Both the position numbers and the translations under genes were made by a program. Under the pieces are notes generated by a model. That model had not been told where the DNA came from. It saw nothing but the letters and a program-made list of their open reading frames with translations, and searched no databases. From positions 62,001-126,000 of the IMG/VR virus record IMGVR_UViG_3300046170_000519: DNA of 64,000 nt. The stretch is one strand, 5' to 3'. How positions within the stretch are numbered: position 1 is the stretch's first letter; the number at the start of each line of letters is the position of its first letter. Below, one piece after another: positions 1-64,000 of the stretch.

Positions 1-14
1 TTTCTAATTTGCTA

Positions 15-530
15 TTATTTTTTTTCATTTGCATTTAAATCTTTTTTAAGTTTCTTTTCAATAGAAAAACTGCAAAAGGGGCTATGTCTATATATACCAA
101 CCATAAAAGATTTTGCTTTATTAGCTTTTGCTCCAAAACTATGTGGGGTTACTCGTGACCCACAATTTCTGCAAGGAGCAAGACCTTTATGCAAAGCCTT
201 TTTTAAGACGTGGTCTTTAGGAAGATGCCAATCAAGGTAGTTAATAATATACCTCTCTTCTTTTTCAGAAAAAGCATTTGTTTTATTTTTCTTTCTAAAA
301 TCTAATTTTAATGAGTAAAGTTTTTCATGAAGCTTTGGAAACTCACTATCAATACGCACATCTAAAATCTCATGCATCTCGACCCCAAAGGGCGTTCCAA
401 AATCTTTACCCCCTTTTCGATCATAAGTTGATTTATGATGTCCATGAGCCAAATTTAAAAAAAGTAACGAAATAAGTATTTTTATAATTTTCATAATAAC
501 CAAACTAAAAGAAAAGAAAGGAGATGTCAA
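15..530 (-). CDS. hypothetical protein (hydrophobic N-terminus, CxxC motif)
   Basis: 171-aa ORF overlapping the uvsE stop; contains PCRNCG; true start may be the Met at 494. Confidence 0.55.
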   Translation of the reverse strand: MTSPFFSFSLVIMKIIKILISLLFLNLAHGHHKSTYDRKGGKDFGTPFGVEMHEILDVRIDSEFPKLHEKLYSLKLDFRKKNKTNAFSEKEERYIINYLDWHLPKDHVLKKALHKGLAPCRNCGSRVTPHSFGAKANKAKSFMVGIYRHSPFCSFSIEKKLKKDLNANEKK

Positions 531-1531
531 GCTTTTTGGAAATTTTGTTTAAGAAGTCTAATAGCTTTATCTTTCTGCTTAACTTCACACTCCCATTTAA
601 CTTGTTTGCTTGGCTCTATCGCTATAATAGGCGGAGTGTTACCAAGGGCAAAATAATCGGCATGGGCGCGAGGTTTTTGTGGAGTCCCCTCAGACCAATG
701 AAACACAGGAGCAATAAAATTGTTATCACCATCTCCTTGATTAACCCACGTGTAGGCACAACGTTCTGCTTGAAATGCGACATTGTGATCTTCTGATGGA
801 TTGCAAAAATCATGAAGATTATCATAGCAGACAGGGATATTTGCACCAAATGTTTCAAACAAATACTCGCTTAATTTAATGCAATTATCCACATTAAAAA
901 AACCTTTGTCTTCATTCTCGATAGTAAGACGCTTGTAAACACCTTTATCGCACATAGAAAGATTGCGAAAAAATCTAGTCGCAACTATTTCTAAGCTTTC
1001 ATCCATTTTTGGGGTGTAATTGATATGAATGTTCATTGGCGCAGTATGATCTTGCGGAAGACCTAACATATCAAGAACACTCGCTTGAAAATTTAATTCT
1101 TTAATGGTTCTAGCTACCGCATCTCTATTGGTAGAAGCAAGAACATTGAATTGGTCGGGGTGAGAACCAATTGTAAGATTGAATTTTTTGGCAATTTTAC
1201 CTGCGAATTTTAATTCTTCTTTTATTGAAACTCTATCGGGCAAATCTTCATAGTTGACATCTGTATTATCATCTGTAATGAGCGGAAAAAGAGCAGAACT
1301 AAGACGATAATGTAAAATACCATTGTTAATGCAATGACGAATAATGTAACGAGTGACGCGAGCATTGTGAAGAATTCTGCTAGACAAATCTTTGATAGCT
1401 TGATCTCTGCCATTTTGTAAGGAAAGATCGCTAAATCTTTTTCTAGTCATTGTTCTAAAAGAATACTTTTTTTTATCTTTATCTTTTAATTCTTCGCTAA
1501 TGCAAGTTAAGCCTAGTATTTGATCAGTCAT
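527..1531 (-). CDS. uvsE: UV DNA damage repair endonuclease (UvsE/UvdE)
   Basis: motifs YRLSSALFP, HPDQFNVLAS, NIH, RLTIENEDK, DNLHD, HWSE...RAHAD, ECEVKQKD. Confidence 0.92.
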   Translation of the reverse strand: MTDQILGLTCISEELKDKDKKKYSFRTMTRKRFSDLSLQNGRDQAIKDLSSRILHNARVTRYIIRHCINNGILHYRLSSALFPLITDDNTDVNYEDLPDRVSIKEELKFAGKIAKKFNLTIGSHPDQFNVLASTNRDAVARTIKELNFQASVLDMLGLPQDHTAPMNIHINYTPKMDESLEIVATRFFRNLSMCDKGVYKRLTIENEDKGFFNVDNCIKLSEYLFETFGANIPVCYDNLHDFCNPSEDHNVAFQAERCAYTWVNQGDGDNNFIAPVFHWSEGTPQKPRAHADYFALGNTPPIIAIEPSKQVKWECEVKQKDKAIRLLKQNFQKA

Positions 1532-1580
1532 AGTATATAATATGACATAAAATTAAAAAACGTCAATAATAAAAAAAGAT

Positions 1581-1608
1581 TTGACTTTCAAAAAAAGATT
1601 TGTAAGAT
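1581..1608 (+). promoter_or_regulatory. sigma70-like promoter TTGACT-16-TAAGAT
   Basis: lies in the divergent intergenic gap, 9 nt before the ATG at 1618. Confidence 0.5.
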
Positions 1609-1617
1609 TAAGGCATT

Positions 1618-1863
1618 ATGAAAAGAGGTAGACCAAAAGGATATAGTCCGTACACTGAAATTACTTACGAAGAATTAGCTGATTGGGTCGGGAGGAAGGC
1701 AAAAATACCCGTCTCAAAAAAATGGCTTCAAGCTCTTATGGGCGAAAATACAAATGAGGAATCAAGCGATTTTTTTGTTGACGACAGTTCAATGAAAGAT
1801 TATGATACACCTCAATTAGAATCCAAAATAGAATACACCTTAACCCATTTTGAAAATGAATAA
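1618..1863 (+). CDS. small protein with N-terminal AT-hook-like motif
   Basis: starts MKRGRPKG; overlaps the ruvB-like start. Confidence 0.6.
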   Translation: MKRGRPKGYSPYTEITYEELADWVGRKAKIPVSKKWLQALMGENTNEESSDFFVDDSSMKDYDTPQLESKIEYTLTHFENE

Positions 1864-2791
1864 TTATTTCTCTCATTTAGTTGGACAACAAGCAGTAAAA
1901 AAGAAATTATCTTTTTATTTAGACGCCTTTAATAAGACTTCTCAAGCTCCTTTTTTGCTCATGTCGGGAGCAAAAGGTTTAGGTAAAACTGAATTTGCGA
2001 AATCTTTCGCTAAAAATCTTTATAATCGAGATGGGGATAGGAGATCATTTTTAGAATTAAATTGCTCCACAATAAAAAACAATGAGCAATTCTTTGAGCA
2101 AATTTTTCTACCCCTTATAGCGGATAATGAAATAACAATATTATTTGATGAATGTCACGCTTTACCTTTGGACTTGACAATGGCTTTCCTAACAATATTT
2201 AATACAGAAAAAAATGCTAGGAAACATTTTGAGTGGAATGAGATGACATTTGAGTTTAATTTTAAACAACAAACATTTATATTTGCAACAACAGAAACTG
2301 ATAAGATTTTTCCACCATTAAAAGATAGATTAACTTCAGTAGATTTTGAGAAATATAGTCAAGAGGATTTAGCTGACATTGTAAAACTCTGCTTGCCTCA
2401 TATTTGCTTTTCAGATGATTGTATTAAAAAAGTTGCTACAACAATTAGAGGTAATGCTCGTAGCGCTGTAAAAAGAGCTAAAGAAATAGATTTATACTGC
2501 GGAGCAAAAGACATCTCTTTATTTGACTCAAAACACTTTGAAGATCTATGTGATCAAGTAGGCATACTTCCCCTTGGAATATCGCACACAGAAAAACAAA
2601 TCCTAGAAGCTCTTAACACCTGCGGTTCAGCGACTTTAACAGGATTAGCCGCAAAAATAGGAATGAGTAAAACGGCTTTGCAGAGAGATCATGAGCTTTA
2701 TTTGCTACATAAAAGTTTGATCGAAATAGACGGAAAGAGAAAAATAACAGGAGAAGGTATAAATATTTGTAAGCAGTTAAATTGTTTATGA
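1850..2791 (+). CDS. ruvB: Holliday junction branch-migration ATPase, RuvB-like
   Basis: Walker A GAKGLGKT, Walker B LFDECH, FATT..K..PPLKDR, RG.AR, C-terminal winged helix with ELYLL and GRKIT-like motif. Confidence 0.85.
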   Translation: MKMNNYFSHLVGQQAVKKKLSFYLDAFNKTSQAPFLLMSGAKGLGKTEFAKSFAKNLYNRDGDRRSFLELNCSTIKNNEQFFEQIFLPLIADNEITILFDECHALPLDLTMAFLTIFNTEKNARKHFEWNEMTFEFNFKQQTFIFATTETDKIFPPLKDRLTSVDFEKYSQEDLADIVKLCLPHICFSDDCIKKVATTIRGNARSAVKRAKEIDLYCGAKDISLFDSKHFEDLCDQVGILPLGISHTEKQILEALNTCGSATLTGLAAKIGMSKTALQRDHELYLLHKSLIEIDGKRKITGEGINICKQLNCL

Positions 2792-3664
2792 TTTCTTAAA
2801 TGAATTAATTTTATTTTTAAGACTTTTAAAAGAAAAAAGCTTTTTATTTCCAAAATCAAAATTAGAATAATCTAAATCATCGAAGTTTAAATCCTTCCAA
2901 TCACTAATTAAATAAATAGGAAAAGATTTCGATAAATGTTTATAGAAATCATCAGCCATACAAATAGGAACTACTTTCAAGTAAAAGCACTCCCAAAGCC
3001 TGTGAGTATCTATACCCCTACCCCTTGGACAGGCACAAAATTGATGAGAATGTAAGTCTTTCAAGAATGCAGGGTACGGCAAATTTGATGACATAGAAAG
3101 CCCCTTTGACTCTAATGTAGACTTACAATGATTTCGTATATTTTTGTTGGTTCGAGTTGAAAAATTAAAATAAATCAATTTTTCTTTAGAACTTTTATTT
3201 AAAGATTCTTTATGTACAAGGCTAATATCGCCATGTCGCCATTGAGAATTGGCAATGCCAATTGGTAAATGAGTGACTTTTTCATGATTATAAACTAAGC
3301 AATTTTGCGAAAAAATATGCTGAATTAGAGGAACTTCCTCGAAAAGATTTAAATGCATAGGGTGAAAATGATCATCAGAATTATGAAAAACTAAAGCAAA
3401 AGGGTTTTTAAATCTTTTTAAATGTGAAATTAAATCCTGCAAATTTCTACGTAGTGTATGAGTATATGCGAAGACCAAAGATTGGTTGTCAACAGGAGTA
3501 TTATTTGAATCATTTAATAATATAAATTTGTTTGGGTCATTATTTGAATGATACAATTTTCCAATTTTTGGATTGTATTTGAAGTCTCTTTCAGTACCTA
3601 AAAAATGAGAGCATAAAAGTTGTATTTTTTCTCCCGATATATATTCATTATTAGAGTATGGCAT
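2786..3664 (-). CDS. exostosin-like (GT47) glycosyltransferase
   Basis: FCACPRGRGIDTHRLWECFYLKVVPI, LPIGIAN, HNSD. Confidence 0.75.
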   Translation of the reverse strand: MPYSNNEYISGEKIQLLCSHFLGTERDFKYNPKIGKLYHSNNDPNKFILLNDSNNTPVDNQSLVFAYTHTLRRNLQDLISHLKRFKNPFALVFHNSDDHFHPMHLNLFEEVPLIQHIFSQNCLVYNHEKVTHLPIGIANSQWRHGDISLVHKESLNKSSKEKLIYFNFSTRTNKNIRNHCKSTLESKGLSMSSNLPYPAFLKDLHSHQFCACPRGRGIDTHRLWECFYLKVVPICMADDFYKHLSKSFPIYLISDWKDLNFDDLDYSNFDFGNKKLFSFKSLKNKINSFKKS

Positions 3665-3703
3665 GCTTTTAAAGCTTAATGCATATTTATATAATATGTG
3701 TGA

Positions 3704-5170
3704 TTATTTTTTTCTTTTGTACCAATGGTCTGAAGCATAATCTAAATCCATAGACAAACCTTTTTCAATATTTGAATTGCCCCAATTTAATTTGCGAAGT
3801 TTAATTTTATCAGAGTGAAATTTAAGCATGTAATTAAAATATATTTCATATTCAGAAGCTCCTGAGTGTAAATGAGAAACATTTTTCAAAAAAACATCAT
3901 AAAATTTTTCCCCATGGTTAGATTCAATTTTATGAATGATTTCATTCCAATATTTAATTTCAAAAATCATATGATGGCATATCCCCGATTTATCAGATTT
4001 AACTCTGTGGAATTCGGGGTCTAATTTAGCCATGTGTTTAAAATAAGCGCCATGATTTTCTGTACCCCAATTATATAAACATTTATTATTTTCAGTAAAT
4101 ATAGTGGGTTTTAGAAAAAAAGTGTCAGCATCAATGACCAAATATTTATCCAAAATATTTGGAATAACTCGCCCTGCATATATTTTGAGAAGCTGTTGTA
4201 GATACCAACCATGTCTAGGCTCTCCACGAATCAAATTATTCCCGTGATGTTTTTCGATGGTATCCACACCAAAAGGAAAAATATTTTCATCTATAGTCGT
4301 ACAACCTTCAATATTTAAGGAAGTGTCATTTGTAATTAAATAAATATTTCTATAACCTATAATATTGCGTTTAGTAAATTCAATTTGACTCTTTATTAAG
4401 TCTAAATCTTTACTACCTACACATATAACAATATCATATAAATTTTTCGGTAACCCATTTAACTGCCACAATGTTTGATATTGGTGTAATATTTTATTAG
4501 CACCTATTTGAGATAAAAAATGGTTAACTAAAGAACCTTTTCCACTCATATTTTCGTTAAAAACATCTTTAACCTCTCTGTATAAACGATTTTTTGATCC
4601 ACCATCCAACCATTCGGGGGATTTTGGAGTATCGTCAATCAAAATGACAGCATCATCTTTAAGGAGATTTTTGACGCAATTAAACTCTTTTAAGTGATGT
4701 AAGGCGGAGGCATAAGGATTTAGAAAATCAACATCGTAAGAGTCTAAGTAGAGAAAATCAATTTTATCTTTAAGTTTCGGTAGAAATATTAGAGAATCAG
4801 AATGCTCTACATGAGTTTTGCAAGAAGTTTGCTGATTGGCTAAATTTACAGAAGATTTACTTAAATCAACTGATGTAACCTTACCCCCGAATGCATTTAC
4901 AAATTTATCCCATATTGATGTAGATTTTGTACCATGAGCAGAACAGCCAGTCTCAACTACTGTATATTCAGGCTTATTTTGATTAGCTAATGTTTCTAAA
5001 GCTAACTTGATGGTGCTATAGCAAATGTGCGTATAAAATGTGTTTTCACTTGGCTGTCCACCAGCAATTGAAGACCCATCTGGGTAATGAGCCAACTTAT
5101 GATTTTTACCATATTGATTTGTTTTTGAAAAATGAGCGTCGATTATATTATTGATCATCGTAAAAGGCAT
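3704..5170 (-). CDS. fusion of class I SAM methyltransferase (Methyltransf_24-like) and DUF6492-like GT-A domain
   Basis: N-half VETG...IDFLYLDSYD...ILIDD; C-half GWYLQQLLK, YLVIDADTFFLKP, SEYEIY. Confidence 0.7.
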   Translation of the reverse strand: MPFTMINNIIDAHFSKTNQYGKNHKLAHYPDGSSIAGGQPSENTFYTHICYSTIKLALETLANQNKPEYTVVETGCSAHGTKSTSIWDKFVNAFGGKVTSVDLSKSSVNLANQQTSCKTHVEHSDSLIFLPKLKDKIDFLYLDSYDVDFLNPYASALHHLKEFNCVKNLLKDDAVILIDDTPKSPEWLDGGSKNRLYREVKDVFNENMSGKGSLVNHFLSQIGANKILHQYQTLWQLNGLPKNLYDIVICVGSKDLDLIKSQIEFTKRNIIGYRNIYLITNDTSLNIEGCTTIDENIFPFGVDTIEKHHGNNLIRGEPRHGWYLQQLLKIYAGRVIPNILDKYLVIDADTFFLKPTIFTENNKCLYNWGTENHGAYFKHMAKLDPEFHRVKSDKSGICHHMIFEIKYWNEIIHKIESNHGEKFYDVFLKNVSHLHSGASEYEIYFNYMLKFHSDKIKLRKLNWGNSNIEKGLSMDLDYASDHWYKRKK

Positions 5171-5187
5171 GTTGATTTATTGTTTTA

Positions 5188-5208
5188 AAATGGCATGATT
5201 GTAAGTAT
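5188..5208. repeat. 21-bp direct repeat, copy 1 (AAATGGCATGATTGTAAGTAT)
   Basis: identical to 5928-5948. Confidence 0.9.
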
Positions 5209-5228
5209 ATTATATTTTTATATATTTA

Positions 5229-5936
5229 TCATTGAGGCTTCAATTTATCAGGGGAAACTGGACCTTTTCCACCGCTTTTACTGCTTAGATAATTATTGTA
5301 AACATATAAATCATTGCATAATATCACTTTTGATGGAATATTTGCTCTTAAAAGCATTTTATTAAAAAGAACATCCTGCCCTTTTTTGCTATTGGGGAAT
5401 TTTTTGATGTGTCCAATTATTGATTTATTTAAAAATATAGCCCCGTTATGCACACACGTTTTTTTAGAAGAAGCACGATCAACAAGCTCGATTTCATTAA
5501 AATTTATAAGAGTCTTTAAAGCATCTAAATCCCCTGTCCAGCCATGGCAAATGAAGGGAGCTTTAGTTTTTAAATAAGATTTAAGAAAAATTTCATTCCT
5601 CTGTTTATGGCAGAAATCATCACAGTCTTGATATATAATTATGTCCGAGGTGCATAAATGGTATGCCGTCTCTCGATTTTTACCAGCATATATTTCTTTT
5701 TTATTGATAACAAGTTTTAATTTTATTGAACGAGGGACTGCCTGTTTTATTTTAATAATAATTTCATCGGCAGATTTTTGCTCCGATGCTGTTTTCGGTC
5801 TATAGTTTGATATACATAAAATTATTTCATTAGGTAAAACGGTTTGGTTTAAAATATTTTTAACCGCTGATTCTAATAAGAGAATATGTCTGAAAACTAT
5901 AGGAATAGCATTTGTAATTGAGGGTTTAAATGGCAT
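5229..5936 (-). CDS. GT2 glycosyltransferase
   Basis: LNQTVLPNEII, AGKNR, YQDCDD (DxD), GQD. Confidence 0.8.
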   Translation of the reverse strand: MPFKPSITNAIPIVFRHILLLESAVKNILNQTVLPNEIILCISNYRPKTASEQKSADEIIIKIKQAVPRSIKLKLVINKKEIYAGKNRETAYHLCTSDIIIYQDCDDFCHKQRNEIFLKSYLKTKAPFICHGWTGDLDALKTLINFNEIELVDRASSKKTCVHNGAIFLNKSIIGHIKKFPNSKKGQDVLFNKMLLRANIPSKVILCNDLYVYNNYLSSKSGGKGPVSPDKLKPQ

Positions 5937-5948
5937 GATTGTAAGTAT
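5928..5948. repeat. 21-bp direct repeat, copy 2 (spans the start codon of the GT2 gene)
   Basis: identical to 5188-5208. Confidence 0.9.
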
Positions 5949-5949
5949 G

Positions 5950-6933
5950 TTACACTTTTTTTATATATTTACTAATAGCAGTATTATAAATTGTATACGG
6001 CTCCAAATTTTTACAATGCATATGGAGATTATTAATCGGTATCAACTTTTTGTTAATTTCAATATATGGGAAATACAACTTACCCTTTTGAACCCACTTA
6101 AAAGAATAGTTATCGTATTTGACAATACAAGTTTCGTTTACAAAGCCAGAAGTGTCCCCCGCTTTGTTTCGAGGGTCTACTCCACATAAGTATTGACCAA
6201 TAGACGCTCCATCAAAAATACTACCAAAATGATCAAAATTTTCATTAACTACAAATGACCAAGGGTGATCTTTATTTATTTCTACAATTCGCCCTTTTTT
6301 ATCTTCACCCTGCTTTAAACTGCCGTCTATTATTGGAAAACTTTTAACAAAAGTGTTTTTATTTCTATGATAAAAACTTGCGAGATTTCTCATGTCATGA
6401 GATTTGGGGTTATAATTATCACATAAGTCATCCAAAAACTCTGCGCTAGGAATGTAGATAATTCCTGGAATAGATCTATCCTTCCAATCCATAACTAAAT
6501 ACAAATAATTACCAAAATTATAAAGCATTTTTGTATAAAGTAATACATCGTTTTCCAAGTGAACGATGTGTTTCATATCATAATTTCGCATCCATTCTCT
6601 GATTGCAAAAAATCGAAGTGATGCATTATGCCAAAAACCGTTTCTGTAATTTTTATTTAATTCAGATTTATTATTAAAATAAGATAAATCTAAATTTGAA
6701 GCATGCACTATATTAAAACTTGGAGAATCAAAGAATTCTACAAATTTTGAAGAAAACTCTTTTTCTGTAATAACATAAACATTATATTCGAGTGTCAGTA
6801 ATTGACGTATATTGTATATTATATAATCTTGAAAGTCCCCTAACGAAGTTAAAACAATACTGGGTTGTAACTCTTCTTTTAAGGTTTTTTTCATAATAAG
6901 TCTACTTTTTAATGTCGATTTATTTTTGAGCAA
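5950..6933 (-). CDS. putative GT-A fold glycosyltransferase
   Basis: FW....RFF, HLENDVLLY (ExD), IFDGASIGQYLCG, NLHMHCK; lies in the glyco-gene cluster. Confidence 0.5.
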   Translation of the reverse strand: MLKNKSTLKSRLIMKKTLKEELQPSIVLTSLGDFQDYIIYNIRQLLTLEYNVYVITEKEFSSKFVEFFDSPSFNIVHASNLDLSYFNNKSELNKNYRNGFWHNASLRFFAIREWMRNYDMKHIVHLENDVLLYTKMLYNFGNYLYLVMDWKDRSIPGIIYIPSAEFLDDLCDNYNPKSHDMRNLASFYHRNKNTFVKSFPIIDGSLKQGEDKKGRIVEINKDHPWSFVVNENFDHFGSIFDGASIGQYLCGVDPRNKAGDTSGFVNETCIVKYDNYSFKWVQKGKLYFPYIEINKKLIPINNLHMHCKNLEPYTIYNTAISKYIKKV

Positions 6934-7603
6934 AAATCCAAGTTATAACAGGAGCATTAACATTAGAAGTGTAATCAGTGACTTGTTTGTAATCAGGCCA
7001 TTTTTTGTTGTTAAAAATAAAATTATGATACGATGAATTGCCCCAAAAACCTATATCTAATATTTTAAATCCAGAGCTTTTAAAAATACAACCCAAACCA
7101 ACAGGTGTTATACCTGTAAAATGATGAAAAGGGGTCGAGTGAGGTTTGTTAACTGCGGGTAAATTCATATAAACAATACCATTTTTGTTCATATGATTAT
7201 ATATATTTGTAACAACCTTGACTGGATCGTAAACATGTTCTAGTGTTTGATTCGACATAAAGAAATCAAAATCTTTTTCTGGTAAGTTTAGAGTATGTAA
7301 ATCATAGTTGATTTTATCGTCAACATAATTATAGTTAATTTTTTTATTAAACTTTAAGTGTTCATATTCAGGATCGCGACCACCGTTTAACGATAAAACC
7401 TTATCAAAAAAGAAATTATTTTCATCCATGAATTTTTTGAACTCTAATACAGCAAAAATTCTAGGCACATCTTTTCTGTTCCAGTCCCATTTTTTATTTG
7501 GATTGTCAGGCAATTCTCTATATCTGTTTAAATATTTTTTTGACCCCTTGGGCACTATATATGTAGAGTAAATATCTTGTATGTCTTGTTCTGATAAATT
7601 CAT
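6920..7603 (-). CDS. class I SAM-dependent methyltransferase (type 11-like)
   Basis: FDFFMSNQTLEHVYDP, NKNGIVY, H..P.H. Confidence 0.75.
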   Translation of the reverse strand: MNLSEQDIQDIYSTYIVPKGSKKYLNRYRELPDNPNKKWDWNRKDVPRIFAVLEFKKFMDENNFFFDKVLSLNGGRDPEYEHLKFNKKINYNYVDDKINYDLHTLNLPEKDFDFFMSNQTLEHVYDPVKVVTNIYNHMNKNGIVYMNLPAVNKPHSTPFHHFTGITPVGLGCIFKSSGFKILDIGFWGNSSYHNFIFNNKKWPDYKQVTDYTSNVNAPVITWIFAQK

Positions 7604-7647
7604 TTTAAAAGGTAAAGGTTATATTATATATAATAAAGTTTATACAC

Positions 7648-8184
7648 TCATTTTCTATTTAAAGTTGAGTGCATCAACATTTCTTCAAAACAATCGTCAG
7701 ACAAGTTTTTATAATTTTCAAAAATGCCCACGCCTCCTCTATCTCCTACTATTTTATCATAATACTCTTTGTCCCAAAAATCATAATAATTTGTATTACG
7801 CAACTTATTTGAGTACTCATTTAGCTCTGATAATTTTTGTATCATTAATATGGCATATTCTTTATTATTTGTTTTAATTCCATTTATTTTATTTATTTGA
7901 TCAGGATGATCCCAAATTAACCACAAGTCTTTTGTTTTTGCAAATTGTTGGTGATCATTGCAGAATTCTTCTAACCATTTTTTATCAAATTGTTTTGAGC
8001 TACCATAAATTAAATATAGCATTGGATGCGTTTTATTTTGTATGCAATCAAAAGCATCTGCCATAAAATTAGTAGACTGAATTATTTTTATTTTATTTAA
8101 AAAACTTTTAGCAAAAGGGCAAATTGCATGACCCCCAAGCTCATCTCTTTTAAGAGAAATATAATCTATGTAATCCTTAATCAT
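7648..8184 (-). CDS. hypothetical protein, possibly DUF1415-like
   Basis: ICPFAK, DHP, IQ...L; weak resemblance only. Confidence 0.4.
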   Translation of the reverse strand: MIKDYIDYISLKRDELGGHAICPFAKSFLNKIKIIQSTNFMADAFDCIQNKTHPMLYLIYGSSKQFDKKWLEEFCNDHQQFAKTKDLWLIWDHPDQINKINGIKTNNKEYAILMIQKLSELNEYSNKLRNTNYYDFWDKEYYDKIVGDRGGVGIFENYKNLSDDCFEEMLMHSTLNRK

Positions 8185-8593
8185 TTTTGATCAACTCCCA
8201 ACGATTATCATAATTTAACCTGAAAGAGCCTTGGTGCTTTTCTCCCCAAGAGCATTCATTGGGAGCAAATAAACTCATGAAATGTTTTCCATTATCTTTT
8301 TTGTATAGATAATATATTTGTCCGATAACAGGTTTCATTCTCATTTCTGCATTGAATATTATTTCGTTCCATTTAACATCTTCAGCAAGCTCTTTAAATT
8401 GTTTTTTTAACTTGTTAAAGCGTTCTTCATAATGTTTATTTGCAGAATGAACCGCTCCAACTTTCCATCCTTCAAGGCTATGATCGGGGCGAATAATAGG
8501 AGCGCCCACATTACTAGCGTAAGGAAGAGAATGAGGATTTGGGGCAACATTATCGGGTAGTTCTTTTTCATCCATCACATAGCCACATTCCAT
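8177..8593 (-). CDS. DUF2452-like protein
   Basis: LPYASNVGAP, PVIGQIYYLY, F.SL.AP.E, FRL..D.RW. Confidence 0.7.
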   Translation of the reverse strand: MECGYVMDEKELPDNVAPNPHSLPYASNVGAPIIRPDHSLEGWKVGAVHSANKHYEERFNKLKKQFKELAEDVKWNEIIFNAEMRMKPVIGQIYYLYKKDNGKHFMSLFAPNECSWGEKHQGSFRLNYDNRWELIKND

Positions 8594-9000
8594 TCTTCTT
8601 CTTTTTCAACCCAATCTTTAAATTTTTCAAATCCACCTCGTGCAGACCAATCTGAATCAATAGTTAATTTTGACGATATACCTCCTCTTGGATTAAATAC
8701 CATAACTATCCTTAACCTTTCGGGTTCATAAACATCCATTAAGTGATCATATAAAATATTAATTAATCTTTCATAAGAGACAGCTATATCTCTTAAATGA
8801 AAGACATATTGCTTGAGGCTTTTTAATTCTATAATCTTATTTTTTGGATAAAAACTAAGATAAGCGTTTGCAAAATCGGGCTGTTCCTTTACTCCTAAAA
8901 ATGTAAATTCAGGTACTTTTACTTTTATTTCATATGCACCCTTACTTGGATTGGGTAGAGATTTTAGTATGTCTTTATTTATTTGATCGTATTTTTTCAT
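8575..9000 (-). CDS. queF: QueF-like T-fold protein lacking the catalytic Cys
   Basis: PEFTFLGVKEQPDFA (canonical PEFTSLCP.TGQPDFA), QueF motif ELKSLKQY, SYE, FNPRGGI; probable ATG at 9000. Confidence 0.8.
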   Translation of the reverse strand: MKKYDQINKDILKSLPNPSKGAYEIKVKVPEFTFLGVKEQPDFANAYLSFYPKNKIIELKSLKQYVFHLRDIAVSYERLINILYDHLMDVYEPERLRIVMVFNPRGGISSKLTIDSDWSARGGFEKFKDWVEKEEEWNVAM

Positions 9001-9002
9001 AT

Positions 9003-9194
9003 TTACCAATTTTTAATAATATTTGCTATGATAAATAAACAAGTTATCATATTTAAAACGACTATTATAGTTCTAAGGATCAAGCTAAACCTTGCTTCTT
9101 TTAGAGACAATATAGGTATGTCTGGCTGATCGGCATCTGTTTTACCAACTCGATGATCTAATGTTCGCGCCCAAATTAACCAAAGTTTTTTCAT
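9003..9194 (-). CDS. small membrane protein
   Basis: 63 aa with a C-terminal hydrophobic helix; in-operon spacing. Confidence 0.6.
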   Translation of the reverse strand: MKKLWLIWARTLDHRVGKTDADQPDIPILSLKEARFSLILRTIIVVLNMITCLFIIANIIKNW

Positions 9195-9237
9195 TGTCTA
9201 CTTTTTTTTATAGAGACATAATTTATATAATCCTCAA

Positions 9238-10014
9238 TCATGCAAAAAAATGTTTATCATCATATCTTTTTATTTTGTCAAGGTCTTTTGTTTTTATAAT
9301 TCTTGAATCTCTCTCGCATAAAAATTTATAATGCTCTACGTCATTTGACCATTTTTCTCCCGTCCAAAATTCAAACCCTTGATAGTCAGATTTGTAAATA
9401 CAGCAGTTTTCATAACCCATGCCCGTATACATATAATCTTTATTGTTTTTTATGCAATAATCGATTTCAGCTAAATTTGCATATTTGCCTAAATATAATT
9501 TTGGATCTTCATAGTCCCAAGCAAATTGAGTGGAGAAAACACTATTACTACCTACATCCCTCATGTAGGTAAAAGCTATTGGGCTGTGCCAACCACCGTT
9601 TTCATTTGGGGAATGATAGACCAAAAAGAACTTACGATTTTTCTCTAATTTAATTAATGGAGCTAACTCCCAAGATTTAAAATTTTTATATTTTATATAT
9701 TTTTCAAAAATATTATTTAATACATCTAAATTAACTTCTTCAGATCTGTAGCTCTTTATTTGGATTTTATCGCATTTTTTTCTAGCCTTTTTTGAGCTTT
9801 TAGTTTCTTTGAAGTTTTTTAAATTTATTCTAGTTTGTCTAGCTTGATACCAGTGGTTTTTTTCTTCGTTATTTGGGATAAAATAATCATCGGGTAGCCA
9901 GCCTTCTTGTAGAGCTAAATCTTCTTCTTCGAGTGGCACTTGAGCCATGCAATCGAAAAACATATAATCATATTCCTGAATCGCTCCCGAATAATGCTTG
10001 AAGTAAATTTTCAT
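9238..10014 (-). CDS. ATE1/Bpt-like aminoacyl-tRNA--protein transferase (GNAT fold)
   Basis: L..GW, WYQARQTRI, and C-terminal LGKYANLAEI...YMYTGMGY..C..YK.DY resembling ATE_C. Confidence 0.65.
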   Translation of the reverse strand: MKIYFKHYSGAIQEYDYMFFDCMAQVPLEEEDLALQEGWLPDDYFIPNNEEKNHWYQARQTRINLKNFKETKSSKKARKKCDKIQIKSYRSEEVNLDVLNNIFEKYIKYKNFKSWELAPLIKLEKNRKFFLVYHSPNENGGWHSPIAFTYMRDVGSNSVFSTQFAWDYEDPKLYLGKYANLAEIDYCIKNNKDYMYTGMGYENCCIYKSDYQGFEFWTGEKWSNDVEHYKFLCERDSRIIKTKDLDKIKRYDDKHFFA

Positions 10015-10403
10015 TATAATCCATTTGTGTCGCCCATAGCCCAGCCTTGAGTAGACGATATAGAACGATCAAGGAATTTACAGCCAATTGTTAAAGGAGA
10101 GAACTTTTTAAATTCATCTAAAACAAGAGTGTGATCAAAAGACTTACAGCTATAAATATCCAACTGAACTAAGTTAGGCTCTGTTTTTTCCCAAGAATGA
10201 AGAGCTATATGGCTTGTAGTAATTAAGCAGAAAGAACTAATGCCTTCGTTACCTTCTTTATCACACATCACAGATCTAGGAGCATAGAGAATTTTCATAT
10301 CAATTAGATCCACTAAACTTCTCATCCAGTCGCTTGTAAATTGAGTATTTTTAAACGGAGTTGATTTAAAGGTAGAACTAACAAGTAAATGCTTATGCTT
10401 CAT
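10014..10403 (-). CDS. speD: pyruvoyl-dependent S-adenosylmethionine decarboxylase family proenzyme
   Basis: true start MKHKHLLV at 10403; GIS...LITTSHIALHSW, QLDIYSCK.F, DR. Confidence 0.85.
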   Translation of the reverse strand: MKHKHLLVSSTFKSTPFKNTQFTSDWMRSLVDLIDMKILYAPRSVMCDKEGNEGISSFCLITTSHIALHSWEKTEPNLVQLDIYSCKSFDHTLVLDEFKKFSPLTIGCKFLDRSISSTQGWAMGDTNGL

Positions 10404-10719
10404 AGAAATAACTTTCAATAGGTGGTAATTTTTTATAGTAAGATATTCGAGCAAAATATTCTTCAGGATCTTTTTCTCTCTCCATGGAGAAGAAGTCAAA
10501 AAGTCTTGACAATAAATGGATTATTTTAGTTTTTTCAGATAATTCTATACCTAAGTTATCTGCAAGGCTATCAATTCGCTCTTTTGGAAAAAAAGATCCA
10601 ATTTCAGCTTCTAAATTTTTACAAGGCAACAAATCAAAAATTGAAAAATTAAAATATAATGTATGGAGCAAAAATCTATACTCAAAATCATATTTCAATG
10701 CAGCTTCTTCAAAATTCAT
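10393..10719 (-). CDS. hypothetical protein
   Basis: 108-aa ORF translationally coupled to its neighbours. Confidence 0.55.
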   Translation of the reverse strand: MNFEEAALKYDFEYRFLLHTLYFNFSIFDLLPCKNLEAEIGSFFPKERIDSLADNLGIELSEKTKIIHLLSRLFDFFSMEREKDPEEYFARISYYKKLPPIESYFYEA

Positions 10720-11642
10720 AAGTAAATTGGTAACTGTTTACTGCTATCAGGAATATAAGCTAGACGATCTTGAATATATTTTTCTGATTTTTTATATAAA
10801 GTTAAATCATTCAAATCAATGAAGTTATAATTAGAATCTACAACTGTTGACTTATCAATATCACTCAACCGTGAATGAGCCCCTTCGAAGTAAGGAGGCA
10901 TAAATTTATTAGAGCCGTAACTCAAAAAAGCACACCACCAGGAAAAGGTGCTATTAGAAGAGATAAAAGTATTAAAAGACCTCAAGAAATTAAAATCATC
11001 TTTTTCTGAGCTTGAAACTATAATGGGATTAAAGTCAGAGAAGAAAGATAGGTAAGAGTTTTTATCTTGTTTCCAAACTTTACCCGAAAAAGTATCTAGA
11101 ACAATATATAAACGATTAAATTTTAAATTATTTAAAATATTAATATACCAAGAAGGATGTATAATATTTGAAGATTCTTTACCACTATGTTGAAAGCCGT
11201 CTAAGCGAACATGCATCGCAACATCTTCCGTATTTAAGGTCATATTTGGAATATCGATAATATGATTAACGAGATCGTCTTTTATGGAATTAAAAATTCT
11301 AGAATTTTGATAATACGCCGTAGGTAAGATAATATCTCTATTCGTATAATCGTCATTAATGTGATGAACTGGCTGACGAGTAACTGAGGGGTCTACGTCT
11401 AGCGATGGGATTTTTAAATCTAGCAACCTATTTTTCTGATAATTTATTTTTAAATTATTTTTAAATGCAAGATAACTTGATAATAAAAGTGGAAAAAGCT
11501 GATTTCCTGACTGACCTCTGAGTTTATATGAAATACTGCCAGAAGCAGTGTCAGTATTATACCCAAAAGGATGAAAGGTATTTTCTGCATTTGAAAATTT
11601 TAACATTGATTCTGCTGAGATGGCTTGATCGATTAGATTCAT
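10716..11642 (-). CDS. GT11 alpha-1,2-fucosyltransferase-like
   Basis: GQSGNQLF, YYQ, MHVRLDG, DF, SNSTFSWWCAFL. Confidence 0.8.
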   Translation of the reverse strand: MNLIDQAISAESMLKFSNAENTFHPFGYNTDTASGSISYKLRGQSGNQLFPLLLSSYLAFKNNLKINYQKNRLLDLKIPSLDVDPSVTRQPVHHINDDYTNRDIILPTAYYQNSRIFNSIKDDLVNHIIDIPNMTLNTEDVAMHVRLDGFQHSGKESSNIIHPSWYINILNNLKFNRLYIVLDTFSGKVWKQDKNSYLSFFSDFNPIIVSSSEKDDFNFLRSFNTFISSNSTFSWWCAFLSYGSNKFMPPYFEGAHSRLSDIDKSTVVDSNYNFIDLNDLTLYKKSEKYIQDRLAYIPDSSKQLPIYL

Positions 11643-11665
11643 TACAATTAATTATTACACAAAAA

Positions 11666-12124
11666 TTAAAACTTAAGCTTCCAGGTTTTAATGTTTTTCG
11701 ACAAATGTTTTAAAGAGATTAAAGAAATTACATCTTTTCGACCTCTTCGGGAATACATTTTATACAAAGCATCTTGAGATTTGTTAACAACAGTTTGTTG
11801 AACATTTCGATAACAATACTCTAAAAGATCTTTTCTGGAAACAATTATGAAGCAATCCGTACTTTCAAAAGCAATATAATCCGCACAGCACTGAAGCCAA
11901 CCCTTTTCGCCTAAAACATTCGTGAATTCGACCCATGTCAAATCATAAGAAAAAGACTTGTCAGATCTTGAAACTCTTTTTAAACCTTTAACATCAACCA
12001 AACTATCATTAACTTTGAAGTCCCAATGCTCAGAAATGTCTTGCGATTTTTTAGATTTTTCTATATTTAAGCCTCGATTAAGACATAAATTGCGGAATTT
12101 TTCTTCTGTTTCGTTTTGACGCAT
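11666..12124 (-). CDS. PD-(D/E)XK family nuclease (phage type)
   Basis: E..F, D..EHWDF, VDVKG, WVEF.N..G.KGWL...ADYIAFE. Confidence 0.65.
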   Translation of the reverse strand: MRQNETEEKFRNLCLNRGLNIEKSKKSQDISEHWDFKVNDSLVDVKGLKRVSRSDKSFSYDLTWVEFTNVLGEKGWLQCCADYIAFESTDCFIIVSRKDLLEYCYRNVQQTVVNKSQDALYKMYSRRGRKDVISLISLKHLSKNIKTWKLKF

Positions 12125-12127
12125 TTA

Positions 12128-12295
12128 TTACTTCATAGTATATTTTATTATAGTAATTTGTTTTTCAACATCTTCAATCTCAAGTAATATTTTCTTTTTA
12201 TAAATTTTACCTTTATTGATGTATTGGAGTAATCTAGTAGTTAATTCCGATAATTCTTCAACACATTTTAAAAGATTTTGTTTTTTACTTTTCAT
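12128..12295 (-). CDS. mini MazG-like NTP pyrophosphohydrolase-fold protein (55 aa)
   Basis: MKSKKQNLLKCVEELSEL...LLEIEDV fits EExxE...ExxD; re-started at the ATG at 12295. Confidence 0.55.
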   Translation of the reverse strand: MKSKKQNLLKCVEELSELTTRLLQYINKGKIYKKKILLEIEDVEKQITIIKYTMK

Positions 12296-13346
12296 TTTTT
12301 GGCAAAGACTGCAGTAATGATAGGCACATTTGAGGCAAGAAAATTTCGCCAATAACTTTTCGAATAAAAGAAGGTTTATAGTCATATGAAAATGAATTGC
12401 CGTTTTCAAAATGAGCAAATTTATCAAGATAATTTTCTGGTAATCCACATACGCATAGCAATTCTCGAATTGAAAGAACTCTAGGGTCAGAGGGGTGAAC
12501 ATTGTTCTGGCTTGAAATCGAACCATTGGTCATAGTAACTGTCGAAGCTGGCTTATCCCAATACATTCTTTTATAAGTTGTCATAAAGCCTTTTATTTTT
12601 CTACCATCTTTTTTGGGGTATTCAACTTTATTATTAAAAGCTGTTTGACCTTCAGGAGTTGCAGACATCCAGCGAACATGATTTGAGTTATGGTTTGGAG
12701 AAAAATGCCAAGGAAGATCTGATGCTTCACCATTACCCAGAGAAGGTAAGTGTCCAATTGCATCTCTGAGAGTCACACTTTTCTTAGAAAATTCTGGAGC
12801 TTTCCATTCTCCTGATTTTGATATCAAACAAATAGAGCGTTTTCGAGACTGAGGAATGCCAAAATTTTTTGAATCAAGAGTATAAAAAATTGCTTCCATT
12901 TCTTTTGGTATGGCTGATTTTATATAATCGGAAATTTTCACTACACAATTATTTCTATTGATATAGGTTTTTGGCATTTGTGGAACATTTTCAATTAACA
13001 TATATTTAGCATTAATTGAATTAAAAATTTCTAAAGCGTATACAATAAGAAGATTTCGTGAATCATTGGGGGTTTTAAGGGCGTTTGCCGCACTCATTCC
13101 TTGGCAAGGAGGGGTAGCAATAACCAAGTCGATTTTTTCTGAATGGTTTAGACATTGATTAACTAAATTAGATCGAATTTTATAATCGGCAATGTCTCCA
13201 CAAATACAAGAAGATTGTGGGTGAAGTTTTTTATATAAATCACAACGATTTTCTTCAATTTCATTAGAAAATAAAACTTTAAATTCAGATTTATTTAACA
13301 AGGCTTCACCAAAGCCAACATTAGAAAAAAGAGATAAAATATTCAA
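12285..13346 (-). CDS. DNA (cytosine-5)-methyltransferase
   Basis: motif I variant LSLFSNVG, PPCQG, ENV, PQSRKR, R.LSIRE; TTG start at 13346 probable (frame is open to 13376). Confidence 0.9.
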   Translation of the reverse strand: MNILSLFSNVGFGEALLNKSEFKVLFSNEIEENRCDLYKKLHPQSSCICGDIADYKIRSNLVNQCLNHSEKIDLVIATPPCQGMSAANALKTPNDSRNLLIVYALEIFNSINAKYMLIENVPQMPKTYINRNNCVVKISDYIKSAIPKEMEAIFYTLDSKNFGIPQSRKRSICLISKSGEWKAPEFSKKSVTLRDAIGHLPSLGNGEASDLPWHFSPNHNSNHVRWMSATPEGQTAFNNKVEYPKKDGRKIKGFMTTYKRMYWDKPASTVTMTNGSISSQNNVHPSDPRVLSIRELLCVCGLPENYLDKFAHFENGNSFSYDYKPSFIRKVIGEIFLPQMCLSLLQSLPKNEK

Positions 13347-13379
13347 ACTCCACAAGTCTAACAAAAAAATAACCAAAAG

Positions 13380-13748
13380 TCAATCAAAAAGCAAATTTTC
13401 TCTGGTCAACATCATTTCGGATATTAAACTTTCTGTTACATTTTCTAGGAAATTTAAACTTTTGGAATCCACTTCAAATTCAAGTGGTATTTCTTCTGAT
13501 TGATGAAAATCAAGCAAATCATGTATGCATAAAATTTGCTTTCGATACAAATTAATTAAAGAATCTACAGTTTTTAAGCATTCCCGCTTTTGTTTTTTTA
13601 TAGTTTCTGATTGTAAGTTTTTAGTTTTACTCATGCTGGAAGCTAGGAGTTCTATTTCTTTTAAATGCTTTTCTTCTTGCTTTGATATTTCAGAGCTGTA
13701 GAAATGAAATGTTTCCCAAAGTAAGCTGATTTTGGAGTATTTTTTCAT
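13380..13748 (-). CDS. hypothetical helical protein
   Basis: probable start MKKYSK at 13748, preceded by a GTGTAA motif. Confidence 0.55.
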   Translation of the reverse strand: MKKYSKISLLWETFHFYSSEISKQEEKHLKEIELLASSMSKTKNLQSETIKKQKRECLKTVDSLINLYRKQILCIHDLLDFHQSEEIPLEFEVDSKSLNFLENVTESLISEMMLTRENLLFD

Positions 13749-13810
13749 TGAGATGACTATGATTACACAAAAAATTGATAAAATTAAATTCAAACTTAAT
13801 ATATAAGTAT

Positions 13811-14533
13811 ATGAAAACTGTAACAGCAATTATCCCTACATACAATAGATTTAAATACTTGCTCAACACTATAAAATCAATAAAAACTCAAACTTATTCA
13901 AATATTGAAATTATAGTTATCAACGATAGCTCAACACAAAAAGAATACTACCAATATGATTGGCACTCAAGCGGAGTAACGATAATACACTTGGGAGAAA
14001 ACAGTAGGAAAAAATTTGGCTATCCTTGCGGAGGTTTCGTTAGAAATCAAGGTAGTAAAATAGCCTCAGGAGAGTATATAGCTTTTTGTGATGATGATGA
14101 TATTTGGCTGCCCGAAAAAATAGAACTTCAGTTAAATGCAATGATTAAAGACAATACAAAAATGTCTTCCTCAGATGGATTAATTGGGTCAGGAGTTTTT
14201 GATGTTAGCAAAGATTATAAGTTATACAATGAAGAAAATTATAAAAGCACCCTGCAGAACATATACAAAAAAAGAGGTAGCGATAAATTAAACAATGGTT
14301 TTCCTGAAATTTGGGACTACGATTTTTTGAAGACTCATAACTGTATGATAACCAGCTCCGTCATTATAGAAAAAAAAGTTCTAGAGTCTATAAATTATAT
14401 GAATAACCTTAGGAACGGAAGGGAAGATTATGACTGCTGGTTAAGATGTTTAAAAGAAATTAATAAGAGTTCATACATTAAGACTCCTTGCTTTTATTAT
14501 GATAGGGGCCATGGAGATGGTAGAGAGTATTAA
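13811..14533 (+). CDS. GT2 glycosyltransferase
   Basis: IIPTYNR, QTYSNIEIIVINDSS, RN.G, IAFCDDDD, EDYDCW. Confidence 0.88.
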   Translation: MKTVTAIIPTYNRFKYLLNTIKSIKTQTYSNIEIIVINDSSTQKEYYQYDWHSSGVTIIHLGENSRKKFGYPCGGFVRNQGSKIASGEYIAFCDDDDIWLPEKIELQLNAMIKDNTKMSSSDGLIGSGVFDVSKDYKLYNEENYKSTLQNIYKKRGSDKLNNGFPEIWDYDFLKTHNCMITSSVIIEKKVLESINYMNNLRNGREDYDCWLRCLKEINKSSYIKTPCFYYDRGHGDGREY

Positions 14534-16323
14534 TTAATCTTTTTGCGAAATTTATTGTATAATTTATAATCAAATTCAGTTGTAATATGAAATAAATTTA
14601 ATGTATCTTGATTAATATCTTCTTTCTTGAAATTAGATTTATTTTTATTTTCATTAATTTGAACCATTTCATTAAACCATTCAGATGGAATATCATTCCA
14701 TTCTAAATTATATAATTTTTTATATATTTTAGAGACTTGCTTAAATAAATTAAGTGTTTGACCAGAGCCAGATTCTATAGTCATGAATTTAAAACTTTTA
14801 ATCACCTGTTTGAAAATATTAAAAATGTTATCATTGATTTCAAAAAATTGAGGTAAGTCTAAGATATTCCTGAGGAACCAACTATCCTCTTGTTGAATAC
14901 CAGATATAAAATCGGAAAAAGCCTGCTTCGCATTATCTGAGGAGACATCTCCTTGATACTCAAAAACAGACAAAGCTTTTTCAAAAGGATCTCTCAGTAC
15001 AGTAAAAGGCATAAAGTAATAAAAATCAGAATCAAAGAAACTAGAAAGAGATTCAGTCATCCGAGTGCCGCCAGGATAAACAAAAATACTGAAAGTAGAA
15101 ATCCTGTCCAGAAAATCAGAGCTAACATTCTTAAAATCTATTTCATAATGAGAAGGAGACTCATATACGATGAGGTCGTCACTCAAGAAATCTTTCAAAT
15201 CTTTTTCTCTACAATAACAAAATAACGAATATATGTAACCACCGTCTTTAATGACACTAATTCTGGTTGTTTTAAAAATGTCGCAAGGCATTTGGGTTTC
15301 ATGATAATACCGATAGAAACAGGACATTAAGCCGAGCATTGCAGTGCCTGCGTGCTTAGGTATGTGGAAGAAAAGAGGTATTCCTAGTTTTTGATCAGAA
15401 GGCTGAAAATAATTTTTTGCAAAATTTAGAATAGGACCAAAAGATGTTTGTTTGTTTTGTGAGCCCGTCAATTCAAAAGAAAAGTTATTGGTTGAGGTTT
15501 TATGATGTAAAATTAATGTATCAGGATAATACTTCAAAAAAGTTGCTTTTGAGACGGAACCATCTTGCTCGTCGGAGGCATTTGTAATATATTTTATGTT
15601 TAAAAATTGATTGCTTTTATTAAAGAAGCCTGGAGGCGATTTTTCTCTTCTCCACTCATCTATTGCAACATCAAAATTTATAGCAGGATTTCCAAGAGCA
15701 ACAACAGAAGCCATATGGTCTTCACTAGATTTTAGAATTTTTAAAAGATCTGGAGTATTTTTGTAAATAGCTATACCATTTAAATGATCTTTGTATTCCA
15801 AAAGTCTATGCCATTTTTGAGTGCCTTTGTATTTAGAGCCAGCTATAGAAAAGTCAGTATTAATAGCAAAAGTAGAAAGCTTATCAAACCAGTATTCTTG
15901 AACGATTTGAACATCAGCCTCTAAAAGTAGAAAATTTTTATGTTTAGGGAAGTTTTTTATTAAATAGTATAAACTCTCAAAGAAAGACAATGCTGGACCT
16001 GAAGAGAAACCTAAGCGAGGCGTTATTTTTGGTTCGTTATTTTTCCCTTGCCATGGTTGGTAATACAAATTGTCATTTTCTGGTATATTTAAGACATGAA
16101 TTTGAAGATTATTTATAAATTTACTATGAGAATATTTTGAAAGTCTTTTATAGTTATCTGAGCTATGTTGATCAAAAAACAAAAATAAGTCAAAGCTATA
16201 TTGTGAAGAAGGAGTTGTACTTATTAATTTGTCTAAAGATTTTTCAAGACTTTTATTTTCATACTCTTTTAAAGTAGTTGGAAAAAAAATACATAAATCT
16301 TGAGAGTAAATAACATTGTTCAT
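14530..16323 (-). CDS. fusion of GT-A-like domain and sulfotransferase domain
   Basis: N-half LLLEADV, HLNGIAIY, FDV; C-half PAPS-binding FFHIPKHAGT and LRDPFEKALS. Confidence 0.6.
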   Translation of the reverse strand: MNNVIYSQDLCIFFPTTLKEYENKSLEKSLDKLISTTPSSQYSFDLFLFFDQHSSDNYKRLSKYSHSKFINNLQIHVLNIPENDNLYYQPWQGKNNEPKITPRLGFSSGPALSFFESLYYLIKNFPKHKNFLLLEADVQIVQEYWFDKLSTFAINTDFSIAGSKYKGTQKWHRLLEYKDHLNGIAIYKNTPDLLKILKSSEDHMASVVALGNPAINFDVAIDEWRREKSPPGFFNKSNQFLNIKYITNASDEQDGSVSKATFLKYYPDTLILHHKTSTNNFSFELTGSQNKQTSFGPILNFAKNYFQPSDQKLGIPLFFHIPKHAGTAMLGLMSCFYRYYHETQMPCDIFKTTRISVIKDGGYIYSLFCYCREKDLKDFLSDDLIVYESPSHYEIDFKNVSSDFLDRISTFSIFVYPGGTRMTESLSSFFDSDFYYFMPFTVLRDPFEKALSVFEYQGDVSSDNAKQAFSDFISGIQQEDSWFLRNILDLPQFFEINDNIFNIFKQVIKSFKFMTIESGSGQTLNLFKQVSKIYKKLYNLEWNDIPSEWFNEMVQINENKNKSNFKKEDINQDTLNLFHITTEFDYKLYNKFRKKIN

Positions 16324-16390
16324 AATTTTATATTACACAGAACTAAGCTTTTTTATAATTTAAATTTCAAAAAAACGTGTAAGTAAAAAT

Positions 16391-17125
16391 GTGAAAATAT
16401 ATACTTATTTTGAAGATATAAATCATTCTGGACAAGAAAAATTGTTAGAACTTTGGAAAGAGAGTTGGCAAAGGCAGGGGTTCGAAGCTATAGTTCTAGG
16501 AGAAAAAGACGCGAAAAAAACGGAAGAATATCATCAGTTTTTAAAGCAAATGAAGTTTATATTCCAAAAAACCACAGGGAAAAAGTTGTCTAATTATGGA
16601 CTTAGTTGTTTTACAAGATGGTTAGCTTACAGTACGGTTCAAGATAAGGAAGAGAGGTTTTTTGTTTCAGATTATGATATAATCAACAGTGGAAGATGGA
16701 GGGTTGATCAACCAATTTCAAAAAAACTTCATTTTTTAGATGCTGATTGTCCTTGTATGGCATCTGGCACAGCAGAGCAATTCAAAAAAATTTCAGAAGC
16801 TTTTTTTGAAGTTACAATGAATAGGATTGAGCACTTAATTAAAATTGTTGATCATTATCATGACCAAGAGTTTTTTAAATTTAATTTTATGGAACATTTC
16901 AATTCAGAAGCTAAGCAACTTTGGAAAAAATATGATGCAAAATTTTCAAGAAATCCAAAAAGAGATGTGGATTTACTAAGACCAAAGGAATTTCAAACAT
17001 GCAGGGCTTTTCATATATCTCACTATTGTGTAGCAACAATTATAGAGCAAGAGCCAGAAAAATATAAAAATAAAAAATTAGACGAAGCAAGAGTTGAAAT
17101 AATTGAAAATAAATTTTTAAAATGA
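16391..17125 (+). CDS. putative GT-A fold glycan-modifying protein
   Basis: LW.ESW...G, CF.RWLA, SDYD, DQ; GTG start; in the glyco island. Confidence 0.45.
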   Translation: MKIYTYFEDINHSGQEKLLELWKESWQRQGFEAIVLGEKDAKKTEEYHQFLKQMKFIFQKTTGKKLSNYGLSCFTRWLAYSTVQDKEERFFVSDYDIINSGRWRVDQPISKKLHFLDADCPCMASGTAEQFKKISEAFFEVTMNRIEHLIKIVDHYHDQEFFKFNFMEHFNSEAKQLWKKYDAKFSRNPKRDVDLLRPKEFQTCRAFHISHYCVATIIEQEPEKYKNKKLDEARVEIIENKFLK

Positions 17126-17787
17126 ATTTTTCAAAAAAACAAATAGAACTTAAAAAAAATATTGAGTTGGGGAAGATAAAAATTAAAGTTAAACCTCTTT
17201 TCATTCATATCCCTAAAGCTGCAGGTTCATGGTTCCATAAAATCGTAGAGGTTATAAATGACGATGTACCTGAAGGTTATAATTTTCATAAAGAAGTTTC
17301 TTTTTATGACAAGTTTTACAGGAAAGAATGTTTTGTATTTTCTATGGTTAGGAATCCATATGATAGATTGGTCAGCGCTCATCAATATTTAACATCGGGC
17401 ATAACTCATAAACATGAAATTCACTTAAACGAAGGTGATGCTGAAATTGGAGCAACTTTATCGAAAGATTTTAAGCGATTCGTTAAAAAGGATTTAGATA
17501 AAATGATGGAGGTATTACACTTTAGGCCGATGGTTGAGTGGCTAGATCGAAAAATAGATTTTATAGGAAAAGTAGAGACATATGATACTGATTTCGATTT
17601 TATAAGCAAAAAAATAGGCTTGCCAAAAAAAGCCTCACAAAAAGTCAATAGAAGAAGTAAGAGACTCGAAAGGGGAGAGAAATTTAAACACTATACCGAA
17701 TACTACGATGATGAAACTCGTCAAATTGTCGCGCAACGATTTGCAAAAGACATTGAGTATTTTGGATATGAATTTGGCGAACACTAA
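17122..17787 (+). CDS. sulfotransferase (Sulfotransfer_2 family)
   Basis: FIHIPKAAG, VRNPYDRLVS, HF.P, DFIGKVE, DIEYFGY. Confidence 0.88.
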   Translation: MNFSKKQIELKKNIELGKIKIKVKPLFIHIPKAAGSWFHKIVEVINDDVPEGYNFHKEVSFYDKFYRKECFVFSMVRNPYDRLVSAHQYLTSGITHKHEIHLNEGDAEIGATLSKDFKRFVKKDLDKMMEVLHFRPMVEWLDRKIDFIGKVETYDTDFDFISKKIGLPKKASQKVNRRSKRLERGEKFKHYTEYYDDETRQIVAQRFAKDIEYFGYEFGEH

Positions 17788-18611
17788 TGAAATACATAAC
17801 GCTTAGAAACCCTAAGCATGGCCGTAGCGGTCACTGCTTGAAAGATTTTTTTACTTGTTATATGTTTTCTTTTTTAATAAAAGATTTAACAGTCCTACCC
17901 ATACAGCAATGGAACTCCAAACAACAGATTTTAAAGTTTCCAATCAATAAAAACTTAGAAGATTACAAATTTAGCCAATCAATTGATATTAAAGAGATGC
18001 ATTACCCAGGGATGTCGTTTCAAACTTTCTGTAAAATCAAAAATAAAATTTCAGATTTGCCCAATAATTCTTTAATTACATTGTGGAATCATACCAGAAT
18101 CCACCCTTATCAATTAACAGAGTGGTTTCAATCTAAATTAATTAATGAGGATGTTTTTATTACAAAATTCATTCCAACCTTGAGAGATCTTTATTTTAAA
18201 GATAACAATTCTGAGGTTTTAAAGTGCCTTTCCATTCATGTTAGAAGGGGTGACGTTGCTAATCCTAGCAGCCGATGCTTCACTGAGCACGCGGAAATGA
18301 GATGGCCTACTGAATATTTTGAAAAATATATAATTTCATTTCAAAAAAAAATGCCAAATTTACCAATCAATATTTTTACTGAAAAAAATTATAGTGATGA
18401 TTTAGAAATATTTAAAAAATACGACAACTTAACAATACATCGTGGAGACGTCCAATCCCTTCAAGATGATATAAATAAAATGGTAAACAGCAAATACTTC
18501 ATGCCCTGCAATTCTTCCCTATCTACATGGATTAGTTATATATCCAAAAGCTCAATAATAATACCTAAAGATCAACCTATTAAAGATTTTCACTCAGAAC
18601 ATATTTGGTAG
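17787..18611 (+). CDS. GT11/GT23-like fucosyltransferase
   Basis: IHVRRGD GDP-fucose motif, IFTE, D...MV, SSLS. Confidence 0.65.
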   Translation: MKYITLRNPKHGRSGHCLKDFFTCYMFSFLIKDLTVLPIQQWNSKQQILKFPINKNLEDYKFSQSIDIKEMHYPGMSFQTFCKIKNKISDLPNNSLITLWNHTRIHPYQLTEWFQSKLINEDVFITKFIPTLRDLYFKDNNSEVLKCLSIHVRRGDVANPSSRCFTEHAEMRWPTEYFEKYIISFQKKMPNLPINIFTEKNYSDDLEIFKKYDNLTIHRGDVQSLQDDINKMVNSKYFMPCNSSLSTWISYISKSSIIIPKDQPIKDFHSEHIW

Positions 18612-18677
18612 CTTTTAAGTGTATTTATATAAAATACCAATCCATAAACAATAAATTTTAAAAATGATAATAAATCC

Positions 18678-19268
18678 ATGATATGTTTAAAAAATAAATT
18701 TATTTTTATTCACATCCCTAAGTGTTGCGGATCCAGTATTGAAAAAACTTTAGCGGATGACAGTTGCATTTTTAAGAGTGGGACTTGGCCTCATAATTTA
18801 AAGTTAAAATACCCATTAAATCATTGCACTTTAGACGACATTGAAGAATCCAAAGTTCTTCATCCGAATTTTGATAAATTCTACTCCTTTACTTTTGTAA
18901 GAAATCCTTTTGACCGTTTAGTGTCTGAATATTTTTACTTGAAAAACAGATTAAAATTGAGCGATGACATTAAAAAAGAATTAATATATTTGGCGGAAAG
19001 AAGTTTAAATGGAGTAATGGGCAATCATTGTGTGAGTCAATATAAATTTATTAATAATAAAATTAATTTTATAGGTAAATTTGAAAACCTCCAGCAAGAC
19101 TTCAACATTGTGTGCGACGAAATTGGAATTCCCCAACAACAACTTCTACATATAAACAAAACAAAACACAAACACTACACCGAATACTACAATGATATGA
19201 CTCGTGAGATTGTCGCAAAACGATACGCACGAGACATCGAGTATTTCGGCTATAAATTTGGAGAATAA
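18678..19268 (+). CDS. sulfotransferase (Sulfotransfer_2 family)
   Basis: FIFIHIPKCCGSSIE, VRNPFDRLVSEY, FIGKFENL, DIEYFGY. Confidence 0.9.
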   Translation: MICLKNKFIFIHIPKCCGSSIEKTLADDSCIFKSGTWPHNLKLKYPLNHCTLDDIEESKVLHPNFDKFYSFTFVRNPFDRLVSEYFYLKNRLKLSDDIKKELIYLAERSLNGVMGNHCVSQYKFINNKINFIGKFENLQQDFNIVCDEIGIPQQQLLHINKTKHKHYTEYYNDMTREIVAKRYARDIEYFGYKFGE

Positions 19269-19279
19269 ATAATTACAAG

Positions 19280-19888
19280 ATGAATGAGAATTTTACGTTT
19301 ATACATATAGGGAAGTGTGGAGGATCTACGATTCGCTCCTTGCTAAAAAAATATAATTTTAATTTTAATGTAATTCATGTTTATGAGAGAGAAGAATATA
19401 AATCTTGCAAAAAATATCTCATTGCATTAAGAAACCCAGTAGAAAGATTTGTGTCCGCTTTTTATTGGAGAAAGTATCTCGCGTCAACTAGCCAAAAAAA
19501 TAGTTTTCGTGGAGAATATGAATTTTTTCAAAAATACCCAACGATAGAAAGCCTAATTCAGGACGATATTACAATACTTAAAAAACAATATGTTCATCAT
19601 TTAAAAGAAGATATACATTATTATCTTGGAGATTTCTTCAATCAATGCAACCCTAGCAATATAATTGGTATTGTTTGCACGAAAAATTTAAACAAAGATA
19701 TTGAAAATATTTTTGATATTAAAGTCGAAGGATTACATGAAAAAAATAATAGCAAAAGAAAAAAAGAACTTAAAGAAGAATATCGTGAATTTTTAAAAAA
19801 ATATCTACACAAAGATTATTTGATAATAGAAAAATTAAACAACTTAAAACTACTTTCGATGGAACAATATGAAATACTTTCAAAATAA
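19280..19888 (+). CDS. sulfotransferase-like protein
   Basis: FIHIGKCGGSTI, LRNPVERFVSAF. Confidence 0.78.
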   Translation: MNENFTFIHIGKCGGSTIRSLLKKYNFNFNVIHVYEREEYKSCKKYLIALRNPVERFVSAFYWRKYLASTSQKNSFRGEYEFFQKYPTIESLIQDDITILKKQYVHHLKEDIHYYLGDFFNQCNPSNIIGIVCTKNLNKDIENIFDIKVEGLHEKNNSKRKKELKEEYREFLKKYLHKDYLIIEKLNNLKLLSMEQYEILSK

Positions 19889-19943
19889 AACAAGACACAA
19901 ACACTACGCCGAATACTACGATGATAAATGCGGCGATAAATAA
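19884..19943 (+). pseudogene. orphan 3' remnant of a sulfotransferase gene (NKTRHKHYAEYYDDKCGDK*)
   Basis: DNA and peptide match the tails of the genes ending at 17787 and 19268 (NKTKHKHYTEYYND); out of frame with the upstream gene. Confidence 0.7.
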
Positions 19944-19950
19944 AGATGAT

Positions 19951-20622
19951 ATGAAAAATAAAATTTTAATAACAATACTCACATGCTCAAAAACTGAAGA
20001 TCGCGCAAAAGCATGTTTAGATACTTGGATAAAAGATATTAAAAAACCTCATGACTATTTTTTCTATGGAGATTCAGATCAAGCCAAAAAAATGGAAAAA
20101 ACATGGGATTGCTCTCCAGAAAAAGGGGAATTGAGAGCTAGATTACCCGAAAAAACTTACAAAATGTTATTAAAATCACTTGAGTATAATTGGGATTTTT
20201 TATTTAAATGTGATGATGATACCTATGTGAAAGTAGAAGAGTTAGTTAATTTATTAGATAACTTTGAAAAGCATCAAGATCTTTACATGGGAAAACCCAT
20301 ACGAAGCAGTAAAGGTTACTGCCGTTATGCTCAGGGTGGGGGTGGATATGTATTAAGTCGTAAAGCTGTTAGCAAATGTGTAGAAAAAATGAAATATATA
20401 TACAATGATCACAGACTGCATTTAGATGCTGAAGATTATTCTATAGGCTTAGCCTTAGAAAAACAAAACATCCCGTTAATTGGAAGTAAGAAATTCGCGG
20501 GAGGGTCTCCGAATCAAAAAGAAGAGCAACCATTCAAAGACATTATTGAAAGAGGAATGATAACAAGCCACTATGTCAAGCCTAAAATAATGAACGAAAT
20601 ATACAATTGTTTAATTAAGTAA
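19951..20622 (+). CDS. GT31 (Fringe/galactosyltransferase-like) glycosyltransferase
   Basis: R..A...TW, LPEKT, FKCDDDTYV, YAQGGGGYVLS, AED..IG; start at 19951 is likelier than 19921. Confidence 0.8.
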   Translation: MKNKILITILTCSKTEDRAKACLDTWIKDIKKPHDYFFYGDSDQAKKMEKTWDCSPEKGELRARLPEKTYKMLLKSLEYNWDFLFKCDDDTYVKVEELVNLLDNFEKHQDLYMGKPIRSSKGYCRYAQGGGGYVLSRKAVSKCVEKMKYIYNDHRLHLDAEDYSIGLALEKQNIPLIGSKKFAGGSPNQKEEQPFKDIIERGMITSHYVKPKIMNEIYNCLIK

Positions 20623-20630
20623 AAAATTAG

Positions 20631-20706
<76 letters not shown>

Positions 20707-20712
20707 AATGAA

Positions 20713-20883
20713 TTACAAAAATTTATGTAAAATATTTAGCTCTTTTAATCCGTAATATTTAGCGAAGTAAGAGCAAAATTCAGCTAAATCTTTCTTTGTC
20801 CAAGATTCGTCTTGTATTTTTTTAGCTACAGTATTGTAGCGTCCATCTGCCCATAAATCAGTTAGTTCTAAGTAATTTTTCAT
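20713..20883 (-). CDS. hypothetical protein (56 aa, below ORF-track cutoff)
   Basis: MKNYLELTDLWADGRY...LHKFL*; fills the gap upstream of the tRNA. Confidence 0.55.
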   Translation of the reverse strand: MKNYLELTDLWADGRYNTVAKKIQDESWTKKDLAEFCSYFAKYYGLKELNILHKFL

Positions 20884-20938
20884 AATAGTTTAATATTTAA
20901 TGTTAATTACTACTACAATAACAAAAAATAAGCAAAAG

Positions 20939-21229
20939 TCAACTGTTTATTTTCGAAAGCAAATCTTCAGCTAGAGCTCTATCTCTATTTAACACTTTTA
21001 CTAAATCAGGCATATGGAGATCTAAGTGCTTAAAATCTTCAAAGAATTTATCTGCTTGTTGTATTAGTTCATCTTGAGAATCTAACCAAGAGGATAAAGC
21101 GTTTTTAAGCTCTGAATCTTCAGGGTCTTTACGGAACCTAGAGTGAAGGTCGTTTAGTAAAATTTGACCCGCCGTTAAGCTTTTATATATTGGCAGAAAA
21201 ACTTCATTAGGATCTTCTTCAATTTCCAT
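20939..21229 (-). CDS. hypothetical protein
   Basis: 96-aa ORF in operon. Confidence 0.55.
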   Translation of the reverse strand: MEIEEDPNEVFLPIYKSLTAGQILLNDLHSRFRKDPEDSELKNALSSWLDSQDELIQQADKFFEDFKHLDLHMPDLVKVLNRDRALAEDLLSKINS

Positions 21230-21234
21230 ATCAA

Positions 21235-21501
21235 TTACCCTTCTTCTGGTGTGAAAGCTAAAGCGTCTTTGATCGAATCCTTAGGAATAACGCCACTAGT
21301 TCTGGCATAAGTTGTACCACTGGAATTTTCAAAGATTAAGGTAGGTACAGCCATAACATCATATGCCTTGCTTTGGTTGGAGTCTTCATCAATATCAATA
21401 ATCTCTATATTACTCCCTTCTTTAATAAGCTCATCAATAGTAGGGCGAAAAAAGCGACATGGACCACACCATTTTGCGGTAAAATATTTTAATTTATTCA
21501 A
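21235..21501 (-). CDS. trxA: thioredoxin
   Basis: FTAKWCGPCR, VMAVPTLIF. Confidence 0.9.
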   Translation of the reverse strand: MNKLKYFTAKWCGPCRFFRPTIDELIKEGSNIEIIDIDEDSNQSKAYDVMAVPTLIFENSSGTTYARTSGVIPKDSIKDALAFTPEEG

Positions 21502-21538
21502 TGTAATTAAAGTTTTAGAGTTATTCTTGTTCAGATTC

Positions 21539-21868
21539 TTATGTAGATTCTTTTATTTTTTGTATTTCTGCTTCAACTTTTTCGTTAATTTTCTTCTGAA
21601 CCTCTTGATGTTCTTTAGATAACTCAGTTCTAAGATCTAAAACTCCTTTAGCCTCTTCTATGGATAAATTATGAAGAATCATGTTTGTTGCTATTTGAGT
21701 ATACTTACTCATAGCTCCATTTTTTAAGCATTGCGTACAACCTGGTTTGCTAATTTCAATATTCCAAGCTTCTCTAAGGATTGAGAAATCTTCTTTTTGG
21801 GCGCTATCCATTAAATCTTCTTCAAGAGTTGTGAAGTTTTTTAATATTTTTTGTTGATCTTCATTCAT
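21539..21868 (-). CDS. hypothetical protein with CxxC and coiled coil
   Basis: GCTQC; helical C-terminus. Confidence 0.55.
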   Translation of the reverse strand: MNEDQQKILKNFTTLEEDLMDSAQKEDFSILREAWNIEISKPGCTQCLKNGAMSKYTQIATNMILHNLSIEEAKGVLDLRTELSKEHQEVQKKINEKVEAEIQKIKEST

Positions 21869-21905
21869 AATGATAATTTTTAATTAAAGGTTTATATAAT
21901 ATATA

Positions 21906-22514
21906 TTATTCAGAATTTATAAATTTTCTATTTTTTTTATTATTAATAATTTTTTTACATAAGGATATTAAATCTTTAACTGATAAATCTCCTTTAGCTT
22001 GATTTGCAGATTTTAAACATATTTGTAAGTTTGATAAGTCATTTGTTCCCCCTTGTGAAACTGGAATAATATGATCGAGATTATAACTTTCCGTATTTAA
22101 TAAGTTAATTGGCTCACCAGTTAAATAACAAGTGGGGTTTTCCCCAATTTTATCAAAAACATCTTTATATGTGTAAGGAGTATGAATATTATTGACTGCC
22201 CCATGAGTAAATGGCTTTCGAGAAGCTCTTTTGAACGTTTTTAATTTTAAACGTACTCCAGTTTTTTTTCCAAGTTTTTGACGTTTACCTTCTTCAAGGC
22301 TAGTTCGGCATCGAAAACCTGATATTTTACTAGATAAAGGGTGTTTTAATTTGCGCTGTTTTTTTAGACGTTTTTTTTCAGAGCCGTTACCACAATGATA
22401 AGAAATCACAGATTTTGAGCATTTTAATTTATTTGCAATTTCATTATAACTTTTTCCTTCTGAGCGAAGTTGCAATATTAAATCTTTTAGTTTTCTATTG
22501 TTAAGTCTTCGCAT
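21906..22514 (-). CDS. HNH endonuclease with N-terminal HTH
   Basis: GKSYNEIANKLKCSKSVISYH; CYLTG...LDHIIPVSQGGTNDLSNLQ...ANQAKGD. Confidence 0.88.
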   Translation of the reverse strand: MRRLNNRKLKDLILQLRSEGKSYNEIANKLKCSKSVISYHCGNGSEKKRLKKQRKLKHPLSSKISGFRCRTSLEEGKRQKLGKKTGVRLKLKTFKRASRKPFTHGAVNNIHTPYTYKDVFDKIGENPTCYLTGEPINLLNTESYNLDHIIPVSQGGTNDLSNLQICLKSANQAKGDLSVKDLISLCKKIINNKKNRKFINSE

Positions 22515-23025
22515 GATGTTTTAAGCGTTGTACAACTCTTCGTTTCCAGACAAAATATTGACTGATATTTTTTAAATTCATCAACTTTATTATTTGATCT
22601 TGAGATAAACCTGAGTCAAAATAATTTAAAAACTCTCTCTCTCTCTTTGATAAGACACTTTCTTTCGCCTTCTTTAAGAAAGAGAGTCTCTGTTCTTTAA
22701 TTTCTTTATCTAAAAGGTTTAGGTAAGGATCATGTTTGATGCAAGTAAAATCATCGCAATAATCTACAGAATCTTCTTTTGATCTTTTTATTTTTGTAAG
22801 ATGCTTTAAAATTTGGAATCTCGCTATATTAAACGCCCAACCTTTTAAGCTTCCACCCTCCTTGTAGAGGTGAGATTTTTGAAGTAATATCACAAGACAA
22901 TCCTGGACAATGTCTTCAGCATCATTTATAGAGTATATTCTACCCCTAACATAAGAAAGTAGGGAGGGGTATAGAGATTGAATTCTATAAGGTAAATTTG
23001 AATTTCTATAATTTAAACTAGCCAT
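22501..23025 (-). CDS. ECF-type RNA polymerase sigma factor
   Basis: region 2 DAEDIVQD...LKGWAFNIARF; region 4 LSKRERE...GLSQDQI. Confidence 0.8.
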   Translation of the reverse strand: MASLNYRNSNLPYRIQSLYPSLLSYVRGRIYSINDAEDIVQDCLVILLQKSHLYKEGGSLKGWAFNIARFQILKHLTKIKRSKEDSVDYCDDFTCIKHDPYLNLLDKEIKEQRLSFLKKAKESVLSKREREFLNYFDSGLSQDQIIKLMNLKNISQYFVWKRRVVQRLKHHAKT

Positions 23026-23503
23026 TTCTTAAATCATCAAGATTGTTTAAAATAGGTAATAAATAACCTGTAGATAAAAGATGGCTGGGTAGGGAATCAG
23101 ATAAAACCCATTCAGAGGAATGAGAATCTAGCTTAATTTTTGAACTATCGACAAGAATTCTAGAAGATAAGATTAAGGAGACCGTATGCGTATTACAATC
23201 TAAATCAAAACAGCTTTTGTTAAAACTACCCTCAAAAAACCCCACAAACTGCCACTCAATAGAGTTAACTGTGAGACCAAGTTCTTCGAGGCATTTTCTT
23301 GACGCTGCTTCCATAATTCTCTCATTTTTAAAAACTCTACCTCCTGGAGTCATTAACTCACCTTTTAAGGGTTCATCAGCTCGCCGAACTAATATAAATT
23401 TTTTAGAATTTTTATCCAAAAGTATTAAGTCAACTGTAAGTATTGGAATATTTTCTATTATTTTTTTGTAAAAAGACTCTTCTATTAACTCTGTTTTTAT
23501 CAT
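23018..23503 (-). CDS. GDP-mannose mannosyl hydrolase-like NUDIX protein
   Basis: R...P.KG...PGGRVFKNE....A..R...EELG, THTVSL, D..S. Confidence 0.75.
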   Translation of the reverse strand: MIKTELIEESFYKKIIENIPILTVDLILLDKNSKKFILVRRADEPLKGELMTPGGRVFKNERIMEAASRKCLEELGLTVNSIEWQFVGFFEGSFNKSCFDLDCNTHTVSLILSSRILVDSSKIKLDSHSSEWVLSDSLPSHLLSTGYLLPILNNLDDLRNG

Positions 23504-23766
23504 AACATATTATTTATAAATAATTGTAAAGATTGATCTTCTTTTCTTTTTATTGTTAGATCAAGCTCTTTAAGGTTTTGATTAGATAGTAAATCATCAA
23601 TAGTATCTAGTATATCAACGATATCTAACTCTTTACTTGAACAAGATGAAAGTTCTTCTTGCATAGCTTTTTTTAAAAGATCTTGAAAATAATCTAAATC
23701 AAAATCTTCATCAGGAGGATCTTCTTTATTAATCGAAATCACGGAAAAAAACCCTTTCAGTATCAT
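23500..23766 (-). CDS. small acidic hypothetical protein
   Basis: 88 aa, Asp/Glu-rich. Confidence 0.55.
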   Translation of the reverse strand: MILKGFFSVISINKEDPPDEDFDLDYFQDLLKKAMQEELSSCSSKELDIVDILDTIDDLLSNQNLKELDLTIKRKEDQSLQLFINNML

Positions 23767-23962
23767 GCTCTAACTCAAAATTATCCCAATACTGATGGTC
23801 GTGCAAGCAATATTTTACATCTTTAAAAAGAGTTAAAACATTATTTTCATTAACGATTGCCACAGCTAGGCCGTCAGGAACTCTTCCATCACCATTAATA
23901 TATTCGAAACATTCATCTACACCGTGTTCTGAATAAACTATTTGATTTGAACAGATATCCAT
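23729..23962 (-). CDS. small acidic hypothetical protein
   Basis: probable start MDICSNQ at 23962, coupled to the upstream stop. Confidence 0.5.
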   Translation of the reverse strand: MDICSNQIVYSEHGVDECFEYINGDGRVPDGLAVAIVNENNVLTLFKDVKYCLHDHQYWDNFELEHDTERVFFRDFD

Positions 23963-24216
23963 CAAAGATCTTTCATTATTTCTTTTAATAAAGAAGTTTC
24001 GTCTTCCCATTTTTCAGAATATTTGTTATATTTTTCAATGGAAATATTCTGGCAATGAAGGTTTTTATTCTTCATCATATTTTGATGAAATGAGAAAGCT
24101 TGATTCGCTGTTTCAGCCATATAATAGTGATAACTATCTAAAAAGCAATGATCCGTTCCAGCATTGTAACGAATACGATACTCAAAAAGATTTTTTTCAT
24201 TTTGTTTTTTAGTCAT
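23962..24216 (-). CDS. hypothetical protein
   Basis: probable start MTKKQNEK at 24216. Confidence 0.55.
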   Translation of the reverse strand: MTKKQNEKNLFEYRIRYNAGTDHCFLDSYHYYMAETANQAFSFHQNMMKNKNLHCQNISIEKYNKYSEKWEDETSLLKEIMKDL

Positions 24217-24373
24217 GGGGTGGAGCCCAATAAATTTCATCAAATAAAACTAGATGAACTTCTTCATCTATATCAAGGTCTACCCCTATAGGATTGCCTT
24301 CAGTAACACTTAATCCACTGTCCTCGTAAAAAAACTCTTCTACATCACTAGCATATATTATATTACAATTCAT
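24209..24373 (-). CDS. 54-aa highly acidic protein (not in ORF track)
   Basis: MNCNIIYASDVEEFFYEDSG...EIYWAPPHD*; 14 D/E and no K/R; directly follows a near-consensus promoter. Confidence 0.65.
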   Translation of the reverse strand: MNCNIIYASDVEEFFYEDSGLSVTEGNPIGVDLDIDEEVHLVLFDEIYWAPPHD

Positions 24374-24380
24374 GCAAAGT

Positions 24381-24409
24381 ATTATATACTATAATATAGT
24401 TTTAGTCAA
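24381..24409 (-). promoter_or_regulatory. sigma70 promoter TTGACT-17-TATAAT (probably leaderless)
   Basis: near-consensus; ATG lies 7 nt after the -10 box. Confidence 0.75.
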
Positions 24410-25535
24410 GTAAATTTCTATTATTTTCTCTTAAAATATAATCATCTGCTTGAGGCTTGCAATCTTTTGATGGAATAGCCCTGTTTCTTTTAACTTTATT
24501 TAAGAAAGCATAATGATTCCAGCAAGCAAATTGATCTTCCCCTAAATCTTCATAGTCTTTCTTTGATGGAACTCTAAGATCTGGAGCTGTTGACATAGTG
24601 GGAGTATGAACAGAAAAATTATGGCAAAACTTTGGGCGGACAAAAAACTTTCTACGCTGCCAGGAAACTCGATTAGATGAATTTGTTATTTTTAAAAAAT
24701 CTTCACCTTGTTCTGGCTGAAAATCATGGTTGTAAAACATTTTTGAACAAAGAAAAAAACCCGAAATTGAATCCTTCGTGAATTTTTTAGAAGAATTTTG
24801 AAGAAAATTCTCGCGCTCTAAAGAGGCAAGCATTGAAGGGATATTTTTTATTTTAGGATTTCTAAAGCAAAGATACTCATCTATATCGGTAAGACTGATC
24901 CAGTCAGCTGATCTAAAAGCATGTAATGAGTGTGTTTGAGAGGTAGCTTGTCCACTTATTCCCGCCTTAGTCTTCTTCCAAGCTCTTCTTTTCGCATAGG
25001 GCCATCGAATTAAAGTTACAATATTTTGTGAAATATAATCTTTTAAGAGTTTTGGTAGATTACTGTCAGATTCTACAGAGTGATAAGAACCCCTATCTCC
25101 AACAGCTTCATGATTATCATAAATAATAAAATGATCTATACCTAAATTTAGATGGTGATCAATCCATTGACAAATGTAAGAATCTTCATTTTTCACCATT
25201 GTAGACATTAAAATTTTTCCTTCATAAGAAGGGTATTTGGAGACTGAAGAGGAAAATTCTTCTTCTGCCACTTTTATTCTTATTTTATCTGACGTAAGCT
25301 TGAAAGATATCGAATATAAGGTAGAATGACCATGCTTGCAAACAGTTTTATCCATTTGCTTGAAACAGCGGTCATCCTGACAAAACACACTAATACTTTG
25401 ATCTGGTCTTGAACCGTAACAAATAATATTTAAAACATTAAGGTCATTATGAAAAATATCATATATACCATATTTATCAAAATGTTTAGGATCGCAGCAC
25501 TGTTTCTTTCGGAGTTCGTGGTAAGGATGTGGCAT
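24402..25535 (-). CDS. GT92/GT2-like glycosyltransferase
   Basis: KNE..YI.QWI.HH..LG.DHFIIYDN, W....DIDEY, K.FV.P, VH. Confidence 0.75.
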   Translation of the reverse strand: MPHPYHELRKKQCCDPKHFDKYGIYDIFHNDLNVLNIICYGSRPDQSISVFCQDDRCFKQMDKTVCKHGHSTLYSISFKLTSDKIRIKVAEEEFSSSVSKYPSYEGKILMSTMVKNEDSYICQWIDHHLNLGIDHFIIYDNHEAVGDRGSYHSVESDSNLPKLLKDYISQNIVTLIRWPYAKRRAWKKTKAGISGQATSQTHSLHAFRSADWISLTDIDEYLCFRNPKIKNIPSMLASLERENFLQNSSKKFTKDSISGFFLCSKMFYNHDFQPEQGEDFLKITNSSNRVSWQRRKFFVRPKFCHNFSVHTPTMSTAPDLRVPSKKDYEDLGEDQFACWNHYAFLNKVKRNRAIPSKDCKPQADDYILRENNRNLLD

Positions 25536-25604
25536 AGTATAAGAATTGTTAAATAAGTTTATAGTCCACTGATAAAAGTGTGTTCATAATTTTTTTTTTA
25601 AATA

Positions 25605-26795
25605 TTAAATTTTTGAGATAATTGTTTTTGCGATGCTAAGACATGAAGTTGCGGCAGGAGAAGGGGCATTGTAAACGTTTACAATATAATTAGAAGAGTC
25701 TATGACAAAATCATCAATTAGATTCCCAGACGAATCTAAAGCTTGAGCTCTAATCCCAGAAGGAAAAGGAACGATATCTTTACAATCTATTTCTGGAACT
25801 AGTCTTTTTAGAGCTTTAACAAAAGCTTTTTTATTATAAGATCTATACATCTCTTCTAAACCCATTCTCCAGTGTTTTGAAGCCATTTTTAGAAAACCTG
25901 GAAAAGTAATTGAAGAAAAGGTTTCAGCAAGATTAAAGTCTAATTTTCCATAAGCTTCTTTACCAAAAGCTAGGACTGCATTTGGCCCACACTCAACAGA
26001 TCTGTCTAGCCCTCTTGTGAAATGAACGCCTAAAAAGGGGAACTGCGGATTCGGAGTTGGGTAGATTAAATTTTTACATAAATGTTGCGAGTCTTTTTTT
26101 AATTTAAAATACTCGCCTTTAAATGGAATAATTTTAAATTTTTTTTTGCCCCCTGACAGCCTAGCAATATCGTCAGAATATAATCCTGCGCAATTTATAA
26201 CTTTATTACATATGATGTGATTGCTATCAGAGCTTACTAAAACTTTATTATTTTTAATTTTTTTTATTTTTTTAACTAAGAAATTAAAATAAATTGAACC
26301 ATTTAACTGCCGAAAAAGATCTGAAAATTTTTGACAAACATCTGTATAATTTATAATCCCACACTCTTTTACATGAATAGCTTCCACTCCGTTAGCGTGA
26401 GGCTCTATCTCAAGAAGTCGACTTTTGGAGATTAGCTCACATTCAACACCATTTGAAACACCTCGTTCATATAGAGCTTGCAATCTTGGAGTTTCCTGGT
26501 GATTTGTTGCAACAATAACTTTACCACAAATTTCAAAATTAATATCATTATCTAAACAAAACTTTTCAAGACTTTTCTTGCCAGATCTGCAATTTAAAGC
26601 TTTTTGAGATCCTGGTTTGTAGTAAATCCCCGAATGAATAACTCCAGAATTTCTCCCTGTCTGATGCTTGCAAATATTGCTTTCTTTTTCTAGAAGAATT
26701 ATTTTAGATTTTGGAAATTTTTGAGATAAAAGGTAAGCTGTTGAGAAACCTACGATTCCACCCCCAATAATACAGTAATCAAATTCATCTCTCAT
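25605..26795 (-). CDS. lhgO: L-2-hydroxyglutarate oxidase (FAD-dependent)
   Basis: IGGGIVG, HQTGRNSGVIHSGIYYKPGS, PFLGVHFT, GIRAQAL, NAPSPAATS. Confidence 0.92.
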   Translation of the reverse strand: MRDEFDYCIIGGGIVGFSTAYLLSQKFPKSKIILLEKESNICKHQTGRNSGVIHSGIYYKPGSQKALNCRSGKKSLEKFCLDNDINFEICGKVIVATNHQETPRLQALYERGVSNGVECELISKSRLLEIEPHANGVEAIHVKECGIINYTDVCQKFSDLFRQLNGSIYFNFLVKKIKKIKNNKVLVSSDSNHIICNKVINCAGLYSDDIARLSGGKKKFKIIPFKGEYFKLKKDSQHLCKNLIYPTPNPQFPFLGVHFTRGLDRSVECGPNAVLAFGKEAYGKLDFNLAETFSSITFPGFLKMASKHWRMGLEEMYRSYNKKAFVKALKRLVPEIDCKDIVPFPSGIRAQALDSSGNLIDDFVIDSSNYIVNVYNAPSPAATSCLSIAKTIISKI

Positions 26796-26801
26796 CTGAA
26801 A

Positions 26802-27032
26802 TCAAAGAAAGTCATCACCTTCGTCAAAACCTTCTTCAGGCTCGAATTCTACATTGCCTTCATTAGCTAGCTCAATAATTTTTTCTTGTAAGGCTCCCAT
26901 CATTGTTATTGTATTGATGTCATATTCATCTATGTATTTATATATTAAATTCTCTAAATCCATACGAAAAGAATCTGTTTGCTCATCATAATCTTTTGGG
27001 CCAGAAAAATAAAATTCGTTATCGTCGGTCAT
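26802..27032 (-). CDS. very acidic small protein
   Basis: 76 aa ending EFEPEEGFDEGDDFL. Confidence 0.6.
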   Translation of the reverse strand: MTDDNEFYFSGPKDYDEQTDSFRMDLENLIYKYIDEYDINTITMMGALQEKIIELANEGNVEFEPEEGFDEGDDFL

Positions 27033-27077
27033 GTTTAAGTGTTACACTTATATAATATTTAAAAAGAGATAAAATTC

Positions 27078-27109
27078 AAAAAAAAAAGGGGGGTAAAACC
27101 CCCCCCTTT
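27078..27109 (-). terminator. intrinsic terminator
   Basis: G/C-run hairpin followed by a 10-nt T tract on the minus strand, downstream of the membrane-protein pair. Confidence 0.7.
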
Positions 27110-27132
27110 AATATCAAAGATTAAAGAATAAT

Positions 27133-27393
27133 TTAACCTTTATCGCACTTGTCTTGAGAGCAAGAGCTGTTTTTCGCTAGCAAGGCAACAACAAGAACTA
27201 AAGTAAGGAAAGAAGTAAATCCAGTTTCTGGACCTACGAAGCCTCCTACTAAAGCTTGTAAGTTACCGATAACATCTACAGGAGCAGATGCACCGAATAC
27301 AGCTTGAACAACAACAAGAAGTCCAAGAACGCTGAGTAATGTTGCTGCAATGCCTTTCACAGCGCAGCCAATTGTGTCTAGTGTATTTTTCAT
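27133..27393 (-). CDS. small two-TM membrane protein
   Basis: two hydrophobic helices flanking VFG...PVDVIGNL. Confidence 0.7.
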   Translation of the reverse strand: MKNTLDTIGCAVKGIAATLLSVLGLLVVVQAVFGASAPVDVIGNLQALVGGFVGPETGFTSFLTLVLVVALLAKNSSCSQDKCDKG

Positions 27394-27410
27394 AATTTTT
27401 TTTATAAAGT

Positions 27411-28055
27411 TTAGAATTTAAATGTCAAGGATGTACCAAAGACAAACTCACGATCAATATCGTCAGCATCAATCAAATCAACAGATCCTGACAAAGTAGC
27501 TCCTTCACCTACAGAGCGAGATAAACTAGCTCCAAAACCATAGTAAGAACGGTCAGTAGACTCAGTAATATCAGTGTTGCCAGCAGAAGCAGATAAGCCT
27601 AGGTCAGCAACTGAGAGCTCAACTGAATGAGAGACAGAACCTTCAATAGTATAAAGCTCGTCATCCACATTACGATAAACAGATAGAGTAGGATTTGCAA
27701 CAGTACTAAGAGAAGCTTTAACCAAAATTTCAGACAAAGCTTCACCAGCCACATCTTCGAAATGATTAAAGCCACCATACAAAGAGAACAGTCCATCAGC
27801 GAATGACTGACCTAGTCCAGCAGCAAATCCATAACTATCAACACCAGTGTCAATAGATTGATTAGTGCATGCATGAAGACTAGCATTTAAGCCAGCGATA
27901 GACCGTTCAAGATCAACAGATGCTTGAATAGATTCAAGAGCCTTTTGCTCCCCCCGATAGAAGAAGTCAGATGTATATCCGATCTTAGCGGAGTTTGCTA
28001 AGGCAGCGTTAGAAAGCCCAAAGGCTAATAGTAGTGATACGATTTTATTTTTCAT
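27411..28055 (-). CDS. outer-membrane beta-barrel protein (TorF/TIGR02001-like putative porin)
   Basis: Sec signal peptide (ALA), GYTSDFFYRG, alternating beta-strands, C-terminal SLTFKF BAM signal. Confidence 0.75.
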   Translation of the reverse strand: MKNKIVSLLLAFGLSNAALANSAKIGYTSDFFYRGEQKALESIQASVDLERSIAGLNASLHACTNQSIDTGVDSYGFAAGLGQSFADGLFSLYGGFNHFEDVAGEALSEILVKASLSTVANPTLSVYRNVDDELYTIEGSVSHSVELSVADLGLSASAGNTDITESTDRSYYGFGASLSRSVGEGATLSGSVDLIDADDIDREFVFGTSLTFKF

Positions 28056-28072
28056 ATTATTTATTAATTAAA

Positions 28073-28609
28073 TTATTTTATTCTAATTTCCTTCCAAGCT
28101 ACAAACTTATTTTTTACTAGATCTCGAATATGTCTTTGTTTTGTATTTAGTTGACTATTGCCGCTTTTTACTTCGATAAAAGTTATTTCATCATCACCAA
28201 AAGATATATAGTCTATAGGCTTTCCAAGAAAGTTGCAGTTTTCTGGGTCAAAATCAAACTGATCTAAGAATGGAGCAAGAGTTTCTGCAATTTGACCAAG
28301 TCTGACTTCGCTACTTTTTTTTTGGCTGAGTATTTTTTTTCTATTTTGAACTTCTTCATTTAGTTTAGATTCTAGATTTAAGCAGTTTTCTGTTAAGGTT
28401 TTTTCTTTAGCATCTAGTTCAATGCGATGTTGCTTTAAGAGATTTTGCTCTTCAGTAAAAGATGATTGAAGTTGGGTTAGTTGATTCTTTAGGAAAGAAT
28501 TTTCTCGGTCTAGAGAATCGGCGTTTAAAGTTTTCTTTTTGCATATATAAAAAAGATATACTAAGAAGATTATACACGAAAATAAAGCAATTTCTAATAA
28601 AAAGTTCAA
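28073..28609 (-). CDS. Endonuc_Holl-like Holliday junction resolvase-related protein with N-terminal TM and coiled coil
   Basis: GQIAE.LAPF, FLG.PIDYI.F, FIEVKSG.S.L...Q..IRD. Confidence 0.8.
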   Translation of the reverse strand: MNFLLEIALFSCIIFLVYLFYICKKKTLNADSLDRENSFLKNQLTQLQSSFTEEQNLLKQHRIELDAKEKTLTENCLNLESKLNEEVQNRKKILSQKKSSEVRLGQIAETLAPFLDQFDFDPENCNFLGKPIDYISFGDDEITFIEVKSGNSQLNTKQRHIRDLVKNKFVAWKEIRIK

Positions 28610-29205
28610 AATGCATTGTTTCTCATCACCAATGTTGGTGGAAGAATAGAGTGATTATCTTCTAGTGTAAAGTCTTTTCCAAAGGTTAAACCTAAAAAGG
28701 TACTGTCATCGTTAATGTAAATATTTTTAGATTTAACTGTAAGACCTTGAGTCTTATGCCATTTATTTTTATTATAATAATCATAATCATGTAGAATAAA
28801 AACTTTTGCGCGACTAGAGAGTAATTTAATGGAATTGATTCTAGCAGCCCAAGGGCTTTGATCAACAAATACTAAATCATAAATTACGTCTTCGACATTA
28901 AATTCATGCAAAGTATTAAGATGAGATTCGAATAGATCCCAAGAAGATAAAACTGTAAGAGAGTAATTAGAAGAAAGGCAATATTTATCTTTAGTTGCTT
29001 GAGCCCAACCACTCATGGTTTCAAAAGCTTGCACTCTGCAAGATGAGTTGCTTAAACAATATTCACTCATGAGAGAACTACTACCATCACCAACACCTAG
29101 CTCTAGAATGCGAGAATTCTCAGGCAACTTTTCCAGCTCTTCTTTTAAGTATTTTTGATGTGTGTAGTATCGACTAGTTTTTATTTTTTCATTTGGATGT
29201 GGCAT
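28606..29205 (-). CDS. class I SAM-dependent methyltransferase
   Basis: ILELGVGDGSS, YDLVFVD, ILHD. Confidence 0.72.
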   Translation of the reverse strand: MPHPNEKIKTSRYYTHQKYLKEELEKLPENSRILELGVGDGSSSLMSEYCLSNSSCRVQAFETMSGWAQATKDKYCLSSNYSLTVLSSWDLFESHLNTLHEFNVEDVIYDLVFVDQSPWAARINSIKLLSSRAKVFILHDYDYYNKNKWHKTQGLTVKSKNIYINDDSTFLGLTFGKDFTLEDNHSILPPTLVMRNNAF

Positions 29206-29216
29206 TATTTTTGTTA

Positions 29217-29453
29217 TTATTTTTTTGTTATTGAAATTATTCTATCGTGACGAAAAGATCTAACCTGATTTCTTCCATAACAATAAGCTTTAAAACCAAT
29301 ATTGTTTCTATCATAAGATTTGTTCCCAAACGATTTATAAAGATTAATGTTTCCAATTCTATAAGTTTTTACTTCCCCGCTTTTATTTTTATAAACAATA
29401 TAATACTGTGGAGATAAAAAACCCAAAATTTTGGTTTTCAACTTACTCAACAT
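29217..29453 (-). CDS. stand-alone WYL-like domain protein
   Basis: I.Y....GE...Y, AYC..R..VRSFRHDRI. Confidence 0.6.
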   Translation of the reverse strand: MLSKLKTKILGFLSPQYYIVYKNKSGEVKTYRIGNINLYKSFGNKSYDRNNIGFKAYCYGRNQVRSFRHDRIISITKK

Positions 29454-29646
29454 TTTTTAAGTCAATGTTATTCTTTTCGCAGTATGCTACTGCATAACCA
29501 GCATTAAAATTAAAACGACCAATAAAAATTGCAAGACCAAGAATTACATAAGGCTCAAATCTAAAAAAACCTAAAGAGTAAAAAGATAAGAAACCAATAA
29601 GTAAGAAAGGTAAGAATTTATTAAGAGTGAAGTTTAGTATAATCAT
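29443..29646 (-). CDS. small membrane protein
   Basis: two hydrophobic segments. Confidence 0.55.
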   Translation of the reverse strand: MIILNFTLNKFLPFLLIGFLSFYSLGFFRFEPYVILGLAIFIGRFNFNAGYAVAYCEKNNIDLKNVE

Positions 29647-29981
29647 GATTTGTATATTTTATGATAGTTTTTACTGAAAGGGCAAGAAAAAAATCCTTTA
29701 CCATGAGAATCTATGAAAGAACCAGAGATTTCTAAGCTTGGAATACCTTCTATTTTTGAATTTAAATACTCCAAGAAATGAAAATTAATAGCTTCTTCAC
29801 AAGAAAAGGAAATTGGAAGACTAAAAATTTTATAATCCTTCATGAAAGAGATTTTAGAAAAATCTATAGAAAAATCACAACAATTAAAATCGTTTAGAGC
29901 GTTCTTTAAATTAACTAAAGTTTTTCTTTTTGGATGTCGAAAATAGACATCATAGTTTGAGATTGTATTAACGGTTTTCAT
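29643..29981 (-). CDS. hypothetical protein
   Basis: 112-aa ORF in operon. Confidence 0.5.
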   Translation of the reverse strand: MKTVNTISNYDVYFRHPKRKTLVNLKNALNDFNCCDFSIDFSKISFMKDYKIFSLPISFSCEEAINFHFLEYLNSKIEGIPSLEISGSFIDSHGKGFFSCPFSKNYHKIYKS

Positions 29982-30192
29982 TTAAAGGTTTTTGCCAAGA
30001 AGGTTTGTAGGCATTGGGAAAAATTGTATCATAATTTTTTTTGAATTTGTCGCTAGTATTTCTGGGAGAATCTCCTTTACCATTGTTGCTAGAGCTGTTA
30101 AAAATAGAATCTGTTTTACAGCTTTGTCCATTTTGATGTTTTTTAAAACCATCTATAGCTTTGTTAATTTCTTTTTGTGAGTGACTATCCAT
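29968..30192 (-). CDS. hypothetical protein
   Basis: GKGDSPRN...FKKNYD.IF, a motif typical of small phage proteins. Confidence 0.55.
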   Translation of the reverse strand: MDSHSQKEINKAIDGFKKHQNGQSCKTDSIFNSSSNNGKGDSPRNTSDKFKKNYDTIFPNAYKPSWQKPLNENR

Positions 30193-30216
30193 GTTATTAA
30201 AATAATAATTTATATT

Positions 30217-30245
30217 ATAATAAGGCGAGACTTTGAGTTAGTCAA
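30217..30245 (-). promoter_or_regulatory. sigma70 promoter TTGACT-17-TATTAT
   Basis: intergenic, correct spacing. Confidence 0.6.
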
Positions 30246-30248
30246 GCA

Positions 30249-30557
30249 TTAAATTCCATAAATTGAATTTATAATTGATTTAGACTTAGATCTTAAAGAT
30301 TTTTGATACTCAAGATCTTGAGCTGCAAGCTCTTCTTGTTTTAATTTTTCTTTAGATTCTTGCTCTTCTGTCTCATCTAAACCTTGAGCCACAACAAGAA
30401 AAGTAATCTTATGTTCTGAATCTGAATCAACCAACTCTTTAGAATAATTGATTAAATCTAAAAACTGCTCTTCTTCCATTGATTGATAGGATTCCCAAGA
30501 GGGAACTTTATCCATAAGTGAATTGCTAGTAACTAAAGCAAAATTTATTTTATTCAT
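30249..30557 (-). CDS. hypothetical protein
   Basis: 102-aa ORF. Confidence 0.55.
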   Translation of the reverse strand: MNKINFALVTSNSLMDKVPSWESYQSMEEEQFLDLINYSKELVDSDSEHKITFLVVAQGLDETEEQESKEKLKQEELAAQDLEYQKSLRSKSKSIINSIYGI

Positions 30558-30561
30558 AATG

Positions 30562-31041
30562 TCATTTTTTCCATATAGAGAATTCTACAGTATCTGGATT
30601 TAGCTTAGAAAGGTTAATTTTAGTAATTTGATCCAAATGAGAAGGTCTTTGGAAAAGTTTATACTTTGCCGCCCAAGAGTGTTGAACGATTGGAGAGTTG
30701 AAATCCACATTTACATTTATGTACTCTAATAAATCTTTTCTTTTTATTAAAAAAAAAGAGTCTGAGAATTCAAAAACTATAAAATGTGCATCACCATAAA
30801 GCCATCCTGGTTTACCTTTTTTGTTTTTAATTTCAATCCAAGCCCATAGATTACCCTTTTTATTTAAAGAAGGCTTTAAAGAAACTGAGACAGATTGTGG
30901 TTTACCATCTGCAGATTTCCCCACCAATATAAAATTAATAAAACGAGAAAATTCATGAGATGTAGCTTTTTTAACTAAAAAGCCTTTTTTTTGAGCAAGT
31001 TCAACAAAATTTGCCCCCCAAAATGAATTTTTTTTACTCAA
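30562..31041 (-). CDS. degenerate paralog of the 11666-12124 PD-(D/E)XK protein
   Basis: shares W.E..N..G..GWL...A.FI.FE...F....R.DLLEY but lacks the acidic catalytic residues. Confidence 0.6.
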   Translation of the reverse strand: MSKKNSFWGANFVELAQKKGFLVKKATSHEFSRFINFILVGKSADGKPQSVSVSLKPSLNKKGNLWAWIEIKNKKGKPGWLYGDAHFIVFEFSDSFFLIKRKDLLEYINVNVDFNSPIVQHSWAAKYKLFQRPSHLDQITKINLSKLNPDTVEFSIWKK

Positions 31042-31044
31042 AAT

Positions 31045-31239
31045 TTAACGAATATTAAAAGGTTTTGATGTTTTTACGATGGTAACTTTATTAATCGAAT
31101 TTGCATCCCAAGATTGAACCATAGAAATGAGTTTTTCTGCTCTAGATTTAGCTTGATCAAAATCCAAATAATTTTTAGACTCAATTCTTCGACCATTTCG
31201 AGTTACAACATAAAACGTGTCTCGTGAAGTTGATTGCAT
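31045..31239 (-). CDS. hypothetical protein
   Basis: YVVTRNGRR.E..NY. Confidence 0.55.
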   Translation of the reverse strand: MQSTSRDTFYVVTRNGRRIESKNYLDFDQAKSRAEKLISMVQSWDANSINKVTIVKTSKPFNIR

Positions 31240-31275
31240 TCTCTACTAAGTTTCGTTTAAATAATTTTATTTAAC

Positions 31276-31662
31276 TCAAAATGGTGTTTCGTCTTCAAAC
31301 TCGACATCCTTAGGCACTTCTTTTTCAGCATCTTTTTTGGAGGAAGTGGGTGAACTGATTTTTGTTTCAACTTTCTCGCTAATGGATTGACCAGACTCTT
31401 CTTCTTTAGTTGATTCAGAATTTAAATCAAAAGCTGAATTTGTGGAGGGAGCTGAATAATACAAAATAACATCTGGCGCACTGGGATTGTCTTGTTTAGC
31501 TTTATTAGAAAAGCCAACAATATTTACCAAACCTTGGTCTTTATAGTTTTCAAGATTAATTCTGCCAGAAAAATAATTCTGAGTTTTTCCAGACTTTTTC
31601 CATAGAGCTCCTACTTCTCTTTGTTTCCAGTCATTTGCTTGAGTGTTTTTTTCTGTATCCAT
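31276..31662 (-). CDS. DUF736-like putative ssDNA-binding protein with SSB-type acidic tail
   Basis: EVGALWKK....YFSG.I, N.....P..PD; C-terminus EDETPF. Confidence 0.6.
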   Translation of the reverse strand: MDTEKNTQANDWKQREVGALWKKSGKTQNYFSGRINLENYKDQGLVNIVGFSNKAKQDNPSAPDVILYYSAPSTNSAFDLNSESTKEEESGQSISEKVETKISSPTSSKKDAEKEVPKDVEFEDETPF

Positions 31663-31720
31663 TTTTATTTATTTTTTAATGTTTTTGTTAAAGGATATAA
31701 TTATATTAATTATATATAAA

Positions 31721-31885
31721 TTATTTTCTACTAAATTTTAATTTTAATTCTTCAATGATTTTTATTTTATCATTGGTATTGAGTTGTGAGTAAGATTTTT
31801 TAAATCTCCTTAATAAACGTTTTTGTTCTGGTAAACCTTCATAACCCATAATATCTTTTATCTGCTTAAGTTTTGATTTATTCAT
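31721..31885 (-). CDS. 54-aa basic protein (not in ORF track)
   Basis: MNKSKLKQIKDIMGY...KFSRK*; ATG overlaps the guaC stop. Confidence 0.55.
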   Translation of the reverse strand: MNKSKLKQIKDIMGYEGLPEQKRLLRRFKKSYSQLNTNDKIKIIEELKLKFSRK

Positions 31886-32886
31886 ACTTCAATATAATCT
31901 GTATTATAAAGAGAAGTTAAATTATTTCCACCTGAATAACTTATTGAGCTTTGCAAGTCTTGCATTATTTCTTTTAATTTTTCTTCATAGCTCATTTCAT
32001 TGGAAGGAATGTTCGTAAGTTTTCCTTCAATGTTGTTGTTGTGGCCTTTGTTTTGAAAACTGGCAGAACCAAAATAAGCTTTATAAGGAGCGTTATTAAT
32101 GGTAGTGAAGCTTGCAGGACTATCTATACAAGATGCGAATAAGCCTCCAGCCATAACCATGTTAGCTCCAGCAACCAAAGCTTTAGCAATGTCTCCATTA
32201 TGCTTAATTCCGCCATCCGCAATGATTGGAACTTTTTGAGGTATGTCAAAGTCTTCAGAAGTAGATGCATTTGAAATCATAAAACCATTTTCTTTACTAA
32301 AGCTAGTGTTGGAGCATTTTTTAACACAGGAAAACATGGGCATTGTAAAGCCTGTTTTATCCTTCGTTGTGCATGGAGATCCTTGGCCTATGCCAACTTT
32401 TACAGCATCAGCTCCCCAAGCTGAAAGATCAATGACGGCTTCAGGTACTGCAACATTGCCAGCGATAATTTTTGTTTCAGGTAGGTGCTTTTTAATCCAC
32501 TCAATCATTACCTTCATTCGCTTACAATGACCGTGAGCAATATCAATTGTTAAGCAATCAACTCGATGACCTCTCTTGCCAATTTCTTGAATTGCAATTT
32601 TGTCTTTAATTTTTGCTCCTACGCTAAACGAAATAAATTTCCAATCTTGAGCATTAGCAATATCTTCAGTTAGATCACGATCAAATCTATGCATGATATA
32701 AAAATAAAGATTTTCACTCATCCACTTTGCTATATCGATATTGACAACAGACTTCATGTTAGCAGGGATAATGGGTAAAATAAATTTTTGCCCTAGAAAT
32801 TCAACAGATGTATCACAATCTATTCTACTATGAACTTCATTGTATCGAGGCACTAAAGCTACATCTGAATATTTCAAATATTTCAT
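31882..32886 (-). CDS. guaC: GMP reductase
   Basis: PANM, IMHRF, IDIAHGH, IAGNV, KVGIGQGSPCTTK.KTGF, IADGGI...GDIAKA, YFGSAS, LQSSISY. Confidence 0.92.
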   Translation of the reverse strand: MKYLKYSDVALVPRYNEVHSRIDCDTSVEFLGQKFILPIIPANMKSVVNIDIAKWMSENLYFYIMHRFDRDLTEDIANAQDWKFISFSVGAKIKDKIAIQEIGKRGHRVDCLTIDIAHGHCKRMKVMIEWIKKHLPETKIIAGNVAVPEAVIDLSAWGADAVKVGIGQGSPCTTKDKTGFTMPMFSCVKKCSNTSFSKENGFMISNASTSEDFDIPQKVPIIADGGIKHNGDIAKALVAGANMVMAGGLFASCIDSPASFTTINNAPYKAYFGSASFQNKGHNNNIEGKLTNIPSNEMSYEEKLKEIMQDLQSSISYSGGNNLTSLYNTDYIEV

Positions 32887-33133
32887 AAATGAGATTTTAA
32901 ATCATTGCAGAGGTTAGAGACTAGCTCTCCGCTAACTCTGAGTTTATGCTTATTTCTGATAACATGATAGAAATTTTCATTCTCGATTAAAATAATTAAA
33001 GAACATTGATTGAATAGTAAATCTCCATGCACTCGTTTAAATTCTTTTTCTAAGGAATTTATTATGAGATCTTGAGTCTGACCAAAACCAAAGCGGAAAT
33101 TATAATTTAGTACATTGTCTATAATAATCATGA
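32883..33133 (-). CDS. hypothetical protein
   Basis: probable start MIIIDNV. Confidence 0.45.
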
Positions 33134-33195
33134 CATATATATGTAATAAAAAGAGTAGCAAGCTGTTGCGAAAAATAAAAATTGTAAAATCTCCA

Positions 33196-33735
33196 TTATC
33201 TATAATCCTTTCTTAATAATCTCCAGCGATCTGAATCAATTGGTTTACTGCCATTATCTATAGCATACAACATTTCTATAACTTCGTCAAGACTATTGTA
33301 AATATATTTATGAGGCAACATTCCTAGCATCCATAAAGGAGTTTTAGCCTTGCCCCCTTCCATGCTGATAAATACAGGTTTCTTTTCTCTCACAGCGGTA
33401 ACAATTTCTTCTGCACTACCCCAGCTTGCAACATCTGGAACCAAGTGAGCGATGATAAAATCACTACGATCAACTAAATTTAGGTCATAAGCTCGAACAG
33501 TTTTCATTTTTTCGGTGACCCGATCATACTGTTTGGTCTTCATCCAAGTTTCCATTTCTTGTCGAGACGCTTCATCTTCTTCAACATCTTTTATGAATGG
33601 CTTTTCATAAGGATTAAAGCAAGTAATCTCAAGAGGAGTAAGTTTATCAGTAACTTCTTTTCTCCAATCCCTGCCGCTGAGATATTGCATATGACCAACT
33701 AAATATGTTCGAGTTTTATATAAAAGATTTTTCAT
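33196..33735 (-). CDS. nucleoside 2-deoxyribosyltransferase/N-glycosidase-like protein
   Basis: YL.G.M....WR, FNP, DL..V.RSD..IA, S.GS.EE, KPV. Confidence 0.72.
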   Translation of the reverse strand: MKNLLYKTRTYLVGHMQYLSGRDWRKEVTDKLTPLEITCFNPYEKPFIKDVEEDEASRQEMETWMKTKQYDRVTEKMKTVRAYDLNLVDRSDFIIAHLVPDVASWGSAEEIVTAVREKKPVFISMEGGKAKTPLWMLGMLPHKYIYNSLDEVIEMLYAIDNGSKPIDSDRWRLLRKDYR

Positions 33736-33786
33736 AATACATTATAGTCCACTAGTTTTATTGCCGCTGAATATTTTTTTTCTTGG

Positions 33787-34842
33787 CTACTTGATTTGTT
33801 TATTTATTTTGTTTAGCTTTTCAAGCAATCCTTTTCGAACTAACTCTTCTCTAATTCTTCGAGCAGAAGTGAATTTTACACCAACAAGCTTTGAAACTTC
33901 ATCAATTGTTTTTCCTTCTTTAAAATATTTTAACATTAAGCTTCTCTCTTCGTCTGTAAAAGGTCTATTCCTGCTTACAGTTTGTTTGGTTAATTTTAAA
34001 CTTTTTATAGCTCCCCAAACTTTTTTCGTTGAATATTTTAAATTAAATAATTTTTTATTAATTTGTTCTGCTGTATATCGCTTGGGATTAGATAAAATAT
34101 ATTTTTTTATTTTTTTCTTATCCTCTGCTGTAATTAGTAATTCTTTATTAGAGTTATTAAAAAAATTATTGAGAGCTTTAACCCCTTTTTGAATTGATTC
34201 TACAGAGCCCCCATTCATAACTTCATCAAAATTAAAATAACTCCTAAGTTTAGCTTGAATATTTTTAAAGCTAAAAGATATCGCTTGATGAGTTACTTCA
34301 AGCTTTTCAGCAATTTGATCCTGATTAAAACCTTTGCGAATATAAGAAATAATTAAACCCTCTTGCTCTGTTAGGAGATAAGAATAGGTGTTTAAAACAT
34401 GAAAAAACTTTTTAGAATTAGCTGTAAAATAGATAAAATCATTATCTAAGTCTTCATTCTCTATACCAGCAGTTTCAATGGTCGCTTCAAAAAGACTTTT
34501 TGGACCATCATCCGTTTCAATAATTCCATCTAGCTTCCTGCGATTATAAGACTTGTTTTGAAAACGATAATGAGACCAGACCACTTCATTTTTTGCAAAG
34601 TGGTAAGCTATTTTTTTAAATTCTGCCTGATTGAATTCCTGACCTTCAGAGAAAGTCTTTAAGATTTTGTCTTTACTTTTTAATAAATGCATGTTGCACT
34701 CACTATAAACTTCTTCGTCCGTTAACGCATGAAAACTTTTTTTAAATTTTCCTACGATTCTTTTTATATCTTCTTGAAATTCGCAAAGATATTGATCGTA
34801 AAGATCTGAATTTTTTTGGTTTATTACTTGAAGCTCTTCCAT
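33787..34842 (-). CDS. sigma-factor-like protein with extra C-terminal HTH domains
   Basis: region-2-like N-terminus; region 4 LTEQE...GFNQDQIAEKLEVTHQAIS; further HTH FTDEE...EGKTIDEVSKLVG. Confidence 0.6.
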   Translation of the reverse strand: MEELQVINQKNSDLYDQYLCEFQEDIKRIVGKFKKSFHALTDEEVYSECNMHLLKSKDKILKTFSEGQEFNQAEFKKIAYHFAKNEVVWSHYRFQNKSYNRRKLDGIIETDDGPKSLFEATIETAGIENEDLDNDFIYFTANSKKFFHVLNTYSYLLTEQEGLIISYIRKGFNQDQIAEKLEVTHQAISFSFKNIQAKLRSYFNFDEVMNGGSVESIQKGVKALNNFFNNSNKELLITAEDKKKIKKYILSNPKRYTAEQINKKLFNLKYSTKKVWGAIKSLKLTKQTVSRNRPFTDEERSLMLKYFKEGKTIDEVSKLVGVKFTSARRIREELVRKGLLEKLNKINKQIK

Positions 34843-35891
34843 GTTACATTGCTCCCTTTTTGGTTATACGAACTCGGATATTCGTTCTTCCAATTTACCC
34901 AATGCGAAGTGCGTTGCATCCAAGCTTTAAAAGTTCCTTCTTTAAGATCTAAACTTTTTGCAGCTAAAGATCTAATGTTATTATTTTCTGAAAGAGCTTT
35001 TTTAATTTTGGGTATTAAAGATTTTCTAAAATTATCTCGCTTTAAAGCTAAAGATTTTTGAAGACTAGCTATTCTTTTAGACTCAGCCTCTGTACTTTTA
35101 TCAAAAAAAGGTTTTCCATCAGCCCTTCTTTTAGCCATGACTCTTTTTTGAGTTGCAGAACGTTGTTCACTTGAAACTCTAGGAGGGGGAACTCTTACAA
35201 TTGGGTGATGTTTATCCCACCAAGCTTTATCTTCACACCTGAGCATTAATTTATAAAAAGTAGATCTCCCTATTTTTAAATATTCAGCAGCTTTTTTTCT
35301 GTTGTCGCCATTAAGAACTAATGCATTAATAAGTTGATTTTTAGTTTTCTTTCTTTCTTCTTTGTCCCAAGGAACCCAGCCACCACCATTCCAAATTAAA
35401 CCTTTTCTTTTGGAGACATGTCTGCTGGTGTTTTTACGATGTTTCGCAGACCAATTTTCAGAACCTTTCTTAAAGCCTATATTTTTGCAATCTTTTGCTG
35501 TTGATTTATTAAATCTATTTGTATAACCTTCTGGTCTTGGGATTTCTTTTTTAAATAAAAAATTATTTACATTGGGAAAAGAAGAAGCTTTTATGTCGCT
35601 CCAATCTTCTATAGATAATTTTTTTTGATTACTTGTGTTTTTATAATCTTTATGGAGCATGTAACCCAAGATAGCTTTAACTTTTACCCCTTCATAATCC
35701 TCTTTAGATTTTAAAACGAGAATACTTTTAGCTAAAAAATACGATTTAGCTTTTATGAAACACATAAAGTCTTTTTCTGAAGCATCTTGGTATTGATGCG
35801 TAAAGTACATTAACCAATATTGGTGAAACGGAAAAGACTTTCTTCTAAATTTATATTGAGAACTACGTTTTGGTCTTCCTGCTTTTTTCAT
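34824..35891 (-). CDS. basic DNA-binding protein with AT-hook and two Fis-type HTH motifs
   Basis: GRPKR; ALVLNGDNRKKAAEYLKIGRSTFYK and ALSENNNIRSLAAKSLDLKEGTF. Confidence 0.65.
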   Translation of the reverse strand: MKKAGRPKRSSQYKFRRKSFPFHQYWLMYFTHQYQDASEKDFMCFIKAKSYFLAKSILVLKSKEDYEGVKVKAILGYMLHKDYKNTSNQKKLSIEDWSDIKASSFPNVNNFLFKKEIPRPEGYTNRFNKSTAKDCKNIGFKKGSENWSAKHRKNTSRHVSKRKGLIWNGGGWVPWDKEERKKTKNQLINALVLNGDNRKKAAEYLKIGRSTFYKLMLRCEDKAWWDKHHPIVRVPPPRVSSEQRSATQKRVMAKRRADGKPFFDKSTEAESKRIASLQKSLALKRDNFRKSLIPKIKKALSENNNIRSLAAKSLDLKEGTFKAWMQRTSHWVNWKNEYPSSYNQKGSNVTWKSFK

Positions 35892-35900
35892 AATAAAAGC

Positions 35901-35929
35901 AGTGTACCATAGGATAATGTAAAAGTCAA
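35901..35929 (-). promoter_or_regulatory. sigma70 promoter TTGACT-17-TACACT
   Basis: 9 nt before the ATG at 35891. Confidence 0.6.
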
Positions 35930-35930
35930 G

Positions 35931-36113
35931 CTATTTCCATTTACAATAATTTGGATTCTCTAACCTTTTTCTTCGCATGTAATCTCTTTTTTGAGCTCTA
36001 CGACGAGAAATATCAGATTCATCATACTTTTTTTGAGCTTTTCGTTGAGCTTCAGTGGTTTTATATTGTTTTTTTTCGTATAAAGTTTCTTTTTTTGGAG
36101 TTTTATGATTCAT
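35931..36113 (-). CDS. small basic hypothetical protein
   Basis: 60 aa, K/R-rich. Confidence 0.55.
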   Translation of the reverse strand: MNHKTPKKETLYEKKQYKTTEAQRKAQKKYDESDISRRRAQKRDYMRRKRLENPNYCKWK

Positions 36114-36164
36114 GACGTGTAAAAGTTTCGTGATTATATTACTATAATGTAGTACACTTAAACA

Positions 36165-36974
36165 ATGAAAACAAAAAGAAAAATATTAATAATGGGATTA
36201 CCTGGATCAGGCAAAACGACATTGGCAGAAATGCTAGTAAGTAAATTAGGAGCAGCATGGTTTAATGCTGATGCTGTGAGACAGGATATATATTCCGAGT
36301 TGGGGTTTAATTACGATGATAGAATTAAGCACGCCGAGAGGATGGGGAAATTATGTGACTGGGCTAAAATAGGTGGAGGATACGTAGTAGCAGACTTCGT
36401 ATGTCCTGTGCAGGAAGCTCGTAAAGCCTTTAATGCAGATTTCACTATATGGGTTGATAGAATTCAAGAGGGAAGATATGAAGACACAAATAAAATGTTT
36501 GAAAAACCTATGAATTATGACATCAGGTTGATTGACGGAACTCCTGAAGAATGGACTACTCAAGTTTTAAATAAATTAGAAGAAACAGAAAAATGGAACA
36601 ATCAAGCTCCTACAGCATTGTTAATTGGAAGATATCAACCTTTTCATGTAGGGCATAAAACTCTAGTGAAAGAAGCTATTGACCGTACAGGTCAATGCTG
36701 CATTGCTTTAAGAGATGTAGGAGGCATAGACGAAAAAAATCCTTATAATTTTGAAGAAGTTAAAGCAGAAATAATGTCCGCCTGTATAGAATTTGGAGAT
36801 AAAATTAAAGTTGTCGAGCTTCCAAATATCACTGATGTATTTTATGGTAGGGGAGTTGGATATAATATAGAACAGCTGGAATTAAGTAAAGAAATGCAAG
36901 CTATATCAGCGACAAGGATAAGAGCTGGGGAAATTAGTCAAGACGGTAAACTCACAGGGAAGCGACCTGAATAA
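36165..36974 (+). CDS. cysC: adenylylsulfate kinase fused to an HxGH nucleotidyltransferase domain
   Basis: GLPGSGKTT, NAD.VR, GF...DR, DFVCP, FE.P; C-domain IGRYQPFHVGH and ISATRIR. Confidence 0.8.
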   Translation: MKTKRKILIMGLPGSGKTTLAEMLVSKLGAAWFNADAVRQDIYSELGFNYDDRIKHAERMGKLCDWAKIGGGYVVADFVCPVQEARKAFNADFTIWVDRIQEGRYEDTNKMFEKPMNYDIRLIDGTPEEWTTQVLNKLEETEKWNNQAPTALLIGRYQPFHVGHKTLVKEAIDRTGQCCIALRDVGGIDEKNPYNFEEVKAEIMSACIEFGDKIKVVELPNITDVFYGRGVGYNIEQLELSKEMQAISATRIRAGEISQDGKLTGKRPE

Positions 36975-37321
36975 TGAAAAAGTATAAAACTTTTTTCTGT
37001 GATATAGATGGTACAATATTCAAATACAGAAAATTCGAAAAATATCAAACATCTAAGGCTGAAGTAATAGAGTCTACAAAAGAATATTTAATCAAAGCTC
37101 AAGAAGAAGGGCATATGATAATTCTTACAACGGCTAGACCAGAGTATTTAAGAGCTCACACAGAAAAAGAATTACAAGAAAATGAAATTCCCTATAGTAA
37201 ATTAATTATGGAGATAGAGAGAGGACCTAGATATTTGATTAATGATATGGATCCAGATAAACCTGGCAAAAGAGCTATTGGCATAAATCTGATTAGAGAT
37301 CAAGGAATCACTAAAAAATGA
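36974..37321 (+). CDS. small capless HAD-superfamily phosphatase
   Basis: FCDIDGT, LTTARP, INDM. Confidence 0.8.
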   Translation: MKKYKTFFCDIDGTIFKYRKFEKYQTSKAEVIESTKEYLIKAQEEGHMIILTTARPEYLRAHTEKELQENEIPYSKLIMEIERGPRYLINDMDPDKPGKRAIGINLIRDQGITKK

Positions 37322-37830
37322 AATTAAATATTCAATCAGAACAATTTCCAAATGTATTTTACGGAATCATTGAAATACCAAAAGAATCAAATGTAAAGTG
37401 TGAACTAAATGAAGGCTTTAACATGATTGAGTTTGATAGAGAGTTGAGCAACTCAATGATATATCCTGGGAATTATGGATTTATACCTTCAACGCTGGCT
37501 GAAGATGGGGATCCTGTGGATATAGTAATGATTGATAGTGATCCACATATTGAGGCTGGAACTTTGGTTAAACTAAAACCTTTAGGAATACTAAAAATGA
37601 TGGATTGCGGATTTATTGATAATAAAATATTAACAACAACAAGCAAAGATAAAAGCATTAATGATATAACAGATGTTTACGAAAAATTTTTAGATAAGAC
37701 TAAAGACTTTTTCGCAAATTATAAAAACCTAGATAATCAAAAAGTTGTGATAGGAGGGTGGAAAGGCAGAGAAGAAGCTCTTGGGTATTTAAAAGATAAG
37801 ATTAAGCCTAAGACAAAATTTCTAAAATAG
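37318..37830 (+). CDS. ppa: family I inorganic pyrophosphatase
   Basis: IEIPK, K.E, DR, YPGNYGFIPSTLAEDGDPVD, D.K, FF.NYK. Confidence 0.92.
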   Translation: MKLNIQSEQFPNVFYGIIEIPKESNVKCELNEGFNMIEFDRELSNSMIYPGNYGFIPSTLAEDGDPVDIVMIDSDPHIEAGTLVKLKPLGILKMMDCGFIDNKILTTTSKDKSINDITDVYEKFLDKTKDFFANYKNLDNQKVVIGGWKGREEALGYLKDKIKPKTKFLK

Positions 37831-39088
37831 GCTCTCCTTTATGAGCGACCTGGAAAGGTCTTCCAGATGGAGAATAATGAATGTCATTTATGGAAAGACC
37901 TAAAGCATACGCAATTGTCGCATTTAAGTCTTCGGGTTTAACTGGATTCACATCAACTTCCATGCCTTTTTCATCGCTCTGACCATAAATTGTCCCACCT
38001 TTTATAGCTCCTCCAGCAAAAAAAGCTGAAAAAGCTTTAGGCCAGTGATCTCTACCATCCCTTGGGTTAATTTTTGGAGTACGACCAAACTCAGATGTTA
38101 AAACGACTAATGTGTCATTCAATAAACCTCGAACTTCAAGGTCAAAAAGTAGAGCCCCTAACGCCTTATCAATATCAACACAATTTGCAGCAACACGTTC
38201 AAAGTTATTATCATGAGTGTCCCAACCTCCACGGGTAACTTCAACGTAACGCACTTTATTTTCGATCAACCTTCTGGCTAATAAACACCCTTGCCCGAAA
38301 TTGCTTTCACCATACAATTCAACCATAACTTCTGGTTCAGCAGAAATATCAAAAGCTTTTAAGTCATCACTCCGCATGAGTTTTACGGCATCTTTATATA
38401 AATCGGTATATGCACGAATTTTTTTTTGATTGTATCTTTCGCTAAATACAGCATTTAATTGTTCAGCCGTTTTTATTCTATCGTTAAATCGTGAGGCATC
38501 CAAATAATCAGCCATTGAGCTGTTAGCTAACCCTGCCTTAGGATTTCTTATAGGCAAAGCTCCGTAACGAGATTCTAAAAAGCCAGCTCCTCCTCCGCCT
38601 CCACCGATCTTTACATTAGTAGGGATAGTTCTATTTATTGAACCAGAAAGCTTGGAGACCCAACTTCCGAAAGTAGGATGTACAATTGTTCCACGTTTTT
38701 GATAGCTCGTATGCATTAAATAACTAGCTTGTTCATGAGCTCCTTGATTGCTAGTTACAGAGCGAACAATAGCCGCATTATGCATATGCTTCGCAACCGT
38801 AGGTAAATTCTCTGAGAGAAAAACATCATCAACAGTTGTTTTAATAGATTGAACTGGGCCTTGAACATCAGGACTTTGAGGTTTTGGGTCGAAAGTATCA
38901 AGGTGCGACATTGCTCCAGCCATGTTTAAATAGATGACATGACGGGCTTTTGCGGGGCGAGAGCCTGGGGTTAAGGCATAGGAATTGTCGTGAATATAAG
39001 ACCCAACCAATGGCATTAACCCAACTCCTAAATAAGACTTGGCAGCTCTAGCAATAAATTCTCTTCTGTGTATTTCGTTATTTTTCAT
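37808..39088 (-). CDS. DUF1501 family protein with Tat signal
   Basis: HRREFI, VIYL.M.G.MSHLDTFDPKP, YG...FGQ.CLLARRL.E..VR.VEV, GWDTH, EFGRTP, GRDHWP. Confidence 0.92.
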   Translation of the reverse strand: MKNNEIHRREFIARAAKSYLGVGLMPLVGSYIHDNSYALTPGSRPAKARHVIYLNMAGAMSHLDTFDPKPQSPDVQGPVQSIKTTVDDVFLSENLPTVAKHMHNAAIVRSVTSNQGAHEQASYLMHTSYQKRGTIVHPTFGSWVSKLSGSINRTIPTNVKIGGGGGGAGFLESRYGALPIRNPKAGLANSSMADYLDASRFNDRIKTAEQLNAVFSERYNQKKIRAYTDLYKDAVKLMRSDDLKAFDISAEPEVMVELYGESNFGQGCLLARRLIENKVRYVEVTRGGWDTHDNNFERVAANCVDIDKALGALLFDLEVRGLLNDTLVVLTSEFGRTPKINPRDGRDHWPKAFSAFFAGGAIKGGTIYGQSDEKGMEVDVNPVKPEDLNATIAYALGLSINDIHYSPSGRPFQVAHKGEPILEILS

Positions 39089-39095
39089 AATAAAT

Positions 39096-39492
39096 TGGTG
39101 GACGTGGGGAGAGTCGAACTCCCGTCTTTAAATCTTCAAAGATATACATCTACAAGTTTAGTTTATTTTTTTTAAAGTTATGATATAAACATCCAACTAA
39201 CTATTTCAATTATTCACTCAAACTTGAGGCCCCCGAATACTCAGTGGTACAGTTTATGAAACAGATAAACTTTTTCTGTTTTGCAGATAGATGACCCCAC
39301 AATCCTTTTATCTGCGTCAAAGGTTGTAAGGTAGCAGATACTAGGCTGCTAAAGCAAGCGAATCGCTGTTTGGCGAGTAAGCTTTGATACGTGACTTGTT
39401 GCCATGTAAACATTTGCACCTTTTTAAGGAGCCAGATGCAACTCCTACTTGCAGTATACTAATTCAATTTAAATCGAATCCAGTACACGCCC
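39096..39492 (-). ncRNA. ssrA: tmRNA; predicted tag (A)GNKSRIKAYSPNSDSLALAA
   Basis: 5' GGGCGTG pairs with 3' CACGTCC-ACCA with G3:U; GGATTCGA after the 5' stem; T-arm GGGAG-TTCGACT-CTCCC; UA-N3-G resume signal; tag frame 39403-39341 ends LALAA-TAG. Confidence 0.93.
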
Positions 39493-39586
39493 ATAAAATT
39501 TTAAAGAACAAGTTGTTGTAGTATTATACCACAAGTTAATTATTTATTACACTTAAATATTGAAATTTTATGTGTATAAATAAGTA

Positions 39587-39661
39587 ATGATTCATCATGT
39601 TACAATTCAACAGTTAATAATATTACTAAGTATAAGTATAGCCTTAGCGTTTTTTTTATGA
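39587..39661 (+). CDS. possible 24-aa hydrophobic peptide MIHHVTIQQLIILLSISIALAFFL
   Basis: preceded by GTGTATAAATA; single TM-like segment; too short to be sure. Confidence 0.3.
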   Translation: MIHHVTIQQLIILLSISIALAFFL

Positions 39662-42121
39662 AGAGAAGTTTACTTCCCCATTTTCATATCTAAAATGTAT
39701 ATTTGATTTCGATTTTATTTTTTTTGCTAGTATTGATTCAGCCACAGGAGTTTCTATATGAGATTGGAATAATCTTTCAATAGGTCTAGCTCCAAGAGAA
39801 ATGTTAGAAAGCTCATCTAGAAAAAAATTAACTAAAGAGTTTTCAAGGAAAATTTTAACTTTGAAGTTATTTTTTGCCATTTTTTTATTCAAATTTGTGA
39901 GATGCTGATTAATTATTCTTTTATAATCTTCATTTGAGAAATCTGAGAAGAAAATAATTTCATCTAATCTGTTAATAAACTCAGGAGAAAAGAAAGATTT
40001 AGCTTTATCAATAACTTTATCTCGTACTATATCTAATTTAGCATCATGATTTTGAAAACCAATATGAGATCCAGAACTTGAACTCATAATTTCACTACCT
40101 ATATTACTCGTTAAAATAATTAAACAATTAGAAAAATCAGCCTGCCTTCCGAAATTATCAAATATTTTCCCCTCATCAAGAATAGATAGCAAACTTTTAA
40201 AGACTTCGGGGTGAGCTTTTTCTACTTCATCAAACAAAATCACACTATAAGGATTCCGACGAACTGAATCGATAAATTTACTACCTTCATCGTAACCAAC
40301 ATAGCCTGGAGAAGATCCAGTAATTTTTGAAACACTGGCTGCCTCACTAAATTCGCCCATGTCCAGCCTGATTAAATTATTTTCACCGCCATAAATGATT
40401 TTAGAAATGATTTTAGCAGTTAAAGTTTTTCCTGTCCCAGTTTTACCCGTTAATAAAAAACAGCCTATAGGTTTTGCTGGATTAGATAGCCCACAGGTAG
40501 ATCTAACTAATGCTCTATAAATAGAATCTAAAGCTTCATCCTGCCCTACAATCTCTTTTTTGAGTTTAGATTTTAAATTCAAAACCTTTTCATCTAAAGA
40601 TAAAGAAATAGAGCTAATCGGTAAGCCTGTTTTTTCAGAGACTAGACGTTCGATATCTTGAGCATTAATGTGAATTTTTTGTTTAGCAATATCTTTCTGC
40701 CAAGAGTCTAAAAGGTTTTGATATTCAATGAAGAGATTATCTATTTTTTCTCCAATAACACCCTTTTTCTTAGAGCAAGACTCTTGAAAATCTTCGTCAA
40801 TTAAATTTTCTAATTTAGATTCAAGATTAATGAGATTCTCTGGTTTTCTATAAAACTTAACTTTAGCCTTAGCTCCAGCTTCATCTATTAAATCAATAGC
40901 TTTATCTGGCAAAAATCTATCATTTAAAAAACGAATACTTAAATCGACAGCTTTTTTAAGAGAGTTTTTTCTATACAAAACCTTATGAAAAGATTCGTAT
41001 TCAGGAGTCAAGCATTCTAAAATTTTAAAACAATCTTCAGGGGAAGGCTCATTTACATACAAAGGTTGAAATCTTCTAGATAACGCTGGATCTCTTTCAA
41101 TGCTTTTTTTAAATTCAGACATTGTGGTTGCTCCAATACAAGAAATGTCACGCCTAGAAAGAAGAGGCTTTAGGATATTAGCCGCATCTAAACCTCCTTC
41201 TGCGCCCCCTGCTCCAATAAGAGTATGTATTTCATCAATAAATAATATGTTATTTGTTCCTACAAAATATTTATCCAAAAGTTTTTTAAAACGTTCTTCG
41301 AATTGTCCTCTATACTTAGTTCCTGAAATTAAATGGTTCAAATTTAAAGAAAAAATAGTTTTTGAACTAAGGTCATTGGGAACTTTTTTTTGAACAATTT
41401 GTTGCGACAAAGCTTCGATTAAAGCTGTTTTGCCGACACCAGCCTCACCTAAAAGAATAGGATTGTTTTTTTGCCTTCTTGATAAAATTTCAGTCAATGA
41501 TTGTATATCACTTGATCTGCAAACAACTTTATCAAAAGCTCCTGAAGCTGCTAAATCATTAAAATTAATTAAAAATTCAGGATTGTTTTTTACAGTTTTT
41601 GTTTCTGTGGGAATGGGAGCATTTTTAGGATTTAGATGCACTTCTTTAGCTTTTAGAAACTTTTTGACATCATCATATTTATGAATAACTTCACCCTCTA
41701 ATATTGTTAAAATATTTTTAGCAAGTTCTTTGGAGTTAATTCCGAAAGAATCCAAGAAGTTTGAAACATCTCGATCTCGAAATAAGCAAACTAAAACATG
41801 CTCTATTCCTACATAATCATGGATGTAAGCTTCTGCAAGCACCACAGACTCTCTAAGAATTTTTTTAAAAGATTTGGAGTAAGTTAATTTATCTATAGAA
41901 AAAGATTTGCTTTCAGACTTTAAGTTTAGAATTTGATCTATATTCATGGAGGAAAGTTCTCCTGATATATTCATTAACTGAAAGATGCTATGTTGAATTT
42001 TAGAAACTCCATACAATAAATGCAAGGGCTCAATGAATTCATGTTCTAAATCAACAGCAAGCCTTTTTGCTATTTTTATAGATTGTTGAACTCTTGGAGT
42101 AAAGTTTGGTAAAATTTCCAT
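39656..42121 (-). CDS. clpC: ClpC/ClpA-type AAA+ protease ATPase subunit
   Basis: Clp-N repeats, GEAGVGKT, GTKYRGQFEER, FIDEIH, RFLPDKAIDL, GKTGTGKT, PGYVGY, FDEVEKAHP, IGF loop, GARP. Confidence 0.9.
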   Translation of the reverse strand: MEILPNFTPRVQQSIKIAKRLAVDLEHEFIEPLHLLYGVSKIQHSIFQLMNISGELSSMNIDQILNLKSESKSFSIDKLTYSKSFKKILRESVVLAEAYIHDYVGIEHVLVCLFRDRDVSNFLDSFGINSKELAKNILTILEGEVIHKYDDVKKFLKAKEVHLNPKNAPIPTETKTVKNNPEFLINFNDLAASGAFDKVVCRSSDIQSLTEILSRRQKNNPILLGEAGVGKTALIEALSQQIVQKKVPNDLSSKTIFSLNLNHLISGTKYRGQFEERFKKLLDKYFVGTNNILFIDEIHTLIGAGGAEGGLDAANILKPLLSRRDISCIGATTMSEFKKSIERDPALSRRFQPLYVNEPSPEDCFKILECLTPEYESFHKVLYRKNSLKKAVDLSIRFLNDRFLPDKAIDLIDEAGAKAKVKFYRKPENLINLESKLENLIDEDFQESCSKKKGVIGEKIDNLFIEYQNLLDSWQKDIAKQKIHINAQDIERLVSEKTGLPISSISLSLDEKVLNLKSKLKKEIVGQDEALDSIYRALVRSTCGLSNPAKPIGCFLLTGKTGTGKTLTAKIISKIIYGGENNLIRLDMGEFSEAASVSKITGSSPGYVGYDEGSKFIDSVRRNPYSVILFDEVEKAHPEVFKSLLSILDEGKIFDNFGRQADFSNCLIILTSNIGSEIMSSSSGSHIGFQNHDAKLDIVRDKVIDKAKSFFSPEFINRLDEIIFFSDFSNEDYKRIINQHLTNLNKKMAKNNFKVKIFLENSLVNFFLDELSNISLGARPIERLFQSHIETPVAESILAKKIKSKSNIHFRYENGEVNFSS

Positions 42122-44694
42122 TATTTCAAATCTCCTAACTTCATAAATATTTTTTCTTTTAACAACATTAAAGAGTCTACAAAGACAATATCATTGTGTT
42201 TTGACCCAATGAATGAAACTATATCATCTTTCACTGGCAAAACTTTACCTTGATCTATGTATTCTGAATATTTATTACCTCTAGCATTATCCATAAACAT
42301 AGCTGAATATGATCCGTATTCATCTGAGATTATCATTTTAAAATATTTATTACCATTTCTACTTACACCTTTATAGAAATCTTTTATAACTCCTATAAAT
42401 TTTCCACGACATCTTTCTTCACTGTAAAAATTTAAAGAATTGTAAATGTTTTCTGTGTCTTGGAATACAGATTTTAAATCACAACTATAGCTATAGCCTA
42501 AAAGCTGTGTTTCAAAATACCAATTCGCAAACTTTTCGTACTTGCTGTTTTGTAGATAAATTTCTTTATACTTTGAATATTTAGCTTTAAAATTCTTGAA
42601 CCTCGAATCTTTCATGAAAAGTTTCCCGTCAGAACAAATTAAACCTTTTTCACTTTCCGCTATAATGTTCAATAATTTATTATCGTATTTATCAGCAAGC
42701 TCTACAACCATCTTCTTTTCTCTATCTGTTAGTAAATTAAAAGATTGAGCTTCAAGAACTAAGAGGGGGCGAGAACAAGAATAATTGGGTAGGCAACCAG
42801 CTTGAATTAAAGAAGAAAGTATTCCTATATTTAACCCTGCACTTTTAGCTGAAATAAAAATGTTAAATTTATTTGGGTCTAAATTATCTCTAAATTTACT
42901 CAGGGATTCTAAAGATTTTTCACTAACCCCTTTTATACTATTGAGCCCAAAGCGTAAATTGTCACCTTCTTTGCTGAAATCCATCTGCGACCTTTCTAGG
43001 TCTGGGGGGAGTAATTTTATATTAAAAAAGCTCAACTCTTGAGAAATTTTGTTAATTTCATCTTGCTGACAAGGCTCGAATTTACTCATTTTAAGTAAGC
43101 TTAAGAAAAAATCCTGAGGGAAATTAAATTTTAGGTAGACCGTCCAAGATGCAAGCATAGCATAGGCTATCGAATGGCTTTTGTTAAAAGAATAATTTGC
43201 ACTATCCTCAGCGACTTTCCACAAAATATCCGACACCTCAATTGGGTAATTGTTTTCCTCAATTTTTTGCTGTATTTTCTGTTTCCAAGCTGGCATAAGA
43301 TCAGTTTTTTTCTTGCCAACAATTCTCCTGAGCTGCTCAGCCTCATCTAGAGAAAAACCTACAGCAACAACCATTTTCATTAACTGCTCTTGATATAAGG
43401 GTATTCCTCCTGTGTAGGACAAAATCTCTTTAAAGAAGTCGTGAATGATATTAGAGCAACCAGTTTTTACAAAATCCGCATAGGAATCAGAGAATTCCAA
43501 TGCTCCTGGTCTGGCTAGAGCTATTGTAGCACTAACCTGCTCAAGGTTACCTGGCTTAATTGACTGACAAACTCTATAGTTGGTTTCAGCTTCAATTTGA
43601 AACAGCCCATGAGGAGATCTTATTTGATTTTTTAGGGGAGAATAGATTGATTCGTCAGATAAGTCGATAGAGTTTACATCTATAGATAAAGATTTGCAAA
43701 CACCATGGATTACACTCAAGGTTCTTAAACCTAGAATGTCAAATTTAACCATCAACTCCGACACCCAATTCATATCATAAGCTGTAATGACAGCGCCTTC
43801 ATTAGTTGATTGTAATGGACATATCTCAGATATTTTATAATAAGATATAGCTATTCCTGAGGGATGGACTCCTGTGTTCTTGTTTAAACCTTCTATTTTT
43901 TTAGCTATGCCTATGCATTTTTTATTAGACTTAGCCCAAGAACTAAATCTTTCGCTCTCTTTAAGTGACTGAGAAATAGAGTGAACTTTTCCGAATTTTT
44001 TTGGTATATAGTCGCTTAAAATGTTTACCTCTTTTTCTGATAAATCGTTTACAATTTTACCACATTCTTTAATGCAAAGTTTACTGCTAAGCCTGTTAAG
44101 AGTTAAGATTTTAGCAGTTCTGTTAGGGTTTTTTTTGTCTATATAAGATAAAACTTTCTGACGATGCTCATAAGCAATATCGTTGTCGATATCAGCCAGT
44201 AGACTTCCATCCAGAAAAACTTCTCCATTTAATTCTGTTTTTTTTGCTCTACTTTTAGAAACAAAACGCTCGAAGAATAAATCATATTTTACTGGGTCTA
44301 CATTAGTGACATTAATTAGAAATAAAACTAAAGAACCTGCAGCAGAGCCTCTCCCTGGCCCAACTGGGATATCATTTTCGTGACAAAAATTAATAATATC
44401 CCAATTTAACAAAATGTAATCAACAAAACCTAATTCTTCTAAAGTATCTAACTCATAACTTAATCTTGAGACATAATTGTCATAAGAATGTAATTCAGAA
44501 AAAAAAGATTGGTCTAGAGAATTTAACCTCTGTTCGCACAAAGCTTTTAAGAAAGAAAAATTACTAACTTTATCTGATAACCCAACCTTAGTATAATATT
44601 TTTTTGAAATTTTTATTTTAGGAAGCTTTACTCCAGGAGGAGTTGAACCAGCATAACTTGAAAACTTTTTTAAAAAATTATTTTTACAATTCAT
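42121..44694 (-). CDS. dnaE: DNA polymerase III alpha, catalytic part lacking the PHP domain
   Basis: GPGRGSAAGSL, LFFERF, ADIDND, HPSG, KFDILGL, G.FQ, YQEQ.M, YSFNKSH, RFGL..IKGV, C-terminal OB fold. Confidence 0.92.
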   Translation of the reverse strand: MNCKNNFLKKFSSYAGSTPPGVKLPKIKISKKYYTKVGLSDKVSNFSFLKALCEQRLNSLDQSFFSELHSYDNYVSRLSYELDTLEELGFVDYILLNWDIINFCHENDIPVGPGRGSAAGSLVLFLINVTNVDPVKYDLFFERFVSKSRAKKTELNGEVFLDGSLLADIDNDIAYEHRQKVLSYIDKKNPNRTAKILTLNRLSSKLCIKECGKIVNDLSEKEVNILSDYIPKKFGKVHSISQSLKESERFSSWAKSNKKCIGIAKKIEGLNKNTGVHPSGIAISYYKISEICPLQSTNEGAVITAYDMNWVSELMVKFDILGLRTLSVIHGVCKSLSIDVNSIDLSDESIYSPLKNQIRSPHGLFQIEAETNYRVCQSIKPGNLEQVSATIALARPGALEFSDSYADFVKTGCSNIIHDFFKEILSYTGGIPLYQEQLMKMVVAVGFSLDEAEQLRRIVGKKKTDLMPAWKQKIQQKIEENNYPIEVSDILWKVAEDSANYSFNKSHSIAYAMLASWTVYLKFNFPQDFFLSLLKMSKFEPCQQDEINKISQELSFFNIKLLPPDLERSQMDFSKEGDNLRFGLNSIKGVSEKSLESLSKFRDNLDPNKFNIFISAKSAGLNIGILSSLIQAGCLPNYSCSRPLLVLEAQSFNLLTDREKKMVVELADKYDNKLLNIIAESEKGLICSDGKLFMKDSRFKNFKAKYSKYKEIYLQNSKYEKFANWYFETQLLGYSYSCDLKSVFQDTENIYNSLNFYSEERCRGKFIGVIKDFYKGVSRNGNKYFKMIISDEYGSYSAMFMDNARGNKYSEYIDQGKVLPVKDDIVSFIGSKHNDIVFVDSLMLLKEKIFMKLGDLK

Positions 44695-45322
44695 ATTTCC
44701 ATAGCATTTTATTGAATACTTCTAGATTTTTTTCTATATCATATAAAGCATCATGAAGTTTAGAGCTATCAAATTCAATTTGATATTTTTCGCATAAAAA
44801 TTTTAAGTTAGTTTTTAAGCCTTTTTTTCTTAAATTAGTTAATTTAAACTGCCATAATAAAAAATTACTAAAATCTATATCTAAGTCTAAAGCTGTTGAT
44901 TTAGCTAAACAGTTGGTGTCAATAGCTCTATTTAGGTAAGAGTAATCTGTTTTAAGATTACAAAGGTTTCTGTGAATATTGTGAATATAAATATCAAAAG
45001 ATAAAATGTTGTGACCAACAACATAGTATTCTTCATTGTATAAATAGCTATCAAATTTTTGAAGACATGATTTGGGGCAGAGAGCCTCAGATTCATAAGT
45101 CGATTTATTAAAACCTGTAACTTTAGCAGCTTCTTCAGAAATGTTTAAAGGATCCCAGCGTAAATAAAAATTAAATCTTTCAATAATTTTTTGACCATGG
45201 CAAACTAAAAAAGCTAATTGCCAAGGTTTATTTTCTGTTGAAACTAAATTTAAATTACAAGTCTCATAATCGAAAATTATAAATTTCCTATCTTTTTTAA
45301 AACGCATTAAAGAATCTTTCAT
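44684..45322 (-). CDS. DEDDh 3'-5' exonuclease (DnaQ-like)
   Basis: FDYET, GHN...FD, IDT, HDALYD. Confidence 0.88.
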   Translation of the reverse strand: MKDSLMRFKKDRKFIIFDYETCNLNLVSTENKPWQLAFLVCHGQKIIERFNFYLRWDPLNISEEAAKVTGFNKSTYESEALCPKSCLQKFDSYLYNEEYYVVGHNILSFDIYIHNIHRNLCNLKTDYSYLNRAIDTNCLAKSTALDLDIDFSNFLLWQFKLTNLRKKGLKTNLKFLCEKYQIEFDSSKLHDALYDIEKNLEVFNKMLWKYEL

Positions 45323-46068
45323 GATTGAATTTCAGATAAATAACTTTCAAAAGAAAAATCACTACTCCCAAAACCTGATAGATTTGGATTAGATAGAGTA
45401 GATTGTCTTGAAAAGTTTCTATTACAAATGCACTTGTACGTTTGAAAAGCTTCTACATCAGATTTTTTATTATACAATATTGTTTTTGTTTTTAAAGTTT
45501 GCAAAGAATGGTTCGAGCAATACTGATTAACACTATCTTCTAGAAGATTGTCTATAGGAAGGTTATTATTCTCTATAAAAAAGATAGGCTTAGCAAAATC
45601 AAAATTTGGCATACAAGTAGAAAAGGAAAAATTATTTTTATACAAAAAAGAATCGTAGAAAGGTATGGCTAGAAGCAAATGTTTATCGCTCCAGTGTTGG
45701 GAGATAAGATCGTTAGTGCATACCCCTTGGTTATTACAATGTGTATCACTGTACAATAAATTTAATTTATTGCAACCTTCTTTACTCCTCGCAAAAACAA
45801 TAATTTTATGTTCGTCATCTTTAGAGTCTAGGGAGCACTGCATATTAAAGATCAAACCAAAAACAAAATTTATGCCCGAAAAATCTGAAACTTTTTGAGC
45901 TTGCAAAAAACCTGTTGGTGAATTTTCAACCAAAGTTAGATCATTAATTTTATTATTTATTAATAAATCAAAAATTGAATCAGCAGATTCCGAATCTGTT
46001 TCTCCAGGCTCATTTAAGGTTAGAATACTTTTTCCAATACTATAATGCGATTTAAATAAAGGTAGCAT
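45319..46068 (-). CDS. stand-alone PHP domain of DNA polymerase III alpha
   Basis: FKSHYSIGKSIL, GF......FG, FA....G...L..L.S; metal ligands appear degenerate. Confidence 0.78.
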   Translation of the reverse strand: MLPLFKSHYSIGKSILTLNEPGETDSESADSIFDLLINNKINDLTLVENSPTGFLQAQKVSDFSGINFVFGLIFNMQCSLDSKDDEHKIIVFARSKEGCNKLNLLYSDTHCNNQGVCTNDLISQHWSDKHLLLAIPFYDSFLYKNNFSFSTCMPNFDFAKPIFFIENNNLPIDNLLEDSVNQYCSNHSLQTLKTKTILYNKKSDVEAFQTYKCICNRNFSRQSTLSNPNLSGFGSSDFSFESYLSEIQS

Positions 46069-46084
46069 AATTAATACACTTTAC

Positions 46085-46113
46085 ATATTAGCAAAAAAAT
46101 CCTTAAAAGTCAA
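46085..46113 (-). promoter_or_regulatory. sigma70 promoter TTGACT-17-(TGc)TAATAT
   Basis: upstream of the polymerase cluster; extended -10. Confidence 0.65.
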
Positions 46114-46116
46114 GGA

Positions 46117-46425
46117 TTATCGATAAGAATTCAATAAAGAAATAACCTTGTTCAAATTAAATGAAGAAATTTTTGAAACTATAATATCTCCTTTATGGGG
46201 ACTCATGTAAGTTCCGCTTTCTTGCTCTAAATCAGTGATTAAATAAGAAATAAAATCATGTGCCCCGTGCTGTTTTAACCAATTCCAATAAAGAGTTCTT
46301 GTGCCAACCCTACAATTTAATAGAATATCTTCGAAGATATAAACTTTACCATATAAAGTTATATCTCTAAATGAGTTTATTTCACTTGGAGGTTCACACA
46401 AGGATGAATCTATGATTAACTTCAC
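46117..46425 (-). CDS. hypothetical protein
   Basis: GTG start preceded by GTGTATACAC. Confidence 0.55.
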   Translation of the reverse strand: MKLIIDSSLCEPPSEINSFRDITLYGKVYIFEDILLNCRVGTRTLYWNWLKQHGAHDFISYLITDLEQESGTYMSPHKGDIIVSKISSFNLNKVISLLNSYR

Positions 46426-46439
46426 AAAAGTGTATACAC

Positions 46440-46462
46440 AAAAAAGCTCTCCGAAGAGAGCT
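46440..46462 (-). terminator. intrinsic terminator
   Basis: AGCTCTC-TTCG-GAGAGCT hairpin followed by TTTTT on the minus strand. Confidence 0.75.
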
Positions 46463-46554
46463 GATAAATTATAGAATTTTTATTTTTTTAGATTTTTCGG
46501 GAAGTTTCTTTACGAAACCTTCAAATATATTTTTGCATTAAGTATGCCAAAAAA

Positions 46555-47622
46555 CTATAAACCTAAATCATCATTTAGCGAAGAAGGAAATTTAGGACAA
46601 CCTTCATAAAAAAGCTTTTCTATGTACTCTCCTTCGCTAGAGTTTGCTTTCAAGGTATGCTTATCTGAGGATTTAACGCTTTGGATAACTTCTCCAGAGG
46701 AACTTTTCACAACCCAATACTCAAATGGAAATTTATAATTGCAATGCCACATGGGTGTGCCATCTTTTTTTAACTGACCTGGCTTCTTTGCGAAACCGCA
46801 GGACAATGGACCTGAAAAACTTTTATCATCTGGAAACGGTTGGTCGGCTGCAAAGTTGGAGCAAGCAGTATCATAATTAAAATTGTCCAAATAATTTTGA
46901 ATTTCAGTTAAGTGATGCTCAAAGCCTTCTATTTCATTCAGAGACATTGGCTCCATTTTTAAAACACCCTCCCCATCTAAACCAAGTAAATCTTGCTCTA
47001 AATCAAATTTTAAAAATAAAAATTCAGTACTCAATTCTTCGCAATCAGGGTACATTTTTTTAACAGCTAAACAATATATTAAATTTTGGAGATTATCTGT
47101 AATTTCAGAGCCAGAGTAAACTTTTTTACTTGTTTTAAAATCTCTAATTACAGCCCTTTTCCCTTTGTCATACAAAAAAAGTTTATCTATAAACCCATAT
47201 ATGTAATAATTTAAATCTCCATCAGAAACAGTAATATCAAAAGTTTTTTCAGAAAAAGATTCAAAGGGAGCTTCTTCTGAGTCTCCATAAAAATCATAAC
47301 TCAATCCGTTAACAATGAAATTATCTATTAAATCTAAATCTTCAATCGAATTAACAGGAGGATTTTGTTCAGAAGCTTGAATTTCAACTAATTTTGATAC
47401 AGCTTTTGAGCCTTTTATGGATTTATTTTTTAATATATTTTTGTAATGCTTTTTATGTCTATCTTTACCTAAGTATTCAAAAACGTTATGACAAACACTA
47501 CCTCTAGAAGCTCCAGTATTAGAACTATCTGGAATATGATTTACATATTTGCACCAATAGACCCATGAGCATTTTTCAGCTGTAGAGATTCTACTTGCTG
47601 ATAATCGTACTTTATTTTTCAT
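46555..47622 (-). CDS. PD-(D/E)XK RecB/AddB-like exonuclease
   Basis: LSASRI...C, G...H...E, E..F, GFIDKL, IRDFKTSK, Q...Y. Confidence 0.82.
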   Translation of the reverse strand: MKNKVRLSASRISTAEKCSWVYWCKYVNHIPDSSNTGASRGSVCHNVFEYLGKDRHKKHYKNILKNKSIKGSKAVSKLVEIQASEQNPPVNSIEDLDLIDNFIVNGLSYDFYGDSEEAPFESFSEKTFDITVSDGDLNYYIYGFIDKLFLYDKGKRAVIRDFKTSKKVYSGSEITDNLQNLIYCLAVKKMYPDCEELSTEFLFLKFDLEQDLLGLDGEGVLKMEPMSLNEIEGFEHHLTEIQNYLDNFNYDTACSNFAADQPFPDDKSFSGPLSCGFAKKPGQLKKDGTPMWHCNYKFPFEYWVVKSSSGEVIQSVKSSDKHTLKANSSEGEYIEKLFYEGCPKFPSSLNDDLGL

Positions 47623-47623
47623 A

Positions 47624-48670
47624 TTATAAATGTTTTATATTTTGATATATATTTTTTGAAATTTTATTTTTCAAGAAATAACGTTTTGATATTGTTTTAA
47701 CATGCGCTATGATACTTTCATGATTTTTCGAATTAAATTGTTTTTTTTTGAGCCAATTCTCGAAATCAGAATCTTTCATTTCACCGAAATCAGACTTAGT
47801 AGGTAGGCAAATATTTATAGTAGTAGAATTAAAACAAGAAAGGAGTTTTAAAAAGTTTTTTACAGCACTAAATTGACCAGCATTAAAATCTTTCCCTATA
47901 TCATTATTGAAGCAGAGCCAAATTTTTGATAAATTAAAACCCATTAGATTGGATAAGAGTGAGGGTGAGATATCTAAACCAAAAGTAACTAAAACATTTT
48001 TAAAGCCTCTTTCAAAAAGAGATAACATATCTCCAATACTTTCAACGATGTAAACTTCCCGTGAAGATATTATAGAATTCAAAACAGGATAGCTACCGTC
48101 ACTATCTTGACAGAAACAAGGATAAATCCATTGAGTTTTTTTACCCATATGTTTCCATTTCGGCCTACTAGAACCATCTAACATATCTCTACCAGCAAAA
48201 CCATGAATTTGGTTTAATTTATTAAATATTGGAAAGACATACCTTTGGTACATAATACCTGATGTACACATGCCAGATTTTAAAAATTGAAGGGTATTGG
48301 GAGTGATATCTCTATTAATATAGAAAGAATAGTGAGGTAGAAGATTATTTAATTCACTAAAATCGAAAATTTTTTCTTGAGAAATTTTTAATTTTTGATT
48401 GGAAGATCTGCTCACCCTATTGTTTAAAGAAAAGTCTTTTAGTATTTCTTGGGAAGATTCTTTTCCGACAGTTTTCTCAACCAATGCTGAAAAAGGTAAG
48501 AAGTTTTCGCCTGCAACATAATCTTTCCAGACACCTGACTCTTTGTATATTTGGAGAGCTCTAGGGTTATCACCACCTCTAAATACTGCGGAAGATTGCC
48601 AGTAATCCCCCATATCAAGTAGGGGGTAGCCTAAATTTTCTAAAACAGCTTTACAAACAGAACTATTCAT
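47624..48670 (-). CDS. DnaG-like primase (TOPRIM)
   Basis: R..FPI......GFAGR, PKWKH, IVESIGD, FG, NND...AG, DFGEM; lies next to dnaB. Confidence 0.78.
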   Translation of the reverse strand: MNSSVCKAVLENLGYPLLDMGDYWQSSAVFRGGDNPRALQIYKESGVWKDYVAGENFLPFSALVEKTVGKESSQEILKDFSLNNRVSRSSNQKLKISQEKIFDFSELNNLLPHYSFYINRDITPNTLQFLKSGMCTSGIMYQRYVFPIFNKLNQIHGFAGRDMLDGSSRPKWKHMGKKTQWIYPCFCQDSDGSYPVLNSIISSREVYIVESIGDMLSLFERGFKNVLVTFGLDISPSLLSNLMGFNLSKIWLCFNNDIGKDFNAGQFSAVKNFLKLLSCFNSTTINICLPTKSDFGEMKDSDFENWLKKKQFNSKNHESIIAHVKTISKRYFLKNKISKNIYQNIKHL

Positions 48671-48676
48671 TCAACA

Positions 48677-50209
48677 TTAAATTGGCAAAGTTTCGGCTCC
48701 ATTGCCCAGCTCAAGCTCATTCATGTTTTGAGAGGCTTGAACAATATCAACTAAATCGCCATGATCCTTAATCCTAAAGTTATCAAATTCAAAATTAACA
48801 TAATTTTTTTTATGAGTTCCATCTGGCATTTCAACTAAATTTTGAGCTCGCGCTACATCTATACCATAATTTCTAGCTTTTTCAATTTTTAAGATGTGTC
48901 TTCCGCAGAAAAAAGGGTCTGCTTCCATTTCATCAATAGTTTTATTTCTCAAAATTAACAAATGCGAGCAAAACTGCTTAATTCTATGACTTAATGAAAT
49001 TACGCTTTCATCATCAACTACCGCTTCAGAACTCCGATTTCCAACCGTACCAACACGATTAGCCTGAACACTTGTTATTAGTGAAACCATTGGGCGAGCA
49101 TTAAAAACAAGATCTCTTTGGATTAATTTTTTAAATTTATCAACCATCTCACCTACAACCTGATACTCTGTTTTGAATTTATTCGTCATTTCAAAACTAG
49201 ATTTTATATAATCAAAATTTATTATTAGAGGATTTCCTCTACCTATTTCAGAATAATAATATCTAGATATATAAGTTAAAATTTCATCTATATTTTTCCC
49301 TCCAACATTATAATAATCATACCGTATTCCATTCGATTGAATTTTTTCAATAGCTTTTTCAACCCTAGGCTTATATGATGAATCATCAGCCCAATCTCCA
49401 CTCTCTATTAGAGATAAAGGAACTCCTGAGTAGGAAGCCATCATTCTGAAAACAATTTCTTCTTCACTCATTTCTCCATTATCTAAATGAAGTATAGGAA
49501 TTTTATGTTGACCAGCTACACACATGCAGTAATGAGTTGTGAATTGAGTTTTTCCAACTCCAGATCCAGCGCAAATAATAGTTATATGCCCACCTCGAAC
49601 AAGAGAGCCGCATAAATTGTTTAAACTTTTATGAGGGCCATCTGGCCCAGAATCTTTAAAAATTGATCTATCATTAGCTCTTTCATAAATTAAATCTGGC
49701 ATAACAGAGAATAAATTAACAGCTTTTCCTGAGATATTTTCATATAATTCAATACTTTCATTATATAAAGCATCACAAGCTGAAATAATATCATCATAAG
49801 TTGAGGTAGAGCTCATGTCAGACATTGTTTTTTGAAGGCTGCCCCCCACAGAAGAAAAATGCCGACGAATGCTTAGCAGCTTTACAATTTCAGCAGAATC
49901 TTTTAAGCAATCCAAGGAAATGTTGGAAGAAAGTAAATCTATAGATTCTAAATATTGCGGTACTGAAATATTATCTTTAAAAGATAAGTTAAGCGAATTA
50001 ATGTGATGAAGAACAAGGCTAATATCAACAGCTTTATTATTATTAATTAAATCAGAAATTTGTAAAAATAAAGTTTTATGAAGAATAGAATCTTTGCTGT
50101 AAAAATCTTTTTCAGATATAAAATGAGACAAATCTGAAATAAAAAAATCTGCATGAGCTATGATGCCAGCTAAAAGATTTCTTTCTTGTTCTAAGTCATA
50201 TAATTTCAT
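48677..50209 (-). CDS. dnaB: replicative DNA helicase, DnaB-like
   Basis: E..LL..I, AGSGVGKT, EMS.EE...R, FDYI, Q.NR, K.R. Confidence 0.85.
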   Translation of the reverse strand: MKLYDLEQERNLLAGIIAHADFFISDLSHFISEKDFYSKDSILHKTLFLQISDLINNNKAVDISLVLHHINSLNLSFKDNISVPQYLESIDLLSSNISLDCLKDSAEIVKLLSIRRHFSSVGGSLQKTMSDMSSTSTYDDIISACDALYNESIELYENISGKAVNLFSVMPDLIYERANDRSIFKDSGPDGPHKSLNNLCGSLVRGGHITIICAGSGVGKTQFTTHYCMCVAGQHKIPILHLDNGEMSEEEIVFRMMASYSGVPLSLIESGDWADDSSYKPRVEKAIEKIQSNGIRYDYYNVGGKNIDEILTYISRYYYSEIGRGNPLIINFDYIKSSFEMTNKFKTEYQVVGEMVDKFKKLIQRDLVFNARPMVSLITSVQANRVGTVGNRSSEAVVDDESVISLSHRIKQFCSHLLILRNKTIDEMEADPFFCGRHILKIEKARNYGIDVARAQNLVEMPDGTHKKNYVNFEFDNFRIKDHGDLVDIVQASQNMNELELGNGAETLPI

Positions 50210-50220
50210 CTAATTTGATG

Positions 50221-50249
50221 ATATTAACATAAAAGACATTAAATGTCAA
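50221..50249 (-). promoter_or_regulatory. sigma70 promoter TTGACA-17-(TGt)TAATAT
   Basis: 11 nt before the dnaB ATG. Confidence 0.7.
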
Positions 50250-50257
50250 TGTCTTTA

Positions 50258-50512
50258 TTAGTTTTCTTCAGTAAAATCAACAATACCGCTCTCTGAAGAT
50301 GCGAGTAAAAAGTCTTCTAAAGATTTTCTTAACCCCATGTGGACAACTTCTGTTGCGGATTTAGAATATATAAAAGGTTTTCCGTCTTGACCAACACAAG
50401 ATAGAATAAAGCCTCTATTACTTTCAGAGTCTCCAGTTAACTCAAAAAGCTCATCGAGGAAGCTTTCTGGAATAAAAAAAGGGTTTAAGTCATCTGGATT
50501 AATATCATTCAT
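50258..50512 (-). CDS. small acidic hypothetical protein
   Basis: 84 aa, F.IPE..L..LFE.TG. Confidence 0.6.
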   Translation of the reverse strand: MNDINPDDLNPFFIPESFLDELFELTGDSESNRGFILSCVGQDGKPFIYSKSATEVVHMGLRKSLEDFLLASSESGIVDFTEEN

Positions 50513-50519
50513 AGAATTG

Positions 50520-50933
50520 TTATATAAGTTTTACACCAAATTTAGCAAAAAGATTTGGAGTTATTTGATCATTTGGATATATTTCAACAAGAGTGATATC
50601 GTTAATGTTGCAAAAATCTAATTTTTGTTTATCTCTAGAGAGTTGAGAGATGTAATTAATTTTATTAAATCCGTGGAAAAAAGGGGTGTATTTTGTATGC
50701 TGTCCTCCTTGAACTTCAACAGCAACTTTCCTGTTTGAATTATAAAAATCAAAAGACATTTTGCTTCCTACGAGAGGAAACTCTTCAAAAACAACATGAT
50801 TAATCCAATATTTTTTTAAAAAATTTTTAACCGCAAATTGAAATTTACTCCTGCTAGGCGAATCCCAATCTATTAAATATTTTTTAATATTAGAAACTTT
50901 TTTTTCTCTCCCATGTAAAGATTTAAACTTCAT
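50520..50933 (-). CDS. Vsr/DUF559-like endonuclease
   Basis: EF.......DFY......AVEVQG.QH, RD..K..FC..N.I.L.EI. Confidence 0.78.
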   Translation of the reverse strand: MKFKSLHGREKKVSNIKKYLIDWDSPSRSKFQFAVKNFLKKYWINHVVFEEFPLVGSKMSFDFYNSNRKVAVEVQGGQHTKYTPFFHGFNKINYISQLSRDKQKLDFCNINDITLVEIYPNDQITPNLFAKFGVKLI

Positions 50934-50938
50934 TAAAA

Positions 50939-52669
50939 TTAATTATTAAAACTATATAAGGGTGAATTACTATATGCAATATCAGAAGAGTTTAAACTTC
51001 TCAAATATAATGCGTACGAAGATGGAGGATATGGATCTAAATTCTCAATCAAAACTTTTTTATTAATAATCATCGTTCCATCTATAACCGAATTATGATG
51101 AGATAAGAATTCTAAATTCCAAATATCTGGAAAACCATTTTTAAGAAGGTTTGATTTTAATCTTTCAAATTTAGAGTTAATATGAGAGTAATAAAGATCT
51201 TTATTATACAATTGTTTAGAATTACCCACAAAACTTTCCGAACAGCACATTTCGCAGCCAGTGTTTTTTATTAATTTTAACTGCTCGGAAATGGCATTTT
51301 CAGATGGGTGGACTGAGTAAGAAGCTAATAAAGCATAAGAGCCTTTTGAGGAGTTTAAAGAGTTAAAAAAACCTTCAGAGGTTCCATTGTGAGAAACTAA
51401 CTCAATGTTTACATAATCTAATGCAGATAAGCTTTTTGAGAAACCTTCAAAAAGTGGATCATCGAGCTTACTTTCAAATAATATAGAGACAGAAGGGTTA
51501 AAACTTTTTAAAATAGAGGGGGATTCTACTTTTAATTCTTTAATATAATTAGGAGCTTGATCAAAAACTAAAGAGGGGTCTGGATTAATTTTAAAACAAT
51601 TATCAATACTATTGATACCCATTTGGGTGAAGCACAACCTTTCTCCCCAGATCAAGTTTTTGGGATTTGGGCTATGCAAGCCAAAACCAATCACAGAGTG
51701 AGAGGCTCTGTAATTATCTAAATATATATCAAAAGCTTGATCAGCTGGGTTATTATGATCTAAGGGAATAAAATGAACATTTGAATAACCTCCAAATAAA
51801 AATTTAACATTATTAATATGTTGAGATCTAACTGGTATTACAACTTCTTTATGATTGTTGATAGCATATTGAATCGCATTACGAACAGAAAAATGATCTT
51901 TTGGCCCCTGATGACACATCAAAAAAACTTTATCACTATTTTTTACTTGCATTTCGTCATGAACAAAACCAAAAACAGATATTCTGTCACCAACAAAAGT
52001 TCCAAAAGTAATTGGTGGATGCTGCGGAAAAGGGACAGAATAATCATACTTGCTTTTGCTTGGGTCGTGATGATGATCCATGCAGGAATTTTTATATAAA
52101 GGTAGTAGTTTTTGAGATAAAAAACTTTGGTCATCGCTATAGGAAAATGTATAATTTCTTTTTGCTTTAGCCCATTTATCAATGCCATCAATCATGCTAA
52201 AAGATAAAGGAGTTTTTACTCCACACATGCCACCCATAATTGGAGACCAATGACCACTAGCATGGTCATGCATAGAATGAAGAACCTTGTCAGAGGATAT
52301 CCATTCGGTGACAGCAAATTTTTCTCTATAATTAACTAAAGAATCTGTATCCCTAAAAATAACCGCAGAAACATTTGGGTCGTCGGCAGCAAAATACCGC
52401 CAATACATCGGAGGTATTTTTGAGTCTACAACAAAAACCTCTGCCCCTGTTTTTTTAAGAGCTTCTAAATTTTTTAAATCAGGAGGGCAATAAAATCTAC
52501 ACACCCAATCTGGGTATATTTTTTTAGCTTCAAGAACGTTTTTCTCGGCACCTATTAAATATGTAGATTTCTCTCCATAGACAGAGAAGCTGATTACTTT
52601 TTTTTCTTTAACAAGAACCTCGTTAAAAATTGAAAAGTTAACTGCTGGATTTTTTAGGCTTAGGCTCAT
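50939..52669 (-). CDS. multidomain glycosyltransferase-like protein
   Basis: N-domain ISFSVYG...WR.FA.DD...RDTDS...GGM.G; central domain; C-domain is a degenerate copy of the GT2 at 13811-14533. Confidence 0.55.
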   Translation of the reverse strand: MSLSLKNPAVNFSIFNEVLVKEKKVISFSVYGEKSTYLIGAEKNVLEAKKIYPDWVCRFYCPPDLKNLEALKKTGAEVFVVDSKIPPMYWRYFAADDPNVSAVIFRDTDSLVNYREKFAVTEWISSDKVLHSMHDHASGHWSPIMGGMCGVKTPLSFSMIDGIDKWAKAKRNYTFSYSDDQSFLSQKLLPLYKNSCMDHHHDPSKSKYDYSVPFPQHPPITFGTFVGDRISVFGFVHDEMQVKNSDKVFLMCHQGPKDHFSVRNAIQYAINNHKEVVIPVRSQHINNVKFLFGGYSNVHFIPLDHNNPADQAFDIYLDNYRASHSVIGFGLHSPNPKNLIWGERLCFTQMGINSIDNCFKINPDPSLVFDQAPNYIKELKVESPSILKSFNPSVSILFESKLDDPLFEGFSKSLSALDYVNIELVSHNGTSEGFFNSLNSSKGSYALLASYSVHPSENAISEQLKLIKNTGCEMCCSESFVGNSKQLYNKDLYYSHINSKFERLKSNLLKNGFPDIWNLEFLSHHNSVIDGTMIINKKVLIENLDPYPPSSYALYLRSLNSSDIAYSNSPLYSFNN

Positions 52670-54254
52670 CAGAAAAAACTATGTCATCACAATTATCTTT
52701 ACCACTGATACAAAGCCAGTGAGGGTGATTACCTTCTTCAAAATTAAATTCAGCCTCCTCTTCATAATTCTCTTTACTCGCATACAAGATACGTTTATCT
52801 AATCTTGGGGCAAAAATTTTAGGAGGAGTCTCTCTACCTTTAGCTAAAGTACAAGCCCAGAAACTAAAAGAAGAGTTGGCTCTAAAAATTGAGCGAGCAA
52901 AATAAATTCTTAAGAAATCTGGAAACCAATCAAACATGATTTCAGGTAAAACTTGAGAACCTTCTGGGTATCGCCATGCACCCCTAGCTTTTATAGTACC
53001 TTGGCTGAGTGAGTTGCCTACACCCCATTTATTCGACCAATCATCAGATGTCCACTCAATCTCTTCTGGGTTATAGCCATATTTTTCAAAAGCTTTCAAA
53101 TAAGACTTCTTTGATATAACAGAATAACCACCATTTAATTTATAGTTAACATTTGATATGTCATCACGCCGAAGATGAGCGATATCATAAGTACCTTGCT
53201 TGTCTTCCATTCGTTTATAAAGGTCTAAATTCTTAACTTCATCAGAAAATTCGTAAAGCTTTAAAACATCTGAAAGTTTCATTTCATCGAATATTTTATG
53301 ATGATAGGCTGAAACACTATCTACACAAACCCCTTGTTTGTAGTCTGTATAAGTCTGTTCGGGGTTGTCTGGGTTAACATATCGAAAATCATAAATTGGA
53401 GAACGAGAGCAAAATTCTTTAGTAGCTTCTAAACGATACTGAAAGGAATCAAAGGGCGCAATTGATTGGTTCACGCTCTTTAATAACTCAGAATCTTCTA
53501 AGATTTCATAATCTAAATTAAATAATTTAGAACCTTCCCAGTCAGACGGTAGTAAAACTTTACCGTTTAACTTTTTAGCTCTATTATGGATATAAGCATA
53601 TGTATGCATTCTGTTGCCGAATCTACCATTCCAATGGAATAAAAATACATCACCTTGCTTTCTTTTGTTTTTGGGGTCATGAAATTTATAATAATTAATG
53701 TCTTGAGATAAATTTTTGAAATACTCTTCTCGATGCTCCACGGGAACATTTTCATTAATTAATTGAGCTATTAAATCATGGTTTTTATTTTTTTTAAAAA
53801 CAGGAGAGTTGCGAACACCAGCGACAGGAGGGTTTACATCTGAATCTCCTTGGCTTGGGTCTCTGACAGGAGAGGAAGCAGGTTTTGGCAACTCTTTTTC
53901 TCCAGCCAGTAAAGAAACTAAATCTGATCTCTTGAGTTCCGCTGAAGATTTTGCTTTTGTTGTTTTTGTGGATTTGTTTTTTGGGAGTTCTTCTGGTTTT
54001 GGAATGCGGTTTTCAGGTTTTGGCGCGGTGGACGAGTTTGGCTTTTTCATCTCTGGCTCAGGCTCTTCTGAAGCACCGTCTGTAAGCATTGCAAGTAAAT
54101 CTTTTTTAGTTTTTTCTGGAGGAAACTTTAGTTTTGAATTTTCAACAGTTTCACCAACAAGAGAAGATATTAAAGAATCTTTTTTGAGTTGCTTTGTATT
54201 AATTTCTCCATCTTCAGCTGTTTTTTTTATTTTTTCTTTTTCTTTTTTATTCAT
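52638..54254 (-). CDS. GT11-like fucosyltransferase with long disordered N-terminus
   Basis: GRFGNRM, HLRRDD, SDD, DF, ANSSFSFW. Confidence 0.7.
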   Translation of the reverse strand: MNKKEKEKIKKTAEDGEINTKQLKKDSLISSLVGETVENSKLKFPPEKTKKDLLAMLTDGASEEPEPEMKKPNSSTAPKPENRIPKPEELPKNKSTKTTKAKSSAELKRSDLVSLLAGEKELPKPASSPVRDPSQGDSDVNPPVAGVRNSPVFKKNKNHDLIAQLINENVPVEHREEYFKNLSQDINYYKFHDPKNKRKQGDVFLFHWNGRFGNRMHTYAYIHNRAKKLNGKVLLPSDWEGSKLFNLDYEILEDSELLKSVNQSIAPFDSFQYRLEATKEFCSRSPIYDFRYVNPDNPEQTYTDYKQGVCVDSVSAYHHKIFDEMKLSDVLKLYEFSDEVKNLDLYKRMEDKQGTYDIAHLRRDDISNVNYKLNGGYSVISKKSYLKAFEKYGYNPEEIEWTSDDWSNKWGVGNSLSQGTIKARGAWRYPEGSQVLPEIMFDWFPDFLRIYFARSIFRANSSFSFWACTLAKGRETPPKIFAPRLDKRILYASKENYEEEAEFNFEEGNHPHWLCISGKDNCDDIVFSDEPKPKKSSS

Positions 54255-54313
54255 TTTTAAAATAGATTATACTTTTATGGTAATTTTTAAAATTAAATTT
54301 TCTAAAATAATTA

Positions 54314-55414
54314 TTACAAACTTAATATTTCTTCCTTTATCATATCAAATATATACTCCCTTAAGTTATCGTCAGATTCAAGTATATCAAGAAGTTTATT
54401 TTCTCCTTGAATTTTTTCTGGAAGCTCTAATTTTTTAAGCTCTAACTTCTTTCTGAGGTCTTCATCGATAGAGATCCAAGCCCCTTTCTGCTCCAGAAAA
54501 CCCCAGTTTTTCATTAAGTCTACCAGCTCTTTTTCGACCCATATAGAATTCCCATCTTTTCTTCCGTATCGAATTGGATATTTTACGCAAGCCCCTGTTT
54601 TTTCATTAACGCTTTTTCTAAAAATTATTTTACAATAATGACCAATTGGATCACCTTTATCTTCGAGTCTGGAAGCTGAAGGGTTGGTGTACATTATCTC
54701 AGTTGAGTATCTCTCTTGAAATTCTAATATAAAATTAGCATAATGTTTGATTGCATTCCCTCCAGCCTGTTTTACTTTCGGTCCACCTCTTGAAGCATAT
54801 GGATTAGTCGCGACTTCAACTCTAACTTGAGATGTTAAAATTAACATATGACCCATTTTAGTCAAAGGTAATATAACTTTTTTCAAGAAGACGGAAGTTA
54901 TAAGAGCTCCTCCAGCAACCTGCTCGCTATCTTCAAAAGCTTTTTCATAATCAATCAAGCGGCACAGAGCATCAACACTGTCAATAATAAATAAATATTT
55001 TTTATTTTCAGGATTATTGGATATTAATTCCCTTAACAACTCAAAAACTTTTTCGTACACATTACAATCAAATCTAAAAAATTTATCTGGACTTTGGTCA
55101 ACCCCGCATCGAGACAGTAATTCTTTGCTTAATCGACCTTCACTTTTAACATAAATCACCATTCCATCTTTTTTAAAATGATTTTGAAAATTTTTAGCAA
55201 CAGTTAGAGCGCAGCTAGTCTTTCCTCCTTCATTAACACCAGTAAAACGATGAGCTCCAGAGCAAAAACCTCCATTGAGGGCTAAATCTAAATGGAGACT
55301 GCCTGTTGGGATTTTATAATCTAATTCTTGATGGTTGTTATAGTGATACTTTGAATTAGATTTATCATTCAAAAAGTTTTCAATTAAAGATAAGGAGTGA
55401 TTAGTTGTTGTCAT
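54314..55414 (-). CDS. recA: RecA-family recombinase
   Basis: IPTGSLHLDLALNGG, G.NEGGKTS, IIDSV.AL, SQVR, GGNAIKHYA, GAW. Confidence 0.88.
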   Translation of the reverse strand: MTTTNHSLSLIENFLNDKSNSKYHYNNHQELDYKIPTGSLHLDLALNGGFCSGAHRFTGVNEGGKTSCALTVAKNFQNHFKKDGMVIYVKSEGRLSKELLSRCGVDQSPDKFFRFDCNVYEKVFELLRELISNNPENKKYLFIIDSVDALCRLIDYEKAFEDSEQVAGGALITSVFLKKVILPLTKMGHMLILTSQVRVEVATNPYASRGGPKVKQAGGNAIKHYANFILEFQERYSTEIMYTNPSASRLEDKGDPIGHYCKIIFRKSVNEKTGACVKYPIRYGRKDGNSIWVEKELVDLMKNWGFLEQKGAWISIDEDLRKKLELKKLELPEKIQGENKLLDILESDDNLREYIFDMIKEEILSL

Positions 55415-55802
55415 GATGATTTTTGCGATCTGAGAAAAAATTTCTAAAAGTTTTTTTGGATTTTACAGTATAATTAGAAACTTCAGTTATATCTCGTTTG
55501 AATTTTAATGGTTTATAAGGTTTTGGCTGCCAATGAAAACGTTTCCATTGTTTTTTAAGGAAGTATTTCCAATAGTAATTCTTTTTGTCAAAAAATAAAG
55601 CTAAAGATGGAATTCTTCCATTTTTACACTGGGCATTTTCCAGACTTAATGTTTGCCAGAAAGATTCACTAGGATAAAGTCCATATATCTTCTTAAATAA
55701 AACAGTCTCTTTTTTCCAGAAGGTTTTCGCCGAAAGAGACCTGCCATCTTTCGGGCAAATTAAAATACGAGAAATAACATCTTTATAATTAAAATTATTC
55801 AA
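55401..55802 (-). CDS. hypothetical basic protein
   Basis: 133-aa ORF coupled to recA. Confidence 0.55.
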   Translation of the reverse strand: MNNFNYKDVISRILICPKDGRSLSAKTFWKKETVLFKKIYGLYPSESFWQTLSLENAQCKNGRIPSLALFFDKKNYYWKYFLKKQWKRFHWQPKPYKPLKFKRDITEVSNYTVKSKKTFRNFFSDRKNHHDNN

Positions 55803-55851
55803 AATAGAATTTGTATTCTATCAAAAAAATATAAAAAAATCAAGAAAAAAA

Positions 55852-58800
55852 TTAGCTAGTTATCTCTTTGCAGTGGTAAGCGTTATTCGCTGAAGTTCCC
55901 TTCATATTAGTGTAATCCTCATGATTGCTGATGACCACTCTTTCTGATGGAGCTTCTAGGCAGGTAATTGTGTCCCTCCCTTCATTATTATAATCAATAG
56001 CCATAGATTGATTACCCATAGAGTGGACAACAGAACATTGACCATACCATTCTTTTATATTACCTGCACCCGACTCAGTCGTAAATCCCATCTGTAATTC
56101 GGCCTCTAATTTGTGTGTTACGAGGCAATTTTCTCCTGCTGTAAGAAGATCATCTATATATTGATCGATTGCAGCTTCACATTCTAGAGCAGAATGCAAT
56201 AATCCATGATTACCTTCGGTGAACATGCAAGCATTCTGGTTACCTTGGCTGCAAAGATATTCTGTATATGTTGTGGTATTAAAATTTGGATCGCTCTTAT
56301 GTTGAACTTTTGCTTTTTCTATATAAAACTGATCTAAAATAGTTGTAGCAATGTCAGCTATATGCCTAATTGTTGAAATTAATTGTTTAGGGCTAGCTTC
56401 TACAGTTTCACCTGCGACAGCATCAAAATATGAAAGCCCTTGGCAGCCCAAGCTAGAGTTAAATGGACATTCACCGCTCTCATTCAAAGAGTTTCCATAA
56501 GCCATTAAAGCTTCTAAAGTTGTTAAACCAGAGAGGTCTTCCTTGCGAAGAGAATTTAATGGGTTTGACTGTGTCATTATTAATGTCAAATTACATCCTT
56601 CCATTGTCATCTCATAGTTAACTGTTTGAATAAGACAGTTCCCACTTGTAGGGTTAAAATAATCAGCATTTCCATCATCACCCGTACATTTGAAAAGACC
56701 AAAACTACCTGAAGAGCTACCCGAAATAGGCATGTCGATAAATTGACTATTCATTCTTAAGAATTGATTGCCGACAAGAAAATCAATTTGAACTATTCCT
56801 TGCCCCCTGCAAGCATTGAAAGACATCACGGAAAGTAAAACCTTTAAACTTCCTTGAGCTCCCCACTGCACTGGTGGCTCAAAGCCATATTTTTTATTAT
56901 CGTCTTTATTATACATTGTAAGAGTCTGAGGGTCATTGCATTGACAACCTATTTTTGGACCGTTACAATCTTGAACTTGAGCACTATCCAATTCGTTGCA
57001 GAAAGCTTCAAGAGTATTACCTTCCTTAAGATATTCACACAAATCTCCATTGTCACCGACAATATCTTTTAAGTCTGTAGCTTGAGTAGTATATATGTAA
57101 TAAAAAGCCGATTTTTCATGATCTTTTTCTTTTTTATCATCATCACCTTCGCTCGGACAAGCTTCATCCACTGCACACCTGAAGCCCGTAACTCCGCACT
57201 CTGTTGTATTTCGTATGATTTCAGGCTCAACAGTCTGCTCATATGGATCTTCAGATGTATCTAGACAATTGTAAGTCATATTGCTAATATTATCAAGTTC
57301 AGAGATATTAGTTATCTCGCTTAACTCATCACACATCTCTTGTGAGCCATCTGCCATGTTGCCGTCTTCATCGACATCACAACACTCTTCCGTATCTTTT
57401 AAGCTCCAATTTAAAACCTCTACTTGAATTTTACCTTCCTGCGTTAACTCGTACTCACGATTTTTTGTGTTTAGTTTGATGATAGCTGTTTCCGTACAAT
57501 TACAATCCTCCCAAAGACACCCACCACAACAGTCAGAACCATCATTATCACCATTTGATGTATCTGTACCAGCAGGAGCTGTATCTGTGCCAACAGGAGA
57601 TGTATCTGTGCCAACAGGAGATGTATCTGTGCCATCACCTTCTCCACTAGTATCTGTGGATTCTCCAGCTGTATCTGTACTTTCTGCTGCTGTATCTGTA
57701 CTTTCGGGAGCTGTATCTGAGGGTTGTGGGCTTGTATTTGTTAATTGTGGGCTTGTGTTTGTTGATTTATAACTAGTATCTGTAGATTTAGATTTAGAGG
57801 TATCTGATGGATCAGGACTGTCTGTGGAATTCCCTACCGTTGGTGTTTCGGCGCCATGAGTTGGTGTTCCTTTAGGATCTGTTGGTGTTTCAGGATCTGT
57901 TGGTGTTTCAGGATCCGTTGGTGTTTCAGGATCAGTTGGTGTTTCGGGATCCGTTGGTGTTTCAGGATCCGTTGGTGTAAGCGGATCGGTTTGAGATTCC
58001 GTTGGTGTAAGCGGATCGGTTTGAGATTCCGTTGGTGTAAGCGGATCAGTTTGAGATTCCGTTGGTGTAGGCGGATCAGTTTGAGATTCCGTTGGTGTAG
58101 GCGGATCAGTTTGAGATTCCGTTGGTGTAGGCGGATCAGTTTCAGATTCTGTTGGTGTGGGAGGATCAGTTTCAGATTCTGTTGGTGTGGGAGGATCAGT
58201 TTGAGATTCCGTTGATGTGGGGGGATCCGTTTGAGTTTCCGTTGGTGTGGGAGGATCCGTTGGAGTATCTGTTTTGGTTTCAGATTCTGTATTTGTGTGA
58301 GTCTCTGTTTTTGTTTCAGATTCTGTATTTGTGTGAGTCTCTGTTTTTGTTGGAGTATCTGTTTTTGTTTCAGATTCTGTATTTGTCTTAGTTTCTGTAT
58401 TTGTCTTAGTTTCTGTTTTTGTTTCAGATTCTGTATTTGTGTGAGTCTCTGTTTCTGTTAGGGTATCTGTTTTTGTTTCAGATTCTGTATTTGTGTGAGT
58501 CTCTGTTTCTGTTAGGGTATCTGTTTTTGTTTCAGATGCTGTATTTGTGTGAGTTTTTGTCTCTGTACCAGTTTTAGTTTCTGTATAAGAGCCAGTTTCT
58601 GTTTCAGTTTGAGAAACTGTTGCTGTTTCTGTTTTAGTTTCAGTAGCTGTATCTGTTTCGGTTTTAGTTTTGCTTGGGCTTTTGGTATCTGTCGGAGTAG
58701 GGCAAGCACAAACCTTTCTCCAAGTAACATATTCTCCATCATCATGCAGATATTCTATTTGATCGCATGCTTTTTTGTATTCTTGACCGTAACTATCGGA

Positions 58801-61800
58801 GCCTATCGCATTATGAATTGTAAAATTAAAATCACCTCCACAAGTTTGATTTGCGCAATCAGCTAAATTAGCTTGTGAGTATTCATAGCATACATTATTT
58901 TCAGAAAGAATGTACTCATCTTCAGGCGTTGGTAAACTTTGTAATAAATGATAACCAGAATCTCTGGCTCCATCAATGCAACCTGATGTACAGGGTTTTA
59001 TATAGTAACATAAACATGACGGAGTCGGAGTATATGTTCCACTTGGACTCTGCGTTAAAGTCTCAGTTACAGTGGGGGTTCCTGTTTGAGTGAGGGAACC
59101 AGTTTCAGTAATAGAAGGGCTTTGAGTTATAGTTAATGACGGACTCTGTGTTTCGCTGGTTGTAGAACTAGCTGTTTCAGTCTGGGTCTGTGTAGGGGAT
59201 ATTGTATTACTTTCTGTTGGGGAAACTGGTGGGGTATCTGTTTCTGGACATTTGCATTCATCATCATTGCAGTTTGGGACTGCATTTTTTACCACTAAGA
59301 AATTAGGATTACTCTGGTCGCAAGGATTACAAGAATCATAGTATTCAGTAACTTCTTGAAGAATAACGCAGTTTCCATGGTTTGGCCCCAATGAATATAT
59401 ACCAGATCCACCAACATTAGCTGGTCTTGCTATAGAGTTATCAAAATTATCCCCACTACAATTGTTATAACATTCTTCAACTAGATAACATCTGCAACTT
59501 GGTGTTGGTGTTGGAGTTGGCTCTTCAATGCCTGTTTCTGAAACTGTTGGAGTTCTTTCACAACATTTATCGCAAGTAAGATCTCCAGGGTCACCGCCAC
59601 TTCCATAGTGAGCATTAACTGGAACCTGTGGTGCAATACTCCATTCACACGCAGGATCAGTTTCGTAATCTTTTAGATGCTCATTGCAATTTGCCCAGGC
59701 ATCAGAATTAAGCAAAGAATCGTCTATCTCATCTAAAGGATCTCCAGCGCAATATGTAAAAGTTTTATTAGGATCTGAGGCATGAATGTAAGTCGTGCAT
59801 TCCCAAAGTGGGCTTAAAGCCATAGTTAACAAACATAAACCATTTGCAGTTTTTGCACAAACAGCACTATTATAATCGGTAAAAAATAAACTTTCTGCAT
59901 CTGAAGGGTCCGTTCCGTATATTTTGTAAAAACCATTACTGCCTTCATTAGAGCAGTAACAACTCTCATTTGGAATTTCATAAGTGGATTCGTTTTCAAA
60001 AATGCTAGCCTCAGAAGAGAAACTGAAATCGCCAAAAAAACCAGATATTACAGGAGCCTGACAGTCACATGATTGAGCAGTAAATTTCGACCAAAAAGAA
60101 GAATCTTCTCCACAACTCCATTCTTTTTGACATTCGGTACATTGTTTGCAATCTCCAGAAGTACACCCATCTGCTTGAGAGTAAAAAGAATTAAATGACT
60201 CTAGATCAAATTGATCAGGAGGGCATTCGATAGCCACAGGGATTTCTCCAGGAGGGCATGTAACAGTTGCTGATGGGCTTGGGACGGTTGGACTATCTGT
60301 AGGCTCTTGGCATACATCGCAATCTAGTTCGTCAGAGATTTTTTGCCCAAAGAACGGAGAAAATCTATATTGACATGGATAATCTTGCTCTGGTAATACT
60401 TTAGCAGTAAAGCAGGTATTGCCCACTTGAGGGTTTTCGCCTCCAGTAGTCCCAGATAAAGTGTTATGAGATATTAAAGCTCGACTTGAGATTCGAAAAG
60501 TTCCTTCTTCGCTAGAACTACCAGAACTGTTAAATACACCATACCAACTTGCATCTCCGCAAGCCTGTAAGCTGACACATTTATAGGTAGTAGAGGTAGG
60601 AGATTGAGTGAAGCTAGGAGAAGGACTTTGAGTTAAACTTCCCGACTCTGTAAGAGTGAAAGAACCTGTTTCCGTTAAAGTCAGTGTTGGAGTAAAACGT
60701 GTTCCAGAGACAGTGATAGTTTCTGTTGGAAAAGGTGTCCAAGTTGGACAAAGAGAGTCGCAAGCTTCTTCAGAGGTAGGAAGGGTATAATCATGAAAGC
60801 AACCTGTAGTACCGTTGACATTCCATATAGCTTGAGCTTCTTCACATGTTAATACGTTAACTTCCGCGATTTGCCAACACTGATCGTAATTAATATTACC
60901 TGTGGCAATCCCTTTAGTATAATAAAGATCTCCAACATTTAACCCTACCGCATCTTGCGCTGCATCGCAATAATTACCTGTGACAGTCCCTTGTTGGGAA
61001 GTATAGCCAGATTGATCTCCATAATAAACTATTTTCCCTTGTATAGCATCTACTGGAGCATCATCTTTGGTTGTGCAATACTGATGATATTTAACCTCAA
61101 GAACTGGCTTAGAAGTACAAGTTCCAGTAATACTTGGTGTAGGCGAAGGCGGATGGGGACAAGAATTGCTATCACAACCATCAGGAACGATATAACAACC
61201 ATCAAAATTAAATACCAAATTGGATTCATTAATTTCGCAAGCTGCCATATCAACAATTTTGACATCTCTACATTGACCATCCGAGCAAATAATTGTATTG
61301 CCGTCAAAAGCAAGAGCAGCGTTAGGATCACAAGATTTAGCAAATACTTTTCTGTCTGGCATAGATGCTTCAACAGAATGATCGCACAACGTCCTTTCCA
61401 TACAAAAACATGTTTCAGTGAATGTTGGAGTTATAGAAGTTTGTGTTGGGGTAAAACGTGTACCTGTGTCAGTTAATGTGTATGTAGGAGTTTGAGTTCT
61501 GGAACAATTAGAGTCATTACAATCAGAAATTTCTTGACCAAAAGTATTATTTGTATGGGAATTATTATTAGCTGCAATGAAATTACTATTAAAGCCGAGA
61601 TAATTTATTGGATAAACAGTATTTTGACAATTTAAACTATTTAATGTATAACACAAACTAGCTCCACTAATATGTTGGAAGAAAAATGTTTTTCCTAAGC
61701 CTGTTAGGAGATTTTGATAAACGAATAAGTCAGCATTTCCATCGCTAGGACAGACTTTGTAAACACCATTTGAATTAACAAAGTTTCCAGTTTGAGAATC

Positions 61801-63999
61801 AAATTCATCAGCCTTTTCTGAATTACAGGGATCTTTTGAGAAACAAAAGCAAGAAGGACTTGGCGAAGGCGTTGGAGAGACCGTAAGTGATGTTGTAGAG
61901 GTTTCAGAAAAAGTCTCTGAAGTTGTGATAGTCGAAGTGTTTGTTAAGGACCCTGTTTCAGTTATTGACGGCGAAAATGTTGGAGTTAATCCTGTAACAG
62001 TGAAAGTCGGAGTAGCAGAGCAAAGATTGCTGTCACAATTAGATATTTTTTTTCCGAAACTATTGTTATGACCTGCATGTCCTGCAGCAATCCAAGGTCC
62101 AGAATCAACATAACGATCTGTATCAGGTGAGCAAATTGAATCAAGCAAAGTATAGCAAAAATGATATCCGTCGTTATGATAATAAATGAAGGTATCTCCA
62201 ATAGAGGAAACTAAGTCACTGTAAACACTTTGAGAGAAAGAATCTTCAGAAGGGCAAATTTTAAATGTTTCATTTAAATTAATTGAACCACCAGAACCAT
62301 TATGAGCCCTAATTAAGGAATCTGCGTCACACACTTCTTTCTTAAAACAATGGCAAGAGGGTGTATTTGTGGGCGTTATTGTATGAGTCTCAGTTTGAGT
62401 TTTTGTACCCGTGGGTGCAGTTTTTGTATTTGTCGGAAATGGAGTGGGGGTTGTGCAATTACCGTCCCCTTTACATTCTGGACAACAACATGGGCATCCA
62501 GGACTTCTTCCACAATAATATGGCCCGCTTGCATTGAACGTAGGGTCTGAATGATAACATAAAGAACCGCATAAACCGTTACTAATTGGAGCTCCATATT
62601 CATTTAAACAAGTTTCGGTATATGTAGAAGTTGGGGTTGGAGTGTGATTTGTGAAAGTAAAAGAAGGGCTAGGTGTTTCACTGGGGCTTGGTGTCTCAGT
62701 GGGAGTTGCAGGACAATTTTGAATTTCAATTCCTTGACAGTCATCTGGAGAATTACGACACAAAAAGCAAGCGTCTCCCGTTTGCTTATCTAAATTATTA
62801 GGATCATTAAGCCTAAATCCCAAAAGCTGAATTTGAATATCAGATAAATTTTGGTTAGTAACGAACGCTAATAATAATTGATCATACGTACAAGGCTCGA
62901 AAACACCACCAGAGTACGAAGAGCAAAACATATCTTTTAAGTCAGCTAGAGAAGTTGAAGGGTTATTGACTGTAATTTGACCCGCAAGAGTTGATTGGCT
63001 ATAACTTAAAACAATTTGCTTGTAAATATTATGAGGTATAATATCTGCTAAATCATATTCGCTGTACGTGGAACCATTACAAGAACCACCTTTTTCTATT
63101 GATTTAACACAATCTCCGTCAAAACAATGCACTTCTTCGTCAAAGTTTGGAGCACAGCTATCATCTAGCCATAAAGGACCAAAAAGCCTAAAAGAGTGTT
63201 GAGCTCCACTAACCATTGTTATGGTGTGACACGTTGTGCAGTTTTGTTCTATTTCGTACGATAAATTTTGCTCCGATAAACAATCACCTTCTAAATCTGG
63301 AGGAAAAGGTATGTCGGGAACTACCGTTGGATCTTCTGGTAGTGGTGGAGCATCAGCTGGAGGTAAATCTTCTGATTTAGAATATGGTCCGACAAGAAAG
63401 GCGCATCCTGGAGACTCATCAGAAAATTGACCTTTATAGCTTCCATCTGTATAATCGCTAGAATTTGCTCCTTCTGGAAGTTTATAGTAAGTATCATACT
63501 CAAAACCATATATTTCAGGTCTTTCAATAGATCCATCACAGGCAGTAGCATCCCCACAAGAATCTAGTAAATAATAGTCAGCGTCTGTTAGTGTGTGAGT
63601 GGGGGTTGGCGTTTCAGTAGAAATAGCAGAGCCAGTTTCTGTTGGTGAAAATTTTGTATTAGTTGTTGTTGGAGTCGGATTTTCACAACTACAAGGTAAA
63701 TAACTAAAAAATAAATTTGAGGGAATATTTAATGTTGTAGTGGGGTTTCCAGCAGAACAGCATACATATGAAATACTAACACAAAGATCTCCACTCTTGT
63801 AAGTGCCTTCTGTTAAATTATTGGAATTAAAATAAATTCCTTCGTAGGCTTTATGCGATTGATCGCTAGAGCTACATACAGTATAGTATACACAGCTAGA
63901 ACATGCCGTGCATTGTTGTGAAGTTGAATTAATTCCAAATGTATTATTTTGACAAATATCAAAAGGCTTTTCACAAGGTGGGCACGTTACTGTTTCTGT
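55852..63999 (-). CDS. giant Cys-rich, Thr/Pro-rich mucin-like protein (5'-truncated by the window edge, >2,700 aa)
   Basis: the frame of ORF 55852-63216 stays open from 63217 to the window end and encodes the same Cys-module/TPT-linker pattern. Confidence 0.85.
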   Translation of the reverse strand, partial: TETVTCPPCEKPFDICQNNTFGINSTSQQCTACSSCVYYTVCSSSDQSHKAYEGIYFNSNNLTEGTYKSGDLCVSISYVCCSAGNPTTTLNIPSNLFFSYLPCSCENPTPTTTNTKFSPTETGSAISTETPTPTHTLTDADYYLLDSCGDATACDGSIERPEIYGFEYDTYYKLPEGANSSDYTDGSYKGQFSDESPGCAFLVGPYSKSEDLPPADAPPLPEDPTVVPDIPFPPDLEGDCLSEQNLSYEIEQNCTTCHTITMVSGAQHSFRLFGPLWLDDSCAPNFDEEVHCFDGDCVKSIEKGGSCNGSTYSEYDLADIIPHNIYKQIVLSYSQSTLAGQITVNNPSTSLADLKDMFCSSYSGGVFEPCTYDQLLLAFVTNQNLSDIQIQLLGFRLNDPNNLDKQTGDACFLCRNSPDDCQGIEIQNCPATPTETPSPSETPSPSFTFTNHTPTPTSTYTETCLNEYGAPISNGLCGSLCYHSDPTFNASGPYYCGRSPGCPCCCPECKGDGNCTTPTPFPTNTKTAPTGTKTQTETHTITPTNTPSCHCFKKEVCDADSLIRAHNGSGGSINLNETFKICPSEDSFSQSVYSDLVSSIGDTFIYYHNDGYHFCYTLLDSICSPDTDRYVDSGPWIAAGHAGHNNSFGKKISNCDSNLCSATPTFTVTGLTPTFSPSITETGSLTNTSTITTSETFSETSTTSLTVSPTPSPSPSCFCFSKDPCNSEKADEFDSQTGNFVNSNGVYKVCPSDGNADLFVYQNLLTGLGKTFFFQHISGASLCYTLNSLNCQNTVYPINYLGFNSNFIAANNNSHTNNTFGQEISDCNDSNCSRTQTPTYTLTDTGTRFTPTQTSITPTFTETCFCMERTLCDHSVEASMPDRKVFAKSCDPNAALAFDGNTIICSDGQCRDVKIVDMAACEINESNLVFNFDGCYIVPDGCDSNSCPHPPSPTPSITGTCTSKPVLEVKYHQYCTTKDDAPVDAIQGKIVYYGDQSGYTSQQGTVTGNYCDAAQDAVGLNVGDLYYTKGIATGNINYDQCWQIAEVNVLTCEEAQAIWNVNGTTGCFHDYTLPTSEEACDSLCPTWTPFPTETITVSGTRFTPTLTLTETGSFTLTESGSLTQSPSPSFTQSPTSTTYKCVSLQACGDASWYGVFNSSGSSSEEGTFRISSRALISHNTLSGTTGGENPQVGNTCFTAKVLPEQDYPCQYRFSPFFGQKISDELDCDVCQEPTDSPTVPSPSATVTCPPGEIPVAIECPPDQFDLESFNSFYSQADGCTSGDCKQCTECQKEWSCGEDSSFWSKFTAQSCDCQAPVISGFFGDFSFSSEASIFENESTYEIPNESCYCSNEGSNGFYKIYGTDPSDAESLFFTDYNSAVCAKTANGLCLLTMALSPLWECTTYIHASDPNKTFTYCAGDPLDEIDDSLLNSDAWANCNEHLKDYETDPACEWSIAPQVPVNAHYGSGGDPGDLTCDKCCERTPTVSETGIEEPTPTPTPSCRCYLVEECYNNCSGDNFDNSIARPANVGGSGIYSLGPNHGNCVILQEVTEYYDSCNPCDQSNPNFLVVKNAVPNCNDDECKCPETDTPPVSPTESNTISPTQTQTETASSTTSETQSPSLTITQSPSITETGSLTQTGTPTVTETLTQSPSGTYTPTPSCLCYYIKPCTSGCIDGARDSGYHLLQSLPTPEDEYILSENNVCYEYSQANLADCANQTCGGDFNFTIHNAIGSDSYGQEYKKACDQIEYLHDDGEYVTWRKVCACPTPTDTKSPSKTKTETDTATETKTETATVSQTETETGSYTETKTGTETKTHTNTASETKTDTLTETETHTNTESETKTDTLTETETHTNTESETKTETKTNTETKTNTESETKTDTPTKTETHTNTESETKTETHTNTESETKTDTPTDPPTPTETQTDPPTSTESQTDPPTPTESETDPPTPTESETDPPTPTESQTDPPTPTESQTDPPTPTESQTDPLTPTESQTDPLTPTESQTDPLTPTDPETPTDPETPTDPETPTDPETPTDPETPTDPKGTPTHGAETPTVGNSTDSPDPSDTSKSKSTDTSYKSTNTSPQLTNTSPQPSDTAPESTDTAAESTDTAGESTDTSGEGDGTDTSPVGTDTSPVGTDTAPAGTDTSNGDNDGSDCCGGCLWEDCNCTETAIIKLNTKNREYELTQEGKIQVEVLNWSLKDTEECCDVDEDGNMADGSQEMCDELSEITNISELDNISNMTYNCLDTSEDPYEQTVEPEIIRNTTECGVTGFRCAVDEACPSEGDDDKKEKDHEKSAFYYIYTTQATDLKDIVGDNGDLCEYLKEGNTLEAFCNELDSAQVQDCNGPKIGCQCNDPQTLTMYNKDDNKKYGFEPPVQWGAQGSLKVLLSVMSFNACRGQGIVQIDFLVGNQFLRMNSQFIDMPISGSSSGSFGLFKCTGDDGNADYFNPTSGNCLIQTVNYEMTMEGCNLTLIMTQSNPLNSLRKEDLSGLTTLEALMAYGNSLNESGECPFNSSLGCQGLSYFDAVAGETVEASPKQLISTIRHIADIATTILDQFYIEKAKVQHKSDPNFNTTTYTEYLCSQGNQNACMFTEGNHGLLHSALECEAAIDQYIDDLLTAGENCLVTHKLEAELQMGFTTESGAGNIKEWYGQCSVVHSMGNQSMAIDYNNEGRDTITCLEAPSERVVISNHEDYTNMKGTSANNAYHCKEITS
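57875..57978. repeat. 18-bp coding tandem repeat (ETPTDP), 5 full copies plus a partial
   Basis: GGATCHGTTGGTGTTTCR units. Confidence 0.9.
57983..58261. repeat. 30-bp coding tandem repeat (TDPPTPTESQ), about 9 copies
   Basis: GGATCRGTTTGAGATTCCGTTGGTGTRRGC-like units. Confidence 0.92.
58262..58560. repeat. nested T-x-T-x coding repeats including a 54-bp unit (TKTDTLTETETHTNTESE)
   Basis: 58421-58474 repeats at 58475-58528; shorter variants flank it. Confidence 0.85.
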
Positions 64000-64000
64000 A

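What the first reader, a model, noticed from the sequence alone, without database searches (positions are those of the whole stretch)
39096..42121. Phage tmRNA directly downstream of a phage ClpC, plus an ATE/Bpt-like enzyme: a viral degron toolkit
Seen: a full tmRNA whose 5' end lies ~160 nt after the clpC stop on the same strand. Its 20-residue tag GNKSRIKAYSPNSDSLALAA is rather long and basic. The ClpC keeps the IGF ClpP-docking loop, and an ATE1/Bpt-like transferase lies at 9238-10014. No clpP, clpS or smpB is in the window. Known: ssrA tags are C-degrons and aminoacyl transferases create N-degrons for Clp proteases; phage tmRNAs have been reported before. Inference: the phage supplies both degron writers and its own unfoldase to redirect host ClpP.
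Basis: partly seen in the sequence, partly recalled or inferred. Interest (0 to 1): 0.62.

Follow-up and report, generated by a model that had tools for sequence, protein, structure and literature searches.

The report
Jumbo-phage tmRNA beside a phage ClpC
A 206-kb marine jumbo phage really does carry its own ribosome-rescue RNA (tmRNA), a ClpC-type protein unfoldase and an ATE/Bpt-like transferase, all intact and conserved in relatives, but comparison with about 70 related phage loci gives no sign that the three work as one coordinated degradation-signal kit.

Summary
Rfam calls a full-length tmRNA at exactly 39096-39492 (-), 118 bits; ARAGORN misses it. It lies 163 nt after a ClpC-type Hsp100 gene (39656-42121, -). 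The ClpC has intact ATPase motifs and pore loops, and a ClpP-docking IGF loop. ORF 9238-10014 is an ATE/Bpt-family transferase by Pfam, profile-PDB search and fold. The whole 205,857-bp phage genome has no ClpP, ClpS, SmpB, SspB, MecA or integrase.

The 20-codon tag is under purifying selection, and the RNA helices show compensatory changes.

The "toolkit" reading is only partly supported.
- ClpC is the last cistron of a DnaQ-like/DnaE/ClpC operon in all 11 loci that could be read (1-nt stop/start overlap).
- tmRNA-ClpC adjacency holds only in the window's subclade. Among 44 IMG/VR loci found by a tmRNA signature, 1 is adjacent. In 10 genomes the two genes lie 1.4-72 kb apart.
- Two unrelated tag classes swap independently of the ClpC tree.
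- The ATE-like gene is coupled to a SpeD-like gene and is present in only 5 of 10 tmRNA+ClpC genomes.

Probable hosts are marine Opitutales-type Verrucomicrobia. They supply SmpB, ClpX, two ClpP paralogs and usually ClpS. Their tags share the G start and the LAA-type end with the phage tags.

The parts
39096..39492 (-). One-piece tmRNA gene (ssrA) with an encoded CCA end
   Evidence: Rfam RF00023 scores 118.3 bits over the full model. G3-U pair is invariant, and acceptor pair 4 and the T arm show compensatory changes. 28 of 87 predicted pairs change on both sides across 8 phage copies.
39341..39403 (-). Tag reading frame: resume codon GGC, 20 codons, stop TAG
   Evidence: Read. The resume position agrees with the Rfam alignment and with Opitutales tmRNAs, which share the AUGGC context. 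Among four class-1 copies, 29 of 45 nucleotide differences fall at codon position 3.
39217..39250 (-). Roughly 33-nt G+C-rich insert in the pseudoknot-3 region of the tmRNA
   Evidence: Present only in the window and L009, which carry different tag classes. Absent from the other six aligned copies. Single copy in the genome. RNA-library contigs of relatives skip it.
39493..39545 (-). Conserved 19-nt leader directly before the mature 5' end, plus an extended -10-like TGnTATAAT element at about 39523-39531
   Evidence: The leader is conserved in all nine phage copies, and -10-like or GTGTAATA motifs lie 25-45 nt upstream. The generic promoter scan did not list it, because there is no -35 match, so this is inference.
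39656..42121 (-). ClpC-type class I Hsp100 unfoldase, 821 aa; IGF ClpP-docking loop encoded at 40055-40063
   Evidence: Pfam finds Clp_N, AAA, AAA_lid_9, AAA_2 and ClpB_D2-small. The best PDB match is B. subtilis ClpC, 580 bits end to end. Walker A/B, pore loops and [IVLM]GF are conserved in 25 relatives and absent from host ClpB. PHROG 4871 scores 707 bits.
42121..44694 (-). DnaE-type Pol III alpha (no PHP domain); its TAA stop overlaps the ClpC ATG by 1 nt, with AGGAGA 9 nt upstream
   Evidence: The same overlap occurs in L002-L004, L006-L011 and L150.
44684..45322 (-). RNase_T/DnaQ-like exonuclease, first gene of the conserved exonuclease-DnaE-ClpC block
   Evidence: Pfam RNase_T; same order in all relatives.
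37808..39088 (-). DUF1501 protein with a twin-arginine-type signal; its ATG lies 8 nt after the tmRNA CCA. Host-derived cargo gene.
   Evidence: Pfam DUF1501 scores 368 bits. It is 60-73% identical to more than 30 marine Opitutales/Opitutia MAGs. The same tmRNA-DUF1501 junction occurs in L004, L006, the C4 contig and several IMG/VR loci. RNA-library contigs bridge the junction.
9238..10014 (-). ATE/Bpt-family aminoacyl-tRNA transferase-like protein, 258 aa
   Evidence: It is 50-87% identical in clade relatives. No PHROG family matches it.
10014..10499 (-). AdoMet_dc (SpeD)-like pyruvoyl-decarboxylase homologue (likely start ATG at 10403); its stop overlaps the ATE-like ATG by 1 nt
   Evidence: Pfam AdoMet_dc scores 40.5 bits. 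The Ser-His processing site and the Cys align with Aquifex SpeD. The gene pair is conserved in L118 and L119. Overlap shown.

Best explanation
The window belongs to a clade of roughly 120-215-kb marine jumbo phages that replicate with a DnaE-type polymerase. Their probable hosts are marine Opitutales-type Verrucomicrobia. The phage carries three separate add-ons to host proteostasis and translation.

1. A working one-piece tmRNA. Host AlaRS charges it, and host SmpB and EF-Tu deliver it to stalled ribosomes (inferred). It appends a phage-encoded tag whose first residue and LAA-type end are those of the host lineage. Tagged products therefore enter the host's ordinary ssrA route, ClpXP first and possibly the phage ClpC as well. 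The likely benefit is to keep ribosomes recycling when host mRNA is degraded or cut during infection.

2. A ClpC-type unfoldase made as the last, translationally coupled cistron of the exonuclease-DnaE operon. It has every motif needed for ATP-driven threading and for docking on ClpP. It therefore most likely works with host ClpP1P2, and/or alone as a remodelling chaperone, early in infection alongside replication.

3. An ATE/Bpt-like transferase co-translated with a SpeD-like decarboxylase. Its substrate is unknown.

The tmRNA lies next to clpC here because, in this subclade, it sits at the boundary between the replication operon and a variable cargo region. This is adjacency by descent and does not mark a functional pair.

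Shown: the presence, integrity and conservation of each part, their gene linkages, and the absence of ClpP, SmpB and ClpS from the phage. Inferred: the host, use of host partners, and the benefit to the phage.
For: tmRNA function:
- Full Rfam match.
- The G3-U pair is invariant and there are many compensatory pairs.
- The tag frame is under purifying selection.
- The tag motif is conserved across 58 IMG/VR contigs.
- A conserved leader precedes the gene.
- Near-identical contigs occur in four metatranscriptome libraries.

Dependence on the host:
- The 206-kb genome has no SmpB, ClpP, ClpS, SspB or MecA.
- The candidate host order has SmpB in 30/31 genomes, ClpX in 31/31 and two ClpP paralogs.

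Host assignment:
- DUF1501 is 60-73% identical to more than 30 Opitutales-type MAGs.
- The resume-codon context and the tag ends are shared with that lineage.

ClpC:
- Motifs and the ClpP loop are conserved.
- It is only 36-37% identical to host ClpC, so it is an old phage gene.
- DnaE-ClpC overlap occurs in 11/11 loci.
- The complex test of ClpC D2 with two host ClpP copies gave weak support: ipSAE 0.34 against a best control of 0.01. In calibration 51 of 78 solved complexes and 2 of 108 mismatched pairs reached the mark. Only 5 of those 78 solved complexes passed at 0.60 or below, as did all 4 of the mismatches that passed.

No specific pairing:
- Adjacency 1/44, and distances of 1.4-72 kb.
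- Tag class is incongruent with the ClpC tree: L006 groups with L004 and L010 at 99/97 support.
- N-domain identity does not follow tag class.
- The ATE-like gene is present in 5/10 genomes.
Against: - ClpC was found in 10 of 10 tmRNA-bearing genomes tested. Co-occurrence at genome level is therefore perfect, although ClpC seems to be a core gene of the whole clade.
- The interior of the tag is strongly conserved across the phage family. This hints at a dedicated reader, an adaptor or an unfoldase N-domain, which a pure ribosome-recycling role would not need.
- The window's own tag interior is not significantly host-like (50 of 300 shuffles score as well).
- Class-2 tags are 34-40 residues long, have net charge -9 to -11, and end in MVA or PMAA. 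They may not be ClpX degrons.
- The host assignment rests mainly on one cargo gene.
- Expression is not proven: contigs in RNA libraries may derive from DNA.
Confidence: 0.6

Rival explanations
1. Integrated viral degron toolkit. The phage tmRNA writes a phage-specific C-degron and the ATE-like enzyme writes N-degrons. The phage ClpC, docked on host ClpP, is the dedicated reader, so host ClpP is redirected to substrates chosen by the phage.
For: - All three parts are intact.
- The phage has no ClpP, and the ClpP loop is conserved.
- ClpC is present in 10/10 tmRNA-bearing genomes.
- The tag interior is conserved and differs from host tags.
- The host order lacks ATE/Bpt but often has ClpS and Aat, so a Bpt-like writer would extend an existing N-degron route.
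- One relative (G045) has a distant ATE-like gene 1.5 kb from its tmRNA.
- By established knowledge, ClpA and mycobacterial ClpC1 can degrade ssrA-tagged proteins.
Against: - Adjacency is not conserved.
- ClpC, including its N-domain, does not co-vary with tag class, even though the two classes are radically different.
- The ATE-like gene is absent from 3 genomes rated 100% complete that have both tmRNA and ClpC.
- ClpC is linked to DnaE, and the ATE-like gene to a SpeD-like gene.
- The LAA-type tag end is the canonical ClpX determinant.
- The phage has no ClpS, MecA or SspB-type adaptor.
Confidence: 0.17
2. ClpC is mainly a replication-linked remodelling chaperone. It would assemble or disassemble replisome or initiator complexes, or fold large phage proteins. 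It would be comparable to ClpX acting on Mu transposase or ClpA acting on P1 RepA. Under this reading it has no relation to the tmRNA, and ClpP docking is dispensable or secondary.
For: - The 1-nt stop/start overlap with DnaE and the fixed order exonuclease-DnaE-ClpC hold in 11/11 loci spanning 39-57% ClpC identity.
- ClpC occurs without a tmRNA within 8-10 kb in L003, L011 and L150.
- Some relatives carry HSP20 in the same module.
- Clp ATPases are a core gene in another large aquatic phage lineage (PMC12619734).
Against: - The [IVLM]GF loop is kept in all but one (AGF in P0018) of the 23 phage-clade ClpCs aligned, and is absent from host ClpB. This argues for selection on ClpP docking.
- Operon position in a phage reflects timing as much as function.
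Confidence: 0.2
3. The tmRNA is a decoy or counter-defence RNA and not a degradation tagger. It could titrate host SmpB. It could replace the host tag to escape a host response that senses or uses trans-translation. It could also rescue ribosomes stalled by abortive-infection RNases. The long acidic class-2 tags may stabilise or mark products instead of destroying them.
For: - The phage has no SmpB, so it must compete for the host protein.
- Two very different tag classes are exchanged between closely related phages, as expected for an arms-race or host-matching trait.
- Class-2 tag ends deviate from LAA.
Against: - The tag frame is under purifying selection, and class 1 keeps the canonical end. 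A pure decoy would not need a conserved tag.
- The mRNA-like domain is full length, unlike the DS6A-type copy that has only the tRNA-like domain (PMC4131195).
Confidence: 0.15
4. The tmRNA is a leftover attachment site (attP) or a captured host gene with no function in the phage.
For: Bacterial ssrA genes are common integration sites (established knowledge).
Against: - The gene is full length, not a 3' fragment.
- It is only about 52% identical to candidate host tmRNAs.
- It is conserved with compensatory changes across at least 67 phage loci.
- No tyrosine integrase was found in the genome.
Confidence: 0.02

Closest known systems
Phage-encoded tmRNAs: Bxz1-type mycobacteriophages, Bacillus phage G, huge phages from metagenomes
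   Same: Full-length ssrA genes in large lytic phages. In this phage no SmpB is encoded. Their role is assumed to lie in ribosome rescue (PMC4131195; PMC7162821).
   Different: This is a large marine family: 58 IMG/VR contigs share a 19-nt signature. The tag interior is conserved. There are two tag classes, one basic of 20-33 residues and one acidic of 34-40 residues, which recombine among phages. ARAGORN, the tool used in the huge-phage survey, misses or mis-reads them.
Bacillus subtilis / Staphylococcus aureus ClpC-ClpP (with MecA) and Mycobacterium ClpC1-ClpP1P2
   Same: Same architecture: N-domain, D1, short middle domain, D2 with a ClpP loop. Best sequence match is B. subtilis ClpC at 580 bits. 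All catalytic motifs are present.
   Different: The best PDB match (B. subtilis ClpC) aligns end to end at 580 bits, and identity to the candidate-host ClpC is only 36-37%. Pfam detects no UVR motif, and only one Clp_N repeat passes. The phage has no MecA, McsB-type or ClpS adaptor. The gene is phage-encoded and translationally coupled to DnaE.
Phage Clp-family ATPases already catalogued (PHROG 4871; VOG02072, core in moraphages)
   Same: An Hsp100-type ATPase as a conserved gene of large aquatic phages (PMC12619734).
   Different: That lineage uses PolB and PolA and is predicted to infect Bacteroidota. Here the gene is the terminal cistron of a DnaQ-like/DnaE operon, in phages that probably infect Verrucomicrobia.
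Bacterial Bpt / eukaryotic ATE1 aminoacyl-tRNA-protein transferases (N-degron writers read by ClpS-ClpAP)
   Same: ATE_C core motifs and fold.
   Different: NCBIfam Bpt models score far below their cut-offs, 33 against 170 bits. No ATE_N match was found. The gene is coupled to a SpeD-like gene. Its substrate is unknown, and the phage has no ClpS.
E. coli ssrA tag with SspB, ClpXP and ClpAP
   Same: A C-terminal LAA-type degron plus an upstream tag segment that a second factor could read.
   Different: No SspB homologue was found in the phage. Whether any factor reads the conserved phage tag interior is unknown.

Membership tests
tmRNA (Rfam RF00023, one-piece form) | Covariance-model score at or above the gathering threshold over the full model | tested here: met
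   118.3 bits against 47, model 1-374. Relatives score 98-137 bits.
tmRNA (Rfam RF00023, one-piece form) | tRNA-Ala-like domain: 7-bp acceptor stem with G3-U70, T arm, 3' CCA | tested here: met
   The G-U pair at position 3 is invariant in 8/8 copies. Pair 4 and two T-arm pairs change on both sides. CCA is encoded.
tmRNA (Rfam RF00023, one-piece form) | Open tag frame after pseudoknot 1, ending in an Ala-rich hydrophobic C-terminus, with the stop codon in a helix-5 loop | tested here: met
   20 codons ending in LALAA. The stop lies in the loop of a covarying hairpin. Third-position bias is 29/45.
tmRNA (Rfam RF00023, one-piece form) | Four pseudoknots | tested here: inconclusive
   The PK1 and PK2 stems covary. 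The PK3-PK4 region aligns with low posterior probability and carries a 33-nt insert. Pseudoknots were not modelled explicitly.
tmRNA (Rfam RF00023, one-piece form) | Works with SmpB and is charged with alanine | not testable with these tools
   The phage has no SmpB. The candidate host order has it in 30/31 genomes.
ClpC-type class I Hsp100 (ClpP-coupled unfoldase) | Two AAA+ modules with Walker A/B motifs and pore-loop tyrosines | tested here: met
   All motifs are present and conserved in 25 relatives.
ClpC-type class I Hsp100 (ClpP-coupled unfoldase) | ClpP-docking [IVL]GF loop in D2 | tested here: met
   IGF at residues 687-689. [IVLM]GF is present in the phage clade and in host ClpC, and absent from host ClpB.
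ClpC-type class I Hsp100 (ClpP-coupled unfoldase) | Short coiled-coil middle domain (ClpC length, not ClpB length) with a UVR motif | tested here: inconclusive
   The protein aligns end to end with 810-aa B. subtilis ClpC, including the middle domain. Pfam finds no UVR domain in it, although bacterial relatives at about 41% identity have one.
ClpC-type class I Hsp100 (ClpP-coupled unfoldase) | Curated equivalog score (NCBIfam) | tested here: not met
   The best hits are the ClpB and ClpA models, at 669 and 644 bits. Both are below their cut-offs of 1232 and 993. It is a divergent family member, not an equivalog of a named bacterial protein.
ClpC-type class I Hsp100 (ClpP-coupled unfoldase) | Physical binding to ClpP | tested here: inconclusive
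   The complex test gave weak support: 0.34 against a best control of 0.01. The runs agree in at least 65% of contacts, and partner pLDDT is at least 74. A pass at this level is more often wrong than right unless the guess was likely beforehand.
ATE/Bpt aminoacyl-tRNA-protein transferase | Pfam ATE_C at or above the gathering score | tested here: met
   26.9 against 25 bits, which is marginal. ATE_C is precomputed on nearly all of the 77 relatives.
ATE/Bpt aminoacyl-tRNA-protein transferase | Catalytic core motifs and GNAT-type double fold closest to ATE1 | tested here: met
   The family profile hits yeast ATE1 at E 3e-5 over the core. The top Foldseek match is human ATE1 (E 2e-8, TM 0.58), ahead of FemX, aminoacyl-PG synthases and L/F-transferase.
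ATE/Bpt aminoacyl-tRNA-protein transferase | ATE_N domain / curated Bpt equivalog score | tested here: not met
   There is no ATE_N hit. The NCBIfam arginyltransferase models score 33 bits or less against cut-offs of 170-252. Residues 1-19 are modelled with pLDDT below 50.
ATE/Bpt aminoacyl-tRNA-protein transferase | Transfers an amino acid from aminoacyl-tRNA to protein N-termini | not testable with these tools
   Needs an enzyme assay.

The most novel reading that the evidence does not exclude
The conserved interior of the phage tags and the phage ATE-like enzyme write degrons that the phage ClpC reads directly through its divergent N-domain. Docked on host ClpP1P2, it would form a hybrid phage-host protease that clears stalled-translation products and selected host proteins during infection. 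This would be a virus-encoded writer-reader pair for regulated proteolysis.
Probability: 0.15. Interest if true: 0.8.

Novelty: new variant of a known kind. Interest (0 to 1): 0.5.

Why it matters
Why phages carry tmRNA is still unknown. This family gives a large natural data set to work with: at least 67 loci, a tag under purifying selection, and two exchangeable tag classes. It also supplies a candidate host lineage and a co-resident ClpC, so the question can be put to direct biochemical test using tag-reporter degradation by host ClpXP versus phage ClpC with ClpP.

The universal translational coupling of an Hsp100 unfoldase to DnaE suggests an unrecognised link between phage replication and protein unfolding.

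The ATE-like/SpeD-like pair matches no PHROG family, and two paper searches on related terms found no description of it in phages. Its chemistry is unknown.

On the practical side, ARAGORN-based surveys under-count and mis-read these tmRNAs.

Tried and rejected
- ARAGORN, in the tool and run locally, does not find the window's tmRNA. In relatives it mis-assigns tags. I used Rfam and nhmmer instead.
- A ClpC peptide-pattern scan of IMG/VR found no relative.
- INPHARED holds no tmRNA match. Its only ClpC hits are below 40% identity, mostly in unannotated or contaminated records.
A locus cannot serve as a centre.
- The ENA contigs behind L002-L011 are not held whole. Whether L003, L011 and L150 have a tmRNA elsewhere in their genomes therefore remains unknown.
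- The generic promoter/terminator scan gave nothing above chance near the tmRNA.
- The attP-remnant idea was rejected: the gene is full length and the genome has no integrase.
- Recent capture of ClpC from the host was rejected: identity is 36-37%, against 60-73% for DUF1501.
- Host-tag mimicry as a general rule is not established. The C-terminal half of class-2 tags resembles one host tag type (2-3 of 300 shuffles score as well). The window's own tag does not (50 of 300).
The comparison was redone from stored files.
- The complex prediction for ClpC D2 with host ClpP gave only weak support.
- RNA-library contigs show presence only, not transcription.
- The large representative protein search and the metagenome contig scan were not needed and were not used.

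Full report
**What the window is.** It is bases 62001-126000 of a 205,857-bp IMG/VR virus record rated 100% complete by CheckV. G+C is 34%. The whole genome has only two tRNA genes. The region around the finding encodes DnaB, a PD-(D/E)XK nuclease, a UvsX-like recombinase, a DnaQ-like exonuclease and a DnaE-type polymerase without a PHP domain. This is a jumbo phage with its own replisome.

**Checking the observation.**
- Rfam finds a complete tmRNA at 39096-39492 on the minus strand (118 bits, E 1e-45). ARAGORN does not find it.
- The acceptor stem has the G3-U pair that marks alanine identity, and the CCA end is encoded.
- The tag runs from GGC at 39403 to TAG at 39341. It has 20 residues, net charge +2, and ends in LALAA.
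- The ClpC ORF (39656-42121, 821 aa) ends 163 nt before the tmRNA 5' end.
- ClpC aligns end to end with B. subtilis ClpC (580 bits). It has both Walker A/B pairs, both pore loops and an IGF tripeptide at residues 687-689, where ClpC proteins carry their ClpP-docking loop.
- ORF 9238-10014 passes Pfam ATE_C only just (26.9 against 25 bits). However, a profile of 23 relatives hits yeast ATE1 structures (E 3e-5). An AF2 model (pLDDT 80) matches human ATE1 best, ahead of FemX, aminoacyl-phosphatidylglycerol synthases and L/F-transferase.
- Six-frame searches of the whole genome find no ClpP, SmpB, ClpS, MecA, SspB, HSP20 or tyrosine integrase.

**Is the tmRNA functional?**
- Eight phage copies aligned keep the structure through change. 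28 of 87 predicted pairs change on both sides, including acceptor pair 4, the T arm, helix 2, pseudoknots 1 and 2, and the hairpin that holds the stop codon.
- Among four copies with the window's tag type, 29 of 45 nucleotide differences in the tag fall at third codon positions, and synonymous codon changes outnumber replacements. The tag is therefore translated and selected as a peptide.
- A 19-nt leader directly before the 5' end is conserved in all copies, and -10-like motifs lie upstream. The gene probably has its own promoter.
- Near-identical contigs covering the tmRNA, DUF1501 and ClpC occur in four metatranscriptome libraries, and two contigs bridge the tmRNA 3' part and DUF1501. This fits expression but does not prove it.

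**Relatives and linkage.** ClpC homologues at 39-57% identity lie on many 150-215-kb metagenomic contigs.
- In all ten loci fetched through ClpC homologues (ClpC 41-57% identical to the window's), the order is DnaQ-like exonuclease, DnaE, ClpC. The ClpC start coincides with, or in two loci lies just after, the DnaE stop, as in the window (TAATG, with AGGAGA upstream).
- A tmRNA follows ClpC within 51-163 nt in the window and five loci. It lies 1.4-2 kb downstream in two more.
- It lies 20 kb away in a 210-kb contig mis-binned in a Cellvibrionales MAG.
- It is absent within 8-10 kb in three loci.
- That sample was chosen through ClpC, so I also searched IMG/VR with a 19-nt tmRNA signature. 58 contigs matched, all with full-length copies by nhmmer.
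- Of 44 of these with at least 1.5 kb upstream, one has ClpC within 200 nt, five have it 1.4-5.7 kb upstream, and 38 have none in the locus.
- In ten of these genomes ClpC is always present (38-42% identity), but it lies 1.4, 5.7, 5.7, 6.2, 10.8, 14.5, 16.5, 19, 22 and 72 kb from the tmRNA.
- One of them carries a tag differing from the window's at two residues, yet its ClpC is 14.5 kb away.

The adjacency is therefore a feature of one subclade only.

**Tags.** Two unrelated classes exist.
- Class 1, the window's type, has 20-33 residues and is basic. Its interior motif is conserved across the family and it ends in LALAA.
- Class 2 has 34-40 residues, net charge -9 to -11, and ends in MVA or PMAA.
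- On a ClpC tree, a class-2 phage (L006) groups with two class-1 phages (L004, L010) at 99/97 support. At least two switches are needed.
- ClpC N-domain identity follows the tree, not the tag class.

If the phage ClpC read the tag interior, some co-variation would be expected. None is seen.

**Host.**
- The DUF1501 gene starts 8 nt after the tmRNA. It is 60-73% identical to genes in more than 30 marine Opitutales/Opitutia MAGs and single-cell genomes.
- tmRNAs of that lineage share the AUGGC resume context, mostly begin their tags with G, and end them in LALAA, AMAA or PMAA. Several small-genome members have long tags of 17-24 residues.
- None of the 31 sampled tags equals a phage tag.
- The C-terminal half of class 2 resembles one host tag type (2-3 of 300 shuffles score as well). 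The window's tag does not resemble any beyond its ends.
- These bacteria have their own ClpC (36-37% identical to the phage's), ClpB, and two ClpP paralogs. ClpX was found in 31/31 genomes, SmpB in 30/31, ClpS in 18/31 and in 4 of the 5 closest DUF1501 donors, Aat in 10/31, and ATE/Bpt in none of 31.

**The ATE-like gene.**
- It is well conserved (50-87% identity).
- Its start overlaps the stop of a SpeD-like gene that keeps the Ser-His processing site. This pair recurs in two relatives.
- It is present in only 5 of the 10 tmRNA+ClpC genomes, and is missing from three genomes rated 100% complete.
- It matches no PHROG family.

**Reading.** Each part is a real, probably active addition to host translation or proteostasis. 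The links that the genomes actually show are ClpC with DnaE, the ATE-like gene with a SpeD-like gene, and, often, the tmRNA with DUF1501.
- The tmRNA most likely sustains ribosome rescue using host SmpB. It feeds products into the host's LAA-directed proteolysis.
- ClpC most likely acts with host ClpP1P2, and/or as a remodelling chaperone during replication. A complex test of its D2 domain with two host ClpP copies gave only weak support: 0.34 against a best control of 0.01. A pass at this level is more often wrong than right unless the pairing was already likely.
- The integrated toolkit remains possible. ClpC co-occurs in 10/10 genomes, the tag interior is conserved, and the host lacks a Bpt. 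It has no positive comparative support, so I put it at about 0.15-0.2.

**Compared with what is known.**
- Phage tmRNAs are documented in Bxz1-type mycobacteriophages, phage G and huge phages.
- Phage Clp ATPases are documented as PHROG 4871 and as a core gene of moraphages.
- New here are the size and tag diversity of this marine tmRNA family, the universal DnaE-ClpC coupling, the phage ATE-like/SpeD-like pair, and the probable verrucomicrobial host.

Noticed in passing
window 42119-42123; L002-L011 and L150 at the DnaE/ClpC junction: The DnaE stop and the ClpC start overlap by one base (TAATG), with a Shine-Dalgarno-like AGGAGA upstream. The order DnaQ-like exonuclease, DnaE (no PHP domain), ClpC is fixed across relatives whose ClpC is only 39-57% identical. 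This suggests an unfoldase co-expressed with the replisome.
   Followed up: partly
window 9238-10499 (-); L118 5615-6777; L119 5609-6771: A SpeD-like (AdoMet_dc) gene and the ATE-like transferase form a conserved, overlapping gene pair. No known pathway joins a pyruvoyl decarboxylase with an aminoacyl-tRNA transferase. QueF-like, DUF2452, methyltransferase and glycosyltransferase genes lie just downstream.
   Followed up: partly
window 37808-39088 (-) and 39089-39095: A DUF1501 gene with a twin-arginine-type signal starts 8 nt after the tmRNA CCA. The same junction occurs in L004, L006, the C4 contig and several IMG/VR loci. In L006 the gene is split into four short ORFs. Relatives L008 and L010 also carry PSCyt2/PSD1 beside DUF1501. 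These look like cargo genes taken from Opitutales-type hosts.
   Followed up: partly
window about 39217-39250 (-); L009 tmRNA: A 33-nt G+C-rich hairpin-forming insert sits in the tmRNA of the window and of L009 only, although the two carry different tag classes. It is single copy in the genome. RNA-library contigs of relatives lack it.
   Followed up: partly
window 16391-20622 (+) and 36165-37830 (+): There are two sulfotransferase-family genes, plus an APS-kinase-like protein (with a weak cytidylyltransferase-like part), a HAD phosphatase and an inorganic pyrophosphatase. Together they look like a phage sulfation (PAPS supply and use) module. Several glycosyltransferases lie at 2786-5936 and 10716-11642.
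   Followed up: no
G001 contig C4 (210,818 bp; loci L012, L097, L104, L114, L115): A public MAG labelled Cellvibrionales contains a whole jumbo-phage contig of this clade, alongside the MAG's own gammaproteobacterial tmRNA. Its ClpC and DnaE are broken by several frameshifts or stops, probably long-read errors. Its DUF1501 is 92% identical to the window's while its ClpC is only 45% identical, so the cargo region is mosaic.
   Followed up: partly
upstream of tmRNAs: window 39523-39560; L004, L006-L010, L097: A recurring GTGTAATA or TGnTATAAT motif lies 25-45 nt before the tmRNA leader. The clade also encodes sigma-factor-like proteins (Sigma70_r2/r4 hits in L007 and L118). This may be a phage-specific promoter.
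   Followed up: no
window 55852-63999 (-): A giant ORF of more than 2,450 residues runs off the window end. It has a higher G+C content (about 39%) than the rest of the window. Relative L002 has a 2,622-residue counterpart with no Pfam hit.
   Followed up: no
G045 (IMG/VR record behind L151), 52536-55183 (-): In this relative a distant ATE-like gene (34% identical) lies only 1.5 kb upstream of the tmRNA. This is the single case of close ATE-tmRNA linkage seen.
   Followed up: no
window 527-1531 (-), 8575-9009 (-), 12285-13376 (-): UvdE-type UV endonuclease, a QueF-like protein and a C5 cytosine methylase. These hint at DNA repair and DNA modification functions. The rest of the genome was not checked for other deazaguanine pathway genes.
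   Followed up: no

What the first reader, a model, noticed from the sequence alone, without database searches (positions are those of the whole stretch)
55852..63999. Giant modular protein: repeated Cys-rich module alternating with Thr/Pro linkers
Seen: the ORF is longer than the track shows and is open to the window end. Modules repeatedly begin just after a TPT linker with a CxC-aromatic/hydrophobic-x4-C pattern (SCHCFKKEVC, SCFCFSKDPC, TCFCMERTLC, SCRCYLVEEC, SCLCYYIKPC) and end with C-x2-4-C. Two adjacent ~120-aa modules (about 61500-62360) are clear duplicates. A ~350-aa T-x-T-x/TPTDP stalk precedes an acidic Cys-rich C-terminal domain. The layout recalls eukaryotic mucins or protist surface antigens and is odd for a protein made in a reducing bacterial cytoplasm.
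Basis: partly seen in the sequence, partly recalled or inferred. Interest (0 to 1): 0.72.

Follow-up and report, generated by a model that had tools for sequence, protein, structure and literature searches.

The report
Giant cysteine/threonine-rich jumbo-phage protein
A marine jumbo phage encodes a real, intact 2,980-residue protein made of small cysteine-paired modules strung on threonine/proline linkers; it has no relatives in any database, evolves unusually fast, and the phage carries only two tRNA genes, for cysteine and threonine, so it is most likely a long extracellular fibre or adhesin on the virus particle.

Summary
The ORF lies on the minus strand at window 55852-64000 and runs 794 nt past the window end, giving 2,980 aa. 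It has no signal peptide and no membrane segment.

- **Origin:** a 205,857-bp IMG/VR phage record found in seawater metagenomes. It encodes a DnaE-type polymerase, a DnaB-like helicase, UvsX and TerL.
- **Architecture:** 13 Cys clusters separated by Thr/Pro/Ser linkers, then a 388-aa Thr-rich stalk and an acidic 560-aa C-terminal domain with 30 Cys.
- **Cys parity:** 12 of 13 clusters hold an even number of Cys, and CxxC is not enriched. This favours disulfides over metal sites.
- **Module motif:** C-x-C-[YFWM]-x4-C occurs exactly five times, always at a linker-to-module boundary (0 of 5,000 shuffles reach five).
- **Module homology:** only M4 and M5 are clear duplicates (E 2e-22). M6 and M10 match a profile built from modules of the syntenic giant genes of two related phages.
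- **Database searches:** nothing in Pfam, NCBIfam, PDB, GenBank phages or 1.8 billion protein representatives.
- **Evolution:** neighbouring genes are 38-83% identical between relatives, but this gene is unrecognisable. Strain variants show excess non-synonymous change.
- **tRNAs:** the phage's only two are tRNA-Cys and tRNA-Thr.

Best reading, inferred and not shown: a virion-borne, disulfide-stabilised, possibly glycosylated fibre or adhesin.

The parts
55852..64000 (-). Giant ORF as far as it lies in the window. The full gene runs to an ATG at window-equivalent 64794 (G000 117852-126794; L003:1852-10794) and encodes 2,980 aa (P0002).
   Evidence: The stretch is identical in independent runs X1 and X11. 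Strain X15 shows 99 substitutions and no indels.
55855..57534 (-). C-terminal domain, residues 2421-2980: 30 Cys, acidic, and an orphan with no relatives found.
   Evidence: A phmmer search of 1.84 billion representatives returned only a 99%-identical 124-aa fragment. There was no hit in IMG/VR or GenBank phages. The AF2 model has pLDDT 33 and is unusable. Against strain L036 the last 200 codons show 7 non-synonymous and 0 synonymous changes.
57535..58698 (-). Thr-rich stalk, residues 2033-2420: T-x-T-x repeats, then TDPPTPTES and TDPETP repeats. It contains no Cys.
   Evidence: tandem DNA repeats of 18, 30 and 54 nt; 34% Thr, 83 TxT.
58702..59016 (-). Module M11, residues 1927-2031: 10 Cys, starts SCLCYYIKPC.
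   Evidence: (z 2.2 against the relatives' module profile).
59248..59496 (-). Module M10, residues 1767-1849: 10 Cys, starts SCRCYLVEEC. It is the best match to the module family of the related phages.
   Evidence: 21.0 bits, z 7.2, 0 of 200 shuffles reach it. The AF2 model is all-beta with pLDDT 76. No fold match was found.
59560..60258 (-). Module M9, residues 1513-1745: 20 Cys, unique sequence.
60310..60579 (-). Module M8, residues 1406-1495: 6 Cys.
60748..61119 (-). Module M7, residues 1226-1349: 8 Cys.
61159..61410 (-). Module M6, residues 1129-1212: 10 Cys, starts TCFCMERTLC.
   Evidence: (17.9 bits, z 6.1, 1 of 200 shuffles reaches it).
61504..61851 (-). Module M5, residues 982-1097: 8 Cys. 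Duplicate of M4.
62020..62355 (-). Module M4, residues 814-925: 8 Cys. Duplicate of M5.
62455..62610 (-). Module M3, residues 729-780: 10 Cys in 52 aa (CPCCCPEC).
62713..63558 (-). Module M2, residues 413-694: 16 Cys. It is the largest internal globular segment.
63685..63984 (-). Module M1, residues 271-370: 12 Cys. The N-terminal TETPPR linker and module M0 (residues 1-108, 15 Cys, weak CNYD-like repeat) lie beyond the window end.
20631..20706 (-). tRNA-Thr(UGU), one of only two tRNA genes in the phage. The other, tRNA-Cys(GCA), is at G000 45838-45912, outside the window.
   Evidence: The same pair is present in relative G001, and tRNA-Thr in G002.
13775..14533 (+). GT2-family glycosyltransferase. 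A second, weaker GT2 match lies at window 5541-5882 on the minus strand. Either could glycosylate the Thr-rich linkers; this is inference only.
54314..55802 (-). Downstream neighbours orf133 and uvsX. They anchor the synteny with related phages L010, L011 and L012.

Best explanation
The gene encodes a ~330-kDa beads-on-a-string protein of an uncultured marine jumbo phage.

**What is shown**
- Thirteen small, independently folding modules carry paired cysteines.
- Extended Thr/Pro/Ser linkers separate them. A 388-residue Thr-rich stalk then leads to a large acidic, Cys-rich C-terminal domain.

**What I infer**
- The protein works outside the cell as a long fibre or adhesin carried on the virion, either as a tail or head fibre or as a surface coat.
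- It is made in the host cytoplasm without a signal peptide and leaves at lysis.
- Its cysteines pair into intramodule disulfides that stiffen the beads in oxic seawater.
- The linkers act as extended spacers. They may be O-glycosylated by the phage's own GT2 transferases and sugar-nucleotide enzymes.
- If the ~900 linker residues are fully extended, the reach would be a few hundred nanometres.
- The fast-evolving C-terminal end contacts the host or another surface.
- The phage supplies its own tRNA-Cys and tRNA-Thr to meet the codon demand of this protein and its sister giant proteins.

Virion location, disulfide formation, glycosylation and binding are all inferred, not shown.
For: **The gene is real**
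- A 2,980-codon open frame stands in a 34% G+C genome.
- The stretch is identical in independent seawater assemblies. A 1.9%-diverged strain shows 99 substitutions and no indels, and a second strain exists as L036.
- Contigs of an RNA library cover most of the stretch, which is weak support for transcription.

**Cysteines are paired within modules**
- 12 of 13 Cys clusters hold an even number of Cys (chance of at least 12 of 13 is about 0.002).
- All 12 clusters as scored in the L010 and L011 orthologues are even. So are 15 of 19 in the 4,048-aa paralogue.
- The first and last Cys of each module sit at the linker boundaries.
- Six Cys columns are invariant across 16 family modules.
- CxxC is not enriched: 14 observed against 11.5 expected.

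**Extracellular logic**
- The sister giant protein and the L012 orthologue carry a 27-aa CNYD repeat. The other proteins found to carry it are giant ones, three of the four showing a signal-peptide-like N-terminus and one a T9SS sorting domain.
- The paralogue also starts with a LysM domain.

**Pattern typical of a host-interaction gene**
- Fourteen neighbouring genes are 38-83% identical to those of relatives and in the same order. The giant gene gives no BLAST or phmmer hit to its positional orthologues.
- In strain comparisons the C-terminal domain shows 7 non-synonymous and 0 synonymous changes, against about 30 and 61 in nine neighbours (Fisher p 7e-4).
- Of 36 changed codons seen against strain X15, 24 are non-synonymous and 12 synonymous.

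**Translation support**
- The only two tRNAs in the 206-kb genome are tRNA-Cys and tRNA-Thr.
- The same pair is conserved in a relative.

**Glycosylation potential**
- The phage has two GT2 matches, three NAD-dependent sugar epimerase/dehydratases and a UDP-glucose dehydrogenase.
Against: - There is no direct evidence of virion association.
- The gene sits between replication genes (uvsX, helicase, primase, polymerase) and nucleotide-metabolism genes (dUTPase, RNR small subunit). It is about 100 kb from TerL, not in a recognisable structural block.
- No known fibre, Ig-like, lectin or receptor-binding domain is detected.
- The phage encodes no Erv1-type sulfhydryl oxidase. How about 80 disulfides would form correctly is unexplained.
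- Even Cys counts also fit 4-Cys metal sites.
- The module model is only moderately confident: pLDDT 76 for the best model and 46-70 for the other four. I could not read its Cys-Cys distances.
- The glycosyltransferases could equally serve DNA or host-envelope modification.
- The RNA-library contigs may derive from contaminating DNA.
Confidence: 0.5

Rival explanations
1. The protein is extracellular but not part of the virion. It would be released at lysis as a free adhesive, matrix or decoy protein. For example, it could bind cell debris, particles or competing phages, or coat neighbouring cells.
For: - It has no signal peptide, and its gene lies outside any recognisable structural module.
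- It is extremely acidic, with a net charge of about -288.
- The CNYD-repeat relatives of its paralogue are secreted bacterial surface proteins.
Against: - A 9-kb gene plus dedicated tRNAs is a large investment for a protein that is not targeted anywhere.
- The contrast between a hypervariable gene and conserved neighbours is what is usually seen in receptor-binding virion proteins.
- There is no precedent I can cite.
Confidence: 0.17
2. The protein is an intracellular metal-binding or redox protein. Its Cys clusters would coordinate Zn, Fe or Cu, or buffer thiols, in the infected cell, in the manner of metallothioneins or zinc-ribbon arrays.
For: - It is made in a reducing cytoplasm without an export signal.
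- Even Cys counts are compatible with Cys4 sites.
- The phage encodes a thioredoxin and no sulfhydryl oxidase.
Against: - CxxC and CC spacings are not enriched.
- Cys density in the modules is about 8%, far below metallothioneins, and His is only 1.7%.
- Modules contain 6 and 10 Cys, counts that are not multiples of four.
- About 900 residues of Thr/Pro linker and a 388-aa stalk have no role in such a function.
- There are no Zn-finger Pfam hits.
Confidence: 0.07
3. The protein is an internal head or ejected protein. It would be packaged with the DNA and injected into the host, like the giant ejection proteins or virion RNA polymerases of other large phages.
For: - Giant ORFs in large phages are often packaged cargo. 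This rests on general knowledge and was not tested here.
- The gene is not in an obvious tail-fibre block.
Against: - Disulfide-stapled modules and long Thr/Pro spacers are poorly suited to threading through a tail.
- No polymerase, enzymatic or membrane-insertion features are present.
- Excess non-synonymous change at the C-terminus points to an exposed surface.
Confidence: 0.05
4. It is not a functional gene. The frame would be open by chance or by assembly artefact across repetitive DNA.
For: - The stalk and the N-terminal linker are tandem DNA repeats.
- The contigs of relatives L010 and L011 end inside their giant genes.
Against: - The 8.9-kb frame is open in an AT-rich genome.
- The sequence is identical in independent assemblies. 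The X15 strain differs by 99 substitutions, and neither it nor the L036 strain has any indel.
- The non-repetitive modules make up two thirds of the length.
- Orthologues lie at the same locus in three relatives.
- Cys parity and boundary motifs would not arise in non-coding DNA.
Confidence: 0.01

Closest known systems
Syntenic giant ORFs of related uncultured marine phages (IMGVR_UViG_3300046742_000152 = L010; IMGVR_UViG_3300020185_004854 = L011; IMGVR_UViG_3300000101_000035 = L012)
   Same: - They occupy the same position, directly upstream of orf133 and uvsX.
- L010 and L011 show the same architecture: PTPTPT linkers and modules of about 70-95 aa. These start C-x-C-[YW]-x4-C, or just C-[YV]-x4-C, and end C-x2-4-C, with even Cys counts.
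- A profile of their modules recognises M6 and M10.
   Different: - No pairwise sequence similarity is detectable.
- C-terminal domains are not demonstrably homologous: hhalign probability 0.8% and HMM score within the shuffle range.
- L012 has mostly different, Cys-poorer modules and a different 900-aa C-terminus.
4,048-aa paralogous giant protein of the same phage (G000 130263-142409)
   Same: - Cys 6.8% and Thr 17.9%, with Thr-rich linkers between Cys clusters that are mostly even in count.
- It lies on the same strand, 3.5 kb upstream.
   Different: - It carries an N-terminal LysM domain, significant CNYD repeats, its own repeated 100-aa and 42-aa modules, and a protease-like C-terminus (phrog_20754).
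- No module is shared with P0002 by phmmer.
Unnamed 27-aa 'CNYD' repeat (consensus GCTDPSACNYNPNATIDDGSCEY) of giant bacterial surface proteins (P0017-P0020)
   Same: - It is a short Cys-containing extracellular repeat. Residues 81-107 of P0002 align over its full length.
- It is clearly present in the paralogue and in the L012 orthologue.
   Different: - In P0002 the match is weak: 6.2 bits, reached by 4 of 1,000 shuffles.
- The bacterial proteins carry 36-50 copies. Three of the four show signal-peptide-like N-termini and one a T9SS sorting domain, which the phage protein lacks.
- The repeat is not in Pfam or NCBIfam.
Gel-forming mucins and mucin-like glycoproteins of eukaryotes
   Same: - Pro/Thr/Ser-rich tandem-repeat stretches alternate with Cys-rich globular domains, in a protein of giant size.
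- The phage has glycosyltransferases and sugar-nucleotide enzymes.
   Different: - No VWD, CysD, TIL or cystine-knot domains are found.
- There is no signal peptide or secretory pathway.
- The protein is phage-encoded.
- Glycosylation is untested.
Glycosylated surface fibrils of giant viruses such as Mimivirus (from general knowledge, not tested here)
   Same: - A virus would make a long surface-fibre layer and carry its own sugar-nucleotide and glycosyltransferase genes.
- Virion proteins are made in the cytoplasm.
   Different: - The host domain differs (bacteria rather than amoebae).
- There is no sequence or fold relation.
- Neither virion location nor glycosylation is shown here.
- No viral sulfhydryl oxidase is found.

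Membership tests
Eukaryotic mucins / mucin-like surface antigens | Pro/Thr/Ser-rich tandem-repeat domains | tested here: met
   Linkers are at least 50% T+P+S. The 388-aa stalk is 34% Thr and is built from 18/30/54-nt tandem repeats.
Eukaryotic mucins / mucin-like surface antigens | VWD/VWC/CysD/cystine-knot or other recognised Cys-rich domains | tested here: not met
   No Pfam family at E<=0.01 over the whole protein. No PDB sequence match.
Eukaryotic mucins / mucin-like surface antigens | Signal peptide and secretory-pathway synthesis | tested here: not met
   The N-terminus MLPIQDDLLEFSIDWHGH is not hydrophobic, and no 19-residue window reaches Kyte-Doolittle 1.6. The gene lies in a phage genome.
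Eukaryotic mucins / mucin-like surface antigens | Dense O-glycosylation of the PTS domains | not testable with these tools
   Only the potential is seen: two GT2 matches, three epimerase/dehydratases and a UDP-glucose dehydrogenase.
Phage tail fibres / receptor-binding proteins | Recognised fibre, spike or receptor-binding domain family | tested here: not met
   The only PHROG hit is a linker-only match to an unknown-function family. No Pfam or NCBIfam hit. tblastn against 50,697 phage records found nothing.
Phage tail fibres / receptor-binding proteins | Hypervariable locus, with excess non-synonymous change at the distal end, among conserved neighbours | tested here: met
   Neighbours are 38-83% identical to relatives while the giant gene is undetectable. 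C-terminal domain 7N:0S against neighbours about 30N:61S, p 7e-4.
Phage tail fibres / receptor-binding proteins | Gene located in the structural/tail module | tested here: not met
   The gene is flanked by uvsX and helicase on one side and dUTPase and RNR small subunit on the other. TerL is about 100 kb away. Most structural genes of this phage are unrecognisable, so module borders are uncertain.
Phage tail fibres / receptor-binding proteins | Presence in the virion | not testable with these tools
   There is no isolate and no proteome.
CNYD-repeat surface proteins (unnamed 27-aa repeat) | Significant match to the repeat profile built from P0017-P0020 | tested here: inconclusive
   P0002 residues 81-107 align end to end but score only 6.2 bits, reached by 4 of 1,000 shuffles. 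The paralogue scores E 4.7e-11, and the two L012 ORFs E 4.3e-10 and 1.9e-4.
Zinc-ribbon / metallothionein-type metal-binding arrays | Enriched CxxC or CxC/CC spacings and high Cys density | tested here: not met
   CxxC 14 observed against 11.5 expected, CC depleted (7 against 14.2), Cys about 8% of module residues, His 1.7%.
Diversity-generating retroelement targets | Reverse transcriptase in the genome | tested here: not met
   No RVT_1 match in the 205,857-bp record.
Module family 'C-x-C-[YFWM]-x4-C ... C-x2-4-C' (defined here) | Framing motifs at both linker boundaries, six invariant Cys columns, even Cys count | tested here: met
   M4, M5, M6, M10 and M11 all meet these features. M6 and M10 score z 6-7 against a profile built only from L010 and L011 modules. 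M4, M5 and M11 score only z 1.6-2.2.

The most novel reading that the evidence does not exclude
This would be a bacteriophage counterpart of the glycosylated fibril coat of giant viruses. A clade of marine jumbo phages would build mucin-like, disulfide-bonded, O-glycosylated fibres hundreds of nanometres long. The building blocks would be a previously undescribed Cys-rich module family, glycosylated by phage-encoded enzymes and translated with dedicated phage tRNA-Cys and tRNA-Thr. The fibres would diversify rapidly as the main determinant of what the particle sticks to.
Probability: 0.2. Interest if true: 0.85.

Novelty: new variant of a known kind. Interest (0 to 1): 0.62.

Why it matters
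- **A testable lead for an uncharacterised phage group.** Marine jumbo phages with DnaE-type polymerases are described as abundant but functionally uncharacterised (PMC9123017). This one spends roughly a fifth of its genome on Cys- and Thr-rich giant genes and keeps tRNAs only for those two residues. That gives a concrete, testable idea of what part of the extra genome is for.
- **A new domain family.** If the modules are disulfide-bonded, they form a new extracellular domain family. The case would also ask how a bacterial virus makes about 80 disulfides without an export pathway or a known oxidase.
- **A possible host-range marker.** The hypervariable gene among conserved neighbours is a candidate host-range or adhesion determinant for a widespread uncultured phage lineage.
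- **An annotation heuristic.** Phage tRNA repertoires may flag compositionally extreme structural genes.

Tried and rejected
1. **C-terminal domain homology with L010 and L011.** A MAFFT alignment looked collinear in its Cys positions. However, hhalign gave probability 0.8% and E 0.067. An HMM built from L010+L011 scored the real domain no better than shuffles. Homology is not shown.
2. **Fold of the C-terminal domain.** The AF2 model has pLDDT 33 and was not searched.
3. **Fold of module M10.** Searches in PDB by Foldseek and by VIA-align wide, in AFDB clusters, in BFVD and in the ESM Atlas gave nothing convincing. Best results were Z 2.5, Foldseek E at least 0.4, and Atlas TM about 0.5 to unnamed phage proteins.
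4. **Homologue searches.**
   - The whole-protein word search returned only linker hits covering 1-7% of the query.
   - The module-alignment search found nothing.
   - IMG/VR scans with M2, M9, the C-terminal domain, A3 and A2 returned nothing new.
   - ESM Atlas feature searches gave nothing usable.
5. **Shared late-promoter motif.** GTGTAAA lies upstream of the giant gene and of two Thr-rich genes. The strict pattern occurs 7 times against 3.5 expected, so it is not robust. No sigma-70-like promoter or terminator beyond chance flanks the gene.
6. **DGR-driven variation.** No reverse transcriptase is present.
7. **Viral sulfhydryl oxidase.** No Erv1/ALR match; the phage has only a thioredoxin.
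8. **Alternative genetic code.** It is not needed. Table 11 gives 94% coding density, and other codes give about the same (94-95%, reached by reading through real stops).
9. **Literature.** Searches for the motif and for comparable phage proteins found nothing relevant.
Full report
**Where the window comes from**

The window is bases 62001-126000 of a 205,857-bp IMG/VR virus record. The neighbourhood is phage-like:
- a DnaB-like helicase, an HNH endonuclease and a UvsX-like recombinase;
- a primase, an exonuclease, an ATP-dependent protease and a polymerase whose nearest GenBank matches are DnaE-type Pol III alpha at 25-33% identity;
- dUTPase and both RNR subunits;
- a large terminase at G000 16875-18731.

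Table 11 gives 94% coding density, so no alternative code is needed. At least 17 seawater or marine-plankton DNA runs hold 80-100% of the sampled words of the adjacent 8 kb. DnaE-bearing marine jumbo phages are described as a large, mostly uncharacterised cluster (PMC9123017).

**The observation**

The minus-strand ORF ends at window 55852 and is open at the window end. In the parent record it continues to an ATG at window-equivalent 64794, for 2,980 residues (P0002).

Composition is 14.5% Thr, 9.9% Ser, 8.2% Pro and 5.5% Cys (163 Cys). The rest of the proteome has 1.6% Cys and 4.3-4.6% Thr.

Splitting at Cys-free, T/P/S-rich gaps gives 13 Cys clusters:
- M0 to M11;
- then a 388-aa Cys-free stalk (residues 2033-2420, 34% Thr), built from 18/30/54-nt tandem repeats;
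- then a 560-aa acidic C-terminal domain with 30 Cys.

C-x-C-[YFWM]-x4-C occurs exactly five times, each time right after a linker. Shuffles give 0.03-0.11 on average and never reach five in 5,000 trials. The two 'clear duplicates' are M4 and M5, 34% identical with E 2e-22.

The other clusters are not detectably related to each other. The protein is therefore modular, but it is not an array of one module.

**Is the gene real?**

- Independent runs X1 and X11 carry window 58700-64000 without a single difference.
- Run X15 carries a strain with 99 substitutions and no indel over 5.3 kb.
- Contigs of an RNA library cover most of the stretch, although DNA carry-over cannot be excluded.
- A metagenome contig (L036) carries another strain.
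- A 124-aa fragment that is 99% identical exists in the 15-billion-protein collection.

An artefact or a chance frame is excluded for practical purposes.

**Disulfides or metals?**

- Twelve of the 13 clusters have an even number of Cys. The chance of at least 12 of 13 is 14/8192.
- All 12 clusters as scored in the orthologues of two related phages are even. So are 15 of 19 in the paralogous 4,048-aa protein.
- Each module begins and ends with a Cys at the linker boundary.
- CxxC is not enriched (14 against 11.5 expected) and CC is depleted. His is 1.7%.

This pattern is what small disulfide-stapled extracellular domains show. It is weak for zinc knuckles, although even counts alone do not exclude Cys4 sites.

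There is no signal peptide and no membrane segment, and the net charge is about -288. The phage has a thioredoxin but no Erv1-type oxidase.

**Relatives**

The protein has no hit in:
- Pfam, NCBIfam or PDB sequences;
- 50,697 GenBank phage records;
- PHROGs, where the only hit is a linker-only match to an unknown-function family;
- a word-based search of 5.8 billion proteins, which found only linker matches;
- an exhaustive phmmer search of 1.84 billion representatives with the C-terminal domain, which found only the near-identical fragment.

Related phages do exist. A UvsX search in IMG/VR gave 17 loci. In the three closest (UvsX 77-83% identical), a Cys- and Thr-rich giant ORF sits at the same place, directly upstream of orf133 and uvsX.

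L010 and L011 show PTPTPT linkers and modules of about 70-95 aa. These begin C-x-C-[YW]-x4-C, or just C-[YV]-x4-C, and end C-x2-4-C. A profile built only from their modules scores as follows against composition-matched shuffles:

| Module | Bits | z | Shuffles reaching the score |
|---|---|---|---|
| M10 | 21.0 | 7.2 | 0 of 200 |
| M6 | 17.9 | 6.1 | 1 of 200 |
| M11 | 7.8 | 2.2 | 5 of 200 |
| M4 | 6.9 | 1.6 | 12 of 200 |
| M5 | 8.3 | 1.7 | 15 of 200 |

A joint alignment of 16 modules keeps six invariant Cys columns. I therefore accept a loose module family with five members in this protein.

The C-terminal domains are not demonstrably homologous.

**Rate of change**

Fourteen downstream genes are 38-83% identical to their L010 and L011 counterparts and collinear. 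The giant gene gives no BLAST or phmmer hit to its positional orthologues.

Between close strains, the last 200 codons of the C-terminal domain carry 7 non-synonymous and 0 synonymous changes. Nine neighbouring genes together carry about 30 and 61 (Fisher p 7e-4). Of the 36 changed codons listed for strain X15, 24 are non-synonymous.

No reverse transcriptase is present, so this is not a DGR.

**Genomic company**

The phage holds several other compositionally extreme genes.
- A 4,048-aa protein combines:
  - LysM;
  - Cys-rich repeats and Thr linkers;
  - a protease-like C-terminus.
- About 20 kb of (TETQTQ)n-type repeat lies at G000 144-165 kb.
- Three further ORFs are 25-38% Thr.

The 4,048-aa protein and the L012 orthologue carry a 27-aa repeat, GCTDPSACNYNPNATIDDGSCEY. 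The other proteins found to carry it are giant ones. Three of the four show signal-peptide-like N-termini and one has a T9SS sorting domain. In P0002 only residues 81-107 resemble it, and only weakly.

ARAGORN finds exactly two tRNAs in the genome, tRNA-Cys(GCA) and tRNA-Thr(UGU). The same pair is found in relative G001. The phage also has two GT2 matches, three sugar epimerase/dehydratases and a UDP-glucose dehydrogenase.

**Structure**

An AF2 model of M10, made with the 16-module alignment, is all-beta. Its best-model pLDDT is 76, while the other four models score 46-70. It has no convincing match in any of the five libraries searched.

The C-terminal domain model is unusable at pLDDT 33.

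**Interpretation**

Shown:
- a real, intact, giant beads-on-a-string protein with paired cysteines and mucin-like linkers;
- it is specific to a small clade of marine jumbo phages;
- it evolves far faster than its neighbours;
- the phage's only tRNAs match its two enriched residues.

Inferred: it acts outside the cell as a virion-borne fibre or adhesin whose modules are disulfide-bonded and whose linkers may be glycosylated. The variable C-terminal domain would be the contact surface.

Against this reading:
- the gene is not in a recognisable structural block;
- no fibre domain is found;
- virion location is untested;
- the route to correct disulfide formation is unknown.

The rivals are a lysis-released free adhesin or decoy, an intracellular metal or redox protein, and packaged cargo. 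They are listed with their tests in the rivals section.

**Novelty**

Giant modular fibre or adhesin proteins are a known kind. New here are:
- the module family;
- the combination with Thr/Pro linkers in a phage;
- the orphan C-terminal domain;
- the matched tRNA pair.

I rate it a new variant of a known kind, with interest 0.62.

Noticed in passing
window 20631-20706 (-) and G000 45838-45912 (-), outside the window: The 206-kb phage has exactly two tRNA genes, tRNA-Thr(UGU) and tRNA-Cys(GCA). These are the two residues enriched in its giant proteins. Relative G001 has the same pair, and G002 has tRNA-Thr.
   Followed up: yes
G000 144082-164792 (window-equivalent 82082-102792, outside the window): About 20 kb of (TETQTQ/TETETQ)n repeat is open in several frames on both strands. 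The Thr frame switches between ORFs of 1,300-2,800 codons, and antisense frames read as Cys/Ser-rich pseudo-ORFs. It may be one or several hyper-Thr genes, or frameshifted by assembly.
   Followed up: partly
G000 130263-142409 (-) = L004:263-12409: A 4,048-aa paralogous giant protein starts with LysM. It then has CNYD repeats, (TDTAH)n and similar linkers, four or five copies each of a ~100-aa and a 42-aa Cys-rich module, and a protease-like C-terminus with a GDSGS motif (phrog_20754).
   Followed up: partly
P0017-P0020 (giant proteins from metagenomes and assembled sequencing runs; L035): A 27-aa Cys-containing repeat (consensus GCTDPSACNYNPNATIDDGSCEY) is present in 36-50 copies in 3,300-4,400-aa proteins. 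Three of the four show signal-peptide-like N-termini and one has a T9SS sorting domain. The repeat has no Pfam or NCBIfam model.
   Followed up: partly
window 13775-14533 (+), window 5541-5882 (-); G000 172907-181040: The phage has two GT2 glycosyltransferase matches, three NAD-dependent sugar epimerase/dehydratases and a UDP-glucose dehydrogenase. The sugar-nucleotide genes lie next to the Thr-rich genes.
   Followed up: partly
window 39656-42121 (-) and 42121-44694 (-): An 821-aa ATP-dependent protease (phrog_4871, E 5e-212) lies directly beside the polymerase. The polymerase's nearest GenBank phage matches are only 25-33% identical, and UvsX's nearest are about 26%. This is a very divergent phage lineage.
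   Followed up: no
G000 27760-34215 (outside the window): Several intergenic regions share a long conserved element (…ACTTACGAAAGCATTTTTATT…TTTTTTCTTGCG…). Many upstream regions at G000 23-63 kb carry canonical TTGACA/TATAAT-like promoters. This hints at an early region read by a sigma-70-type host polymerase.
   Followed up: no
L034 (G002:C1:46464-49515): ARAGORN calls a tmRNA-like gene with tag peptide ATEEYDSLVQFEQAEELEMVA in the related phage contig. The Rfam tRNA score there is below threshold.
   Followed up: no
window 50520-50933 (-): An HNH homing-endonuclease ORF lies between the helicase and orf576. It is conserved at 60-63% identity in L010 and L011, so it is not a recent insertion.
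   Followed up: no
G000 195713-205852 (-), at the record's end: A further 3,379-aa ORF has 0% Cys and normal Thr content and runs to within 5 bases of the record's end. It was not scanned against any family library.
   Followed up: no
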